Part shown: one piece after another, positions 1-64,000 of the stretch
Numbering within the stretch: position 1 is the first letter of the stretch
How the letters are laid out: every line of letters begins with the position of its first letter
NCBI RefSeq assembly: GCF_006345805.1
Contig: NC_042997.1
Location: 206,212,001-206,276,000, forward strand
Source: Octopus sinensis
Taxonomy: Eukaryota
Length of the DNA: 64,000 nt
Direction: 5' to 3'
Translations under genes and position numbers: made by a program
Notes under the pieces: model-generated
Seen by the model: the letters and a program-made list of their open reading frames with translations, nothing else
The model's database searches: none
What the model was told of the DNA's origin: nothing

Positions 1-250
1 CATAATAAAAAAGAATACTGATGGAATGTTCTGGTGAAAACCTCAATAAAATGTAAACACGACAGACCTGATATAATGATTTGGGATAGAGAAGAGAAAC
101 TGTGCACAGTTGTAGAAATCAGCTACACAGCGGACATTTACATAAAACTGAAGATCAGTGAAAAAGAGGATATTTACACTGGACTATTGAGAAATCTGTA
201 GTTACTCTATCTGATTACAAGTTCAGGTTTATACCTGTAATTATTGGTTA
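1..250 (+). mobile_element. R4/Dong-clade non-LTR retrotransposon 3' fragment (restriction-like endonuclease)
   Basis: HDRPDIMIWDREEKLCTVVEIS...KISEKEDIY, a PD-(D/E)xK motif; same family as 17694-18239. Confidence 0.8.
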
Positions 251-251
251 C

Positions 252-847
252 CTATAAATGCTTATCAATATAGGATTCCATTATTCTATATTATCAAATT
301 ATTCTATTTTATCATTATTCTATATTATCTATACTTTGATAATATAGAATAATGGAATCCTATATTTGGAATACAAGACAATATAATGGATTTTACACAT
401 AACTATTATGGATTATTACAGAAGACTAACCAAGGAAGTATATATGGATTTAAAGACTCATACTAAAGTGTATTTATGTATTTACCAAAATCAAAAGCAG
501 CAATTTTTAATTTTAATTTAAATTTCAAACAAACACCATTTTATAGTATTACTTCAAATTTAAAAAAAACTACCATTCGAAATGCTATACAAAATTCAAA
601 TTTTATATCTTTGAAGAGCAAAGGAGTTGTCTATAAATGCTTATCAATATAGGATTCCATTATAGGGACAACTCTTCTGTGAAACGATCGTAAAATGCTT
701 TAAATACTTAATTCAAAACTTTTAAACTGTCATTATTATATATTTATACTTATACATATATTTTTATATATATTTATATTTTTAATACAACAATTATTTT
801 ACACATGTATACATCTTTCTGAAGAATTTTCTAATATTGATTTCCTG
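252..847 (+). mobile_element. Penelope-like pseudo-LTR or retrozyme-like repeat unit
   Basis: Direct repeat ctataaatgcttatcaatataggattccattat at 252 and 631; 28-bp inverted repeat (271-298/336-363); hammerhead at 605-697; second core start at 812-825. Confidence 0.45.
605..697 (+). ncRNA. Decayed type I hammerhead with a long stem II
   Basis: UUGAAGA (C3U) at 611-617; stem II includes GAGUUGUC/GACAACUC; GAAAC-GAUC-GUA at 681-692. Confidence 0.55.
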
Positions 848-880
<33 letters not shown>

Positions 881-949
881 TATTATAAAATATATATTAT
901 TGGGACCCTGGGATATGTAACACACTATCTAAATACCAATCTTGAGAGA

Positions 950-3140
950 TTATCATCATCACTTAACGTCCACTTTCCATACTGGCATGGGTTGGATGGT
1001 TTGACTGAGGTCTGGAGAGCCAGCGACTGCACCCAGTTCCAATCTGATTTGGCAATGTTTCTACAGCTGGATGCCCTTCCTAATACCAACCACTCTGTGA
1101 GTGTAGTGGGTGCTTTTCACATGTCACTGGCACAAGAGCCATTCAGCAGGTACTGACATTAGTAACGATTGGTTGATGCCTTTTGCATGGGGGGCAGTTA
1201 TTCGGACCTGGCATCGACAACGTTTGGATGGTGCTTTTTACGTGCCACTGGCACGGGAGCCAGTCAGGCGAACCTGGAATCGACCAACTTTGGATGGTCC
1301 TTTATATGCTACTTGCATGGGAGCCAGCCAGGGGCACCGGCCCTAGCTATATTGCTTTTACTTGGCTCAACAGGTCTTCTCAAGCATATCATATCTCCCG
1401 ATGCATCAGGGGTATTCTTAACAGGGCTGGGCATGTGTGGTTGCCATCTCACTTTAGTTGCCGGGTCTCCTCAATCACAACACACCTCCAAAGGTCCCAG
1501 TCTCCTGTCATTGCCTGTGAGGCTTAATGTTTGAAAGTCATGCTTTATCGCCTCATCCCATGTCTTCCTGGGTCTACCTCTTCTACATGTTCCTTCTACA
1601 GGTAGGGAGTGGCACTTCTTCACAGTCTTCATTCATATATAACGCATGACCATACCAGCGCAGTTGTTTCTCTTGCACACCACATTTGAAGCTTCTTATG
1701 CCCAAATTTCCTTTCAGGGCGCTTACACTCTGTTGTGTATACACACTGACATTACACATCAAGCTATTCTTACTCTAGTCGCTACACCTCTGCTACAGAC
1801 TTGGTCACCTAGGTAGCAGAAGCTATTAACTACTTCTAGTGTTTCCCCTGGCATGTGTTGGAATCTGTTATTTGTCCCTCTTCAGTGGTCATTGCCACTG
1901 AGCATTTGCCACACACAAAAACTATCTTCCCATTTAACCTTCCTTTGCTATTTCCACACCTTTTATGTGTTCATAGCTTACACTGGGTACATTGTATGGT
2001 TTCTACTCACACCTTTTCTACAGATAAAGCAGGGTCATCTACCCAAAGGGGTTTGTGATTTGACAGCCTTCCTGCTTACTAAGACTTTGGTTTTTGCTAG
2101 GTTAACCCTAAGGCTCTCTGATTCTAGATGTTGCTTCTACACCCTAAACTTCGTCTCCAGTTCTGGCAGTGACTCAGCTATTAGAGCCAGGTCATCAGCA
2201 TAGAGGAGCTCCCAGGGGCAGCCTGTCATGAATTCCTCTGTTATTGCCTAGAGGACTATAATGAATAAGAGGGGGCTGAGGGCTGATCCTTGGTGAACAC
2301 CTACTTCTACTCAAAATTCTTCTCTATACTCATTGCCAACCCTCACCTTACTGACAGCAGCCCTGTACAGGGCTTGTACAGCTCTTACCATCCACTCATC
2401 TATCCCTAGTTTCCACATTGACCACCAGATAAGGGATCAGGGGACCCTGTCAAAAGCTTTCTCCAGGTCAACAAAAGCCAAGTACAGAGGTTTATCTTTG
2501 GCAAGATATTTCTCCTGCATTTGCCTTACCAGAAATGTAGCATCAGTGGTGCTTCTCTCTGGCACAAAACCAAACTGCATCTCATCTAGACTAACTCTCT
2601 CCCTAATTAGTTGGGCTATGACCCTCTCTGTAACTTTCATCACCTGATCAAATAATTTGATACCCCTGTAGTTATTCCTATCTAATGCATCATGTTTACC
2701 AGTGTAGCAGTTGATTATGGCGCTGCTACACCAGTCATTGGGTATGACTCCTTCGTGAACTACCTGATTTACGATACAGGTGAAAGACCCTAACCCACAC
2801 CACCCCGATATTTGAAGCATCTCTGAAGTGATTCCTGATGGGCCAAGTGCTTTCCCTGTCTTCATATCCTCAATTGCTTTATCTCCCACGGTACTATCGA
2901 TTCAGGTAGCTGGTTCCTCTACTGGGTCAACCTTTGGTAGACTCTCCTTCCCATTCATTCTCCACATTCAACAGTCTTTCATAATGGCATCTCCAAGCCT
3001 CTTTCTTTGCAGAATCATTAAACGCAAGGGCACCTTCATCCATGAAGACACATTTCTCTCCTATGACATCACGGTTTTTCTCTCACAGACTGTCTTGCGA
3101 TCCAAAATACTTCAGTTCTCTGGACCTCGTGTCACTGAAC
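950..3140 (-). mobile_element. RTE-clade LINE (family A), degenerate, with 3'UTR and (GAT)n tail
   Basis: RT motifs NYRGIKL, QFGFVP, AFVDLEKAFDRVP, LLYADDL; tail at ~950. Confidence 0.9.
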
Positions 3141-3144
3141 ATTG

Positions 3145-4450
3145 GCAAACTTCTTCTTTTCTGCATCAGCAACCATGTATGGGTCTCAGAGCAACTCCCA
3201 GATGACTGGATCGAGAGCATCATCCTCCGCTTCCAGAAAAAAAAAAAAGAATGGCCACAAACTCATCAGCAGAGTCATCACTCTCTTCTCCATCTCAAGC
3301 AAGCTCTTCACCAGGATCCTTCTCAGCCATGCTTGTCCTGCCATTAGAAGTAGATTCTGCCTACATCAAGCCAGATTCATGCCAAATCGATTTACCCCCT
3401 ACTGTACTTTTGCCTTTGTCTCATCATTGAAAGATCTTGGTAGTTCTGCAAAGATTTGCCACCTCTACATCACCATCATCAACCACATATTCCACTGGAA
3501 AATCCTCAAGCTTGTTGGTACACTTCTCAAGATCACCGCCCTGTTCCAATGGCTCTATTGCAGTTCGGAGAGATGCATGTGGGTGAATGTGAAAGACTCT
3601 GACTTGCAAAGAGGACAGCATGGTCACTCTCAACTTCTTTGACTGTATCATTATTTATCTGATGATCAAGGTCTGTGAGTGGGTCTCTCGCATTACTTGA
3701 AGTATGTGGATGATACCATCCTATTCAACAACTCAGTTGACCAGCTCAGGGACACACTGACCAATTACAGAGATGAATCAACAAGGCTTGGACTTCACGT
3801 GAGTTGAGTGAAGACCAAGCTGATGCATGTCAGAGATGGCCTGGATCCTCCCCCACTCTACACCGGGCCTGATGCCATGGAGTTTGTTAGCTCCTTCATA
3901 TACCTGGGTTCTACAGTCACCAACAATGGAGATCTGACACTGGAGATTAACTGCAGATGTGGGCTTGCCACTGGGGTCATGTACTCCCTATAGAAGCCCC
4001 CTCCTGTGCTACTGCTCTATTTCCCAGAAGACAAAGCTCCACATCTACAATGCATCTGTCCTCTCCATTCTCCTCTGTGGAGCAGAAATGAGGCCCCTCT
4101 TGAAGACTTTGGCAAAGAGGATTGATGGCTTCAGAAGCAGAACCCTGAGAACCAATGAGAACACCAGATGTTACCTGCATGTTTCCAACAAAGACTTGCA
4201 TGCACTGTACAGGCATGTCCTCCATCTCCTATTAGATCATCCTACCAAAGTTTAACTCCCATTCAATGCAAGAGCTGCAGGCTGGAAAGGTCTGTGGCAG
4301 ACCCTGTACCAAATAGCTGAATATGGCTAAAGAAAATCTCCAGTGACTCAATGTTACCTTGGAAGATGTACAGTAGGGCTGGCACAGGACCACCAGCAAT
4401 GGGGGTGGGGAGTACTAATGAACCTGGTTGGCTCTACATATGATGATGTT
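3145..4450 (+). mobile_element. RTE-clade LINE fragment (different family)
   Basis: EFVSSFIYLGSTV...TKLHIYNASVLSILL; ends in tgatgatg. Confidence 0.75.
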
Positions 4451-5084
4451 CCTGGGGTCACTAATCTGGGATGACCTCACCCCCATCATACAAGATCACG
4501 AAGGGCAAGCAATTTTTGCAACATGGAAGTTAGACTATTCTGTAAAAAAACACTTTGAGAATTACCCTACATTTTCCATGATACTAGTTGAGAATTCCAA
4601 GAAAGATGGTGAAAGTAATGACAATAGTGTTCTGTATCCTAATAATACCCAGTATTAAACCACTAAGAGGGTGGCTGTTATCTGGTAATTTTACTCAAAA
4701 ATGGTAAGCATGAATACTCCACTGGTTTTTTCACCAATTGTGTCTGATAAGCATTTAATGTGTACCAGATGGGCTCTGTCTGATCATGTGAACAAGGCTT
4801 TGGTAAGAAGGAAGAATTTTTTCATCTTAAAATCACATTTCCAAAATCAGAGGGCAATGTCTACCATGCCATAAATAAGTTTATGTTTTATTTTTTTAAA
4901 TACAATATAGAATATTAAGTTTTAACAAGATTTGAACTTGCAGCCTTTATTTTATTTTAAGCAATAATTATTTCTGATGTAAAAAAGAAAAGATCGAAAA
5001 TGTTAACATAACATGATGATACAGTGCAAATAATTCACAAAATTTTATGTTCAATAGTTTTAGTGTTACAAATTTGACCCCCTT

Positions 5085-5398
5085 TGCTCATAAATGACCA
5101 TGGGACTGCACTTAGAAAGTTCTCCTCCAATGCACAAATCTGAACAAAACTGCTTACGAAAGACCAGCAGTCACCCATCAGTACCAGCCTCCCTCTTCCA
5201 TGTCACTAATGTTATCCAAGAGAAAAGCAAAGGTTGACACAGCTTGGCACCAGTGACATTGCAACTCATTTCTACAGCTGAGTGGAGTGGAGCAACATGA
5301 AATAAAATGTTTTGCTGAAGAATACAACACACAGCCCAGACCAGGAATTGAACTCACTACCTCGTGTTTGGGAGCCCAATGTTCTAACCACTGAGCCA
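5085..5398 (-). mobile_element. tRNA-derived SINE with CORE-like centre
   Basis: A box GGCTCAGTGGTTAG, B box GTTCAATTCC, then ttcagcaaaacatttt..ctcagctgtagaaatgag. Confidence 0.7.
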
Positions 5399-5435
5399 TT
5401 ACAAATTTGAATAGTTTTAGTGTTAAAAATCTGAA

Positions 5436-6278
5436 TATGAGGTGTAGTCAAAAAATATCCAAAAAATAAGTATTATTAAAAGATTCACCATTTTGATTTC
5501 GTCCCCTTCAAAGTATTTGCCTTGGGAGTCTACATACTTCAGCCAGTGTTCCTGCTACTGCCGGAAACATTTCTGGAAACCACTTTTGAGGATTCCGTAG
5601 AGCTGTGATGTTGAATTTTGTTTAATGTCTTCTGTTGACTCAAATCTTCCCTCTTTGAATGTTATTTTGAGCTTTGGGAACAGCGAAAAGTCACACAGAG
5701 CCAAGTCTGGGAAGTAGGAAGCCTGATGAACAAGTGGTGTGTTTTGCTTGATGCTTGGACGATGTAGGTAGAAGGAGTGGGTGCATTGTCATGTTGGAGT
5801 TGTCAGTTCTTTGCTGCCCACAGGTCGGGTTGTTTTTGTCACACAGTTTCACAAAGGTGATGAAGAATACCCACGTAGTATTCTTTGTTAATTGTCTGAC
5901 CTTGTGGTGCATATTCATGGCTCACTGTCCACTGAGGTGCAGCCATCTTTGAACTGGCTGAACCATTCCTTCATTTGTGTTTTCCCCCTGGCATCATCTC
6001 CAAACACCTGAATCTTCTCGATAGTTTGGGCTGGCGTATCACCAAGTTTTGGGCAGAATTTGATTGAGTATCTTTGCTCAATGCTCTCAGTTATCTTCAC
6101 TCAAAAAAGGAAAGTCACACAGCACACTCTCCACGTCTGTACTCAATGTGTCACTGCAGGCATGAAAGTTTTTGCACATGCTCATGAAGGACATGGTTAC
6201 TTAACCATATGGATTTTGCTCACACATAATTATTTTGTGCAAAAACAATCAAGGTCAGATACTGTTGATTACATGTAG
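5436..6278 (-). mobile_element. Internally deleted mariner element
   Basis: EQRYSIKFCPKLG...EWFSQFKDG N-terminus and PDLA/DFF.FPKLK-type C-terminus; TA-flanked TIR-like end tgaggtgtagtcaaaaaatat. Confidence 0.8.
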
Positions 6279-6353
6279 TTTTAGTGTGACAAGTCTGCAT
6301 AGTTTCAGCGTATACAAATTTGAATAGTTTTAGTGTTACGAAAGACTTCATTT

Positions 6354-6619
6354 TCAAACAGAGAATGTAATCAAATAATTAGGATATGCCTGAAAGTCAT
6401 GGAAAACAACATAAATCCTGGGTCTTTGAATATCATCAACAGCAGAATTGTAAGAATCCTGTAAAACTTTTAATCTCCGGTGTCCTTGCATCATTCTTCC
6501 CACAAGAACACTGCATTTGTATATTCTCTTTGTTTTGTTAGCGTCAGGAACAGAATATTTATCATTTGCAGAATAACGGATGCGTCTGGCAAAATAAACT
6601 CCATTCCCAAATGCGGTGG
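6354..6619 (-). CDS. PARP14: PARP14/15-like, terminal coding exon (C-terminal half of the ART catalytic domain)
   Basis: Acceptor tttatttttag|CC (phase 1). Translates (A)TAFGNGVYFARRIRYSANDKYSVPDANKTKRIYKCSVLVGRMMQGHRRLKVLQDSYNSAVDDIQRPRIYVVFHDFQAYPNYLITFSV*, stop TGA at 6354-6356. GVYFA and QAYPxYLITF are macro-PARP signatures. Missed by the ORF track. The symbol means family-like, not proven orthology. Confidence 0.95.
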
Positions 6620-6859
6620 CTAAAAATAAAGAAAGAAAAAAAAGATAAATATATAAGCAAAGTAGCTAGTTGTAAAATCTCAATAAAGGGTGAGAGTAGT
6701 AACTACAAGTAAAGTTATATACAGGGTACAGGCTGCACTTATAACCAGCTGGCAGATCTACCTAGGGTTAAAACAGTAGTAACACTGAATATTCAGTTTT
6801 TGGTTATTTTCTCTTATTCCTTTCTGTTGAAGAGTGTAGGCTCAAAATGTCCAAATTCA

Positions 6860-9120
6860 TCAACATCATCGTCATCATTTAATGTCCGTTGTCCATGCTG
6901 GCATGAGTCAGATGGTTTGACCAGGGCTGGCATGGTGGAAGGCTGCACCAGACTCCAGTCTGATTTGGCATGGTTTTTACTGCTGGACACCCTTCCTAAC
7001 ACTAACTACTCCGAAAGTGTAATGGGTGTTTTTTCAAGTCATCAACACGGGTGCAATTTACATGACACCAGTATCTGCCACGACTGTGGTTTTATCTGGC
7101 TTGATGGGTCTTCTTCTCAAGTGCAACATAATGCCAAAGGTGTCAGTCATTGCCTCTGTAAGGCCCAACACTTGGAAGGTGCTTTTGTGCCACCAGCATG
7201 GGTGCCATTTGCATGGTATCAGTATCTGCCACAACTGCGATTTCACTTGGCTTGATGATTCTTCTTCTCAAGCACATCATAAGGACAAAGGTCTTCATCA
7301 CTGCCTCTGTGAGGCCCAACACTCAAAAGGTGCTCTTTGTGTGCCACTAGCATGGGTGCCAATTAAATGACACCAGCATCAGCCACAACTGATTTCACTT
7401 GGCTTGACAGGTCTTCTCAAACACAGCCTTTTGCCAAAGCTCTCAGTCACTAGTCATTGCTTCTGTAAGGCCCAAAGTTTGAAGATCATGCTTCACTATC
7501 TCATCCCATGTCATCTTGGGGTCTACCTCTACCACAGAGATCAGCACTTCTTTACATGGCTGTCCTCGTCCAAACACATCACATGACCATACCAGTGCAT
7601 TCATCTCTCTTGTACATCACATCTGATGCCTCTTATGCCTAACTTTTCTCTCAAGATGTTTACATACTGTCGAACATGCACACTGACTTTGCACATCCAG
7701 TGCAATGTCATCAAGCCTACACATTTCCTTGGGTGTCACAGCCCATGTTTCACTGCCATGTAGCATAGCTGTTCATACACTGGCATCATACAATCTGCCT
7801 TTCACTGTGAGGGAGAGGCCTTTTGTTGTGAGCACGGATAGGAGCTGTCTGAACTTTGCCCATCTTAATGTTATTCTCAGAGCATCCATCTTTGCTACTA
7901 ACTTGGTTACCTAGGTAACAGAAGCAATCTACTACCTCTAGCTTACTTCCATGGCAATTGATGGAGTCTATTTTCTGTACGTTTTCAGTGTTTATTGTAC
8001 GAGTGCATCTTCCACATACAAAAGCTGTTTTACCTGTTAACCTTCCTCTGATATTGCTGCACCTTTTATGTGTCCAAAGGTTAGATTAACTCTTATGGCC
8101 CTTTGATTCTAGATCTTGCTTCTATACCTGGAACTTCTGTAGTTCTGGTAGTGATTCAGCTATAAGAGCAAGGTCATCGGCATAGAGGAGTTACCAGGGA
8201 CAGCCTGTGTTTAATTCCTCTGATATTGTCTGGAGGACTATGAGGAACAAGAGAAAGCTTAGGATAAATCCTTGGTAAACCCCTACTTCTACCCTGAATT
8301 CTTCACTGTACTCGTTGCCCACCTTCACCTTACTGGTAGCATCTCTGTACGTGGTTTATACAACTCTCACCAACCACTCATCTATTCCTAGTTTCTGCAT
8401 TGACCACCAGATAACAGATCGGGGGACTCTGTCAAAGGCTTTCTCCAAGTCAACAAAAGCCAAGTACAGAGGTATTTGGCTAGGTATTTCTCCTGCAGTT
8501 GCCTTACCAGAAATTTAGCATCAGTGGTGCTTCTACCTTGCACAAAGCCAAACTGCATCTCATCTAGACTAACTCTCTCCCTGATTAGTTGGGTTATAAC
8601 TCTTTCCTCAACTTTCATCACTTGAACCAACAATTTGATACTTCTGTAATTATTCCTATTTAATGGTTTCTTTATTACCCACAAGGGGCTAAACACAGAG
8701 GGAACAAACAAGGACAGATAAATGGATTAAGACGATTATATCGACCCCAGTGCTTAACTGGTACTTAATTTATCGACCCCGAAAGGATGAAAGGCAAAGT
8801 CGACCTTGGCGGAATTTGAACTCAGAATGTAGCAGCAGACGAAATATGGCTACGCATTTTGCCCGGCGTGCTAACGTTTCTGCCAGCTCGCCGCCTTATT
8901 ATTCCTATGTAATATGTCACCTTTACCTTTGTAGCAGTTGACTATAGTGCTGCTACACCAGTCATTGGGTATGGCTCCTTCATGGACCAACTGATTGACT
9001 ATATGGGTGACTAGACCATAACCTACACCACCAGATGTTTGAAGCATCTCTGCAGTGATTCCTGAAGGGCTGGGGGGGGGGCTTTCCCTGTCTTCATGTC
9101 TTTAATTGCTTTATCTACCA
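6860..9120 (-). mobile_element. RTE family A copy, interrupted by a SINE at ~8665-8916
   Basis: RT motifs, 3'UTR repeats, (CAT)n tail at 6860. The SINE is flanked by tattcctat duplications. Confidence 0.88.
8665..8916 (-). mobile_element. tRNA-derived SINE, type 1 (gtcgactttgcctttcatcctttcggggtcg family)
   Basis: Other copies at 22385-22625 (+), 32630-32825 (+) and 62150-62370 (+, degenerate). Confidence 0.8.
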
Positions 9121-9769
9121 AGAGACATATGTTGATCAGATCCCTTTAAACAACCAAGTGGCAACATGTAAGTAGAAAATGTTTATAATATTTCCATTCT
9201 GTAAACTATACAACACAAGTAAACTTGAGAGAAAAGTCAGAGAAAAGAATTCTATTGATAAATTCGAACCTGTTTTAAATGGACAGTTATAGTAATGGTG
9301 ATAATTATAATGATGATGCTGATAATAATAATAAATAGTACTGCTGCAGCCACTGATACCACCACTACCACCTCTAACAACAACAAAAAAAAAAAGGTGA
9401 TGATTAGGATGGTAGTAGCACTGAGCATATGACCATAGACTAAATTGAAATGTAAATATTTCTGGAATAATAACAAAAGAATTCAATGAAAACAAGAATG
9501 TTGTTTACAACATTACAAAATATAGCCAAACAATTATTCCTTTAGGTGCAGTCAAAGTAAAGAATCTTTGATGTACCTACCAAGCTGTGACATCTAAGCC
9601 ACATACTGATAGGTCAAAATACTATTAGAATGTAGTTGGTGCACCCACCAAACTGTGACATTGAAGCCACATGCTGATTGGTCATAATACAGCTCATAAG
9701 ATTCAACCTGCTGCAGCCTTTTGCTGGGTATTTAAAAGATAAATCTAAGCATTTCACTAGAGCTGTCAA

Positions 9770-11252
9770 TTGTGGAACATGCCTTAGACACAAATAATTA
9801 CAGAGGCATCGGATTGCTGGATCAAATGGTGAAAGTCACAGAAAGTGTCACACCTCAATTAATCAGGAAGAGAGTTAGCATAGATGAAATGCAGTTTGGA
9901 TTTGTGCCAGGAAAGATCACGACTGATGCCATATTCCTGGTTAGGCAACTGCAGAAGTATTTAATCAAAATTAAACTTCTGTACCTGGATTTTGTCTGCT
10001 TCCTTATCTGGTGGTCAATGAGGGAGCTCAGGGCAGATAAGTGGTTGGTGAGAGCTGTACAAGCCATGTACAGTGAAACTGTCAGTAAGATGAAAGTTAG
10101 CAATAAATATAACAAGGAATTCAGACAACAAGTTGGAGTTCATCAAGGATCAGTCCTCAGCCCCCGTTTGCACATCATAGTCCTCCAGGCAATAACAGAA
10201 GAATTTAAGACAGGCTGCCCCTGGGATCTCCTCTATACTGATGACCTTGCTCTTATAGCTGAATCACTACCAGAACTAGAGAAGAAATTTCAGGTGTGGA
10301 AACAAGGACTAGAATCAAATTAACTTAGCAAAACTAAAGTCTTAGTAAGTAGGGGAGCAGACAAATTACAATTTTTTTCTGGTTGATAGCCCTGCTCTAT
10401 CCATAGAAGAGGCATAGGTAGAAATTCCATAAGATGTACAGAGTGTAAGCTATGGACTCATAAAAGGTGCAGCAATATCAGAGAATGATTAAAACAGAGA
10501 AAATATCTTTTGTGTGTGAAAAGTGGAAAAGTACAATAAACACTAAAAATATACAGAAAATAGACTCCATCACATGCCAGTGGGGGAAGCTAGAAGAAGT
10601 TGATAACTTCCGTTACCTAGGTGACCAAGTCAGTAGCGGAGTTGGATGCTCTGAGAGCATAGTTGTGAGAATAAGAATAGGCTGAGCAAAGTTCATAGAG
10701 CTCCTACATCTGCTGACAACAAAGGGCCTCTCTCTCTCTCTCAGAGTGAAAGGCAGATTGATGCCTGTATGCAAACAGCTGTGCTGCATGGCAGTAAAAC
10801 ATGGGCTGTGACAGCTGAGGACATGTGTAGGCTTGAAAGAAATGAAGCTAGCATGATCCGTTGGATGTGCAATATCAGTGTGCATGTTCGACAGAGTGTA
10901 AGTATCTTGAGGGAAAAGTTGGGCATAAGAGGAATCAGATGTGGTGTACAAGAGAGACGACTGTGCTGGTATGGTCATGTGATGCGTTTGGACAAGAACA
11001 GCTGTGTAAAAAAGTGGCAAACTCTAACTGTGGAGGGAACCTGTGGTAGAGGTAGACCCAAGAAGACATAAGATGAGGTGGTGAAGCATGATCTTCGAAC
11101 TTTGGGCCTCACAGAGGTAATGACTAACGACCGAGACCTTTGGTCTTCCTCTGTCCTCTCTGTGTGAGAAAGGATTCTAAACAGCAATCAATGTGGAGAG
11201 TGACTGTCCAGCTCAGGACAATAGGAAGGGTGGGTAGATGATGATGATGATG
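9770..11252 (+). mobile_element. RTE family A copy in a PARP intron
   Basis: NYRGIGLL, QFGFVP, LLYTDDL; (GAT)n tail ends ~20 bp from the 11271 donor. Confidence 0.9.
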
Positions 11253-11271
11253 TTGATTATAATATACTTAC

Positions 11272-11449
11272 CGTTTTTACCACAATAGCTACGGTTGAAT
11301 CCTGATTTATTTATTCCATCAATAGATCCTTCAGCAGTACCATGCCAAAGGCCATCAACTTCATTTGTAATGTTTGGATTTTCTACCTCAAATTTTCTTT
11401 TCAATGCTTGGTATCCCTGGTACAATGTTTTATTTTGAATTCTCTCAAT
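11272..11449 (-). CDS. PARP14: PARP14/15-like exon (N-terminal half of the ART domain, HGT motif)
   Basis: ttttctacag|ATT ... AAC G|gtaagt; 178 nt, phase 0 to 1. IERIQNKTLYQGYQALKRKFEVENPNITNEVDGLWHGTAEGSIDGINKSGFNRSYCGKN joins the 6619 exon in frame. Confidence 0.95.
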
Positions 11450-11559
11450 CTGTAGAAAAGGAAAATACATTTATGAAAAAACAATCAGTTCACTTCTTTG
11501 ACAAGGAAATAACGTTTGTGGTGAAATCCACCAACCTTATCTGCTTTTGGTTTTATTTG

Positions 11560-12053
11560 ATACCAAATGTTGTGTAGTGGCTAGAATAAAAATGGGTTGG
11601 CCAAAGCTCAGAGCTAAACCTAATATTTCAAACTTTGTTTGTAACAAAGGGCCTTTCCCTCAGAATAAAGGCAGGTTGCATGATGCCTGTGTATGAATAG
11701 CTATGCGACATGGCAGTGAGACTTGGGCTGTGATGAAGTGGTGAGAAAGGATTTTCAGACGTTGGGCCTCACAGAGATGACAAGGAACCAAGACTTTGAC
11801 AGTTTGCTGAGCTAAGTAATATCATGGCCAACTATGCGTACAGGCACATCTTCTACATCCCTTTCTCAGCTGCGAGATCCTAATCTTGCAGGCTCATGTG
11901 TGCTGGTGCCATGTAAAGTGGTTGTCATTAGAAAAGGCATCTAACTATAGAAACAATGCCAAAACAGACAAATGGAGCCTGGAGAGCCCTCAAGCTGGCT
12001 AACTCTTGTCAAACCAGCCAACCTATGCTAACAATGATGATGATGATGATGAC
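11560..12053 (+). mobile_element. Heavily deleted RTE family A fragment
   Basis: Residual KG..L.IKGRL/AM.HGSETW sequence, 3'UTR and (GAT)n tail. Confidence 0.7.
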
Positions 12054-12133
12054 AATAAGCCATCCAAAATAGGTTGATGTAATGAGATTTAAATCTTTTA
12101 TACAAACAATAAATAGAAGTAGAAAATACAAAC

Positions 12134-12267
12134 TTTGATTATACGATAGGAAGGCAAATTCCGACTGAAAGTGGCCTGGATGTCATCATATTCTGGTCCA
12201 TTTTTGACTGGAACAATTTTAATTAATTCCCCATCTTCCATTGGTGACCATGTATCTGGGATTGGTT
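12134..12267 (-). CDS. PARP14: PARP14/15-like exon (WWE-to-ART linker and start of ART domain)
   Basis: gaactttag|AA ... ATC AAA|gtttgt; 134 nt, phase 1 to 0. PIPDTWSPMEDGELIKIVPVKNGPEYDDIQATFSRNLPSYRIIK runs directly into IERIQN. Confidence 0.92.
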
Positions 12268-12597
12268 CTAAAGTTCAAACAGAAATCAAATATTTCAGAA
12301 TTAAAATAAAATTATGAACCCTTTCTGTTGAAAGTTTAAAAAAAAAACAATGCAGGAATATTTTGACTAATTTTGGGGTTTAGACAACAAATATTGAAAT
12401 ATAAAACACAGCACTGTAGTCTAGTAATAGTTGTAGTGGGGGTGTTGGTGAGATAATGGTTGTGATGGTGGTGGTGCTAGTGGGTGTGGTGATGAACTCC
12501 TACCAAAGCAGACATTAGAGCACTGACATCAAACCATCCAACCCATTTCTGGCATGGAAAACAGATGTTAAAAGATTATGATGATGATGATGGCCTC

Positions 12598-12648
<51 letters not shown>

Positions 12649-12774
12649 GTGTGTGTGTGTGTATATAAATGTATGTATGTATGTATGTATGCATGTATGT
12701 ATATATATATGTATATGTATATATATATGTGTGTGTGTTTGTGTGTGTGTGTGAGTGTGTGTGTGTGTACACAT

Positions 12775-13365
12775 TTATCCTCAGCTACCTGGACAACTGC
12801 TCCCAGCAATCGTCACCCAACAGTGTAAAATTAACAGCGGACCTTGAAGCAATCCAGAGAAGATTCACAAAGAAGATCGTCTCTTTGCAACAGCTCAGCT
12901 ACTGGGAAAGGTTGAAACAGCTAAGACTCTAATCCCTGGAGAGAAGACGGGAGAGGTATGCAGTAATATATGTCTGGAAGATCCTGGAAGGAATTGTGCC
13001 AAATTTTGGCATTGACAGCTACACCAATGCCAGAACGGGACGACGCTGCACAGTGCCAAAGATCCCAGCAATGCCATCACGCTTCAGGACCAGCTTCTGC
13101 AAAAGCCTGGGTTTCAAGGGCCCACAGCTTTTTATTATTCTCTGAAAGAACCTGAGGGACCAACACAAAGTGAATGTAGGCGTTTTCAAATGAAAACTGG
13201 ATCTCTTCCTGTTGAGAGTCCCAAAGAAACCTATCTCGTGGCAAGAGGTACAAATGAGGGCAGCAATATCAAACTCTCTTAGTCACCAAATGCCACATAT
13301 TAGAGGAAGCTCTCAATAATAACAGTGTAGCAAAATGGCAGGGCCACAGCTCTGAGCTGAAACTA
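12775..13365 (+). mobile_element. CR1-clade LINE 3' fragment
   Basis: LEAIQRRFTKKI...SYWERLKQLRL.SLERRRERY..IYVWKIL. Confidence 0.8.
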
Positions 13366-13412
13366 CAATATATATATATATACTGTTTGAAGTGGTGTAT
13401 AGATTTTATGTA

Positions 13413-13770
13413 TTAAGAACAAGGAAGTAGTCAGAATTTTGGTTATTACCCAGAAAAAAATGAAAGGAAAGTTGTCTTTCTCTTTTTCTTTCTTCCTTCT
13501 TATCTTTTCATTTCTTTATTTCTTTTGCTCTTTTTATCTGTCTAACCAAGCCTCCAAAAATTCACCACAAAAACTTATACACACATACATAGATTCAAAA
13601 TAAAAAGAACTTTCTCTTTGCAATTCAACTCCAGATTTTTTTAACAAACCCTCATATGTATAAAACCATGAATTTTCTGTAACTAAATGATTCTTGATAA
13701 ATATCTCAAAAAAATATGAAAGCCCTAAATAAATAATTATCCAGTATTCTGACTACTTCCTTTTTCTTAA
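13413..13770. mobile_element. TA-flanked MITE (Tc1/mariner-type)
   Basis: ~25-bp TIRs TTAAGAA(C/A)AAGGAAGTAGTCAGAAT, each flanked by TA. Confidence 0.7.
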
Positions 13771-14048
13771 TATATATCTGTGTATATAGTTAGATGGTAA
13801 CTTCAGTACGATGAGCACCACTATACACCACATGGTTTAGCAAGAGTTATCGCATTCAAATTTCCATTTATTTTGATATGGGGCAAAGTGTATAATATGT
13901 CAGATAATAAACTTTGTTCATCATATGTTATCCCCCTTTTGTCACCTATACAAGTTGCAAGCATGCTTTCGTAACTTCCTGTGTTAAGATCTTTAGGGAT
14001 CACATTATTCTATCACTTTGTATGTATGTATGATTATGTACATGTATA

Positions 14049-15471
14049 TCTCTATATATATAAAACTGAGAATGTGTGTCTGTCTGTCTGTCTGTCCGTC
14101 CGTCTGTGTGTTTCCCTAAAACTTGAGAACTACACAAACAATTTCATTCAAATTTTACACATGCCTTACTTGGGGCCTATGTAGTTTCATGGGCAAAAAA
14201 CATGTTCAACTTCTTGCCTAGAGCGAGCCCATAGCAATATCATATCTTCTCCACTATTTCAGTATTACGTGTTAAAAGCGAAAAAAAAAGATTTCTCTAT
14301 TTTATGTCAGATACTTTCACTTTAACAATAAAAAATAGTAACAATTGTATTATATGTAGTAAGTAATAATTAAAATCAAACTAAAGTATAATATAATCGT
14401 AACATAACAAAAGTAAAAATAGCAATTGGTATAAAATTGCATCAATGACTTGAACTTGAATAAGTGGTTTCACATGAATGTGAATAAATTGAAAATAAAA
14501 TTAGCGTGCAGAAATGGAATAGTCCAGATGGACTATTATACATAAAGGACTATAGCTTCAACTGCGTACTGCCTTTTCTTATTATTATTACTGTTTAACT
14601 ATTGTTATCACGTTTGTTGGTTCCTCGTAAGGGAAACGTTGTTGTGTTGCATTTGTTAAATAATTGTAAACTGTAACCCTCCCCCTTTGGGAGAAGGAGC
14701 TTTGGTTATTGTTTAAAAATTGAATTGTATCCCCATTTGGGGAAATTGACAATATTTTCACCGTTTACACAGAAGCATTTTCGTTAGAATGCCTTCGATA
14801 GAAGAAAGTCCAAAAAGGAATTTCGCTGCAGCCGTCAGCGGGCGCGAAATCATTAAAATTAAAATGGAAGAAATACAAACCTATTTCGGATTGATTACCG
14901 ACAAAGACGGTGAATCTAGGATAACACCACCAGACAAAATAAAAAATTAAATTAAAGAAAAGACTATTGTCTATAACGTATACAATGTAGAGAAAAAAAA
15001 GATTTGAACACCTGGAGGAAAGCACCATCGAAAAGTGTCTTGGTGCGACTATGAAAGATAGTCGCGGTAAATCGCCACAATAGAAGCAAGGTTCAAGTCA
15101 ACAGAGCATGCAAGGGAGTACTCGACTCGAACCTTGCAAAGTGGAAATATTTTATTTTCACCTTTATATCTGGGACGTCCTACATCCCAGATAAAAATTT
15201 AAAGTGTCCCCTCAGAAGTAGAGGTAGGCTGGATTGTAGCCACACTTCTATACAAGAGGGAGGAAAAGATACAATTGATCGAAATTGCAAGATCCAGTTT
15301 GTTATATATTTTGAGTATTGTTATCACTAGCGATATCAAGATATAACTTTATATTTTGTATTTTATGTGTAGATGTATATATATAGATGTACATGTAATA
15401 TGTACAGATATATATACACATATATACATGCACTAGTACTATAACCCAGCAACGACGGGTCATAATGCTAG
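14049..15471 (+). mobile_element. Non-autonomous Helitron carrying an internal coding-like fragment
   Basis: A|TCTCTATATATATAAAA start; ACCC..GGGT hairpin followed by CTAG|T end. Confidence 0.75.
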
Positions 15472-15599
15472 TATATTTTCACTTCATAATTTGACACTGA
15501 ATTGTAAGTATGTATTTTATTTATCCTTATGTCATATTGTTATTTTGATATTCTGGTTAATTACGATGTATTTAATGTTGTTTTCATAGGAGTGTTTAT

Positions 15600-17546
15600 G
15601 TATATGAGATTGTGTGCGAGTTTTTAGTTGTATAATTTATTTATCTGTATGAGTGGGGTGTGTAAATATTGTTGTATATATCGAGTTTAGTGAGTATGTA
15701 TATGCGTATATGTGAGGGAGTATATGTATCTGTTGTGTGTGTGTGTTTTGCGTGTGTGTGTGTTTTGTGTGTGAATGTGTATATGGGTTTGTTATTTAGG
15801 TTTTGGGATGTATGTGTTAATTTGTCTGTGTGGGAGGGAGTGGGTTTTGGTGTATATGGAGGTTTAAAGTTAGTATAGGTATGTGTATAAGTCGTGGGTC
15901 TGTGGTTTACGTGTGTGTATTTGTGTGTGAATGTTTAGGTTAGGGGGATTGCTATATAAGTTTGTTATAGGGTTTAGCAAAGGGAGGTTTTATCGTTATA
16001 TGTTTTTAAGAGTTTTGGTTTATCATGGTTTTTTTAGGGAATTCGTAGTAATTTGTCTATTTTCGATGTTGGTTGTTTTATTACATTGTTTCATTCATAA
16101 TTTTTGAGTGGTGTTCGTTTTGCCACGTGAATATTATTTTTAATTCCATTTATTCATTTCTCCATTCATTAATTTAGAGATGTTCGTTTCCAGAGCGGTT
16201 ATACTTTTTATACATATGTTAAGTTCCTTGGTAAAGTAATTTTGTTTGGTGTATATGTTGAGGCTTATATGTACTTGTGGGTGTGTGTGAGTGGGGTGGG
16301 TGTTTGTATTTGTTATGGGTGTGTGGTTTACGTGTGTTTTTGTGTGTGAATGTATAGGTTAAAGGAATTGCTATATAAGTATGTTATAGTGTTTAGTAAA
16401 GGGAGGTTTTATCATTTCTGTTTTGTGAGTTTTAGCTTATCATGGTAGTTTTATAAAAGAATCCATTCATAATTTTTGTGTTTATTTGTCTGTGTGGGGT
16501 TGAGTGGGTTTTTGGAGTATATGTTGAGGTTTATATGTATGTATTGGTATGTGTAAGTGGTGTGGGTATTTGTATATGTCGTGGGTGTGTGGTTACGTGT
16601 GTGTATTTGTGTGAATGTTTAGGTTAGGGGGATTGCTATATAGGTTTGTTATAGAGTTTAGTAAAGGGAGATTTTCATTATATTTTTTATGAGTTTTGGT
16701 TTATCATGGTAGGTTTGTTAAGGAATTCGTAGTAATTTGTGTCTATTTGCGATGTCTGTTGTTTTATTGCATTGTTTCATTCATAATTTTTAAGTAGTGT
16801 TCGTTTTACCAAGTGAATATAATTTTTAATTCCATTTATTCCATTTCTCCGTTCATAGTTTTGAGTGATGTCCGTTTTCTAGAGCGTGAATGTGGGTTGT
16901 ATGTGTGTGTGTGTGGGAGTATGAATAAGTATTGTGTTGAAGTATTTAGCTATTTTATTTATTTATAGTTGCCTAGACGTTTTTATGTGTATGTATAGGG
17001 ATATATATATAGGTGTGTGATTTAGTGTATGTAGTTAGATATGGTTATATATAATTAGGTATATGTGTATGGGTGTATATATAGTTTATTATTATATTTT
17101 ATTATTTTTTTTTTGTTTTGTTTTATTTTTATATCTTATATTTTATATTTTATATTTAATTGTTGATAGGTTTTTTTAGTTTATATATTGTTTATATATT
17201 GATTATATATGGATTATATATAGGTTATATATGGATTATATACTTATATTTTTTCATTCATACTTTAATTATTTTAAAATTATTATTTTTATATTTTAAA
17301 ATATTGATTTTTTAGATTGGAAGTCCACCTGAAGATTGTCGATCAAGACAAGAAACGATTGTAGTGGCGGTTTTTTTGACTATTTATTAAAATTTTATGT
17401 ATTGATTAAGTCTTTCCTTGTTTGTTTTGCAAAATAGTGGTTTTGTCTCTAATAATATTTTATAATATTTTACTATAAAATTGGATTTAATCCTAAATCT
17501 GATTTTTTCCCTGTAAATTTGGATTTATTCCCTAATATTTATTATA

Positions 17547-17560
<14 letters not shown>
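15600..17560. mobile_element. Penelope-like remnant: degenerate GT-rich tandem units plus hammerhead-bearing terminus
   Basis: Three or four diverged copies of a ~250-400 bp unit; hammerhead at 17325; 17400-17550 recurs inverted at 34320-34470. Confidence 0.5.
17325..17367 (+). ncRNA. Minimal type I hammerhead ribozyme, intact core
   Basis: CCAC-CUGAAGA-UUGUC(GAUCAA)GACAA-GAAA-C(GAUU)GUA-GUGG. All core nucleotides present; stems I and II pair perfectly. Confidence 0.8.
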
Positions 17561-17588
<28 letters not shown>

Positions 17589-17599
17589 CTCTTCTGTTT

Positions 17600-20500
17600 T
17601 TTAATTATTATAAATCTTCCATGATGAGGCAGCCAGTTTTGAACAAAGATACAAGACTACTACATCTTTGGGATGTGGTTAACACCGACAAATTCACATT
17701 TGGAACTTGAGAAAAGTCTTGCATGTTTTTACTGTTCCACTTGCAGATTGCACTTGTAATGTACAAATTAGATGGTTACTTTCTCTTTCTGAAAATCCCA
17801 ATTCGTCCTGATTCACCCTTAAGCATTTACTAACGAAACCTAGTGCTCCAATTATTATTGGTATGAATATGAATTCATAGTCTGGATATAGAAGCTGGAG
17901 GTTTCGAAGCAGTTGTCCATGGATATCTTCTTTTTCTTTGATTTTCAAAGAGATATTTATATCTGCAGGGCAGCTGACCTCTATGATGGTACATACCTTT
18001 GCCCCTCTGTCCCAAACAACAATATCCAGTCTGTTACGCTTACATTTGACTGAAGTTTTGATGGGAATATTCCACCAGTATTCCTTGGGTTGGTGCTTAT
18101 GAATGTATTCCATAGCATATGGGTTTTCAAAGTTTATTTCAGGACAGTCTTTTTTATGGATGGTGTTGTAAATTGTTTTAGTAACAACATCATTCTGCAT
18201 AGGGAAGTAGTGTAAGGACAGTGTGATGCGAGGTAACAAGAATGGCTCTTTAGTACATCACACAGCTCTTACAATAAATATATATTGGACTAGTACAATT
18301 ATTTGCCAGAGAGAAAAAGGAGACACAACCAAGTAGAATGATTAAGGGAAGATTTATTGATATATTAATATGTATGTCTGTGTGTGCATCATGTATACAG
18401 AATAATAGGCAGGCCATTATGAGAACAAAGTGTGTGTGTGTAAGCATAGATATATGTGTGTGTTAAGAACATATAAGGATGGCAATGAAGAAGAAGACAG
18501 GGAAAGAGTCTATAAAGAGAAATGAGGAGAATGTTCATAGACACAAGTAAGATAAATAATACCAGTTCATAGTTAGTACACGGTAGTTGAAATACTGCAT
18601 AAAGAAGTTGCAGCCATGATGCTGAGCTGGTGACAGGTACATGTCATACGTGAAGTTGTGGCTGTGATGCTGTTGCTACCTGAGTCACTTGGTACAGGAG
18701 TTCTTGCAGGTTATATCTTCACTGTTGATCCATGGTGAAGTAACTCACAAACAAAGAAGTTTTGGAACCTGGGTGAGTTGCTTGCTGAGTTGTGTATGTG
18801 GAGATGTTGACATTAGGATGATGGTGGCGACAGAGATCGAGGTTGCAGAATGCTGTTGGATGAAGTTGGTGAGCCTCAACATAGCTGCTGTGGTAGCATG
18901 TTGTCTGGTGTCATCGCTGGAACTGGCTGTCTATGTGGTCAGTGGCTTTACCTTAAAAGGTCAGGAACTAAAGACATGTATTGAGGGAAAAACTGAGTTT
19001 TTATATAATGTAGCAGGCTCAAAATAGGGTTTGGGAAAGGTTGTCCCATGTGATCTTAGTAATATGCAGCAGTTGGTGCAATCAGGTAAGAGACATAATT
19101 GTGCCAACACCAACTAATCAGAGTAGTGGACACAACAGGAACCAAATAGTGATCAAAGGCTACCTCTTATCTGCTATGTACATACATATAGTCTACAATA
19201 CAGTAGTACCATGAAGACATTTTAAGGCAGCTGCTAATCACATGCATGACGTCTTCCACTGAAACATGACATAGCCTACACATGCGGTTGCACTTTGGGA
19301 TGACAAGAGCATCACTGTCTCTCTTGTTCACCAGGTACTTTGGGGCAATCTCCTCTTCCTGGATTGCAAACACGTAGCCTTCAAAGCATGATGTGATGTA
19401 GTGGTCTTCACTCAAAGGCCGTCTGCACTGATTTCAGGCCTCCACCACCTTCATTTCTTCTTAGGTAGAGTCTGTCCACATCACTGTTTCTTTGGAAGTT
19501 CCCAGTTGGTGTCAGGGTTTTGCAGGTTTTAATATGTATGGAGTGGATTTCCTCTGCAGACCAATCAAGTATCCCAAATGTTGGGGGTCAGCACTGGTAT
19601 TGCAAATGCATTGTGGGATATTGTTTTGTTGCTAGAGGAGAGTTCTGACTACCATATTGTCCTAAGTCTGGTGTAACATTCTCAGGTCACACTATTTTTA
19701 TTCTCAGTGCTTTCATATATGTGCCCTAGGTATTTGTAACATTCTTTGTGTGGAATGGGGGAGATAGAGAGACTGTTGATGCACAGGTTTGGGGTTTGGG
19801 GGACTGACTTTCCTCGTTCTATGACCAAATACAAACATTTCTGTTGGCCAAATTCCATGCCTATATCCGCTGAAAATGTTACTAATTCCAGTTTGTATTT
19901 TGGCATTGTCAATGCTTTTAGCATAGATCTTGATGTTGTCTACAAAGAAATTATGAGTTTCATTGATACTTCTAGCAGTTGAAGATCCTAGCATGTAGCC
20001 ATTTGTTTTCTGCAGTAGGAACGATTATGGATTCAGTGGCAAAAGGAAAAGAAGTACAGAAAGACCATCTCCCTGGAATATTCCCTTTGAAATGCCTTTA
20101 CTATCAGAAACAATTATTGTGTTCTCTGTTGGAAGGGTGAGAACTGTTGTCCATGTCTTTGTGAGTCTCTCTACAGAGACTCACAATTAGAGTGGAAGGT
20201 ACCTTTGCCAGGTGTAGGCACTTCAACAGCCATGAATGAGGGATAGAGTCGAATGCCTTCTTATAGACAAGCCATACTGTCACAAGATTTCTGCGTTGTT
20301 TTCTTACTTCAGACAGGACGGCTTTGTTTATTAAAAGTAGTTTAGCACATCCCCACACTCCTTTCTTTCTATCAGCATTGTTCATCAGTCACAATGTTGT
20401 TCGACTCACAATGGACCTGGAGGAATTGATTCAGGTGACTTGTGCACAGTCTGAAGTAATATTTATAAAATTTCATCTTCTTACAAGTTAGAAAGACCCC

Positions 20501-20900
20501 TCTATGTGGACTTAACACCCACAATTTAGTCATTTTATCTAAGCAAAAAGCGAATACAGTTGCGCTCTTTGAAGCTGTAGGTTACCTGAGCATAAAAGAT
20601 GAGCATTATTTGTAATTCAATGGTACAACAGTGTAACAGTTTGCTTTACCATACACTTACATTGTGATTTCTGCAAAGTGCTGCATAAATTGTCAAGTAA
20701 ATGAGAGGCATCTTTGCCTCCACAGATTCAGTTGCAAGGTGTTGAGTAAAGTTATTTGATTGTAGATCTCCTTTCAGTCTTTTTATTATCACTGGGTCAC
20801 ACATAGTCCCCAGATGGTAACATTGATTTCAAGGCCTTCCCAGATGAGTGACTGGTTATTCAAAGACATTTATAGATTTTAAATTTATTCTGTCCAGTTA
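17600..20900 (-). mobile_element. R4/Dong-clade retrotransposon, degenerate, with an internal insertion at ~18240-19160
   Basis: WLVYKKAFDSIPHSW, YKYLG, CRLCHVSVEDVMHVISSC (CCHC), NRLDIVVWD..IIEVSCP (REL). Confidence 0.85.
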
Positions 20901-21535
20901 CGTATCAGTATAGTGTTCATTTGCAAACTCCAGAGGTGACACTTTCATTTCCCTTTAGCCCTCACGTCACACAGTTGTTAATGTTGATTTCAGTTGGGTC
21001 ACGCCCTTCCAATTACTATAGATTCGTAATGCATCTTACGGCTGTGCCTGTCTCCTGGATGGTGAGGAATCCTACATTAGGAGTGGTAACGACTAGGGTA
21101 GGGTAGCTGACTGCTTATTGTGATCATTTGTCTTTTGGTTTCCTGTAGCTTTGCTCTCTTTTACAAACCCAGTGAACATATATTTCCTATTTCAAAGAAA
21201 TTCAAACAATAGATATAAGATCCTAGTTAAAAAGATTCTCAATAATTCAACTTCTCTGGTTGACATTAAGACACTCACCCCCAATAGGGGCCTTAACTCC
21301 CACATTTTTGAGCTCCATGACCTCCATTTTTCAGGAGCAAAATCTTTTTGACAGGTTCAATAAGACTGGAATTTTTATGTGCATAAAAATCAGTAGTATG
21401 AGATACATGTATCATGATTACAATTTCTTTAGGATGTGTAAAGAGGGAAATAACACTCATCTGCAATTTTGATGAAATTCGAAACAAAGATATTCCAATT
21501 CATTACAGAAAATATAACAGAAAAGTGTAATTCAT

Positions 21536-21925
21536 GGAAATCGATCAATGGAAATTGCAGATGTGTTACCAGTGCCGGTGGCATGTAAGAGAACCTTCCG
21601 TTTCGCGACCGTTGCCAGCACCGCCCCGTTTCGTGTCCGTTGCCAGCCTCGCCTGGCCCTTGTGCCGGTGGCACATAAAAAGCACCATCCGTTCGTGGCC
21701 GTTTGCCAGCTCTGTCTGGCACCTGTGCGGGTGGCATGTAAAAAGCACCCACTACACTCACGGAGTGGTTGGCGTTAGGAAGGGCATCCAGCCGTAGAAA
21801 CACTGCCAGATTTGACTGGGCCTGATGAAGCCTTCTGGCTTCACAGACCCCAGTAGAACCGTCCAACCCATGCTAGCATGGAGAACGGACGCTAAACGAC
21901 GATGATGATGATGATGATGATGATG
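21536..21925 (+). mobile_element. 5'-truncated RTE family A 3'UTR
   Basis: Very similar to 27520-27900; (GAT)n tail. Confidence 0.85.
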
Positions 21926-22164
21926 GTCAACGCCGGGTATCTCTGCTAGTATATTATAAAAATATGTTAGTGTTATTTAATTTCTGAATGGTTTTACTGC
22001 TGTTTGTTTATGTAGTTTGATTTGTTTATCCATCAGTTTCTATTAAGATAGAGATGTGAGTAAAATTAATAATAGAGAAACGAAGATAAAACTTTGGAAA
22101 CAGCCTAAAGGGAGATAATTGAGAAAGACTTGAAAGTCAACATAAGATCATAACCATGTAAAGT

Positions 22165-22362
22165 AAAAATAACAAATAATCCAGAATCCTTGTCCGGTAC
22201 AGGATTGATCCCAAAATCTAATCAGTTCATGCCAGTCACAAGGCCAAACATCCGTGAAAGTTTTATCTGAATCCATCCAGTGGTTCTTTAGAGATCTTGT
22301 CCACAGATAGACAAATAAACAAACATGACTAGAAACTATGCCTCCACCCAAGGCGGAGGTAA
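22165..22362 (+). mobile_element. Helentron/HINE-like non-autonomous element
   Basis: Ends in the gcctccacccaaggcggaggtaa hairpin typical of DINE/HINE-type elements. Confidence 0.5.
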
Positions 22363-22629
22363 TAAAACAAACATCGCAATCTAAAGGGTGGCAAGCTGGC
22401 AGAATCATTAGCACGCTGGGCAAACTGCCTCGTGGTATTTCGTCTGCCATTACTTTCTGAGTTCGAATTCTACTGAGGTCGGCTTCACCTTTCATCCTTT
22501 TGGGGTCGTTTAAATAAGTACTAGTTACACACTGGAGTCAATGTAATCGACTTAATCCCTTTGTCTGCCCTTGTTTGTCCCCTCTGTGTGTAACCCCCCC
22601 CCCCCGGTGGGCAATAAAGAAATAAAATC

Positions 22630-25060
22630 TACTTCACAGAAAACATCCATCACTGTAGTTTTCTTCTCCCCACCTCTCCTCTCCACTTCCTCAGTAGCTC
22701 TCTTCTCCCTTCACTCTGTAGTTTGCTGCTCCCTTCTCCCCCACTCTCTGTAGCTCTCTTCTCCTTCCTCTCTAGCTTTATTGGAACACACTTTCGTTTG
22801 TTTTCTTCTCTCGGTAGCTTTCTTCTCCTCCCTCTCTAACTCACTTCTCCCCTCTCTCAGTAGCTTTCTTCTAACCCTCTTTCTGTTACTCTCATTTCCC
22901 CCACTTTCTATTGTTCTCCTCTCCCCACTCTCTGCATCTTTCTTCACCCCCTCTTTTTGTAGCTTCCTTCTGATCCTCTTTCTGCTATTATCTTCTCCTC
23001 ATCTCAATTTAACTCTTTCTCCCCTCTCTCTGTAGTATTCTTCTGACCCTCTTTTTGCAGCTCTCTTCTGCCTCTTTCTCTCTGTAGCATGCTTCTCCCT
23101 TCTCTCTCTAGTTCTCTTTTCCCCTGTCTCAGTAGCTCTCTTCTCCCCTTTACTGTAGCTTTCAGTTGCTCTCTTTTCCCCTCTCTCTCCCTCTGTAGCT
23201 CTCTTCTCCACTCTTTTGTTGCTCTCTTCTTGCATCTCTCTGTTTAGCTCTCTCCGTGGACATTCTTCTGATCCTCTCTCTGTATCTCTCTTCTCCCCTC
23301 TCTCTCTCTGTAGCTCTTTTCTCCTCTCTGTACCTTTCTTATGATCCTCTTTCTGTTTTAATATTCTCTCTGTCACTTTGTAGCTCTTTTCTCCCCTCTC
23401 TCTATAGGCCTCTTCACTTCTTTCTCTGTAGCTCTATTCTCCCCCCCACTCTCTGTAGTTCTCTCCTCCCCTCTTTCTGTTGCTCTCTTCTCCCCCACTC
23501 TCAGTTGCTCTTTTCTCCCCTCTCTGTAGCTCTTTCCCCTCCCTCTGTAACTCCCTTCTTCCCTCTCTCTGTTGCTTTCTCCTGACACTCCTATAGCTTT
23601 CTTCTGACCTTCTTTCTTCTTTCCCACTCATTGTAGCTCTATTCTCCCATCTCTCTGTAGCTCTCCTCTTCTCTCTCTCTGTAGCTCGCTTCTTGCCACT
23701 GTAGCTTTCTCCTAACACTTCATCAGTAGTTCTCTTCTTCTCTCTCCCTGTAGCTTTCTTCTGACCTTTCTGTTGTTATCTTCTCTCCCACTCTATGTAA
23801 CTCTCTTCTCTCTTTCTCTCTCTCGGTAACTAATTTTCCTCACTCTCTGTAGCTCTCTTATGACCCTCTTTCACTGTAGCGTTTTTTACCCTCTTTCCAC
23901 TGCTCTCTTCTAGCCTCTCACTGAAGCTTTCTTCTCCACTCTCTCTGTAGCTCTTTTCTTATACTTCTCTATAGCTCTCCCTTCTCTTTGTAGCTCTCTT
24001 CTTCCCTTGCTTTATAGCTTTCTTCTCCCTTTTCCCTGTAGCTCTTTCCCCCCTTACTCTGTAGCTTTCTTCTGACCCTTTTTCTGTTATCGTCCTACTC
24101 ACTCTCTGTAGCTCTGCTCTATTCTTCCCTATCTCTGTAGTTCTTTTCTCCTCTCTCTGTGTAGATCTCTTCTTGTCTCTCTCTGTAGCTCTCTTCTCTC
24201 CTCTCTTTGTAGTTTACTTCTGATCATCTTTCTGTAGCTCTCCTCACCCTCATGCTGTTGCTTTCTTTTCCCTCTCGCTGTAGCTCTCTTCTTGTCCCCT
24301 CTCTGTTGTTTCCTTCTCCCCACTCTCTGTAGCTCTATTCCTTTCTCTCTCTAGCTCGCTTCTCCTCTCTTCATGTAGCTCTTTTCTCCCCCCCTCTCTC
24401 TCTGTAGCTTTATTCTGACCCTCTCCTGGTTGTACTCTTCTCCCCCTCCCTCCATAGCTTTCTTCTCCCATTTCTCTCTAGCTCTCTTCTCATCTCTTTC
24501 TGTAGCTCTCTTCTGACCCATTTCTGTTGTTCTCTTCTACTCCTTTCTCTGTAGCTCTCTTCTCTTCTCTCTCTCTGTAGCTCTTTTCTCTCCTCTCTCT
24601 CTGTAGCTCTCTTCTCCCTTCTCTCTGTAGCTCTCTTCTCCCCTCTCTTTGTAGCTTTATTCTGAGCCGCTTTCTGTTGTTTTCATCTCCTCCTCTTTCT
24701 GTAGCGCTTTCCTTCTCTCCCTCAGTAGCTCTCTTCTTCCTTCTCTCTGTAGCTCTTTTCTCTCTCTATCTCTCTGTAGTTCTCTTCTTCCTTCTCTCAG
24801 TTGCTCTCTTCCCCTCTCTCTTTGTAGCTTCTTTCTAACCCTCTCTTCATCCCCACCCTCTTTTGCACACTTTTCCCTCTCACTGTAGCTCTCTTCTTGC
24901 CCACTCTCATTTGCTCTCTTCTCCCCCCCCCTCTCTGTCTATGTAGCTCTTTTCTATCTATCTCTTACGGAAGCATTCTTGTATCCCTCTATCTCTATAG
25001 TTCTCCTCTCTCCCTCTGTTTGTTGCTCTTTTCTCTCTCTCTCTTTGTACAATGTAAAGT
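22630..25060. repeat. 2.4-kb polypyrimidine minisatellite, unit ~CTCTGTAGCTCTCTTCTCCC
   Basis: Dozens of TGTAGCT-anchored units; the plus strand is overwhelmingly C/T. Confidence 0.95.
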
Positions 25061-25091
25061 GTGACTAGAGAAACCAACCAACCAACAGTTA

Positions 25092-25480
25092 TCTTTAGAT
25101 ATAAAAGTGAGGTTGTGTGTCTGTCTCCTACGATTTAGATTCCTAACTACTCCCACATTTTGCGGTGCAGTTTAACCAAAACCGGGTATCTTATAGTCGT
25201 GATTCATATCGAGCCCTTCTGGGTATTAGCGTGCGTCTATGATGAGTCTACGATTTAAAAAGAAATTTACCATCATTTTTTTCCATTTTAATGCATTTTT
25301 TCGCTATTATATAAGGGAAGTAACTCTCTAAAAATGTCTACGATGAGTCAACAATTTAAAAAAATATTTACAATCATTTTTTTTTTTCCATTTTAATGCA
25401 TTTTTTGGCTATAACTCTCTAAAAATGCTTATATAGTTATTTCCCTTACAAACCCGAGCAACGCCGGGCGATACTGCTAG
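25092..25480 (+). mobile_element. Non-autonomous Helitron
   Basis: A|TC start; CCCG-agcaacgc-CGGG hairpin; CTAG|T end. Confidence 0.8.
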
Positions 25481-25546
25481 TTACTGATAAAAAGACAACA
25501 AAAAACAAGCAAGAACGTCTTTATAGTAAAAAAAATATGCACGTAC

Positions 25547-25756
25547 CATACCTTAGGTTTTGTTTTCTCTTCATTTTAAATTTCCTCCCTTCGTGTTGAA
25601 AACACATTTTCTTAATATCATATTTTATTTTCTTCAAATTAAGGAATCTTTTTCCCAGTGAGTATGCTTTCTCAAGCATGGCATTTTCTTTGTCACTAAA
25701 CATTCTTATGTTTTCTGGATTATTTTCATCAAAGTAAGACCATTGTGCAATGTCTT
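25547..25756 (-). CDS. PARP14: PARP14/15-like WWE-domain exon, 5' end lost in the assembly gap
   Basis: Open frame from the gap edge: DIAQWSYFDENNPENIRMFSDKENAMLEKAYSLGKRFLNLKKIKYDIKKMCFQHEGRKFKMKRKQNLRY. W-x-Y...F...N..LE.AY fits the WWE pattern. Donor G|gtacgt gives phase 1, matching the 12267 acceptor. Confidence 0.85.
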
Positions 25757-25856
25757 NNNNNNNNNNNNNNNNNNNNNNNNNNNNNNNNNNNNNNNNNNNN
25801 NNNNNNNNNNNNNNNNNNNNNNNNNNNNNNNNNNNNNNNNNNNNNNNNNNNNNNNN
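25757..25856. other. Assembly gap (100 N, likely a placeholder of unknown size)
   Basis: Run of exactly 100 N that cuts the WWE exon on one side and an RTE on the other. Confidence 0.99.
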
Positions 25857-27900
25857 AGATGCTCAAAATGTCTGGTAGTGTCGGCTATAGCCAGTCACCC
25901 GTATAGTAATATCAGGTGACTACACAAAGGAGTCATACCCAATGACTGGTGTAGCAGCATAATAGTCAACTGCTACAAAGGTAAAGGTGACGCCCTAGAT
26001 ACAAAGGTTACGGAGAGGGTCATAGCCCAACTAATTAGAGAGAGAGTTAGTTTAGATGAGATGCAGTTTGGGTTTGTGCCAGGGAAAAGTACTACTGATG
26101 CTATATTCCTGGTAAGGCAGCTGCAGGAGAAATACCTAGCCAAAGATAAGCCCCTGTACCTGGCTTTTGTTGACATGGAGAAAGCCTTCGACAGGGTCCC
26201 CCGATCCCTTATCTGGTGGGCAATGAGGAAACTAGGGATAGATGAATGGTTAGTGAGAGCTGTGCGGGCCATGTATAGGGACGCTGCTAGTAGGGTGAGG
26301 GTTGGAAACGAGTACAGGGAAGAATTCCGGGTAGTGGTAGGGGTCCACCAAGGCTCAGTACTCAGCCCCCTCCTATTTATCATAGTCCTCCAGGCAATAA
26401 CGGAGGAATTCAAGACAGGATGCCCTTGGGAGCTCCTCTATGCTGATGACCTTGCTCTAATTGCTGAGTCGCTATCAGAACTGGAGGAGAAGTTTCAGGT
26501 GTGGAAACAAGGATTAGAATCGAAGGGCCTCAGAGTCAATCTAGCTAAAACCAAAGTCGTAATCAGTAGGAAGGTAGACAAATCACAAACGCTTCAGGTA
26601 GATGGCCTGCTCGATCTATCTATAGAAAAGGCGTAGGTAGAAACTCTATAAGATGCACCAAGTGTAAGCTATGGACACATAAGAGGTGCAGCAATGTCAA
26701 AGGAAGGCTAACTAGGAAGAGGTTTTTGTATGTGGCAGATGCTCAGGAACAATAAACACTGAAAATGCGCTGAGACCAACTTCCGTCACTTTCCAGGGAG
26801 AGAAAAACTAGAAATAGTTGATAGTTTCCGTTACCTAGGTGACCAAGTCAGCAGTGGGGCGGGGGTGCGGTGTGCTGAAAGTGTAATGCTAGAGTAAGAA
26901 TAGCTTGGGCAAAGTTCAGAGAGCTCTTACCTCTGCTGGTGACAAAGGGCCTCTCGCACAGAGTGAAAGGCAGACTGTATGATGCGTGTGTACGAACAGC
27001 CATGCTACATGGCAGTGAAACATGGGCCGTGACTGCTGAGGATATGCGTAAGCTCGAAGAAATGAAGCCAGTATGCTCCGATGGATGTGTAATGTCAGTA
27101 CTCATACTCGGCAGAGTGTAAGTACCTTGAGAGAAAAGCTGGACCTAAGAAGCATCAGTTGTGGTGTGCAAGAGAGACGTTTGCGCTGGTATGGTCATGT
27201 GGCGAGAATGGATGAAGATAGTTGTATGAAAAAGTGCCACACCCTAGCGGTTGAGGAACCTGTGGAAGAGGCAGACCCAGGAAAACCTGGGACGAGGTGG
27301 TGAAGCACGACCTTCGAACTTTAGGTCTCACTGAGGAAATGACTAGAGACCGAGTCCTCTGGAAGTGTGCTGTGCGCGAGAAGACCCGGCAGGACAAGCG
27401 AGTCCATAACCCATAACCTTCTACATGGGATGGAGCCAGCCTACGTATGCATACCTTCCCTTCTTGGGACACAAAACTCTACTTGTGAAGACCCGTTGAG
27501 GCAAGTGAGGATCAGAATCGAAATCGATCAATGGAAATTGCAGATGTGTTACCAGTGCCGGTGGCATGTAAGAGAACCTTCCGGTTCGCGACCGTTGCCA
27601 GCACCTCCCGTTTCGTGTCCGTTGCCAGCCTCGCCTGGCCCTCGTGCCGGTGGCACATAAAAAGCACCATCCGTTCATGGCCGTTTGCCAGCTCTGTCGG
27701 GAACCTGTGCGGGTGGCATGTAAAAAAAAAGCACCCACTACACTCTCGGAGTGGTTGGCGTTAGGAAGGGCATCCAGCCATTAGAAACACTGCCAGATTG
27801 ACTGGGCCTGATGAAGCCTTGCAGCTTCAAGACCCCTAGAGTAGAACCGTCCAACCCATGCTAGCGTGGAAAACGGACGCTAAACGATGATGATGATGAT
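25857..27900 (+). mobile_element. RTE family A, relatively young copy
   Basis: 191-aa RT segment (QFGFVPG, VDMEKAFDRVP, YADDL), 3'UTR repeats, (GAT)n tail. Confidence 0.92.
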
Positions 27901-28209
27901 GTATACACATATATATACATTATAACATATATATATACATATACATATTTATATATATACATACCCAATACATATAACCATATACAGATATTTATACATA
28001 TACATATATATACATATATATACATATACATAGATATATATATATACATATATATACTATTACATATAATATATTACATATTATATATACATATATATAT
28101 ATACATATACATATATACATATAAATATATATACATATACATATATACATATACATATATATACATATACATATATATATATATATACATACATACATAT
28201 GTATGTATA

Positions 28210-28915
28210 TTGAGGTGAATTCAATATCTCTGGAGCATTGTCAACAACAACAATTTACGGTGTCATATGAAATTGTCCCCGTTATTTATGACATATTTTA
28301 TATCAGTTACGTTCGTATGAATAAAAGATTATCGTTATTAAACTTTTATTAATAAACTTATATTCTAAGTTCACCACATGTGCAGTTTTAATTTTCCCCT
28401 CTGTTGCACAGATACACACATTACATATATATTTGTTTGAGAAACAGATTGGGTTTATTTACATTTCTGAAGAAAAAAAGATACCCTTCCCCCCACCCCT
28501 AACCCTAAAACAGATTGAAATGCAATAGATCGATACTAGGGTCATAATTATTGGTGGACAAATAGGGAACGGTTTTGTTATCCAGCTCTGTTTACGAGTG
28601 ACCCCCTCAGTTTATGGCCACAGGGTATTTTTTTTCTCATAAATAACAGGGACAATTTTATATGACACCGGAAATAATTGTTGTTGACACAATACGGAAG
28701 AAATCGTTTTTACCTCAATAGACGTCATTGATTGGTTGAAATTGCCGAAATGCAAGAAATAGCTTACAAAATACAGAATTTTCTCAAGAAAGCCAAGAGA
28801 AAAAGATGTTTTATGCGACACATTCTACCAGTATACGAAGTTTAAAAGTGTTTAGTTACGAAGAAATTATTTTAAAAATCTGCCGGTCAAAGCGAAAAGA
28901 TCCCAGATACCAAAG
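28210..28915. mobile_element. Non-autonomous DNA element family with CCCTAA motifs
   Basis: Homologous copies at ~45305-45700 and ~46230-46750 (shared tacctcaatagacgtcattgattggttg and ccctaaccctaaaacagattg blocks). Confidence 0.65.
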
Positions 28916-29539
28916 TTAAAGAAGGCAAGTAATAAAGGACGTTACCGTATACATTTTTACAAACCAAGGATTTGATATAGACCTCCTTGACTCAAGTTAG
29001 GGAAGGGGTGCGAGTTATACACAAGGTTTCATTTTTCAGAGGTACAGCCCCCTAAAAATCCCCTGCGTATTATACTGAAGGGTGGGCTATACACGAGGAT
29101 TTACGGTACATAGTGTGTGACTGACTGAGAGAGAGAGAGAGAGAGAGAGGGAGAGGTGTGTTGCAAGAGAGAGGATGTGTTTGACAGAGAGAAAGGGGGA
29201 GAGAGTGATAACGTAAATTTTTTTCCGAGAAAAACTAAATAAAAAAAAAAGGAAAATTTACTCATTCAGTCTCTCTCTCTCTCTCTCACACACACACAGC
29301 AACAGAAACCTGTCTGTCTGTCTGTCTCTTCGTCAATCATTCACACACTAAAAAAAGCATCGAGAAAACATAAATAAAATGTACGCTGTCACAAACACAC
29401 ACTTTGTTCCTCCTCCCCCATACGTTCATGTCTATTTCCTCTCCCTTTCACTTTTTGCTGACTTCAAAGAAAATGTCCATTTCCACCCATAAAATAAATA
29501 AATATAATTTTTTTTTTACGGAAATTAACGAACGCAGGA

Positions 29540-29875
29540 GTAAGTAGCGCGCCTACTAACCGCATGGTTCCGGGTTCAGTCCCACTACAGCCGCGGACCG
29601 ACCAAAGCCGTGTGAGTGGATTTGGTAGACGGAAACTGAAAGAAACCCGCGGTATATATGTATATGTTTGTGTGTCTATGTTTGTCCCCCTCTCCAACAT
29701 CGCTTCATAACCGATGCTGGTGTGTTTACGTCCCCGTAACCTAGCGGTTCCGCGAAAGAAACCGATAGAATAAATACTAGGCTTACAAAGAATAAGTCCT
29801 GGGATCGATTTGCTCGACTACAGGCGGTGCTCCAGCATGGCCGCAGTCAAATGACTGAAACAAGTAAAAGAGAAC
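29540..29875 (+). mobile_element. tRNA-derived SINE, type 2
   Basis: ggttcagtcccact head; tail gctccagcatggccgcagtcaaatgactgaaacaagtaaaag. Copies at 31705-31900 (-), 33340-33655 (+), 33680-33815 (-), 62525-62915 (-). Confidence 0.8.
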
Positions 29876-30734
29876 GCTGTACCTTAATAACTAATTGATT
29901 TTTGGGCGATCTTTCGTCTCTAGTAGACCTTTCCGTCGATTTCCGTGAAAAACTTCTTTTTTTTTTTACATATGGGCTTGCGAGAACTTTTGAAGTAATG
30001 AGAGCGAAAGAGACTAAGAGAAAGCGATTGTATGACGAGGGAAGTTCTTTTGAAGTTACCGTGCATGTGAAGCATTTATGTATATGTGTGTGTGTGTGTG
30101 TTTGATGGGGTGTGGGAGACAGAAAGTATGTTGTGTAAGTGAAGTGCTTCTGTTAGTGTGTGTGAAAGAAGGAGGTAACTGAAATTTTTTACTCGGTGTA
30201 TGTGTATATGTATATTAAATAAAAAAAAGTTTGTCTATATCTTCGGTCACTGTCATTATTCCATTGAGTCAACCTCATTATTTTCTACATAGCAGACCGT
30301 TACATAAACAGGCAGAGGTAATCTTTCGTTTTAACTCGAAATAATGTAAACACTGAATCGGCCATACATACACACATACATACACACACACATACATGCA
30401 TACATACATATACACATACACCGAGTAAAAAAATTCAGTTATCTCTCTCTTTCACACACACTAACAGAAGCACTTCACTTACACAACATACTGTCTGTCT
30501 CCCACACCCCATCAAACATCGTTCCGAAAGATTGCCAATTAGGCGATGGTAACAGCGGAGCCGCACGCACACACCTTCGAGCTTCGAGTCAAAATGAAAG
30601 ATTGCACCTTTTTTTATTTATTTTTTTTCCTGTTACCTTAAATTTCGATGTAGTCGTAATTCTACCCCATCTGAAAAGCATTCCTGGAAAATTGCAATAG
30701 AAAAATATATACATTTTTTCTGAGAGCTAAGTGA

Positions 30735-31158
30735 AAACAACCCCCCACCCTCCATCAGACACCTACCATATTCTGAGCGCCTTGTTTCCCTGGGCATGGA
30801 TTCACTGAAGCTCCGGCGTCTGGCGACGGACTTGGTAAACACCCACAAAGTTATCAACCACCTCACCAACAACAACACTGAATACCTTTTTGATCTCCAT
30901 GTGTCTAACACACGTGGACATGCCTACAAAGTCAGAAAACAACACAGCTCCCATAACTTTCGGAAACATTTTTTCACGCTCAGAGTTGCTGAAGCATGGA
31001 ATAAACTGCCTGCGTCAGTTGTTGACTGCCATAACACTGCATCCTTTAAGGCCCTCATGCTTTCCGAAATCCGCCGAAACTACACCTGATTATATATACA
31101 CTTTAGATGAGTTGTAGTGCACCTGAGCACTGTACACAATTATTATTATTATTATTAT
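30735..31158 (+). mobile_element. CR1-clade LINE 3' end with (ATT)n tail
   Basis: LPYSERLVSLGMDSL..RR..TRGH.YK..FFTLRVAEAWNKLP; same family as 46755-48050. Confidence 0.9.
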
Positions 31159-31263
31159 AATGTACTGAATAGCATGGAAAGCCACTTTGTAAAGTATTTG
31201 TAAAGTAATTGAGAGATAGAGGAGAAAGAAATTAAATTAGGAAGATACAATGTAAAAACTTAC

Positions 31264-31400
31264 CTCGTAACAACTCTAAGCAAAACTGTAATTTGAATAT
31301 TTATTCCATGGTTTTTAGGCCGATAATTAGTTAAATAGCAGCTTTATATGACATCAATGTTTTTCCAAGAAAACTCCCCTCCGTAACCCTTCTCTCATTC
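31264..31400 (-). other. Putative non-coding first exon (5'UTR) of the minus-strand PARP gene
   Basis: Ends CAGTTTTGCTTAGAGTTGTTACGAG|gtaagt. Homologous over ~170 bp to the plus-strand unit ending at 44111. The 5' boundary is approximate. Confidence 0.55.
31363..31371. promoter_or_regulatory. GAS (STAT-type) palindrome TTCCAAGAA
   Basis: Aligns to the GAS at 44007-44015; the spacer differs while the half-sites are kept. Confidence 0.4.
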
Positions 31401-31538
31401 ATACAATTCACTCCTACGAAAAATTTGCAATAAAAGTTTATAACTTTTTACAACACACGACACGAAGGACACTTTACAAAAGAAAAAAACCGGCAATTGT
31501 TTTAACAGGAAATACAGGCGAATGTAGGTTAGAGAAAA

Positions 31539-31548
31539 TTTCACTTTC
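31539..31548. promoter_or_regulatory. IRF-type element TTTCACTTTC (GAAAGTGAAA)
   Basis: Lies about 150 bp upstream of the putative minus-strand first exon. Confidence 0.35.
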
Positions 31549-31904
31549 ATTTTTGTCGTTCACCTCGGTAAAATTTATCTGGTTCTGTTTTAAGCCACAA
31601 TCCGTCAGTGTGTGCACTCGCACGCTCACACTTTTTGGCGTGTTTTTTCTATTAACCTTCACACACGTACGTATATACATATTTTTTTAACTTTCTATAT
31701 ATACCCTTTTATTCTCTTAATTGTCTCAGGCATTTGACTGTGGCCATGCTGGAGCACCGCCTTTGTCGAGAAAATCGACCCCAGGGATTATTCTTTGTAA
31801 GCCTACTATTCGATTGGTTTCTTTTGCCGAACCGCTGCATACAGGACGTAAGCACACCAACATCGTTTGTGAAGCTATGGAGGGAGGACAAACACAGACA
31901 CACA

Positions 31905-31946
<42 letters not shown>

Positions 31947-32519
31947 AAGAATTCACAAAACAAAAACAAAAGACGAAGACAGGTGGTGTAGATAACAAAC
32001 AGTTGTATTAGTATAACAAATATATACGTGTATATATATATCAACAATCGAGGAACGGCCATAATAGGCCATTCACCCACTAGAAATAACAGCCAAAGCT
32101 TCAACCGCAAAATAACATTAATTCCGCAAACCAGGAGAAAATTAAAAAACATTTACCCTGTAATTTCTTATACGATGCACCGTTTCATCTACTGTTTAAT
32201 GGTAAACTAACCTGATTAAATTAAATCAAGCCAATCTTCCATAGGCCCTTAGATTCGTCAGTAAGAAATAGCCAGATCGGAACAGATATTTTCACGAGGC
32301 ATTTCTGTCCCTGCCTCGGCAATATCTGACCTAAAATTTTCAAATCATCGCACTCGCCGCCAAATTTATCGGCAGCAAATAAATATAAGCCGCCGATTCC
32401 ATTACGGAATCAACCAGAAAATTCATAATTAATCAATATAGGGTGGCAAAAAATTTTGTAGAATTTTTTTGCCACCAGCGTGTATATATATATATATATA
32501 TAGTATAACAAATATATAC

Positions 32520-32566
<47 letters not shown>

Positions 32567-32839
32567 TATATATATATATATAATATATATATATACGTAT
32601 GTGTGTGTGTGCATATATATATATGTATAAGGCGAGCTGGCGGGCGAAATGCGTAGCCATATTTCGTCTGCCATTACATTCTGGGTTCAAATTCCGTCGA
32701 GGTCGACTTTGCCTTTCAGCCTTTCGGGGTCGATAAATTAAGTATCAGTTACGTACTGGGGTCGATGTAATCGACTTAATCCCTTTGTCTGTCCTTGTTT
32801 AGCCCCTTGTGGGTAGTAAAGAAATATATATATATCATC

Positions 32840-33320
32840 ATCATCATTAACGTCCGCTTTCCATGCTAGCATGGGTTGGACGGTTCAACTGGGGTCTGGG
32901 AAGCCAGAAGGCTGCACCAGGCCAGTCAGATCTGGCAGTGTTTCTACAGCTGGATGCCCTTCCTAACGCCAACCACTCCGAGAGTGTAGTGGGTGGTTTT
33001 ATGTGCCACTGACACAGGTGCCAGACGAGGCTGGCGAACGGCCACGCTCGGATGGTGTTTTTTATGTGCCACCAACACAGGTGCCAGACGAGGTTGGCGA
33101 ACGGCCTCGCTCGGATGGTGTTTTTATGTGCCACCGACACAGGTGCCAGACGAGGCTGGCGAACGGCCACGATTGGATGGTGTTTGTTACGTGCCCACAG
33201 CACGGAGGCCAGTCGATGCAGTACTGGCTACGGCCACATTCGGATGGTTTTCTTATGTGCCACCGGCACCACAAAGATACAAATTCCATTGATGTTCATC
33301 GATTTTGATTTGGTTTGATT
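32840..33320 (-). mobile_element. RTE family A 3'UTR with an expanded ~62-bp repeat array
   Basis: (CAT)n, then aacgtccgctttccatgctagc, then ~5 repeat units. Confidence 0.85.
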
Positions 33321-34284
33321 TTCATATATATATATATAGCTTGCTTACCAACCACATGGTTCCGGGATCAGTCCCACTGCATGGCATCTTGGGCAAGTGT
33401 CTTCAACTATAGCCTCGGGCCGACCAAAGTGAATTTGGTAGACGGAAACTGAAAGAAGCCTGTCGTATATATGTATATATGTATCTGTGTGTCTGTGTTT
33501 GTCCCTCCACCATCGCTTGACAACTGATGTTGGTGTGTTCACGTACCTGTAACTTAGTGGTTTGGCAAAAGAGACCAATAGAATAAGTACTGGGGTCAAT
33601 TTGTTTGACTAAAGGTGGTGCTTCAGCATGGCCACAGTCAAATGACTGAAATATAGAAAAAAAAGAAAGTAAAAGAATATATATACGACAGGCTTCTCTC
33701 AGTTTCCATCAACCAAATCCACTCACAAGGCTTTGGTCAGCCTGAGGCTATATAATAGAAGACACTTGCCCAAGGTGCCATGCAGTGGGACTGAACCCAG
33801 AACCATGTGGTTGGTAATTTAGATCTGTTTTTCACATCAAGTCACCATTTTAGATGATCTGTTTGTATCATGGTTGTGGAGCCATCTAAATATGACTCTA
33901 TTCAGAAGGACGTAATATCCTTTGATAGGAACACAGTAAAAAGAATACATAAAACAAATCTGTAACTTTAAATGCCTTTAATGTTGGCAACACGTATATA
34001 TGCAAGCTGAATGATAAATGCAAATGGTTTGATACATAGGGGCCACGATCTGCCTCCTGTGCATTGCCTCCTGTGTGCTAGTCGCTATGTGTTGTGACAG
34101 AGAGCCAACTAGTTTATATCTTTATGGTCTGATGTCTTGATAAGAAAAGAGAAAGTTGCAAGGCCTCATGTCAGAATCTCACTGCTGCTTGCGCCATCTA
34201 GCTGAGCTTGTTTTAACCTGCTGTCGAGGGAGGTAACTGTGCCTACAGTAAGCAAGCTGCTTACCATAAAGACACTCCTGCACC

Positions 34285-34315
<31 letters not shown>

Positions 34316-34551
34316 TAATAAATATTAGGGAATAAATCCAAATTTACAGGGAAAAATCAGATTTAGGATTGAATCCAATTTTATAGTAAAATATTATATA
34401 ATATTAATTAGAGACAAAACCACTATTTTGCAAATCAAACAAAGAAAGACTTAATCCAATACATAAAAAATTTTTTATGTATTGGATTAAGTCTTTCTTT
34501 GTTGATTTGCAAAATAGTGGTTTTGTCTCTAATTAATATATATATATATCT

Positions 34552-34583
<32 letters not shown>

Positions 34584-34601
34584 ATATATATATATATATA
34601 T

Positions 34602-37600
34602 ACATGGTTGGATCGTCGGCGACTAAACTGACAACCCCACCAGGCTCGCTTGGTGAGGAGGGTGCTGTTGGACACACTGTGGGATGAAAAATAAGACCCA
34701 TCAAAGCGCAGATGAACTCCTGAACAGTCAACAGCCATCCAACAAGATGCCGGCCTGCCCGCCCAGCCAGTGGGATGGCGTCATCTTATGGCTAAAACAG
34801 CACAAAGAATGAAGAGAAAAGAAAAAGGGCCTCAGTACCCTGCATGTCAATTGGGCCACTCCATGACTGTGGAGTGCAACCCAAGCGACAAGAGGCTGCT
34901 AAGAATCACAGGTTCCCAAGGGCCGTCATGGAACAGGACTAACCTTGCCATATGCATTTACAACTGCAGGTCCGTGGCAGGGTGGCAAGAACTGAACCAC
35001 CTAATGGAGGAGAGGAAGAAGATCAGGTGCAACGTGTTAGGGCTGTGAAAGACATTTTGGAAGAAGGAAGCGAGTATACGATGGCAAGATGGAAGCACTG
35101 TGAGATTAGGGAGAGCAGAAGGTACTAGATCGGTCGGAGGTATCGGATTCATCATAAGTAGAGAATGGGCTTCGGGGGTCGCTTCTTGCCAGTTCATATC
35201 ATCACGGATTGGTGTACTGAATCTGAACTTTTCAGGGAAGGCCACCCTCAAGATTGTTCAGACCTATGCTTCCACAAGTACCAGCGACGACGACAAGGTG
35301 GAAGAATTCTATCGACAGCTAGACAAAGGGCTGGCTGTGAAGTCCACTTACACTGTTGTGATGGGAGACTTCAACGCAAAGGTTGGACATGGACAACAAG
35401 GGGAGGAGTACGTCAAGAGATTCGGCATAGGAGAGAGAAACAAGAGGGGAGAACATTTTGCTACCATGGCAGAGGCGAGGCGGCTCTACATCGGAAACAG
35501 CCTATTCAAGAAGAGGGAGAAGAGATGGACCTGGATATCGCCGAACTCTAAGCACTGAAGTGAGATCAACTACATCCTGGTTGATAAGCGATGCATATTA
35601 CATGACGTCTCCGTCGTGACGCCATTCAACACTGGCAGTGATCATCGTCTGGTGAGGGCGAGGGTCATCATAAACAGGAAGAGGGAGAAGATGGCGCTGT
35701 ATTTGGCGTCGAAGGGAAAACTTGTCCGAGTCTACAACGAGGTAAAGCTGCAGGAAAACTGGTGCCAAGGAGATGACATAGACGATGACTACAACTCACT
35801 GATAGGGAAACTGAATGAGTGTTTCAGGAAGGCTAAAGGAGTATGTCTAAGAGAGAAGAAGGGAAGAATCTTGGAAGAAACTACGAAGTTACTTGAGAAG
35901 AGGAAACATGAAGAGGACTATTGATGATCACCTTGAATATTCCCTTCTCAGCAGAGTGATTCGTCAGCAACTAAAGAAAGACTTTGAGGTATACCAGATA
36001 GAGAAGCTCTTGAAGGCCGCAGAGGAAAAGAAGAGCCTCAAGAAATGCAAGAGGAACATGGTACTATATAGATCGGAAGTGATGGCCCTGAAAAATACAG
36101 ATGGAATACCAGTCAACGATAAGAGTGAGATGGAAAATGTTTGCGAAGACTTCTACATCAAGCTCTTTAAGTCTACCAGAAATGTCCAGCCATTACCACC
36201 ACTCCAACAGGAAGAAAATGTGCCACCTATCCTTGTCAGTGAGGCTGAAAGAGCTATCGGCTTGATGAAAAATGGAAAGGCGCCAGGGAAAGACGGTATA
36301 ACATCGGAGGTGATAAAGTCAGGCAGAGAGCAGCTCTGGAAAATCCTCGCTGAGCGATTGACGCACTATCTAGATGAAGGAAGAACTCCCTCGCAGTGGA
36401 AAGAGTCAAATACCATCCTGCTGTATAAGAAGGGCGACAGAGAAGATCTAAAGAACTACCGACCCATTTGCCTGCTGTCTCACGTGTACAAGCTGTTCAC
36501 AAAGGTAATTCTGAACAGGTTGTCACGTCATCTCGAGACAAACAACAACCGAGGGAGCAAGCCAGCTTCCAGAAGAACCACAGCACAATGGACCATATAT
36601 TTACTCTAACACAACTGCTTGAGTGAGCGAATGAGTACAAGCTGCCTCTTTGCGTTGCATTTGTAGACTATGAGAAGGCCTTCGACAGTGTCGAAACCAA
36701 TGCAGTGCTGAACTCACTGCAGAGGCAAGGAGTTGAGGTGCAATATGTGCAACTGCTCAGGGAAGCAAATTCCGGATGCACCACCAACATAGCTCTGCTG
36801 TCATCACCCGTAAAAGTGCTGGTCGAGAAGGGAGTGAAGCAAGGAGATACAATCTCCCCAAAACTTTTCACCGCATGTCTCAAGCTGATCATCAGAGGCA
36901 TCGACTGGCAAGGTGGTGTCAACATCAATGGCGAGCTCCTCACCCACCTCTGTTTCGCTGATGACATCGTACTCATCGTTGAAACCATGGATCAGCTTCA
37001 GACCATGCTGACGGAGCTCGACATCAAAAGTTTTGCAGTAGGTCTCCAGATGAACCGCATGAAAATGAAGTTCATGCGGCCAGACAACGTACTGACAGGT
37101 CAAATGGTGATCGGCAGTGATGAAATAGAGGAGGTGAGGGAATATGTCTACCTGGGACAGGAAGTAAATATGTGCCGGGATATCAAAAAGGAGATCTCAC
37201 GGAGAGTAAGGGCTGGATGGAAGGCGTTCAATGGCATAAGGGATGTGCTGAAGGGAAGGTTGGACAGGACCACCCATGCCAACCTCATCAACAGCACAGT
37301 TTTTCCTGCAATGTTATATGGTAGTGAAACATGGGCTACCACAAAGAGAGAAGAGCAGAGACTGGTAACGGCTAAAAGAGCCATGGAAAGGGCAATGCTT
37401 GGAATCTCATTGAGAGAGCACATCAGTAGCGAGGTCATCAGAAAGAAGTCCAGCATGAGGGATGTCATAGCAGAGTATACATGCAGCAAGTTTAGATGGG
37501 CTGGACACGTTGCCCGGCTCACCGATAATCAGTGGACCCGCGCAGTTGTCGAGTGGTATCCGCGCGAGCGGAAACGACCACCCGGAAGGCCTTCACAACA

Positions 37601-37729
37601 GTGGAGTTACGATTTCAGGAGGACAATTGGGATCATGTGGATGAGAAAGGCACGATCTAGAGAGGAGTGGACAGCGTGCTGTGACCAGCAGTGTCAAATA
37701 GACGCCTGACGGACTGGTCGGTCAAGGTG

Positions 37730-37731
<2 letters not shown>
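34602..37731 (+). mobile_element. Near full-length RTE-clade LINE (family B) within a (TA)n tract
   Basis: 5'UTR, APE (VVMGDFNAKVG), RT (NYRPICLL, VDYEKAFDSV, GVKQGD, FADDI); a few stops/frameshifts; (TA)n on both sides. Confidence 0.93.
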
Positions 37732-37768
<37 letters not shown>

Positions 37769-37869
37769 ATATATATATATATATATATAAGATATATATA
37801 TATATATATAAAGATATATATATATATAAAGATATATAGATATATATACACGCACACACACACGCATAT

Positions 37870-40800
37870 ATATAACGAGGTCATTGCCAGTGCCGCTGGA
37901 CTGGCTCCTATGTAGGTGGCACATAAATACACCATTTGAGCATGGCTGTTGCCACTACCGCCTGACTGGTCCTTGTGCCGGTGGCATGTAAAAGCACCCA
38001 CTACACTCTCGAAGTGGTTGGTGTTAGGAAGGGCATCCAGCTGTAGAAACTCTGCCAGATCAGACTGGAGCCGGGATGCAGGGTCGCTCTTGAATACAAA
38101 GACCCTCCTGGGTGAAGAGTGTATCCCTCAGCATAGGCTAATCATTAGTGACTTTAGGCTTGAGGCCAGAAGGACTCCAAAAAGCAGACCAATCCAGAAA
38201 AGAAGGATTTGAAAGCTAAAGAACCCTTCACATGGTCAGAGATTTAGGGACATCCTCATCAAGAAATTTGATGAGAGGGAGGAGGAGCTACAGACGTTGG
38301 ACATAGAAGGTAGCTGGAAATTCCTACAGCACAGCTTGCTGAGTGCCACATACCAAGTCTGTGGATGGTGCAAAGTCCCTTCCAGACCTAGAGTTACGTG
38401 GTGGTGGAATAGTGCAGTAGACAAAGCCATTAGTGCAAAGAAACAGGCCTGGAGAGCCTGGAGGTAGCAGGGAACCGTACCAAGTAGCCAAAATGGAGGC
38501 CGGGCGGCAGGTATACATAGCCAAAGATATAGCGTTAGGAAGGGCATCCAGCTGTAGAAACATTGCCAGATTAGACTGGAGCCTGGTGCAGCCTTCTGGC
38601 TTCCCAGAACCCCGGTCGAACCGTCCAACCCATGCTAGCATGGAGAACGGACGTTAAACGACGATGATGATGATGATGATAGCAGAAAAGAAGAAATTTG
38701 CCAATGTCCAGCGACGTGAGGACCAAAGAACTGAGGTATTTCAGATTGCTAGACAGTGTGTGAGAGAAAATAGTGATGTTACAGGAGAGAAATGTGTCCG
38801 CCTGGATGATGGGGCACTTGCTTTTAATGTTGGTGAAAAGAAAGAGGCTTGGAGAAGCCATTATGAAAGACTGCTGAATGTGGAGAATGAATGGGAGGAG
38901 GAGAGCCTGCCAAATGTTGACCCAGTAGAGGGACCAGCTATCCAAATAGACAGCTCCCTTGTAGTTAAGGCAATTAAGGGTATGAAACCAGGTAAAGCCC
39001 CCGGCCCATCAGGTATCACTGCTAAGATGCTTAAAACAGCTGGTTATGTGGGCTATGGCCTAGTCACCCGCATTGTAAACCAGGTAGTTCATAATGGAGT
39101 CATACCCAATGACTGGCATAGCAGCACCATAGTCTACTGCTACAAGGGTAAGGGTGATGCTCTAGATAGAAATAACTACAGGGGTATTAAACTGTTGGAT
39201 CAGGTGATGAAGGTCACAGAGAGGGTCATAACCCATCTCATTAGGGAGAGAATTTGCTTAGATGAGATGCAGTTCGGTTTTGTAGAAGCACCACTGATGC
39301 TATATTCCTGGTCCGACAACTGCAGGAGAAGTACCTAGCTAAAGATAAACCCCTCTAAATAGCTTTTGTGGACTTGGAGAAAGCCTTTGACAGAGTTCCC
39401 CGATCCCTTATCTGGTGGTCGATGCGGAAACTGGAGATTGACGAATGGCTAATAAGGGCTGTACAGGCTCTATACAGAGAGGCTGTCAGCAAGGTTAGGA
39501 TTGGCAACGAATATAGTGAAGAATTCCAGGTAGAAGTAGGTGTACACCAAGGCTCAGCCCTCAGTCCCCTTTTATTCATCATAGTCCTCCAGGCAATAAC
39601 AGAGGAATTCAAAACAGGTTGCCCCTGGGAGCTCCTCTATGCCGATGACCTGGCTCTCATAGCAGAATCACTACCGGAACTAGAAAAGAAATTTTGGGTG
39701 TGGAAACAAGGGTTAGAATCAAAGGGCCTTAGAGTAAATGTAGCGAAGACCAAAGTTATAGTAAGCAGAAAGGCGAACTCAGCACACACCCCATCGGGCA
39801 GGTGGCCATGCTCGATCTGTAGGAAAGGTGTAGGTAGAAACTCCATAAAATGCACCCAGTGTAAGCTATGGACGCATAAGAGGTGCAGCAACATCAAAGG
39901 GAAATTAACTGATAAGATAGCTTTCATGTGCGGCAGATGTACAGGGACAATAGACACCACAAATACTCAGAAAATAGATTCCATCACACTCCAGGGGGAG
40001 AAACTAGAAGTAGTTGATAGTTTCTGCTACCTGGGTGACCAAGTTAGTAGTGGAGGTGGATGCTCAGAGAGTGTCACCATTAGAATACGAATAGCCTGGG
40101 CAAAGTTTACAAAGCTCCTACCCCTACTGGGGACAAAGGGTCTCTCACTCAGAGTGAAAGGTAGATTGTATGATGCATGTATGCGAACTGCCATGCTTCA
40201 CGGCAGTGAAACATGGGCCATGACTGCTGAGGACATACGTAGACTTGAAAGAAATGAAGCTAGCATGATCCGCTGAATGTGTAATGTCAGTGTGAATGCA
40301 CAACAGTGTGTAAGCACCCTGAGAGAAATGCTGGATATAAGAAACATCAGATGCGGTGTGCAAGAGTGACGCTTGCGATGGTATGGTCATGCACTGCGGA
40401 TGGATGAGGAGAGATGTGTGAAGAAGTGCCGCTCCTAAACAGTTGAAGGAATCAGGGGGAGAGGTAGACCCAGGAAGACATGGGATGAGGTAGTCAAGCA
40501 TGACCTCAGAGCGTCGGGCCTCACTGAGGCAATGGTCAAGGACCGAGATCTCTGGAGATGTGCTGTGACTACAAAGACCTGGGATGCTTCCGGCTCCAGT
40601 TCCGCATAGCCCCTGCCCATTCAAAATACCTTGGATCCTGGAACGTCTCGCTGTGCTTGAGGAGACCTGTTGAGTCAAGTGCATGTACACGAACATCTAA
40701 ACAAATATCAATGGAAATAGTAGTTGTGATACCTGTGTCGGTGGCACGTTAAAAGCACCATCCAAACGTGGCCGATGCCAGCGCCGCCTTGGCTGGCTTC

Positions 40801-40987
40801 AGTGCTGGTGGCACATTAAAAGCGCCAACCGATCGTGGCCGATGTCAGACCCCCCTGGCACCTGTGCAGGTGGCACATAAAAAGCACCCACTACACTCGC
40901 GGAGTGGTTGGCGTTAGGAAGGGCATCCAGCTATAGAAACACTGCCAGATCAGAGTGGAGCCTGGTGTAGCCCTGGCTTCCCAGACC
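37870..40987 (+). mobile_element. Composite RTE family A block; last copy lacks its terminal ~60 bp
   Basis: 302-aa RT segment at 39368-40276; 3'UTR stops at ccagacc, abutting the macrodomain exon. Confidence 0.88.
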
Positions 40988-41181
40988 ACAAAGTAAACAT
41001 GTTTGATCTGGCTTGAATTTTGATCTGAGTAGTTTTTCACTGCTTCATACATTGTTCTGGGTAGTTTTTCAATGGGGTACTTCATTTCAGCCCCTAATAT
41101 AGGAAATGCAAGGCTTTTTGCTCCCATTCTCTCAGCTTCTTCCAGACAAATGGTTATTATTTGAGTCAAGTTTGCCAGAAT
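40984..41181 (-). CDS. Macrodomain C-terminal exon (PARP14/15-like), 3' end replaced by RTE 3'UTR
   Basis: ttttttattag|ATT (phase 0). ILANLTQIITICLEEAERMGAKSLAFPILGAEMKYPIEKLPRTMYEAVKNYSDQNSSQIKHVYFVV, SLAFP-type macro motif. No consensus donor; the frame runs into repeat sequence to TAG at 40891-40893. Confidence 0.85.
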
Positions 41182-41792
41182 CTAATAAAAAATAATTGTT
41201 TAGTAATTGATAATGAACATTTTATTAAATTATTTTCTTATTACAGGAAGAAACCATTAAGTTGTAATAAATATATCCTCCTCTCACAACTCCTCTCACT
41301 CCTACCACTTCTAAACACAACTGTCATTCCTATCACTCTTTAGTCCTGCAAGGGACAAGGCAACCTCACTCATGATGCTGCTACAATAAAACAGACCCAA
41401 TCCACCATGTAAAATGGTTGGTGAATGAAGAGAGACAATGCAGACCCAAGAGGAGTCTTTAGTGTTGTTGAGGACATGACAACCTCTCTAGTGCTCGTGC
41501 CATGACAGAGAAAAACTCACCAATACAGACAGTAAAACAGAGAAATATGTTTTAATATAGTCTTATTTATCAGTCACATAACTGTTGTTAGGCCATGAGG
41601 CTTTTTTCCTTCTATTTATATATAAAAGTGTCCTGTTCATCGATATCTTCTGCTTCCTTCCAATGATAACTTGGAAGAACAAATATTAAACAGGATGCTG
41701 TCATTTGCTTTATGATTCTCACACAACATGCATAAGGTTCTCTTCAAACATTAACTGTTTCAATAAGTCAATATAATATGATTGATACTTAC

Positions 41793-42025
41793 TGAATCAG
41801 AGGAATTTTCATCCCAGGGAGGTAATGCCAGATGAAATACATTCTTACAGTTGAGGTTATATCCTTTAGTGACTGCAATTTCAGATGTAGAAATACCTTG
41901 AGGATATTTCTGGTTACATTCATCTTGTATCTCTGAACCAGCAGCAAAGAGAATATATTTGGAGATAGAACCATCATTAAGCTGGAGTTCTGGACCAGAA
42001 ATGGATGAGCTTGATGTTGTGGTTT
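41793..42025 (-). CDS. Macrodomain exon (PARP14/15-like)
   Basis: ttttcag|AA ... TCA|gtaagt; 233 nt, phase 1 to 0. TTTSSSSISGPELQLNDGSISKYILFAAGSEIQDECNQKYPQGISTSEIAVTKGYNLNCKNVFHLALPPWDENSSDS; joins the 41181 exon in frame. Confidence 0.88.
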
Positions 42026-42065
42026 CTGAAAATAAACAAATATCAGTGTGTGTATGTGTATAGAT

Positions 42066-42120
<55 letters not shown>

Positions 42121-43968
42121 AACATCATCATTACCCCCCATGATGATATAACGTCCATATTCCATCCAGGTCCAAGTTGAACAAAATGATATATAAAGAC
42201 ACATCCGTCACAGCAAAAGTCATGTCCAAAAACTGGTATTTATATTCCTGTCCATGGTGGGCTCTACGCCCACATTTGCCCCTGTGAAGCAGTTCCTTTA
42301 CCATATCTCATCTTCCTAACACCCATCCCTCCATTACTCTTCTAACTACGGTCCTACTTTGCTGCTGTAACCATTAGAGAGCAGAATCTGCACATATTCA
42401 TCACCACCCCCGCCCTTTTCTAACCCCCACCCTAATCCTAACCCTAACCCCAACTACAAAAATTTTTGGAAAATTGTTTCAGAATCATAATCTCTGTATT
42501 TTTCCACATATTTTGAAAAAAAAAAAATTCTGAAAAAAATGAAGAATTTAGCAAGGGGAAGTAATTTCAAAATGCTGATTTATGCCAATTTTTTTGGCAC
42601 ATTCGTATTTTCCATCGCTGAAAACGCTGGAACTGGAGGTGTCTTGTGTGGTCAGTGGTCAGACCTTAAAAAGTCTGGAACCGAATAACATCAAGTTGAG
42701 GAAAAGTTAGGTTTGTAGGCTCAGCTGAAGTAGAAAAACAGGCTGTCACACGTGACCTTATTTGAAGGCTGTGATTTGTTGGGTTGTATATTGGTGCATG
42801 CTAGAGTAAGAGACAAATTGCACCAATAGCAACCAATCAGAGTAGTGGATACAACAGGGTCCAAAATGCAGCCAAAGACTAGCTGTTATCTACTATGTTT
42901 GTATGTATATATAATAGAGAGGAGAGGAATTTCACTCAAGTGTACGCTGCACCTCTATAATTTAAAAAATATTTTTCTGGAAAAAAATGAAATAACTCTA
43001 ACAATTCAGTTTGGGCAGGTGTATTATTGTGCTAATGTCAGAGTAACCAGTGAACATCGAAGGATTAACGTCAAGAAGGAAGGAATATTATTTATATATA
43101 TTTATTTGTTTGCCTGACAGGTAATTAGAGGACAGAAAAATTGCTGTCTGCTAGTAGAGAGGGAAAGAATAAGAAATGCACGGTGCCGGATAAAGGTGGT
43201 TCTGTTCCGATTGGCTATTTCCAAATGAGTTCATTAGTGGGGTCTGGAACTCTGGTGGGGAAAAAAAGTTTTATGCCCCAGACCTCTCATGGTTTAAATC
43301 TGATCTTGTCTGTGCGCGTCTACTACAGAGATACAGGGTAATAGAATGTAGATAGATAGAAAGGGTAAGGTTTGTGTTATTGTGCCTGATACACCATACT
43401 TGAAATGAGAAAAAGAGAGGCCCTTTGGATAAGTGCCCACTGACCAAAGAGAAGGAAACCTGATTTGATTGAATATACATGTATATTAATCCTAACCAAA
43501 TTATGTTAAACTATACAAAAGATTTTTACTCTGTATCATGTTTTGACTCCTGAATGCCTCGAAAAGGTCTGAGAGGTTACTATACTCTCACCAATTTCCT
43601 AGTGGAACAGGGGAGAACAATAGGTAGAGGACTTGTAGGAAAATGTAGATTCAGCTTCGAATTCTAGCTTAGAAAGTTGGTAGGTATCTACCACATATGT
43701 ATATGTATGTGTGTATATATATGTGCGTGCGTATGTGTATCCACAATCTAAAGGTTTTGTGAAAACTATGCTGAACAGTACCACCAATAGAAAAAAAACA
43801 AACTGATAAATTCTACCAAGGTGATTGACAAGACTGAAGGTGAAATCTTCTCTAGCCTACTACATTCACCTGTATTTCCTAATTAAACTATTACTGGTTT
43901 TTCTCTGCTTTTAAAGTTTTACTTTTCAAAATAAACTCTTATCGCAAATTTCTCAGAAACGTAAATTG

Positions 43969-44015
43969 TATAAAAGAGAGTGAAGTTGTGGTGGTGGGAA
44001 GAGTTTTTCTCGGAA
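43969..44015 (+). promoter_or_regulatory. TATA box and GAS (STAT-type) palindrome TTCTCGGAA
   Basis: TATAAAA 43969-43975; TTCTCGGAA 44007-44015. TTCNNNGAA is kept in the paralogous copy. Confidence 0.45.
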
Positions 44016-44111
44016 AAACTGGTGACATACAAAGTTGTTTAACCAATCGACGACTTACAAAAGCCATCGAATTAATATCAAAGTTTCAGTTTTGCTCAGA
44101 GTTGTTGCTAG
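44000..44111 (+). other. Putative non-coding first exon of a plus-strand gene (probable paralogue)
   Basis: TATAAAA at 43969-43975; ends CAGTTTTGCTCAGAGTTGTTGCTAG|gtaagt. Inverted homologue of 31264-31433. Confidence 0.55.
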
Positions 44112-45150
44112 GTAAGTTTTCACTTCCTCCATCTCTCCATTGCTTTACAAATTCTTTACAGAGTCGCATTCAATATTTTTCACTCCGTTATAACTACACA
44201 AATTTGTCTTCTTGTAACTCTCAGGACGTATACATATATATATATACACGAGTGAGTGGACAAACGAAAGAGGGGCACTCAATCATATTATTGGGAATAA
44301 CACGTGCGTGTGTGATAAAGAGGCCCGAAAATCTGATGATCATGTGTTGGTTGAAGTTATCAGACGTAACTGATAATGATAATGATGATTCTTGCAGAGT
44401 ATGTCTTCTTGTTGAAAAGTGTGTAACCCAAAATACGAAGTTTCAAACAACATGATTCATTTTCGTTACATTTACAATTATAAATCAACCACGTCGTATC
44501 GTTGAAGATCAACATATAATTTTAACTGTTGTGCATTTGTTGACAATCTACTTTAGTCTTTTGGAATTACTAGTGAGGGAAAGGGTGTGTGTGACAGATA
44601 TGATAGAAAGGGCAATCTGTAAATGTGGTAGGCATGATAATTAGATTAATTAATATCGGTGTAAAACAAACGACCGGGGAAGAAAGGAGAGATGCTTACA
44701 ATAGTTTTCGTTTGAGTCACTGACATCGTTTCTCGTTCAACCCCAAAACTGTCTGCAATCTTTCAATGAAAGATATCCATATTCCTAAAAGTTATGAGGA
44801 AAAAAGTGGTAACGTGTAAATCTTTCGAAACCCCTCCCCCTTGGGAAAATTCTTTCCAATAAATACCTATTTACTCGGAATCTACAGCATATAAGCGGTA
44901 TTTGTTGGAAATTTTGTTAAAATACATCCATATTTCTAGAAGTTAGGAGACGGGTAGGGCACAAATCTGTAGTTAGGCCATCATAAATACGCATACATAC
45001 ATAAATATACGTATTATGCTTTCACGATTCGCTTCTGTTTATGTGCATGTATGGGTGGATGGTTGGGTGGGTTTGCACCAAGGGTTCTATGTGTAAGCTG
45101 AAGAACAAAGTGAAGAAATGAGAATGTTTAACGGAACTTACCGAACAAGT

Positions 45151-45163
45151 AGTTTCACTTTCC
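45151..45163. promoter_or_regulatory. Consensus ISRE AGTTTCACTTTCC
   Basis: Exact match to AGTTTCNNTTTCC in apparently unique sequence ~1 kb from the 44111 exon. Confidence 0.4.
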
Positions 45164-46754
45164 TGAAAACATCTCTGAAGGATTGCCGTAAAGTTTGAAA
45201 TGGTCTTTTTTTTTTTTCGTAGTGAAATCAGAATAATTTATAATCGAAAAGGTGGAAGTTATTTATCCATAATTCTCAAATTAGTTTCCTATTAATTGAG
45301 GCCGCGGATCTTTTCGGTTTGAACGGCAGTTTTTAACATAATTTCTAGGTAACTAAAAAATTTTAAACTTCGTATACTGGTAGAATGTGTTTATAAAACA
45401 TCTTTTTCTCTTGGCTTTGTGGTGAAAATTCTATGGTTTGTAAGATATTTGTTTTTTTTTTTCAATTCTTTCAATTTCAACCAATCAATGACGTCTATTG
45501 AGGTAAAAAAAACACACATTCTGTGCCGTATGAATATATCTCTCGTTTAAGAAACAGATTGGGTTTATTTACATATTTGAAGAAAAAAAGATACCCTTCC
45601 CCCCACCCCTAACCCTAAAACAGATTGAAATGCAATAGATCGATACTAGGGTCATAATTATGGGTGACAATTTCATATGACACCGCTAGTAAAAACCGAA
45701 AAGATCTGAGGCCGCTTTAGTTAAAGGTTACTCTATAATGTTTGCAGGTCAATGCATTTCTACGTTACGTCATTTTCTTTTGACAGCCATTCATTCTCTC
45801 AGTTTTCTTTCTTTCCCTTTATCTTTTTGGGGTGGGGCTGTAATTTGACAAACGGTTTTTTTTTAATGTTTTCTCTCTCTCTCTGTTCTATTTATACCTT
45901 TCTTTCCTGCATTCTGTCTCTCTCTTCCTCGTTCTTCTGGTTTGCTAAGTGTGTTCCTTCTCCAAACTTTATTTCCTTGTAACTTTCCGAGAAATGCATA
46001 TTTTGTAATGAAATTTTCTTCAAATTTCTTTCAGAATGTGTAGATTACAACTATATAGCGGTTTACCAAGTTTTTCTTGTGTAGTATAGCGAATATTTTC
46101 TGGTTGGTTTGTTTACTGATAGTGTAAGGCTACTTTATTATGTTTCCTATTTGGAAATAGATAAATATATTTAGCTTTTTTAAGTTGGGATATATAATGA
46201 TAAAACCGTCACTTATAACTTAAGTCTTATCGGATCTTTTTACTTTGACCGGCAGATTTTAAAAATAATTTCTTTGTAACTAAACACTTTTAAACTTCGT
46301 ATACTGGTAGAATGTGTCGCAAAAAACATCTTTTTCTCTTGGCTTTCTTAAGAAAATTCTGTATTTTGTAAGCTATTTCTTGTATTTCGGCAATTTCAAC
46401 CAATCAATGACGTCTATTGAGGTGAATTTTTTTTCTTCAGAAATGTAAATAAGCTGCAAATATAAACATTTTGTGGCCATAAAATGAGGGGTCACTCGTA
46501 AAAAGAGCTGGATAACAAAACCGTTCACTCATTAAGTGTCCACCCATAATTATGATCCTAGTATCGATCTCGAAATAGACATAATTATGGGTGGACACTA
46601 AATGAGGGAACGGTTTTGTTATCCAGCTCTGTTTACGACTGACCCCTCTGTTTATGGCTACAAAATGTTTATATTTGCAGCTTATTTACATTTCTGAAGT
46701 AAAATAAAAGATACCCTTCCCCCCACCCCTGACCCTAACCCTAACCCCACATAT

Positions 46755-48050
46755 AATAATAATAATAATAAAACATTGTGTACGGTGCTCAGGTGCACCA
46801 CAACTCATCTAAAGTGTATGTATAGTACATAGGGCAATGTACAAGCGTCAGGAAAAGAACAGTGCATGAGTCATGACATACACATGTGTATGAGTATGGA
46901 AGGGGGACAATCAGGTGTAGTTTCGGCGGATTTCGGAAAGCATGAGGGCCTTAAAGGATGCAGCATCATGGCAGTCAACAACTGACGCAGGCAGTTTATT
47001 CCATGCTTCAGCAACTCTGAGCGTGAAAAAATGTTTCCGAAAGTCATGGGAGCTGTGCTGTTTTCTGACTTTGTAGGCATGTCCACGTGTGTTGGACACA
47101 TGGAGATCAAAAAGGTGTTCAGTGTTGTTGTTGGTGAGGTGGTTGATAACTTTGTGGGTGTTTACCAAGTCCATCGCCAGACGCCAGATCTTCAGTGAAT
47201 CCATGCCCAGGGAAACAAGGCGCCCAGAGTATGGTAGGTGTCTGATGGAGGGTATGCGTTTGGTTGCACGTCTCTGAACAGATTCCAGGAGGTCAATGTT
47301 CTGAGCAAGATAGGGGTTCCAAACTGATGTTGTGAATTCCAAGTGTGGTCGTACCATAGCTGTATACAGTTTTAAATAGATGGCTGGAGAGCGGCTAACA
47401 AAAGTCTTGCTGAGTGATGCCAAGACACCCTCGGCCTTCTTGACAATTTTAAAGATACGCTTTGTCCAACACAAATCACTGCTGACAGTGATGCCTAGGT
47501 AACGCTCACAAGAGGATTTCTTGATATCAGTGTTGTGGAGGGAGTATGTGGACGCAGGGTTTTTTCTCCCAAAATGCATGGTGGTACACTTGTCCACAGC
47601 CAGTTTCAATTGCCAGTCTGTGATCCATTGCTGCATTGTGTCCAGGTCTTATTGCAGGAAAGAGCTGTAGACAAGAGGATCTGTCCTCTTGATTTCAAGG
47701 TACAGCTTGATGTCATCTGCATATTTTAATACTGTGGAATTCTTTAAATTTGCATCTATGTCATTAATGTATGCCACAAACAAGAAGGGACCAAGAACAG
47801 ATCCCTGTGGTACACCCGATGACATCTCATATGGTGTAGAATGCTGTCCTAGAACTGTGACTACCTCCTTTCGGCTGAGAATGAAGGATTTCAACCAGTT
47901 AAAAAGATCATCCCTCACACCCATTGCAGAGAGTTTCACCATAAGCCTTTTGTGTGGCACAGAATTAAAAGCCTTAGCAAAGTCAAGGTAGACAACATCC
48001 ACCCATGAGCCTCTGTCAGTGATCTGAGTAATGTCCTCAATATATAAAAA
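46755..48050 (-). mobile_element. CR1-clade LINE, 5'-truncated
   Basis: VVYLDFAKAF, GVPQGSVLGP, KYADDIKL, VRPHLEF; (TTA)n tail. Confidence 0.92.
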
Positions 48051-50687
48051 AATTAAAATTTTACGGCAAGTGACGATCTTCTTCAAATCTGAACAAATAC
48101 ACGTACCACTGGAAGTTGTTCTTGAACTTGTTGCAAGCAACAGCAGTAATTGTATTCACCTCAATAGATAAATATATTTAGCTTTTTAAGGAGGGATATA
48201 TAATGATAAAACCGTCACTTATAAGTGTTATCATTATAAGTAAATCCTAACTCCAGCTACATAAACGCCATAGCAAGAAATATATTTTCTGAAAGGCTAA
48301 CAAACATTCTATGCGTGCATGTATGTTAAATATTAATTACTTCGTGTTCTTTTAACTGCTATAAAAAAAAAATACAGTTTCATAATTATAGAAATACATT
48401 CATTATTAAGTTGAAGAATGTGAAGAAAGAGAAAATAATTTCTACATTATTTTATTATATACATATAGCATTTTTAATATTTATAAACATTTTGAAACAT
48501 AGTAATTTTGTTGTAGAGAATTACGACCTAATATTTTAGCTATCTAATTCCTCATTCTAGCTATTATAAATCTCAACAATTCAAACAAGTCTTGTTAGAT
48601 TTTTCATGGACATGGCATAAAAAATAACCAATGTCTCAAAGGAATGAGTGTCGTGGAGTTTAGTTACATCCAACCAACACTGAAGTTTTTCCCAAAATCC
48701 AGGGTTTTTATAACTGCTCAACTTGACTTTAAAGAATCGAAATCGCATACAAATATTCTTAGAATTCCTGTATAAGCAGTTATATTAACCAATGGAAAAA
48801 CATATTTCTTCGGCAATATGACATTACATCATATTGCCAGCTACCACAAATTGGTGCTACTATTTGAAAATGGCTACACGCTACAACTATATCAGAATTT
48901 GAAAAAATATATGGTAGGCACACATGTATAAATGGGGGTAGGTTGGAAAGTTAGTAACCAGGGCAAAATGAGTAACTTCTGATTTCTCATTATTTTCTTC
49001 CTCCCTGTGTGAAATCCCTTACTTTGTAAGCATTGCATCACCATTTTGTATTGCTACATTATACTTGAGGATAAAAACTGGTTGTTGCTGTTGAAGTTGT
49101 GGAAGTACAAAGCATAGTCAAGGGGCAGGTCCCCTTTTTTTTTTGTCAAGAAATTTCTCTTCAACTGTGACCCAATTGTAATTGAGGTTGCTAATAAAAT
49201 ATCTGGATAATTTTTCATGCTAAACAATATTGATTTCTCTGCTGGATTCCAAGTCAATTTTTCCCCACACTAATGTCTAATTTGATAATCTTCAAGTTTC
49301 CCAAAAGTTACAACGAGTAATGACTAATTTCAGTAATTTCTTCTCTTTAACTGCATGGTGGGTAAATGTATCACGAACAGAACATTCCAGCAGATCGTGA
49401 AGAAGAAGAAGAATATTTTATGTTGGGTTTTCTTATATTTAGTCTAATTTCATTAATTTCATATCCTGTGCCATTTTTTCCCTGATCCTCTTTCATTTGA
49501 TTTAGATTTTAAATGTTATTCTTTTGGCATGTCTGAATGTTTCTGATGTTTTCGGATGGATATTAATGTGTACGAGTCTGTTTTCTGAAGAACTGAAGCA
49601 GCACATAGTACCTTGTCTTACTCATTTTGTGGCAGCCTTTCATTTTCCAAATGAAATACAATTGGTGAAATTGAAACCAGAACTTTTGGCATTGTACAAC
49701 AGAAAGAACACCGATTTTTCCGTAAGTTGTAAGATAGTTGTATTTACAAAACATGTAAAACATCTGAATGAGGTTTATCAAGTGTATGCACAGGAAAATA
49801 AGTTGTCTAAATCTAATTTTAATGTAAATGTTTGTCTTTAATAATATGTTGCCTTTTAGAGTTTCATTACGAGAGAGAGGGGGGGAGGGGGAGAGACACT
49901 GTGTGTGTGTGTGTGTGTTGTAAGTTGGTTGATCAAAGCAGTAAGAGAGAATGTCTATTCATGTTATATGCACAAAGATTGGTAAAACAACCTCAAGCAC
50001 AGTCAACTTACTCCTAATTAAATTCAACTTTGAAGATTCTTTATGTAAAGCATTGGTAAGGCATCAAAGAATGGCTTGTTGAGAATTTGCTGAGCCTTGT
50101 TGATTGGCCAGTTGTAATCCAAAAGTTGCACATTAATCTGTTAAAAAACGAAACGAAAAAAGCAGCAGATTTTGGTTTCTTTGCTTTCCACATTTTAGCA
50201 GGAGTCACGGTGACTGGCATTGTGACAGGAGTACCACAACCCCAACGAAGCTATTGACCAATCACCATTGCCGTATTATGTGGTTCAAGACCAAGGTGTT
50301 GTGGGCAGAAAACACACTGGGAAAAGACTGTCCAACTACTGCACATCTTTCTCTGAACCTACTGCACACATATGCAGACTTCACTTGCTGATGGTAGACA
50401 CACTGCAGACTCACTTGCATTTTGAGCAAAATCATACAGAGCCCTTTGTCTTCACATTCCATGACAATACCTCTTACCAGCTTAAAAACTGGACAGTGTT
50501 TTTGCTTGCTGTCAACCATTGTCAACTGGTAAACATTTTGATCTTATAAACACAGGCATTTGTGCATTCATTTTCTATCACACGTTTGGCTAACACGTTA
50601 TTCAGATGACTTTGTTAAATGTGAAAATATCTTTTGTACATTCTCACAAACACATGTAAACCTTATTACCTTGCACAATGTGGTCAA

Positions 50688-50912
50688 TTAACCTTTTAGC
50701 GTTTAAACTGGCCATATCTGGCCCAAACATATAACATGTTTTATATTTAAACTGGAAAGATCCAGCCCCTAGAACACCTGCCCTACAATGTCATGCTAAA
50801 AAAATAATCACGTTATCACAATGTTTAAGCTATGAGATAATGGCATCGATTCAAAACAATGTGAATAGACAAGCATTGCATTTGGCTGAGGAATCTGAAT
50901 GGTAAAGGGGGG
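50688..50912. mobile_element. Degenerate piggyBac-type MITE
   Basis: ttaa-ccttttagc ... ggtaaaggg termini. Confidence 0.45.
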
Positions 50913-51072
50913 AGATGGATTCCGGTCTGAGTCCTGCCCAGTTGTTCTGATCTCTCTCTTAACTGTAATTATATGAGAGAGAAAGAGAGAGAGAGAGAAT
51001 TTACTTTGACAACAAATGATGTATTTAATACCTTAACGATGTTTTTCCTAATTATTTTCTTTTCATTTCCAG

Positions 51073-51107
51073 AGCAAAAATACCCGTTGAAATCATGGCG
51101 GAGAAAG
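51073..51107 (+). CDS. Putative start-codon micro-exon (ATG 51095; MAEK, phase-1 donor)
   Basis: Long pyrimidine tract, then tttcatttccag|AGCAAAAATACCCGTTGAAATC ATG GCG GAG AAA G|gtattt. Good Kozak context (A at -3, G at +4). The product cannot be identified from four residues. Confidence 0.5.
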
Positions 51108-51463
51108 GTATTTATTTATTTTTTAATCATAGTTTTGTAAAATTTTCTCTTTTTGACTTAAATTTTCAAAAATAAGACTTGTGAAAACTTACAGAAATAA
51201 AACCTTTACCCATCATCATCATCATCATAAAAATCATCATTACTTTAGCAGCCTCTTTTCCTTTGCTTGCATAGATAAGATGGAATCCATTGAAGCAGCA
51301 TTTTCTACGGCTGGGTGCTTCTCCTGTCACCAACCTTCAGCTGTTTCCAAGCAAGATAATATTCCTCTAATAACAAACATGTTTCTGTAGAAGATTGAAA
51401 ACAAAGGATGCTGCTTCTTTTGCCATGTCTCTCAGTCAATTAAATGATAAACACACACACATT

Positions 51464-51494
<31 letters not shown>

Positions 51495-51529
51495 CATCAT
51501 CATCATCATCATTTATATATATAGAAAAT

Positions 51530-51935
51530 AGAAAAGAGTGAAAAAACTACAGAAGGCTTGTTTTATAAGGTTAAAGAATATATTTAAGTCGTTATGTTAG
51601 AAAAATGTTAAAAAATTTTGCATATAGTAACATAGTTTTTGGAGAAATAACCGGTTTCGTGTAAACTTTTCAAATTTCTTTACCTATATCATGTCATGTC
51701 TTCCTTATGGAGTGCAAAGGAGAGTTCCAGGAAGGGGGAGGTAATAAAGGATTTCTTCCAGTATAAGGGAGATAATCGCTTTCTGTATCTATATATATAT
51801 ATGTATTTTTTATTTTTTTAAGGAGATGAGTTTCTCTGTATAAGAATGTTAGGATGGTTAAGTTCAGGCTTGTATTTTTCAATGAAGAATGTTTCCTTGT
51901 TTAATCTAATTTGTGTTGGTGTTCCAATAGCACAT
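51530..51935 (-). mobile_element. Penelope-like element 3' end (GIY-YIG C-terminus plus pLTR)
   Basis: QIRLNKETFFIEKYKPELN, typical of the end of PLE GIY-YIG domains; hammerhead remnant downstream. Confidence 0.65.
51643..51679 (-). ncRNA. Decayed minimal hammerhead in a Penelope-like terminus
   Basis: AGAAAU-UUGAAAA-GU(UUAC)AC-GAAA-C(CG)GUU-AUUUCU. Confidence 0.45.
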
Positions 51936-51957
51936 TTATATATATATATGTGTGTGT

Positions 51958-51994
<37 letters not shown>

Positions 51995-52001
<7 letters not shown>

Positions 52002-53240
52002 TTAGACTTGAAGAGCCTTTGAGTCAATGTAGCAAAGACCAAAAGTTCTAGTAAGTAGGAAGGCGAACACACCACACACCCTTCAGGTAGGTGGCCGTGC
52101 TCAATCTGTAGAAAAGGTGTAGGTAGAAACTCTATAAGAGGTACCCAGTGTAAGCTATGGACACATAAGAGGGGCAGCAACATCAAAGGAAGGTTAACCG
52201 GGAAGATGGTTTTGTGTGTTTCAGATGTACAGGTGCAATACACACCAAAGATGAACAGAAAATAGATTCCATTACACTCCTGGGGGAAAAACTAGAAGTA
52301 GTTGATAGCTTCCGCCAGCTAGGTGACCAAGTTAGTAGTGGGGGTGGATGATCAGAGAGTGTTACCACTAGATTAAGTATAACCTGGGCAAAGTTTAGAA
52401 AGCTCCTACACCTACTGGTGACAAAGGGTCTCTTGCTCAGAGTGAAAGGTAGATTGTATGATGTAAGTGTGCATCATACAGTGAACATGGGCCATGACTG
52501 CAGAGGGCATGCATAGGCTCGAAAGGAATGTAGCTAGCATGATCTGCTGGATGTGTAGTGTCATTGTGCACACATGACAGAGTGTAAACACCCTGGGAGA
52601 AATATTAGACATAAGAAGCATCGGATGTGGCGTGCAAGAGACGTCTGCACTGGTATGGTCATGTACTGCGGATGGATGAGGAGAGATGTGTAAAGAAGTG
52701 CCGCTCCCAAACAGTGGAAGGAACTCAGGGTAGAGGGAGACCCAGGAAGGTGGTGAAGCATGACCTTTGAACACTGGGCCTTACTGAAGCAATGACGAAA
52801 GACTGAGACCTCTGGAGATATGCTGCGATTGAGAAGACCTGGCAAGTAAAATGAGATCACAGCTGTAACCTACACCAGTGCCGCATAACTAGCCCACTTA
52901 AAAGTACCTTGGATCGTAGGGTGACATGCTGGTAGCACGTAAAAAATACCATTCGAATGTGGCCAATACCAGTGTTATTTTGATTGGCTTCCATGCCGAT
53001 GGCACTTAAAAAGCACCATCCGATTGTGGTTGATGCCAACTCCTCTGGCCCCTGTGTCAGTGGCACGTAAAAGTTACCCACTCTACTCTCGGAGTGGTTG
53101 GTGTTAGGAAGGGCATCCAGCTATAGAAACATTACCAGATCAGATTGGAGCCTGGTGCAGCTATCTGGCTCACTAGTCCTCAGTCAAACCATCCAACCCA
53201 TGCTAGCGTGGAAAATGGAATTAAACGATGATGATGATGG
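51995..53240 (+). mobile_element. RTE family A fragment
   Basis: GRWPCSICRKGVGRNS, 3'UTR, (GAT)n tail. Confidence 0.85.
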
Positions 53241-53249
53241 TGAAAATAT

Positions 53250-54640
53250 ATCATCATCATCATCATTGTTTAACATCCGCTTTCCATGCTGGCATGGGTT
53301 TGACGATTTGACTGAGGACTGGTGAGCCAGATGGCTGCACCAGACTCCAATCTGATATGGCAAAATTTCTATAGCTGGATGCCCTTCCTAACGCCAACCA
53401 CTATGAGAGTGTAGTGAGTGCTTTTATGTGCCACTGGCATGAGGACCAGTCAGGCGGTACTGGTAAAGGCCACGCTCAAATGGTGTTTTTATTATGAGCC
53501 ACCTGCACAGGAGCCAGTCCAGCGGAACTGGCAATGACCTCGCATGAATGTTGTTTTTCACATGCCAGTAAGGTGATGCTGGTAACGATCATTTTCAAAT
53601 GGTACTTTTTATGTGCCACCAGCACGGGATCCAGCCAGCGACCCTGGCAACAATAATGCTCGGATGTTGCTTTAACATTCCACTGGCATGGTGCCAGTCA
53701 GGCAGTGCGAATTTGATTTCACTTGCCTCAACAGGTCATCGCAAGGAAAGTTTGGTGTCCAACAAAAGAAAGGTACACATAAGCAGGTTGCTTACACTCC
53801 TGGTATAGGCCACGGGTTATGGTCTCACTTGGCTTGCCGAGTCTTCTCAAGCACAGCATATTTCCAAAGGTCTCGGTCACTAGTCATTGCCTCTGTGAGG
53901 CCCAATGTTCAAAGGTCGTGCTTCACCACATCATCCCCTTTCTGGTTCTACTTCTTCCACAGGTTCCCTCAACTGCTAGGGTGTGACACTTTTTCACACA
54001 ACTGTCCTCATCCATTCACACCTCATGACCATTACAGCACTGTCATCTCTTTTGCACACCACATCTGATGCTTCTTAGGTCCAACGTTCCTCTCAAGGCG
54101 CTTACACTCTGTCGTGTGTGCACACTGACATTACACATCCAGCAGATCATACTGTCTTCATTCCTTGTGAGCTTACGCATGTACTCAGCAGTCACAGCCC
54201 CTGTTTCATTGCCATGTAGCATGGCAGTTCGTACACATGTGTCATACAGTCTATCTTTTACTCTGGGCATCCATTTAGCCCTGATCCTGAAGTTGCTAAC
54301 TCGTAGTCTATGCTGTGGGGTACATTATTTTCTGGGAAGGTTTTGGAACTTATAAGTAGCCATCTTTCCCATTTCCTGGTGAGGATGTAGTCAGTTTGAC
54401 TAGTGTGTCTACCAGATAGGTAGGTAACTGGCAGCCTGGTTCCCTCCTCATTGCGGGAACCAAAACCATAGCCTCCATGTATGCCATGGAAGCCCCCTGC
54501 ATGTTGTCCAACATGTCCATTGAAATCACAAGCCACAAAGAGAAGGTCTCTGTCATTCATCGATGAGGTATTCAGCAGGGTGTCATCTGGGCGGATACCG
54601 TGGAAGCTCTCAGTTATGTTCCAGGTTATGGCTAACCACA
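53250..54640 (-). mobile_element. RTE family A fragment (internally deleted)
   Basis: VACDFNGHVG endonuclease remnant joined to the C-terminus (AMLHGNETG) and 3'UTR. Confidence 0.8.
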
Positions 54641-54859
54641 TCGATTAGTATTTAACATCTGTTACTTCTATGAGTTGTCACTCATGCTGTAAATTCCTCT
54701 GATGAGTAATTTCGTGTTCACTGGATGGTAATATTATCTGGAGTGTATAGTAGCAGTAATTATAGCAAGAGAGAATATGGAGACAGGTACATTGTTAAAA
54801 GTGTGTGATATTGAAAATGAAACGAGTAAATTTGAAAGAAGCCAGGGAACTGAAATGCC

Positions 54860-55410
54860 AAATGGGCAAAGAATCAGAGCAGTTGTATAAGTATAGTGGT
54901 ATAAGTACTTGGGAATACTGGAAACAGACGAGATAAAAAATGGAGAAATGAAACAAATTACCAGTAGGGAGTTGACAAGGAGAGTCAGAAAATTATTGCA
55001 GTCAAAGCTGGATTCCAAAATTCAAGAGCATTACCCTTAATCAGATAAAGAGTTGGAATAATAGACAGGACCAGAAAAACAATATAAAGAAACTTGACAG
55101 AAAAACCAGGGAGTTGTTGACAATGTATGGGGTCAACCCACTCTCTGAAAGCAGATATGAACTGGCTGTACTTGAGGAGAGACCAGAGTGGAAGAGGCTT
55201 AATAAAAGTAGAAGAATGTATACAGATGGAAAGAAAAAGTCTAGTACAGTATTTTCAGAGCAGCACAGAAAAACTACTAAAAACAGTTAAGAGAGAATAG
55301 ATGATGAAGCGTGTAATAGGAGAAAAAGACAAGAACGAAATACAAAGAGAAAACGTCAGACATGGGAGAGAAACCTCTGCACAACCAATTATGGAGAGCC
55401 ACTGAAGATG
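54860..55410 (+). mobile_element. R4/Dong-clade fragment
   Basis: YKYLGILETDEIK...RRVRKLLQSKL. Confidence 0.7.
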
Positions 55411-55414
55411 TATC

Positions 55415-57320
55415 ATCATCATCATCATTGTTTAACGTCCACTTTCCATGCTAGCATGGGTTGGATGGTTCAACCAGGTCTGGGAAACCAGGAGGCTGCA
55501 CCAAGCTCCAGTCTGATCTGGCAATGTTTCTACAGCTAGATGCCCTTCCTAATCCCAATCACTCCATGAGTGTAGTAGGTGCCTTTTACGTGCCAGGGGA
55601 GACTGGCAACGGCCATGATCGGTTGGTGCTTTTTACATGCCACCGGCATGTAAGCCAGTCAAGGCAGCACTGGCATCGGTCATGTTTGGATGGTGCTTTT
55701 TACGTGCCACCAGCACAGGTATCACAACTACAATTTCCATTTGATTATTTGATGTTGATTTACTTGACTCAATAGGTCTCCTCAAGCACAGCAGGTCGCC
55801 CTGCGATCCAAGGTAAGCACAGCAGGCCATCCTGCGACCCAAGGCACTTTGGATGGGCTGGGGCTTCTATGTGAAGCTGGTGCAGGAAACTGCCATGAAC
55901 TCACGTTATTTGTCGGGTCTTCACAGTCACAGCGCATCTCCAGAGGTCTCGGTCTTTTGTCATTGCCTCTGCTAGTCCCAATGTTTAATGGTCATACTTG
56001 TCCACCTCATCCTATGTCTTCCTGGGTCTACCTCCACCCCGGATTCCTTCAACAGTTTGGGAGTGGCATATCACTCATCTCTCCTCTTCCATCCATAGTA
56101 CATGACCATACCAGCGCAGATGTCACTCTTGCATGCTGCATTCGATGCTTCTTGTATCCAACATTTCTCTCAGGGCACTTACACTCTGTTGCGTGTGCAC
56201 ACTGACATTACACATCCAGCAGATCATGCTAGCTTCATTTCTTTCAAGCCTACACATGTCCTCTGCAGTCACAACCCATGTTTCACTACCGTGAAGCATG
56301 GCAGTTGGCACACATACGTCGTACAATCTACCTTACATTCTGAGTGAGAGACCCTTTGTCACCAGTAGGGGTAGGAGCTTTATAAACTTTACCCAGGCTA
56401 TTCTTAATCTAGTGGTAACGCTCTCTGAGCATCCACCCCCACTACTAACTTGGTCACCTAGGTAGCAGAAACTATCAACTACTGCTAGTTTCGCCCCCAG
56501 GAGTGTAATGGAATCTGTTTTCTGAGTATCAATGGTGTCTATTGCACCTGTGCATCTGCCGCACACGAAAGCTATCTTCTCGGTTAATTTTCCTTTGATG
56601 TTGCTACACCTCTTATGTGTCCATAGCTTACACTGGGTAATCTTATGGAGTTTCTACCCACACCTTTTCTACAGATTGAGTAGGGCCACCTACCTGAAAG
56701 GGTGTGTGATGTGTTTGCCTTCCTACTTACTAGAACTTTGATCTTTGCTACGTTGACTCTAAGGCCTTTTGATTCTAAACCTAGCTTCCACACCAAAATT
56801 TATTTTCTAGTTCCGGTAGTGATTCTGCTATGAGGGCCAGGTCATCAGCATGGAGAAGCTCCCAGTGGCAACCTGTTTTGAATTCCTCTGTTATTACCTG
56901 GAGGACTATGATAAATAAAAGGGGACTGAGGGCTGAACCTTGGTGAACCCCTACTTCTACCCAGAATTCTTCACTATATTCGTTGCCAATCCTAACCTTA
57001 CTAATGGCCTCTCTGTATTAGGCCAGTACAACCCTTATTAACCATTCGTCAATCTCCAGTTTCTGCATCGCCCACCAGATAAGGGATCAAGGGACCCTCT
57101 CAAAGCCTTTCTCAAATCCACGAAAGCTAAGTAGAGGGGTTTATCTTTAGCTAAGTATTTCTCCTGCAGTTGTCGAACCAGGAATATGGCATCAGTGGTG
57201 TTTCTACTTGGCACAAAACCAAACTGCATCTCATCTAAGCAGACTCTCTCCCTAATGAGATGGGCTATGACCCTCTCCATGACTTTCATCACCTGATCCA
57301 GCAGTTTGATACCCCTATAA
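55415..57320 (-). mobile_element. RTE family A copy
   Basis: YRGIKLLDQVMKV, QFGFVP, AMLHGSETW; (CAT)n tail at 55415. Confidence 0.88.
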
Positions 57321-57429
57321 TAAAAATCCTGGGCTTTGTTAAAAAAGGACAATTGAAACAAGAAACACAGAGCCTAATTGTAGCAGCCCAAGATAAAGTG
57401 ATAAAAGCAAACAACTTTATATTTATGGT

Positions 57430-58050
57430 CATTACAACCTACACGTGTTTCCACTGCACAGATTACAGACACAATTTTCGGTGCAGCTTCTTCAAGTTTT
57501 GTCCATCTGGATAGTTTCAAAGTGAACTGAGTGGAGTTAGTTGTTTGTTAGTTAGAGTTCAGGAGGAGCGAGGGTTGAAACTGAAATCTGATCTGTGTGA
57601 TTGTCTTCAGATCTATGTCAGCTTTTTGTCTAATGATGTCAAGGTTGATGTTACTGTTTTCATAGGGCTCTTTGTGTATTGTAGTAGTTGGGTACACTGG
57701 AGCTTTGCTTTCAAGTTCAGTACTTGTAGTGTAATGCTTTTAGTTGTTCATATATTCATTTTCTTGGTTGTGTTGTTAACGATTTGTGGTATACATTGGA
57801 TGGAATATATGCTAGGTGTGTTAAGGACAGCCATGAATATTTTTGATTTTAGGATATGTTTGTCTATCCATCCTTTCACATTGGGTTATCTAGAACTTTC
57901 TTTAAATTCCTTAAATGATTTGTTGTGTGTATGTAAGCACCTTAAGGCCTGTTCAAGTCTGGTATTAAGTAGATTGTTTCTCAATGTAAATATTTGGTAT
58001 AATTCTTCTATACATTGGTCACATCTACTGCCTACCCAATATGTTTAGCT
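57430..58050 (-). mobile_element. Penelope-like remnant ending in a hammerhead
   Basis: AC-rich coding-like minus strand terminating in the HHR at 57434-57502. Confidence 0.45.
57434..57502 (-). ncRNA. Decayed type I hammerhead at a Penelope-like 3' end
   Basis: UUGAAGA, GCUGCAC/GUGCAGU stem II, GAAAC-ACGU-GUA; stem I imperfect. Confidence 0.5.
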
Positions 58051-58464
58051 GTACTAATTATTTTCCATTCCAAAGAATAGCTGTGGTTCATATCTTTAAT
58101 TAAGCAGATTAGTTTGCCTAGGACTAATACTATTCATGTTATTTCTATCCCAAAATGAATTTAAGTGATTGGCCAGCCTACTCTTGAAATTAAGAGAACT
58201 GACCCCCTATGTAGAAATACATCTTTCCTTTAGAATTGAGTTTGCATCTATAGACTAGGTTCTTCATCAAACATCTTGGTCTAATGGGAATACTTCAGTA
58301 TGCCCATTGAACTCAAGATGTTTGATACTTAGTACAGCTAAACTGTATTGAGCAGGACAAAAAAGATATGAGTCATGTGTAGAAGAAATGTACTCTCTGT
58401 GCATACATTAGTATGCCATCACTAATTGTGTATAGGTTCATGTCTTGCTTTCATTTTGCACCAG

Positions 58465-58847
58465 TCCTGGTATTTTGAGGATGAAAGCTTTAATGTGTAG
58501 CTATATGTACTGGCCAAAATTGGATAGAAAAATTGAAAATTTAGTGAAAAGCTGCAGATGATGTGCTCTAACAGCAAAATTATTTAGATGATAAAAGGTG
58601 AACCTTGGCCAAAAGTAGATGTTCCATGGTTGAGACTACACATTGAATTCACTGGTTCCTTAAATGTTTCATACTACTTAGTGGCGGTTGTTTGTGAGAT
58701 TTGGTACCCTAGACACAGTAGTATCTGACAATGGAATAAAATTTGTGTGCTTTGAATTTTAAAAATTTTGTGAAACATTTGCAGTAGAACATGTAACTAC
58801 AGCACTATACTATCCCAAATCTACTCAACTGGCAGAACGCTTTCTCA
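58465..58847 (+). mobile_element. Gypsy/Ty3 LTR retrotransposon integrase remnant
   Basis: PGILRMKAL..YMYWP..IENLVKSC; WPKVDVPWLRLHIEF; TVVSDNG..F..EF..FC; AERF. Confidence 0.85.
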
Positions 58848-58859
58848 TATCACCACAAC

Positions 58860-60835
58860 CTGTAATGGTTTTGAGCAAGTCTAAGGCAGTCTTCCACACT
58901 TATCTCTCCTCTTCCTGTATAGGCGATCAGTGGATGATGGGCTCCATGCATCATTAGGGGCTTACTTAACTTCCTGTCCATCATTAGGGGCTTACTTAAC
59001 TTCCTGTCCACTTCAGGATTCCAGGGCCATACTGAACTACTGCGACTGTGCACAAGTTTATTGCCGAAATTATGTTTCTAACATTCAGCTTTGAAGCCAG
59101 TACTTTTCTCACTCACCGCAGGTACTCTCTTTTTGTCTTTCCCTCCATGTCATTGTGTCTGATTCCATCTGCCTCAAGTATTCCCTTGTAATCATAGTTG
59201 GATTGAGGTTGAATTGCCTTCATCATTTTACCACTTGGTAACCATATGCCTTCTGTCCTGACAAGCTTTCCTCATCTCGTCACCTTTGTAGCACATTTTG
59301 AGAGTCCATCTTAATATCATTGGAGAAAATCCGCACAGACTGGACTAGGCTGTCCAGTTCTGCCTCAGGTTTTGAAAATAGTTTCAGGTCATCCATCAAC
59401 AGTAAGTCGTTCAGTTTTTCCATACCTCTTCCCAGATCATACCCCAACTTTGTTTTCTGTAGCATTTCATTCAAGAGGATCATTCCGAGTGCAAAGATCA
59501 GTGGGGACATATTGTCCCCCTGGAAGATTCCTCTCTTGATTTTCACCTTTCCTAATACTTGATTCTCTGCTGTCAATTCCATTTTCAACCATTTCATATT
59601 GTTCCATATAAGGCTTCTCATATTCTCTGCTACTCCATACATTTCCATTGTTCTTATTATCCAGGAGTGTGGTATCATATCCTATGCTTTGCGATAGTCG
59701 ACCCATGCCATGCTCAGATTTGTGTGTCTTCTCTTGCATTTCCTGATAATTAGATTAGCAATCAAGAGCTGATCCTTCATTTCCTGGCTCCTTTTACGGT
59801 TCCCTTTCTGTTTAATGGGTAGCAGCCCACTTTTTCCCAAGCATCTGTACAGTTCAGCAGCCAAATTACCTGACATTAGTTTCCACGTGAGCAGAAAGCA
59901 TGTTATTGTTCTAAAGTTGGATGCAACATTTCCCTTTCCAGGATCCTTGGCACATAACAATGTCTTTCCCTTTGTCTTCCAGCTGGGTACTGCACCTTCC
60001 TGCGAGCACTCATCTAGCTGTTGCACTCTCCTTTGATGGATCCCTCTCAGTTTCTTCATCCAATAATCTGGAACCCCATCCAGTCCTGGGCTCTTCCAAT
60101 TTGGGAATTTTCTTAACTGCTTTTTTATCATTTCTGTAGTTATTTTTATGTCTTTTTTGCCTTCTATATTTCTTAACCTATCTTGGATTTCATGCAGCCA
60201 CTCTGCTTCATTATTATCATCTGCAGGTTGGTCCCAGATCTCTCTCCAGAATGCCCTACTTTTCTCTGCTTCTGGTATCATTGTTATGTGTAATTGCCCA
60301 TCCAGTTCCTGAAACAGTTACTTCTCATGTGCTTCTAACAATCTGTTCTGCTTGAATTATTTTCTTCTATCTTTCCTGTTTTGCTTTGATTGCTCCAATT
60401 CTTTGTTTCATTTCTTCCAATATCTCATCATACAATTTATCTCTTATTCCATCTGTCCTTTCCAGCATCATTCTTATACTTTCATTCTGCAATTCCCCTC
60501 TTCTCAATCTATCAACTTGTCCTAAATGTCTTTGTCCTTGCAAATTCCTCGACACCAGAACGGTTCTTTACGTTCTGTTTGTTCTTTCCTTTTCTATCCA
60601 ATTCTATCTGCAGCAACAGTTGCTGCACCCCAAATAATCTTGTTAGTTTCAGTGATATTTTTCGTATGGAACAGCCCAAGAACTGAATCTATCTTTTCAG
60701 TTTCAACCTTGATCTTGCATTGGTCAACATACCTCAGATTGCGTTGGGGTACTTGGTCTTCTCTAATATATTAGCACCGTATCCTCACTATGTCTTGATG
60801 GTTATCATTGTATTCTTATGTCATAACTCTTCCTT
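58860..60835 (-). mobile_element. R4/Dong-clade retrotransposon, degenerate, adjacent to (TAA)n
   Basis: FWREIW, NWKSPG.DG, NFRTITC, AWVDYRKA, GIFQGD, LLMDDLKL; 30-bp tandem duplication at 58951-59010. Confidence 0.88.
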
Positions 60836-60851
60836 ACTATGATTATTATTA

Positions 60852-60886
<35 letters not shown>

Positions 60887-61790
60887 GAGTGAGAGAGCAG
60901 TGCATGCCATCAAAGTGACACTGGGGTAAAATATACGGAGCCCAGTATACCCATCATGACTACCCGTCTGATAAGGGTACAACAGGCACATGCATCACTA
61001 CCATATGTGCGCGACATGGTGATCTCATATCAAGATAAACAGCACATGACATCGCTGGTGGGGCCCAGTTAGAATTTTCTTCAGGTTGAGTAACCCATCC
61101 CGCTCAAAAGGTCTCTGAATAAGAGTTGTTTAAGGATGTTGAACGAACCACCCATGTTTCCAAAGGTGAATTATCCAAATCTCCAAGAATTCCTTTCAAC
61201 ACACGGCTATTATTATTATTATTATTATTATTGAGTGAGAGAGCAGTGCATGCCATCAAAGTGACACTGGGGTAAAATATACGAAGCCCAGCATACCCAT
61301 CATGACTACCCGTCTGATAAGGGTACACCAGGCACATGCATCACAACCATATGTGCGCGACACGGTGATCTCATATCAAGATAAACAGCACATGACCTTG
61401 CAGGTGGGGCCCAGTTAGAATTTTCTTCAGGTCGAGTAGCCCATCCTGCTCAAAAGGTCCCTGAATAAGGGTTGCTTTAGGATGTTGAACGAAACACCTA
61501 TGTTTCCAAAGGTGAATTATTCAAACTCCAAAGAATCCCTCTCAACACATGGCTATGATGCTCCCCCACTACTTCTGCTCGTGATCAGAGATGCACGTAT
61601 TGTCAGCCACTAAGGGACATGCTCAACTGGTTAAGGTCAAACAACTGACAAGCAAATCTGTGGTATTGAGCAGAATATTTGCTGCAGCCCATCTTTTATA
61701 CCAAGACAAAACAATGTACATGATGACACTTCCAATCATTTAAGATCAGAAGCCATGAGAGTCACTGCCTGGTACTGCATCAGGGCATTT
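60887..61790. mobile_element. Two tandem copies of a non-coding element embedded in (TAT)n
   Basis: Copy 1 at 60887-61208 (truncated), copy 2 at 61233-61790; each bounded by TAT repeats. Confidence 0.8.
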
Positions 61791-61846
<56 letters not shown>

Positions 61847-61947
61847 GGTAATGAACTAGCAGAATTGTTAGCACGTCAGGCAAAATGCCTGATGGTATTC
61901 CATCGGTCTTTATTATAATTATTATTATTATTATTATCATTATTATT

Positions 61948-62007
<60 letters not shown>

Positions 62008-62071
62008 TAGGTAGCGAACTAGCAGAATTGTTAGTAGGTCAGGCAAAATGCCTGATGGTATTCCATCGGTC

Positions 62072-62106
<35 letters not shown>

Positions 62107-63225
62107 CATTATTATTATTATTTTGTTGTTGTTGTTGTTGTTATAATGTGAGAAGCTTATTGAATCAGTAGCACGCCAGACAAAATGCTTAGCAACATGT
62201 CATCCATTTATGCAGTCTGAGTTCAGTCATCTGTGAATAACTTTGCCTTTCATCCTTTCAGGGTCAATAAAATGAATACTGGTCAAGCACTGACCAGTAT
62301 TCATTTTGATGTGATGGACAAGCCCCCTCCTTTAAAATTTCAGGCCTTGTGCCTATAATCGAAAGGATTATTATTATTGTTGTTGTTGTTGTTCCCTAAC
62401 ACAGAGCTTTTATGTTTGGGTTGTATCTTTTGCTTTACTATTCAGCATATTAACAATCCCAAAACCATTGCTAACGGTCCAGGAGAGGCATACTAGCCCA
62501 GACTTGGCTTGGCACATATGGTTACACTTTTTTACTCTTTTACTTGTTTCACTCATTTGACCGTGGCCATGCTGGAGCACCACCCTTAGTCGAGCAAATC
62601 AACCCCAGGACTTATTCTTTGTAAGCCTAGTACTTATTCTATCGGTCTCTTTTGCTGAACCACTAGGTTATGGGAACGTAAACACACTAGTATCAGTTGT
62701 CAAGTGATGTTGGGGGGACAAACATACACACACACACACACACACACATACATATATATGACGGGCTTCTTTCAGTTTCTGTCTACCAAATCCACTCACA
62801 AGGCTTTGGTTAGCCCAAGGCTATAGTAGAAGACACTTGCCCAAGGTACTATGCAGTGGGACTGAACCAGGAACCATGTGGTTCGTAAGCAAGCTACTTA
62901 CCACACAGCCACTCCTTGTTGAAGAAAAGCAAGACTTAGTAGTTCAATAGCAGCGGAAGATGAAAGATATGTCTTGTCAAGAAAAAGCATTACATTCAAG
63001 AACTCTCTTCATCCACACACTTAACTAAAACCTAAACTGCAAGGGTGAGGTTTAATGCTCCGGCCCATATGAAAGGATTATAAACATTAGGACTTTGACT
63101 ATCAGTCTCTCCACTACCACAAGTGAAAGTCCACGACAGAGTTGAGCTACTTTAACCATATGAATATAAACATAAACAAGATGTGTTCAGAAGATGTCTG
63201 ACCTTTAGACATACAGAAAACCCCT

Positions 63226-63520
63226 TTGTACGTTTCACAAATTTTATTTAATCACCTTCAAAATATCCCCAGTGGGAGTTCACAATTTTCTCCCAGACCT
63301 TCTGTTGCTACTGGTAACACTTCTGGAGTGCCTTTCCTGGAATACTATGAAACTCTGTTGTTACTTTTCACATCATTTCCTCTCGCAGCTGAAATTGTGT
63401 CTCTTTCAGCATGGTTAGCATGGTTTTTAATTTTGTGGAAGAGCCAAAAGTCACGTGGTGCCAAGTCAGGAGTGTAGGAGGCCTGTCAAACAAATGGTGT
63501 GTTGTTCTTGACCAGGAGAT
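63226..63520 (-). mobile_element. Mariner transposase C-terminal remnant
   Basis: cctacactcctgacttggcaccacgtgacttttggctcttccacaaaa = frameshifted YSPDLAP.DFWLFPKLK. Confidence 0.65.
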
Positions 63521-63658
63521 CTTGGATTTGACTCTCTTATTGCACTGACACTCCCCACATGCACAGATCATTCATTAAAATGGAATGCATTATTTTCACA
63601 GCTTCCACAAACCAGATGTGGAACTTGCTGACAGAAAGCTACTGCAACTTTTCCATAC

Positions 63659-63739
63659 CAACCACTCTGATGAGCACAGTCTTAGATAATCACCTAATTA
63701 CCCAATATCAGGTGCAAAACAAATTTGTAAGAATGGTTG
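63659..63739 (+). ncRNA. Type I hammerhead ribozyme with a G12A core change
   Basis: CAACCACU-CUGAUGA-GCAC..GUGC-AAAA-C(AAAUUU)GUA-AG(aa)UGGUUG. Confidence 0.6.
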
Positions 63740-63771
63740 AAATAGATTTATAATACTGAATAGTTTACGCT

Positions 63772-64000
63772 TAATATGTCCCCTCCGTGGTGGGGACACT
63801 GGCAACGGGTAGTGTCAGAGCTATGCCGTCGGGAACTTCGGTTCCTGGTAGGGCCACCCAAGGCGGATTGGTCTGACACCGAGTGATATTAGGGCCACAA
63901 CCTGGCAGACGGGGCTCTGGTAAAAATCCTCTGAGTGTCTGCTTTGGTAACTGGCGGCTCCTTGGTCGTTCTGTCTCTGCGTCTGCGTACAATCTGCGGC
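63772..64000 (+). mobile_element. 5' end of an RTE-clade element (Rex3/BovB-like 5'UTR), truncated by the window end
   Basis: GC-rich onset; gagctatgccgt..ggtagggccacccaaggcgga resembles RTE 5' leaders as recalled, not searched. Confidence 0.55.

Follow-up and report, generated by a model that had tools for sequence, protein, structure and literature searches.

Two Head-to-Head Copies of a Probable 5' Module of PARP14-Like Genes in Octopus sinensis

The window analyzed here, a stretch of 64,000 nucleotides from Octopus sinensis chromosome CM016859.1 (about 206.212-206.276 Mb), carries two paralogous units on opposite strands. These are probably diverged copies of a 5' module of the octopus PARP14-like genes, the plus-strand unit likely being a gene start and the minus-strand unit likely a present or former one. 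Its parts would be a proximal promoter with a TTATYGCAAA box, a TATA box and, near the presumed start, a conserved TTCNNNGAA block; a non-coding exon 1 of ~105 nt with a consensus AG/GTAAGT donor at its end; and the opening ~80 nt of intron 1. The gene started by the plus unit would have the MAEK exon as its second exon, whereas the minus unit would be the start, or the former start, of the WWE-like/ART gene XP_029633941.1.

Homology, Position and Copy Number of the Two Units

The two units and the LINE sequences in the adjoining introns are:

43793-44193, plus strand: plus unit, consisting of a conserved upstream block, a region resembling a core promoter, the putative non-coding exon 1 and the first part of intron 1; aligns with the minus unit and with 7455-7751 of paralogue locus L001
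31155-31591, minus strand: minus unit, the same module in opposite orientation
30731-31159, plus strand: 3' end of a 5'-truncated LINE, lying antisense to the minus unit within its intron 1; 90-95% identical to 46752-47269
46752-48155, minus strand: LINE of the same family, lying antisense to the plus gene within its intron 1; RVT_1 matches

In a blastn comparison, positions 31591-31155 of the minus strand aligned with 43793-44193 of the plus strand with 68.6% identity over 449 columns (E 6e-45); the pair scored 175 bits, whereas none of 100 shuffles exceeded 27. The pair of ~170-bp units described in an earlier note on this DNA (31264-31433 and 43935-44111) was thereby confirmed, the homology being longer by an upstream block of ~100 bp (79% identical) and by ~80 bp of intron. 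Arranged head-to-head on one gap-free contig, the units are separated by 12,201 bp between their inner ends (31591 and 43793). No further copy was found in the window, and neither unit matched any transposable element (TE) within it, as had already been noted.

The unit profile was searched with nhmmer in the octopus PARP14-like loci L001-L007, about 501 kb; the loci of P0164, P0157, P0159, P0160 and P0004 lay outside this set. Locus L006 (O. sinensis) is the window sequence itself (0 mismatches over 35,703 bases). Besides the two window copies, only one was found, at 7406-7730 of L001, 0.8 Mb away. This third copy lies in sense orientation 13.6 kb upstream of the start-codon (MAEK) exon of the L001 paralogue, which ties the units to the 5' ends of PARP14-like genes. 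No unit was found in L002, L003, L004, L005 or L007, and in the three other loci with a MAEK exon none was present within 9.9-15.5 kb upstream.

A low copy number, which the earlier note had proposed to check against the genome, was seen within these ~501 kb and argues against a high-copy dispersed repeat: all three copies lie in PARP14-like loci and two of them in sense upstream of MAEK exons, whereas true repeats in the same loci have many occurrences per locus. The unit moreover has no coding capacity and no Rfam match. It is thus scarcely credible that it represents a low-copy TE fragment or dispersed repeat lying near genes by chance, even though the window is very rich in TEs and young LINE fragments abut both of its copies. 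The similarity between 30731-31159 and 46752-47269 was considered as a continuation of the duplication and rejected; these are independent young LINE insertions, one per first intron, and the copy at 46752-47269 runs on into a reverse transcriptase ORF. A structured RNA or small-RNA gene was likewise discarded, as Rfam gave microsatellite artefacts only.

At aligned positions the identity is about 75% and equal among all three copies, a divergence that fits an old duplication. Of the proposed ancient inverted duplication of a gene 5' end, the head-to-head paralogy and the age stand, but with three equally distant copies the event is better seen as one step of the expansion of the family than as a simple local inverted duplication. 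Duplicated gene starts are an ordinary product of gene-family or segmental duplication. The plus arm and L001 also share old intron segments that are 67-80% identical, a range not clearly exceeded by the ~75% of the unit, so that this value does not support a claim of selection on it.

Predicted Promoter Elements, First Exon and Donor

The following elements were located within the units:

44005-44111, plus strand: putative non-coding first exon of the plus gene; 5' end predicted from the TATA position, donor at 44111/44112
31264-31372, minus strand: putative non-coding first exon of the minus gene; 5' end predicted, donor AG/GT at 31264/31263
43939-43948, plus strand: TTATYGCAAA box, TTATCGCAAA
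31433-31424, minus strand: TTATYGCAAA box, TTATTGCAAA
43967-43978, plus strand: TATA box, TGTATAAAAGAG; also present in L001
31405-31394, minus strand: degenerate TATA box, TGTATGAATGAG
44005-44019, plus strand: TTCNNNGAA block, TTTTCTCGGAAAAAC
31373-31359, minus strand: TTCNNNGAA block, TTTTCTTGGAAAAAC
43836-43845, plus strand: IRF-like motif, GAAGGTGAAA
31548-31539, minus strand: IRF-like motif, GAAAGTGAAA
44132-44152, plus strand, and 31216-31196, minus strand: conserved intron block

The AG/GTAAGT donor is present in all three copies, the last exon base being 31264 in the minus and 44111 in the plus unit. In the surrounding donor block, TTTTGCTYAGAGTTGTTRCKAGGTAAGTTTT, 28 of 31 positions are invariant among the three copies, a value reached by 1 of 5000 column shuffles. 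The consensus donor lies in the most conserved block of the unit. In locus L006 the donor block of the minus copy corresponds to positions 4419-4449. Transcription start and donor use are predicted here from the sequence. Reading of the putative first exon of the plus gene (44005-44111) revealed no ATG, while that of the minus gene holds two short upstream ORFs.

All three shared elements listed in the earlier note, a TTAT box, a GAS site and the AG/GTAAGT donor, are present, but the "GAS" amounts to a conserved TTCNNNGAA motif near the putative start. This STAT-type motif is kept in all three copies (TTCTCGGAA, TTCTTGGAA and TTCTGGGAA), only the central base varying; it would lie about where transcription starts, which is unusual for a GAS element. 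The IRF-type motif GAAANNGAAA (GAAAGTGAAA and GAAGGTGAAA) occurs in the two window copies only. These motifs suggest that the units may be under STAT/IRF-type regulation. The 15-mer TTTTCTNGGAAAAAC has three occurrences in the window at ≤1 mismatch (0.07 expected); the third, at 29219-29233, was rejected as a unit copy, being low-complexity sequence with no surrounding unit homology.

The unit could in principle be a conserved regulatory module, or an internal or alternative 5'-UTR exon, instead of a transcription start. The distance from the TTCNNNGAA block to the TATA-like box indeed varies (26-35 nt), the paralogues have other annotated first exons, and the "exon" of every copy has a CAG just before its final 22 nt. 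However, the tract in front of this CAG is A-rich and a poor acceptor, and TATAAAAG is invariant in two of the three copies at a promoter-like distance; we regard a role other than a transcription start as very improbable. Some annotated isoforms start from different first coding exons, in part derived from TEs, which means that the family has 5' exons besides this unit.

The Plus Gene and the MAEK Exon

Downstream of the plus unit, the window contains:

51073-51107, plus strand: MAEK exon; acceptor ..ttccag/AGCAAAA at 51072/51073, start codon at 51095-51097, donor GT at 51108-51109, phase 1
49055-64000, plus strand: intron 1/exon 2/intron 2 block of the plus gene; 94-97% colinear with L001:19351-33034

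The plus unit lies 7 kb upstream of the MAEK exon and points to it, as previously proposed, and this exon proved to be conserved and to carry the start codon of several annotated octopus PARP14-like proteins. It is kept in L001, L002, L004 and L007 as well (five loci in all), and the annotated paralogues P0157, P0164, P0168 and P0176 either have MAEK at their N-terminus or run through this exon as ..RAKIPVEIMAEK. Both the plus copy and the L001 copy have their consensus donor followed by this acceptor-bearing ATG exon. Along the plus arm, the comparison with L001 gave about 69% identity in the unit, then weak intron matches and finally the 94-97% block.

No macro or ART exons were found downstream of the MAEK exon in the interval 51-64 kb. 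The first macro exon of L001, a macro-only paralogue, is located at 33873; from the colinearity with L001, the first macro exon of the plus gene should lie ~0.8 kb beyond the end of the window.

The Minus Gene

The minus unit points to the macro-less WWE-like/ART gene, annotated by NCBI as XP_029633941.1, the parts of which are:

25757-25856, no strand: scaffold gap of 100 N between the minus unit and the WWE-like exon, which is cut at 25756
25547-25756, minus strand: 3' part of the WWE-like exon; donor GTACGT, the XP_029633941.1 CDS starting at ATG 25703
12134-12267, minus strand: ART (PARP catalytic) exon 1; AG/GT splice sites
11272-11449, minus strand: ART exon 2, with the LWHGT motif
6354-6619, minus strand: ART exon 3 with stop codon; Pfam PARP, 100% match to P0208

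The ORF and the AG/GT splice sites of this gene are intact, and it matches P0208 at 100%; the 261-aa concatenation of its exons, used as a protein query, found the window's own product. The annotated product has 244 aa. P0239, likewise a macro-less NCBI model and a cluster mate located on an unplaced scaffold, has 274 aa and extends 13 residues upstream of the gap-cut WWE-like exon. The ART domain was recognized by Pfam (PF00644, E 1.4e-19 for P0239 and 3.4e-9 for the last exon), and the best PDB match was human PARP14 (E 1.8e-43), the best solved relatives being PARP14, PARP15 and PARP10. The WWE-like region gave no Pfam WWE hit at E ≤ 0.01 and its residues 1-83 no PDB hit, but it could be aligned to the WWE domain that Pfam recognizes in the bivalve protein P0218. 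Compared with P0001, ART exons 1 and 3 are 91-99% and exon 2 is 88% identical; by its exons, the minus product is a recent derivative of macro-containing octopus paralogues.

Pfam detected no macro domain in P0208 or P0239, and outside the gap the gene contains no complete macro exons. No MAEK exon was found downstream of the minus unit, either with blastn-short or with an nhmmer profile built from four copies, and even at E = 5 the window contained no missing macro, linker or WWE N-terminal exons. Locus L003, which carries the O. vulgaris gene of P0001, was rejected as an ortholog that would reveal the content of the gap: its colinearity is confined to the stretch between the WWE exon and the 3' flank, with patchy identity (76-96%), so that its orthology is uncertain. 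L001 and L003 are not orthologous to each other.

The orientation of the minus unit and the intact gene agree with the earlier proposal that this copy points to the WWE-ART exons, but the connection is interrupted by the gap. It is conceivable, although rather unlikely, that only the plus unit works and that the minus unit is a decayed relic, the WWE-like/ART gene having started elsewhere, possibly in the gap, or not being properly expressed. Besides the two upstream ORFs and the missing MAEK exon, such decay would be consistent with the degenerate TATA box, TATGAATG in place of the box present in the other two copies, with the loss of the first coding exon's 5' part to the scaffold gap, and with the 5.3 kb between unit and gap, which consist almost wholly of repeats. 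Against such decay, the minus copy has retained its consensus donor, TTCNNNGAA block and intron block as well as the others have, it is no less identical to L001 than the plus copy is, and the ORF and splice sites of the gene downstream are intact.

The Spacer and the Macro Relic

Between the two units lie:

31592-43792, no strand: spacer with two LINEs (about 34.7-37.7 and 38.66-40.7 kb), SINE-like repeats, microsatellites and a macro relic
40985-42025, minus strand: macro-domain relic; Pfam Macro, profile positions 10-106 only, 95% identical to L001:49652-50628

The last 1.8 kb of the spacer (41988-43792), directly upstream of the plus unit, are low-copy DNA. The macro exons of the relic are situated upstream of the minus unit; profile positions 1-9 are missing from them, and both of their ends are cut. 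In the relic exon 42025-41793, the first ~40 nt of the usual post-MAEK exon are fused in frame to the second macro exon, which is without its first 33 nt; after an intron, a SINE-like repeat interrupts the third macro exon (41181-40985) about 28 nt short of its end. Elsewhere on the minus strand of the window, the search revealed no macro, linker or MAEK exon. The earlier note had offered two readings of these exons: a separate truncated copy, or part of a longer gene with an internal promoter. The former is favored by the doubly truncated, 1-kb structure, while the cut ends and the lack of other macro or linker exons on that strand speak against the latter. The relic would be a promoter-less remnant of a further partial duplication.

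A shared bidirectional promoter of the PARP9-DTX3L type, with starts within about 1 kb, was rejected, as the inner ends remain several kb apart even after subtraction of recognizable TEs. A more far-reaching scenario is that an ancestral macro-PARP split into head-to-head macro-only and macro-less WWE-like/ART genes, each keeping the same promoter/first-exon module with STAT-type (here also IRF-type) motifs, so that the ADP-ribose reader/eraser and writer would be co-induced but separately encoded, in an animal that is not known to have interferon. We consider this scenario improbable.

Significance and Comparison with Known Systems

The results give a concrete 5' anatomy, from unit through long intron to MAEK exon, for the lineage-specific expansion of PARP14-like genes in octopus. 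With this anatomy, RefSeq models can be corrected that begin within a domain, at a gap or in exons derived from TEs, as several do. It also defines a short set of conserved promoter-proximal blocks as candidates for immune inducibility. The findings are of use for annotation, and their novelty is modest; our literature search found no paper on octopus PARP14-like genes or their promoters. In mammals, macro-PARPs are interferon-induced and fast-evolving (PMC10221186), and in virus-exposed oysters PARP14 was among the antiviral effectors differentially expressed between diet conditions (PMC12803857); in view of both, conserved regulation in a cephalopod would be of interest for comparative immunology.

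The vertebrate macro-PARP cluster consists of PARP14 and its partial duplicates PARP9 and PARP15 (PMC10221186). Like this cluster, the octopus family is clustered and fast-evolving and arose by partial duplications, each leaving its own selection of macro, WWE and ART domains, and its catalytic domain is closest to human PARP14, PARP15 and PARP10. Unlike it, the octopus genes form a separate, octopus-lineage expansion over at least 6 Mb of one chromosome and include macro-only genes (P0168) as well as the macro-less WWE-like/ART gene; moreover, the octopus case concerns a duplicated non-coding 5' module and not proteins.

Human PARP9 and DTX3L are a head-to-head pair of two unrelated genes sharing one short, interferon-gamma-responsive bidirectional promoter. 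The octopus arrangement resembles it as a divergent gene pair with a macro-PARP member, for which STAT/IRF-type motifs are invoked. However, it has two duplicated putative promoters 12.2 kb apart, with TEs and a relic between them, and the genes are paralogous.

The macro-less layout of the minus gene is shared with the short bivalve "PARP15-like" WWE+ART proteins of ~290 aa, such as P0218, to which its product aligns end to end with 38% identity, although the Pfam WWE model misses the octopus protein. Vertebrate PARP11 is, by architecture, likewise a short WWE+ART protein.

The two units in the window

The window has a eukaryotic composition (40% G+C, many microsatellites and retrotransposons) and a single 100-N gap at 25757-25856. 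An earlier note had claimed two copies of a promoter/first-exon unit in opposite orientation, and both copies are real and lie where it had placed them. Comparison of the minus unit with the plus unit by blastn gave 68.6% identity over 449 columns (E 6e-45) and a score of 175 bits, where 100 shuffles reached no more than 27 bits. All landmarks that had been named were present in the MAFFT alignment of the two units, which carry the sequence blocks TTCNNNGAA and GAAANNGAAA; the alignment extended the units by an upstream block of about 100 bp and by about 80 nt of conserved intron. The units are arranged head-to-head within one gap-free stretch (25857-64000). No repeat in the window matches the unit, as had been stated; the two copies are the only such pair there. 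The minus-strand exons and the macro exons were located by tblastn with octopus paralogues as queries.

Features of the window
31591-31155 (-): minus unit
43793-44193 (+): plus unit
51073-51107 (+): 35-nt MAEK exon, ..ttccag/AGCAAAAATACCCGTTGAAATCATGGCGGAGAAAG/gt
25756-25547 (-): WWE-like exon, cut by the gap
12267-12134, 11449-11272 and 6619-6354 (-): three ART exons
about 41.99-41.75 kb and 41.18-40.95 kb (-): macro exons

Anatomy of the unit

Elements of the unit in the two window copies and the L001 copy
IRF-type motif: GAA(A/G)GTGAAA; window copies only, not L001
Box 1: TTATYRCAAA; all three copies
TATA region: TGTATAAAAGAG, intact in the plus and L001 copies; TGTATGAATGAG in the minus copy
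TTCNNNGAA block: TTTTCTNGGAAAAAC, 26-35 nt 3' of the TATA box, invariant but for the central base; all three copies
Non-coding stretch: about 90 nt; all three copies
Donor block: TTTTGCTYAGAGTTGTTRCKAG/GTAAGTTTT, 28 of 31 positions invariant; all three copies
Intron block: TCTCTCMATTRCTTTACAAAT; all three copies

Conservation along the unit was clustered. The density of the donor block was matched in only one of 5000 column shuffles, and none of 5000 had as few runs as the unit alignment, a low run count to which indels contribute. This layout fits a TATA-type promoter followed by a putative non-coding first exon of about 105 nt, a function read from the arrangement of the elements. The putative exon 1 contains no ATG in the plus copy and two short upstream ORFs in the minus copy. 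These ORFs and the degenerate TATA box are marks of decay in the minus copy.

Copy number of the unit

A third copy was found at L001:7406-7730 (L001 is the locus of the PARP14-like protein XP_029635758.1, P0168), in sense orientation and 13.6 kb 5' of the MAEK exon of the L001 gene. Pairwise identities among the three copies were all 74-75% (360 shared columns). A 27-nt intron stretch is common to the minus and L001 copies and was lost from the plus copy; the upstream 100-bp block is carried by the window pair alone, at 79% identity. A profile search of five further PARP14-like loci (L002, L003, L004, L005 and L007) revealed no additional copy, putting the count at three in about 501 kb of octopus PARP14-like loci; true repeats, by contrast, are found many times in each locus. 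The identity of the unit was not clearly higher than that of other old intron pieces common to these paralogues. An old piece of intron 1 (window 45192-45996, L001:10378-10811, L002:10568-10989) is colinear and conserved at 67-90% across three paralogues and lies between the expected unit site and the MAEK exon; no unit was found 5' of it in L002.

In the three other MAEK-bearing loci, no unit was present in the 9.9-15.5 kb examined upstream of the MAEK exon. In some annotated isoforms the coding sequence opens with a different exon, at L001:10001 (ATGTGTAG), at L002:10001 or within a repeat (the MLNETPMF exon). The unit is thus one 5' module associated with the family, not the sole one. The MLNETPMF peptide was located inside a repeated element (window 61482 region, 61215-61817; L004:873; L002:26108), a copy of which is annotated in the O. 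sinensis model P0212 as first coding exon, spliced to a MAEK-type exon. The MLNETPMF exon of P0212 is a TE-derived alternative 5' exon.

The spacer and the flanking repeats

The inner ends of the units are separated by 12,201 bp. For about 47% of this spacer, two or more further copies occur elsewhere in the sequences examined; a LINE with RT ORFs accounts for another 3.1 kb, and most of the remainder consists of microsatellites and the macro-exon fragment; the only low-copy spacer DNA is 41988-43792, immediately 5' of the plus unit. The units represent a divergent gene pair in which the putative promoters are duplicates, not a shared bidirectional promoter. Residues 1-57 of the protein P0159 match window 34952-35122, where a region with LINE ORFs begins, at 98% identity, which suggests that the P0159 model is chimeric with a TE.

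Just past the intron ends of the units, segments from the 3' end of a LINE (30731-31159 and 46752-47269) are 90-95% identical. They belong to copies of one young LINE family, 30731-31159 (+) and 46752-48155 (-), sharing 95% identity over 361 bp, and the RT ORF of the latter runs on to 48155 (Pfam RVT_1). Both copies are antisense to the gene, each in the first intron of a unit, and on the minus arm the insertion starts exactly at the end of the old homology. A reading of these segments as an extension of the old duplication was rejected; they are two independent young insertions. Each of the first introns also holds a near-perfect inverted-repeat pair forming a MITE-like hairpin, 30099-30213/30404-30518 (95.7%) behind the minus unit and 46427-46554/46580-46707 (93%) behind the plus unit.

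The minus-strand gene

The minus-strand protein pieces of the window match Octopus PARP14-like proteins. The exons have AG/GT splice sites throughout and form a single open frame closed by a stop, and the 261-aa concatenation of the WWE-like and ART exons matched O. sinensis XP_029633941.1 (P0208, 244 aa) at 100%; the locus of this protein (L006) equals window 1-35703 with 0 mismatches, which puts the window at CM016859.1:206,212,001-206,276,000, in record orientation. The NCBI CDS runs from 25703 to 6354. It begins at the first post-gap ATG because the 100-N gap cuts the WWE-like exon. A cluster mate from an unplaced 115.9-kb scaffold, XP_036354925.1 (P0239, 274 aa), is identical with 30 more N-terminal residues, its start ATG falling within that same exon, so that the macro-less model comes from two assemblies. 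This scaffold could serve as a candidate to close the gap. The nearest human relatives of the catalytic domain are PARP14, PARP15 and PARP10. The N-terminal part has no Pfam WWE match, yet aligns with a bivalve WWE+ART protein of 287 aa, in the WWE region that Pfam does recognise there. Because the scaffold gap falls between the minus unit and its coding exons, their separation, any exons missing there and the join itself are uncertain.

About 85 copies of a 24-bp repeat (TCTCTCTGTAGCTCTCTTCTCCCC) form a minisatellite (window 22807-24846) in the intron that separates the WWE-like exon from the first ART exon, and the corresponding intron of the O. vulgaris paralogue holds a related array (L003:81.7-83.7 kb). 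Several annotated paralogues (L003, O. vulgaris OX597814.1:7.99-8.09 Mb; P0001, P0151, P0004) start with MKERRSEL.., which lies mid-macro domain, and the 5' ends of those models are therefore probably incomplete.

The plus-strand gene and its L001 paralogue

The plus unit had been proposed to point to the MAEK exon, and 51073-51107 is the family's start-codon exon, conserved with its flanks in four other loci. The proteins P0157 and P0164 have MAEK as N-terminus; P0168 and P0176 reach this exon via alternative upstream exons, reading ..RAKIPVEIMAEK and ..RAKLHVEIMAEK, respectively. No PARP or macro exon was detected by tblastn with octopus paralogues on the plus strand at 44-64 kb. Window 49055-64000 is colinear with L001:19351-33034 (CM016859.1, about 205.39-205.40 Mb) at 94-97% identity; L001 lies 0.8 Mb from the window on the same chromosome, in inverted orientation. 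As the first macro exon in L001 is at 33873, the macro exons of the plus gene should begin about 0.8 kb past the window end. The L001 gene is macro-only, with no WWE or ART exon in the gene or 10 kb downstream.

The 94-97% tract ends about 5 kb short of the plus unit, on its downstream side. The plus and L001 units share about 69% by blastn and about 75% at aligned positions, against about 95% for the gene body from 49 kb, which points to gene conversion or to a recent duplication without the 5' end. The block is an inverted segmental duplication or a gene-conversion tract joining two PARP14-like genes.

Macro-domain exons in the spacer

The earlier note had taken these exons either as a separate truncated copy or as part of a longer gene. 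The fragment 40985-42025 (-) is 95% identical to L001:49652-50628. Its first exon consists of the acceptor and first approximately 40 nt of the exon normally next after the MAEK exon, fused without a frame break to the second macro exon, of which the initial 33 nt are missing; the fragment thus has neither the VD(V/I)I(I/V)NSTN stretch nor most of the first macro exon. The third macro exon ends about 28 nt early, at the start of a SINE-like repeat, and its remaining end is absent from the whole window. The Pfam Macro match covers profile positions 10-106 only. Upstream on the minus strand there is neither a MAEK exon nor a unit, and the minus unit lies downstream, the wrong order for a single gene. 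Of the two readings, the separate truncated copy is the better supported. The fragment is best read as a truncated, promoter-less remnant of a recent partial duplication.

Relation to known macro-PARPs

No publication on octopus PARP14-like genes turned up in a literature search. The reading as a unit pair is correct and useful, and its regulatory angle is speculative. In OsHV-1-exposed oysters, PARP14 is among the antiviral effector genes differing in expression between diet conditions (PMC12803857). The unit pair is an ordinary phenomenon, duplicated 5' ends within a lineage-specific gene-family expansion; mammalian macro-PARPs are interferon-induced, and macro-PARPs evolve through partial duplication (PMC10221186).

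Follow-up and report, generated by a model that had tools for sequence, protein, structure and literature searches.

Are the macro-domain PARP-family genes of a mollusc under the kind of STAT and IRF control that governs their vertebrate relatives? The vertebrate PARP9/DTX3L and PARP14 promoters are interferon-responsive and carry GAS and ISRE/IRF sites through which STAT1 and IRF1 act. We know of no interferon in cephalopods. The question is raised here by a window of 64,000 nucleotides of Octopus sinensis chromosome DNA, a transposable element (TE)-rich stretch within an expanded PARP14-like gene cluster, for which an earlier note had proposed that STAT-type (GAS) and ISRE/IRF motifs cluster around PARP promoters as part of an interferon-like regulon. 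Work on bivalves suggests that molluscs respond at the transcriptional level in an interferon-like way although no interferon can be recognised in them; the DNA elements behind this response are for the most part undefined, and cephalopods have barely been studied in this respect. All seven motifs listed in the earlier note are present in the window at the positions given there. Overall, the STAT/interferon-like finding is partly supported by the analysis below and amounts to a testable prediction.

Gene content of the locus

The features of the window are collected in Table 1. That the DNA is molluscan and holds a PARP14-like locus, as had been proposed, is borne out by tblastn to paralogs and by Pfam PARP and Macro matches. 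The WWE exon of the minus-strand gene P0007 (25754-25548), which is shortened by an assembly gap at 25757-25856, was identified by direct reading and by tblastn similarity to the WWE region of P0012, P0042 and P0043 (61-64% identity); the Pfam search of P0007 returned PARP only, with no WWE profile match. In the relic macro-domain fragment the second exon is interrupted by a TE, and its reading frame continues into TE-derived sequence. The first coding exon of the plus-strand gene is 98% identical to the exon used by the paralog P0002 at locus L002, and this ATG (MAEK) exon recurs in loci L003, L008 and L010. The remainder of the plus-strand gene lies past position 64000, outside the window. 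The gene matches P0002, which is macro-only, and is by homology predicted to code for macro domains only. Intact macro, WWE and PARP domains occur together in no single gene of the window.

Table 1. Coordinates of genes, repeats, module copies and motifs in the window, in order of position
Feature	Position	Strand	Evidence or remarks
WWE-PARP gene P0007	6357-25754	-	tblastn 91-100% identity; genomic look-up; Pfam PARP E=9e-20
P0007 CDS exons	25703-25548, 12268-12131, 11464-11270, 6620-6357	-	
Extra TTTTCTCGGAAAA palindrome	29221-29233	-	2.1 kb downstream of copy 1, sense orientation
5'-truncated LINE (reverse transcriptase C-terminus and tail)	30731-31159	+	90-95% identical to 46752-47269 (-)
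Copy 1 of 5' module	31155-31591	-	BLAST; nhmmer 31460-31164, E=4e-90
End of putative exon 1, copy 1	31262-31293	-	last exon base 31264; donor GT 31263-31262
GAS1, copy 1, TTTTCTTGGAAAA	31361-31373	-	core TTCCAAGAA at 31363-31371
Degenerate GAS2, copy 1, TTCGTAGGA	31412-31420	-	one mismatch; three-way alignment
IRF-E-like GAAAGTGAAA (reverse complement of TTTCACTTTC)	31539-31548	-	copy 1, ~170 bp upstream of GAS1
Two LINE fragments	35100-40276	+	Pfam RVT_1 on ORFs 36705-37709 and 39368-40276; multiple repeat families
Relic macro-domain exons	41990-41781 and 41181-40981 (span 40981-41990)	-	tblastn 74-89% to paralogs; Pfam Macro E=3e-16
Copy 2 of 5' module	43793-44193	+	BLAST against copy 1 and L002; nhmmer 43917-44184, E=2e-72; three-way alignment
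GAS2, TTCTCAGAA	43950-43958	+	57 bp upstream of GAS1; L002 aligned TTCTTGGAA (7477)
TATA-like box TATAAAAG	43969-43976	+	identical in L002 (7495-7502); block with 13/15 columns invariant
Putative non-coding exon 1, copy 2	44000-44111	+	ends 44111; donor GT 44112-44113; start placed from TATA position alone
GAS1, copy 2, TTTTCTCGGAAAA	44005-44017	+	near-palindromic, STAT-type; core TTCTCGGAA at 44007-44015
IRF/ISRE-like AGTTTCAGTTTTG	44082-44094	+	3' end of putative exon 1; L002 AGTTTCACTTTTG, copy 1 AATTACAGTTTTG (lost)
ETS/IRF composite-like GGAAGTGAAA (reverse complement of TTTCACTTCC)	44118-44127	-	just past donor; copy 2 only
Exact ISRE AGGAAAGTGAAACT (AGTTTCACTTTCCT at 45151-45164)	45151-45164	-	copy 2, 1.04 kb into intron 1
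Dispersed-repeat insertion	45305-45707		many copies in window and in loci L005 and L010
GAS3, TTCCGAGAA	45985-45993	+	intron 1; L002 aligned TTCAGAGAA (10800-10808)
LINE reverse-transcriptase copy	46752-48140	-	Pfam RVT_1 E=3e-19; repeat pair; antisense in intron 1 of plus-strand gene
First coding exon, plus-strand gene	51073-51107	+	ATG at 51095, M-A-E-K; acceptor and donor read from sequence

The putative promoters are copies of one 5' module

The two putative "promoters" of the window are inverted copies of a ~400-bp 5' module, 73-76% identical, that contains a TATA-like box, a putative non-coding exon 1 and a conserved GT donor. Copy 2 runs from upstream sequence through the TATA-like box, putative exon 1 and the donor into the start of intron 1, with the conserved ATG exon following 7 kb further on. 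Copy 1, a duplicate of 440 bp, stands alone and is oppositely oriented, with an identity to copy 2 of 68.6% by BLAST and 74.6% in the MAFFT core. A profile search of 554 kb of octopus DNA found three modules only, the third being L002:7406-7751, which lies 800 kb away, upstream of P0002. The elements of the module follow one another in the order GAS2, TATA-like box, GAS1, a CRE/ATF-like TGATGTCAT, a non-coding exon of ~100 nt and a strong GT donor. The AG/GTAAGTTTT donor and the exon-end block are invariant in every module, and the 31-mer around AG/GTAAGTTTT occurs at the three modules only.

Across the three-copy alignment 52% of columns are invariant overall (52-63%). We infer that TATAAAAG acts as a TATA box; in copy 1 it is degenerate (TATGAATG). 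GAS1 lies 29-38 bp downstream of this box and 100-108 bp upstream of the conserved donor, so that GAS1 would fall at or just past the start site if the conserved TATAAAAG is used as TATA. Such a position would be unusual for an activator site.

The earlier note had spoken of PARP promoters and of a single 14.6-kb motif cluster. The sites do lie in paralogous 5' modules with a conserved donor, but the first description is not supported for both copies: the copy-2 gene is by homology macro-only, and a link of copy 1 to the WWE-PARP gene P0007 is at most putative. Nor is the second, since the span from 31.6 to 43.8 kb is mostly LINE debris plus the relic macro-domain gene fragment, with the LINE fragments at 35100-40276 taking up the greater part of the interval that separates the two modules. 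Another LINE (30731-31159) adjoins the 3' edge of copy 1. Downstream of copy 1 only repeats show homology to L002, and a P0002-like gene body is missing. Copy 1 may be a dead relic, as its GAS2, TATA box and IRF-like exon motif are lost.

A family-wide regulon is not supported, the module being missing from the seven other O. sinensis and O. bimaculoides paralog loci sampled. These seven include L003 and L010, which have the MAEK ATG exon and for which the complete 10 kb of upstream sequence was covered. As judged from the alignments and profile search, the modules of the window are two old duplicates, and the module is a feature of one subfamily within the expanded PARP14-like genes of octopus.

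A STAT-type palindrome is retained in all three copies

The GAS sites at 31363 and 44007 fall in the same alignment column of the two diverged copies, just as had been claimed, and the L002 copy likewise retains GAS1. All bases of GAS1 (TTTTCTnGGAAAAAC) are invariant in the three copies bar the central one (T, C and G), and this variable column coincides with the palindrome's degenerate centre. In the GAS1 block 14 of 15 columns are invariant, versus 52% overall, which ties it for the best-conserved 15-mer, and GAS1 is the only 3+3 gapped palindrome conserved in all three copies. A 12/12 invariance pattern is seen in 2 of 319 windows, GAS1 and the exon end, for a motif that was defined after viewing the data and in three paralogs that are 73-76% identical to each other. 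By alignment of the three copies, the GAS1 palindrome is the best-conserved non-splice element of the module.

This conservation can also be explained by descent, with GAS1 a chance motif in an AT-rich ancestral promoter that no dedicated factor reads and that persists because the duplications are too young for decay. At this pairwise identity, neutrality predicts conservation of the six defined bases in two copies at ~17% of positions and 6/6 core conservation in three copies at ~6%, and the 6/6 core test is passed by 6% of windows. Intron columns are moreover as conserved as upstream ones (0.62 vs 0.53), with one intron block reaching 13 of 15 invariant columns. What such an explanation accounts for less readily is that the extended 12/12 block is equalled by the exon end alone and that the sole variable column is the palindrome's degenerate centre. 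We regard it as somewhat unlikely, taking into account the density data given below.

The TTCN3GAA core is found in the window at 31363, 43950, 44007 and 45985, and in L002 at 7477 and 7524. The STAT5-type pattern TTCYNRGAA fits all five module GAS sites, its background being 0.10/kb. The GAS3 pattern is kept in L002 within a block of ~67% identity; the dispersed repeat at 45305-45707 divides this intron block, whose flanks (45220-45305 and 45707-45996) align to L002 10405-10811.

GAS sites are locally dense near the modules

The 13-mer TTTTCTNGGAAAA, a motif defined on GAS1 and then searched elsewhere, has five matches in 554,428 bp of octopus DNA, all beside a module. Two of these (L002:7475 and window 29233) are extra, non-homologous matches, each within 2.2 kb of a module; the palindrome at 29221-29233 has a 17-mer in common with copy-2 GAS1 and no flanking homology. 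At least two TTCYNRGAA sites per 520 bp occur at three places in 554 kb, two of which are modules, and the only regions with at least three per 2.26 kb are 29151-31461 and 43751-46161. In composition-matched shuffles the local GAS signal has P = 0.002-0.005. Across the whole window there are 28 GAS sites versus 21.6 +/- 4.6 in shuffles, a count of 28 being reached in 6 of 100 shuffles, and the 14.6-kb interval holds 7 GAS sites (0.48/kb versus a window mean of 0.44/kb), a density equal to background. An excess of GAS sites over chance is seen locally in the two 5' regions, and not for the whole interval or the window. The window-wide count fits a chance origin of GAS1, as does an accidental GAS pair with a strict ISRE at a LINE edge in L006. 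The restriction of the extra non-homologous 13-mers to the neighbourhood of modules, and of the TTCYNRGAA clusters to two 5' regions in 554 kb, argues against such an origin.

All five TTTTCTNGGAAAA matches share one orientation relative to transcription, which a symmetric dimer site need not show. This observation fits a real cis element with a reader other than STAT, namely a Rel-homology factor (NFAT/NF-kB via GGAAAA), an ETS factor (GGAA) or a core-promoter/5'UTR element. The palindrome is also imperfect (TTCT vs TTCC), the conserved TATA puts the block at ~+1 to +15, and NGGAAAAAC resembles the NFAT core. However, the shared orientation is not significant, as it represents three independent events only. 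The half-sites are both conserved, as are their T/A flanks and the exact 3-nt STAT spacing, and GAS2 and GAS3 (TTCTCAGAA, TTCCGAGAA, TTCAGAGAA) have TTC...GAA without GGAAAA. We consider a non-STAT reader unlikely.

ISRE and IRF-type motifs are not shared by the copies

Matches to the ISRE/IRF-E consensus (A/G)NGAAANNGAAACT or to tandem GAAA repeats were found at 45151-45164 and, as GAAAGTGAAA, at 31539-31548. None of AGTTTCAGTTTT, the exact ISRE and the post-donor site is kept in all copies, and no IRF-type site is retained in all three. Specifically, the 31539 site aligns with GAAGGTGAAA in copy 2 (43836-43845), L002 being non-homologous there, and the 44118 site has a weaker counterpart, AAAACGAAA, in L002 and nothing in copy 1. 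The 44082 site forms part of the conserved exon-end block, so its conservation is not assignable to IRF binding. Only copy 2 has the exact ISRE at 45151, in non-homologous sequence without a counterpart in L002; homology to L002 starts only at ~45185-45220 of the window.

That an IRF acting through the sites at 31539, 44082, 44118 and 45151 co-drives the locus with STAT, as in vertebrate interferon-stimulated genes, is in our view quite improbable; to our knowledge ISGF3 (STAT2 + IRF9) is confined to vertebrates. The strict ISRE is admittedly rare (two matches in 554 kb, including 45151) and sits 1 kb from exon 1, and AANNGAAA is ~2.5-fold denser in both 5' regions, with counts of 13-14 reached in ~1% of 2.3-kb windows. 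However, 5 of the 14 copy-2 AANNGAAA matches fall in a TE insert. IRF half-sites flank the donor in both copy 2 and L002, but these sites overlap splice-constrained sequence. The motif GAAANNGAAA is present in one module of three (counts of 1, 0 and 0; background 0.254/kb), the single copy-1 site being nominally unexpected in composition-matched shuffles (P = 0.049). An IRF2-like transcript occurs in octopus hemocytes, and oyster IRF switches on ISRE reporters (PMC5869526). We conclude that the ISRE/IRF-like motifs of the window most likely arose by chance in AT-rich DNA, and the model proposed below does not need them. Of the interferon-like motif set, the GAS half is moderately upheld and the ISRE/IRF half is not.

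A candidate STAT-responsive element

We assign a probability of roughly 0.4 to GAS1, GAS2 and the nearby TTCYNRGAA sites being an octopus STAT binding site that makes these genes infection-induced. Under this model a candidate octopus STAT (STAT5-like) would bind GAS1, with GAS2 and additional TTCYNRGAA sites within the initial 2 kb of intron 1 assisting. Such binding would place the genes under cytokine/JAK-STAT control and lead to their induction in infection, an invertebrate analogue of the STAT-driven induction of PARP9/PARP14 in vertebrates. The unusually well-kept STAT-type palindrome may be a plausible sign of infection-responsive control. If it is a working STAT site, it would provide a defined element that can be mutated and a search pattern of 13 bases, make the octopus PARP14-like genes testable as JAK-STAT targets in a regulon that can be counted genome-wide, and support an ancient STAT-to-macro-PARP connection. 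If it is non-functional, the locus cautions that GAS and ISRE look-alikes, even exact ISREs, arise by chance in AT-rich, TE-laden invertebrate DNA. The broader proposal that the expanded cephalopod PARP14-like genes (macro, WWE, PARP) are wired directly to a STAT5-like factor via TTTTCTNGGAAAA is rather doubtful. Were it true, a STAT-to-macro-PARP antiviral link older than interferons would have survived in a mollusc, and the TTTTCTNGGAAAA 13-mer would be a signature for finding the whole octopus "ISG-like" regulon.

Relation to known systems

Like vertebrate PARP9/DTX3L and PARP14, the macro-domain PARP-family genes of this octopus locus have STAT-type TTCNNNGAA sites close to putative exon 1, and immune cells show induction of family members on infection (PMC4199593). 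Unlike in vertebrates, the octopus locus has no conserved ISRE, one of its downstream genes is macro-only, and its sites are putative. The octopus modules are also 12.6 kb apart with TEs between them and are therefore not a shared bidirectional promoter.

The STAT92E targets of Drosophila (Socs36E and infection-induced genes) resemble the octopus case in their clustered TTCNNNGAA within ~2 kb of the 5' end, their 3-nt spacing and T/A-rich flanks, in an invertebrate with a single or few STATs. They differ in phylum and in target genes, and the octopus case is a three-paralog comparison.

A molluscan setting like that of octopus is provided by the "interferon-like" antiviral system of oysters (cGAS/STING-TBK1-IRF, CgIFNLP, JAK/STAT and ISG-like genes including PARP14), where IRF and STAT exist and PARP14-like genes are counted as antiviral effectors (PMC8218723, PMC5869526, PMC12803857), PARP14 being among the antiviral differentially expressed genes (PMC12803857). 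The oyster work deals with gene expression and proteins in bivalves and defines no PARP14-like promoter element; its prominent IRF/ISRE arm is unsupported at the octopus locus. Nothing comparable is known to have been described for cephalopods.

JAK, STAT and SOCS are present in molluscs (PMC9334734; PMC5869526), and a STAT5B-annotated gene is up 6 h after poly I:C in Amphioctopus (PMC11252417). In coccidian-infected hemocytes of O. vulgaris the PARP14-like Locus_28_Transcript_19/20 is 7.85-fold up, and a further PARP14-like transcript goes down (PMC4199593 Table S2). The transcript that rises in O. vulgaris belongs to a different paralog, with 60-63% protein identity to the family members compared.

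A conserved 5' module at the PARP14-like locus

The two sites that the earlier note treated as PARP promoters are inverted duplicates of one module, located at 31155-31591 on the - strand (copy 1) and at 43793-44193 on the + strand (copy 2). BLAST gives them an identity of 68.6%, and over the core of their alignment the value is 74.6%. A third copy is present at L002:7406-7751, the locus of the PARP14-like paralog P0002 at a distance of 800 kb, where the annotated P0002 CDS start lies 2.3 kb downstream of the module and the M-A-E-K exon 13.6 kb downstream. Only these three copies were recovered from 554 kb (the window plus nine other loci) by nhmmer profile and fuzzy block searches, which took in the 10-kb upstream flanks of P0003, P0004, P0005, P0008, P0009, P0016, P0019 and Argonauta P0011. 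For two paralogs with the M-A-E-K exon, these searches spanned the complete 10-kb upstream flank. The module is a mark of one subfamily, not of the entire PARP14-like expansion.

A three-way alignment shows that about 360 bp of homology is common to all copies, and within it lie a splice donor and a well-conserved, near-palindromic STAT-type element (GAS1), which has satellite sites. Since the donor and the exon-end block are invariant, the first exon is probably genuine, non-coding and spliced, with a putative transcription start. An open reading frame that runs through GAS1 (43988-44455) was rejected as coding since the copies differ by indels (2, 6 and 8 bp) that disrupt the frame. Copy 1 lacks GAS2, the TATA box and the IRF-like motif of the exon, is adjoined by a young LINE and has no P0002-type gene body behind it; searches 3' of this copy returned SINE and microsatellite matches only, with no counterpart of the ATG-exon or of L002 intron 1. 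Copy 1 could be a relic; alternatively, the WWE-PARP gene may have acquired it.

Features of the window. Module elements are listed in transcription direction with copy-2 coordinates; P0007 is the - strand WWE-PARP gene.
Feature	Position	Strand	Remarks
GAS2, TTCTCAGAA	43950	+	copy 2
TATA-like box, TATAAAAG	43969	+	copy 2
GAS1, TTTTCTCGGAAAAAC	44005	+	copy 2
CRE/ATF-like TGATGTCAT	after GAS1	+	reads TGGTGACAT in copy 2
Less conserved stretch, ~60 nt		+	between CRE/ATF-like element and exon-end block
Exon-end block TTTTGCTCAGAGTTGTT.C.AG/GTAAGTTTT	donor at 44112	+
Conserved intron, ~125 bp	3' of donor 44112	+
P0007 CDS exons	25703-25548, 12268-12131, 11464-11270, 6620-6357	-	partial WWE domain and PARP catalytic domain
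Assembly gap, 100 N	25757-25856		cuts WWE exon of P0007
Two macro-domain exons without annotated gene	41990-41781, 41181-40981	-	upstream of P0007
Start-codon exon (M-A-E-K)	51073-51107	+	98% identical to matching P0002 exon in L002

A modest local excess of STAT-type sites

All of the GAS and ISRE/IRF motifs listed in the earlier note were found within one base of their positions. However, the suggestion that GAS sites are clustered here does not hold on a large scale: the window contains 28 TTCNNNGAA sites versus 21.6 +/- 4.6 in dinucleotide shuffles, and the interval proposed as a cluster has 0.48 sites/kb versus 0.44/kb for the whole window. Retention of six bases in two copies is also expected by chance about 1 time in 6 at 75% identity. 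What stands is a real but modest local signal. Specifically, 14 of the 15 columns of the GAS1 block are invariant versus 52% overall, a value that ties with the exon end for the top block and that rests on three related copies diverged by only ~25%. The sole variable column (T, C, G) falls at the palindrome's degenerate centre, and no 3+3 gapped palindrome other than GAS1 is common to all module copies. The extended GAS1 pattern is conserved at 12/12 positions in only 2/319 windows, whereas the bare core (6/6) is matched by 6% of windows. Serious caveats attach to this signal: the copies are related and little diverged, intron columns are conserved about as well as upstream ones (0.62 versus 0.53 invariant), and the extended motif was chosen post hoc.

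The 13-mer TTTTCTNGGAAAA, a motif defined post hoc by GAS1, has five matches in 554,428 bp, three of which are the GAS1 sites themselves. The two remaining matches lack homology to GAS1 but each adjoins a module: one is GAS2 at L002:7475, and one lies at window position 29233, 2.1 kb downstream of copy 1. STAT5 prefers the stricter form TTCYNRGAA, which is fitted by 5/5 module sites against a background of 0.10 per kb. Across the 554 kb, 520-bp windows with two such sites occur in three places only, two of them modules, and 2.26-kb windows with three are confined to 29151-31461 and 43751-46161. Composition-matched shuffles of the 5' regions themselves gave P = 0.002-0.005. GAS3 (45985, TTCCGAGAA) is aligned to TTCAGAGAA in L002, and the intron block that holds it is split by a repeat insertion at 45305-45707. 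By sequence, the module sites fall within the GAS-element class. An identical 17-mer, AGTTTTTCTCGGAAAAA, is present at 29223-29239 (-) and 44003-44019 (+) with dissimilar flanks, and could reflect convergence or else a micro-duplication that copied the palindrome.

Two other readings of GAS1 bear on this result. Factors of the NFAT/Rel or ETS type also fit, as GGAAAA is compatible with them and all five 13-mers have one common orientation, but it is TTC...GAA and not GGAAAA that is retained in GAS2 and GAS3. The conserved TATA box, if used, puts GAS1 at about +1 to +15, a position no less suited to a core-promoter or 5'UTR element, or to a repressor site, than to an activator site.

ISRE/IRF sites are not supported

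Neither alignment across copies nor enrichment counts support ISRE/IRF sites beyond chance. Opposite the IRF-type GAAAGTGAAA at 31539, copy 2 has GAAGGTGAAA, and L002 has no homologous region there; AGTTTCAGTTTTG at 44082 is replaced by AGTTTCACTTTTG in L002 and by AATTACAGTTTTG in copy 1, and sits within splice-constrained exon sequence; GGAAGTGAAA, 3' of the donor, is confined to copy 2. The one site that matches the ISRE consensus, at 45151, is indeed rare (one of two exact matches in 554 kb), but it is not conserved in L002, where the surrounding sequence has no counterpart and homology resumes just past the site. Counts of GAAANNGAAA in the three modules are 1, 0 and 0, with the copy-1 site nominally unexpected (P = 0.049, composition-matched shuffles). 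The degenerate AANNGAAA is ~2.5-fold enriched in both 5' regions, with 14 matches observed versus ~5 expected at copy 2. We set this aside as IRF evidence: the motif is excessively degenerate, windows of this kind are also present elsewhere, and five of the matches, a third of those at copy 2, lie within a TE. As a control, the sole other spot with two strong GAS sites and a strict ISRE, 34851-35571 of the sampled locus L006 (~35.1 kb), coincides with the edge of a highly abundant LINE and is thus a chance cluster.

Proposed regulation and expression background

The earlier proposal of a STAT- and IRF-inducible locus is partly supported, in the form of a computationally predicted regulatory element. 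Octopus STAT would bind GAS1 and GAS2, and through this binding cytokine/JAK signals would control the module's transcription in the course of an infection. Such control would resemble the STAT-driven control of vertebrate PARP9/PARP14, the octopus side being predicted from sequence, and the clustering of the sites resembles that of Drosophila targets with clustered STAT92E sites. It also fits the interferon-like response proposed for oyster, where antiviral differentially expressed genes include PARP14 (PMC12803857). Molluscs have JAK, STAT and SOCS (PMC9334734, PMC5869526), and in Amphioctopus fangsiao a STAT5B-annotated gene is up 6 h post poly I:C (PMC11252417). Hemocytes of O. vulgaris with coccidian infection show an increase in one PARP14-like transcript from 158 to 1245 FPKM (7.85-fold, q=0.017) and a decrease in another (PMC4199593 Table S2); the one that increases comes from a different paralog, with 60-63% protein identity to the family members compared.

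Gene content and history of the locus

Octopod PARP14/15-like proteins are the sole matches to the coding-looking exons of the window in protein searches. O. sinensis has at least 20 PARP14-like protein clusters, many on the chromosome of the window, which indicates that the family is a lineage-specific expansion. P0007 (O. sinensis, 244 aa) matches four - strand exons at 91-100% identity, and its gene record locates the window at GCA_006345805.1 CM016859.1:206,212,001-206,276,000. The gap cuts its WWE exon so that the model begins at the first post-gap Met, and the annotated, RefSeq-type protein is probably N-terminally truncated. The macro-domain and P0007 exons follow the order seen in P0043-type paralogs (macro, middle region, WWE, PARP), the middle exons are absent, and macro exon 41181-40981 continues directly into TE-derived sequence ('...HVYFVVW/EARATPGSTLIWQCFYS'). 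Together they probably represent a broken or rearranged ancestral gene. A second homolog search found no macro-macro ortholog in O. bimaculoides.

From 49 kb to its end the window is 94-97% identical to L002, and macro-domain exons of the + strand gene would be expected just past 64000. The body of this P0002-like gene (49055-51523, 58886-64000) matches L002 19351-33034 at 94-97%, versus only 69-76% for the 5' module, a contrast suggestive of a mosaic history in which the promoter was left out of either a gene conversion or a recent duplication. Isoform X2 of P0002 has an alternative first coding exon (...ATGTGTAG/GTATGC; L002 9960-10008, 2.4 kb 3' of the module) that lacks a counterpart in copy 2.

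The window has ~40% G+C and is dense with LINE reverse-transcriptase fragments, octopus SINE, microsatellites and fold-back repeats; 31.6-43.8 kb is mainly LINE debris, and an Rfam scan of 28000-47000 gave no matches. Two copies of a young LINE family, 90-95% identical (30731-31159, +; 46752-48140, -), both lie antisense in a putative first intron shortly 3' of a module, and appear to be independent and recent insertions. The stretch that separates copy 1 from the extra palindrome at 29233 holds one copy of an abundant octopus SINE (29540-29872) and a fold-back, MITE-like repeat (arms 30099-30213 and 30404-30518, 95.7% complementary) that also occurs near the sampled loci L008 and L010; homology of 29899-30518 to the 5' flanks of these loci is this repeat, and was rejected as gene homology. 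The large P0007 intron contains a degenerate tandem repeat (22841-24761; 10 copies of a ~130-nt unit, 60-72% identity) whose - strand contains long open frames rich in Arg, Glu and Lys. A tandem duplicate at 60862-61507 (346 bp, 94% identical) encodes 'MLNE[PT]PMFPKVNY', which is also the annotated N-terminus of paralog P0009, a match suggesting that the family has an alternative first exon of repeat origin. Finally, split or overlapping gene models are frequent among PARP14-like genes: an RRM_PARP14 gene lies immediately upstream of a macro-only model at L009 1-9956, and O. sinensis P0040 is overlapped on the opposite strand by a 2195-aa RRM-Macro-PARP gene. Thus, many 'macro-only' or 'PARP-only' proteins may be annotation fragments.
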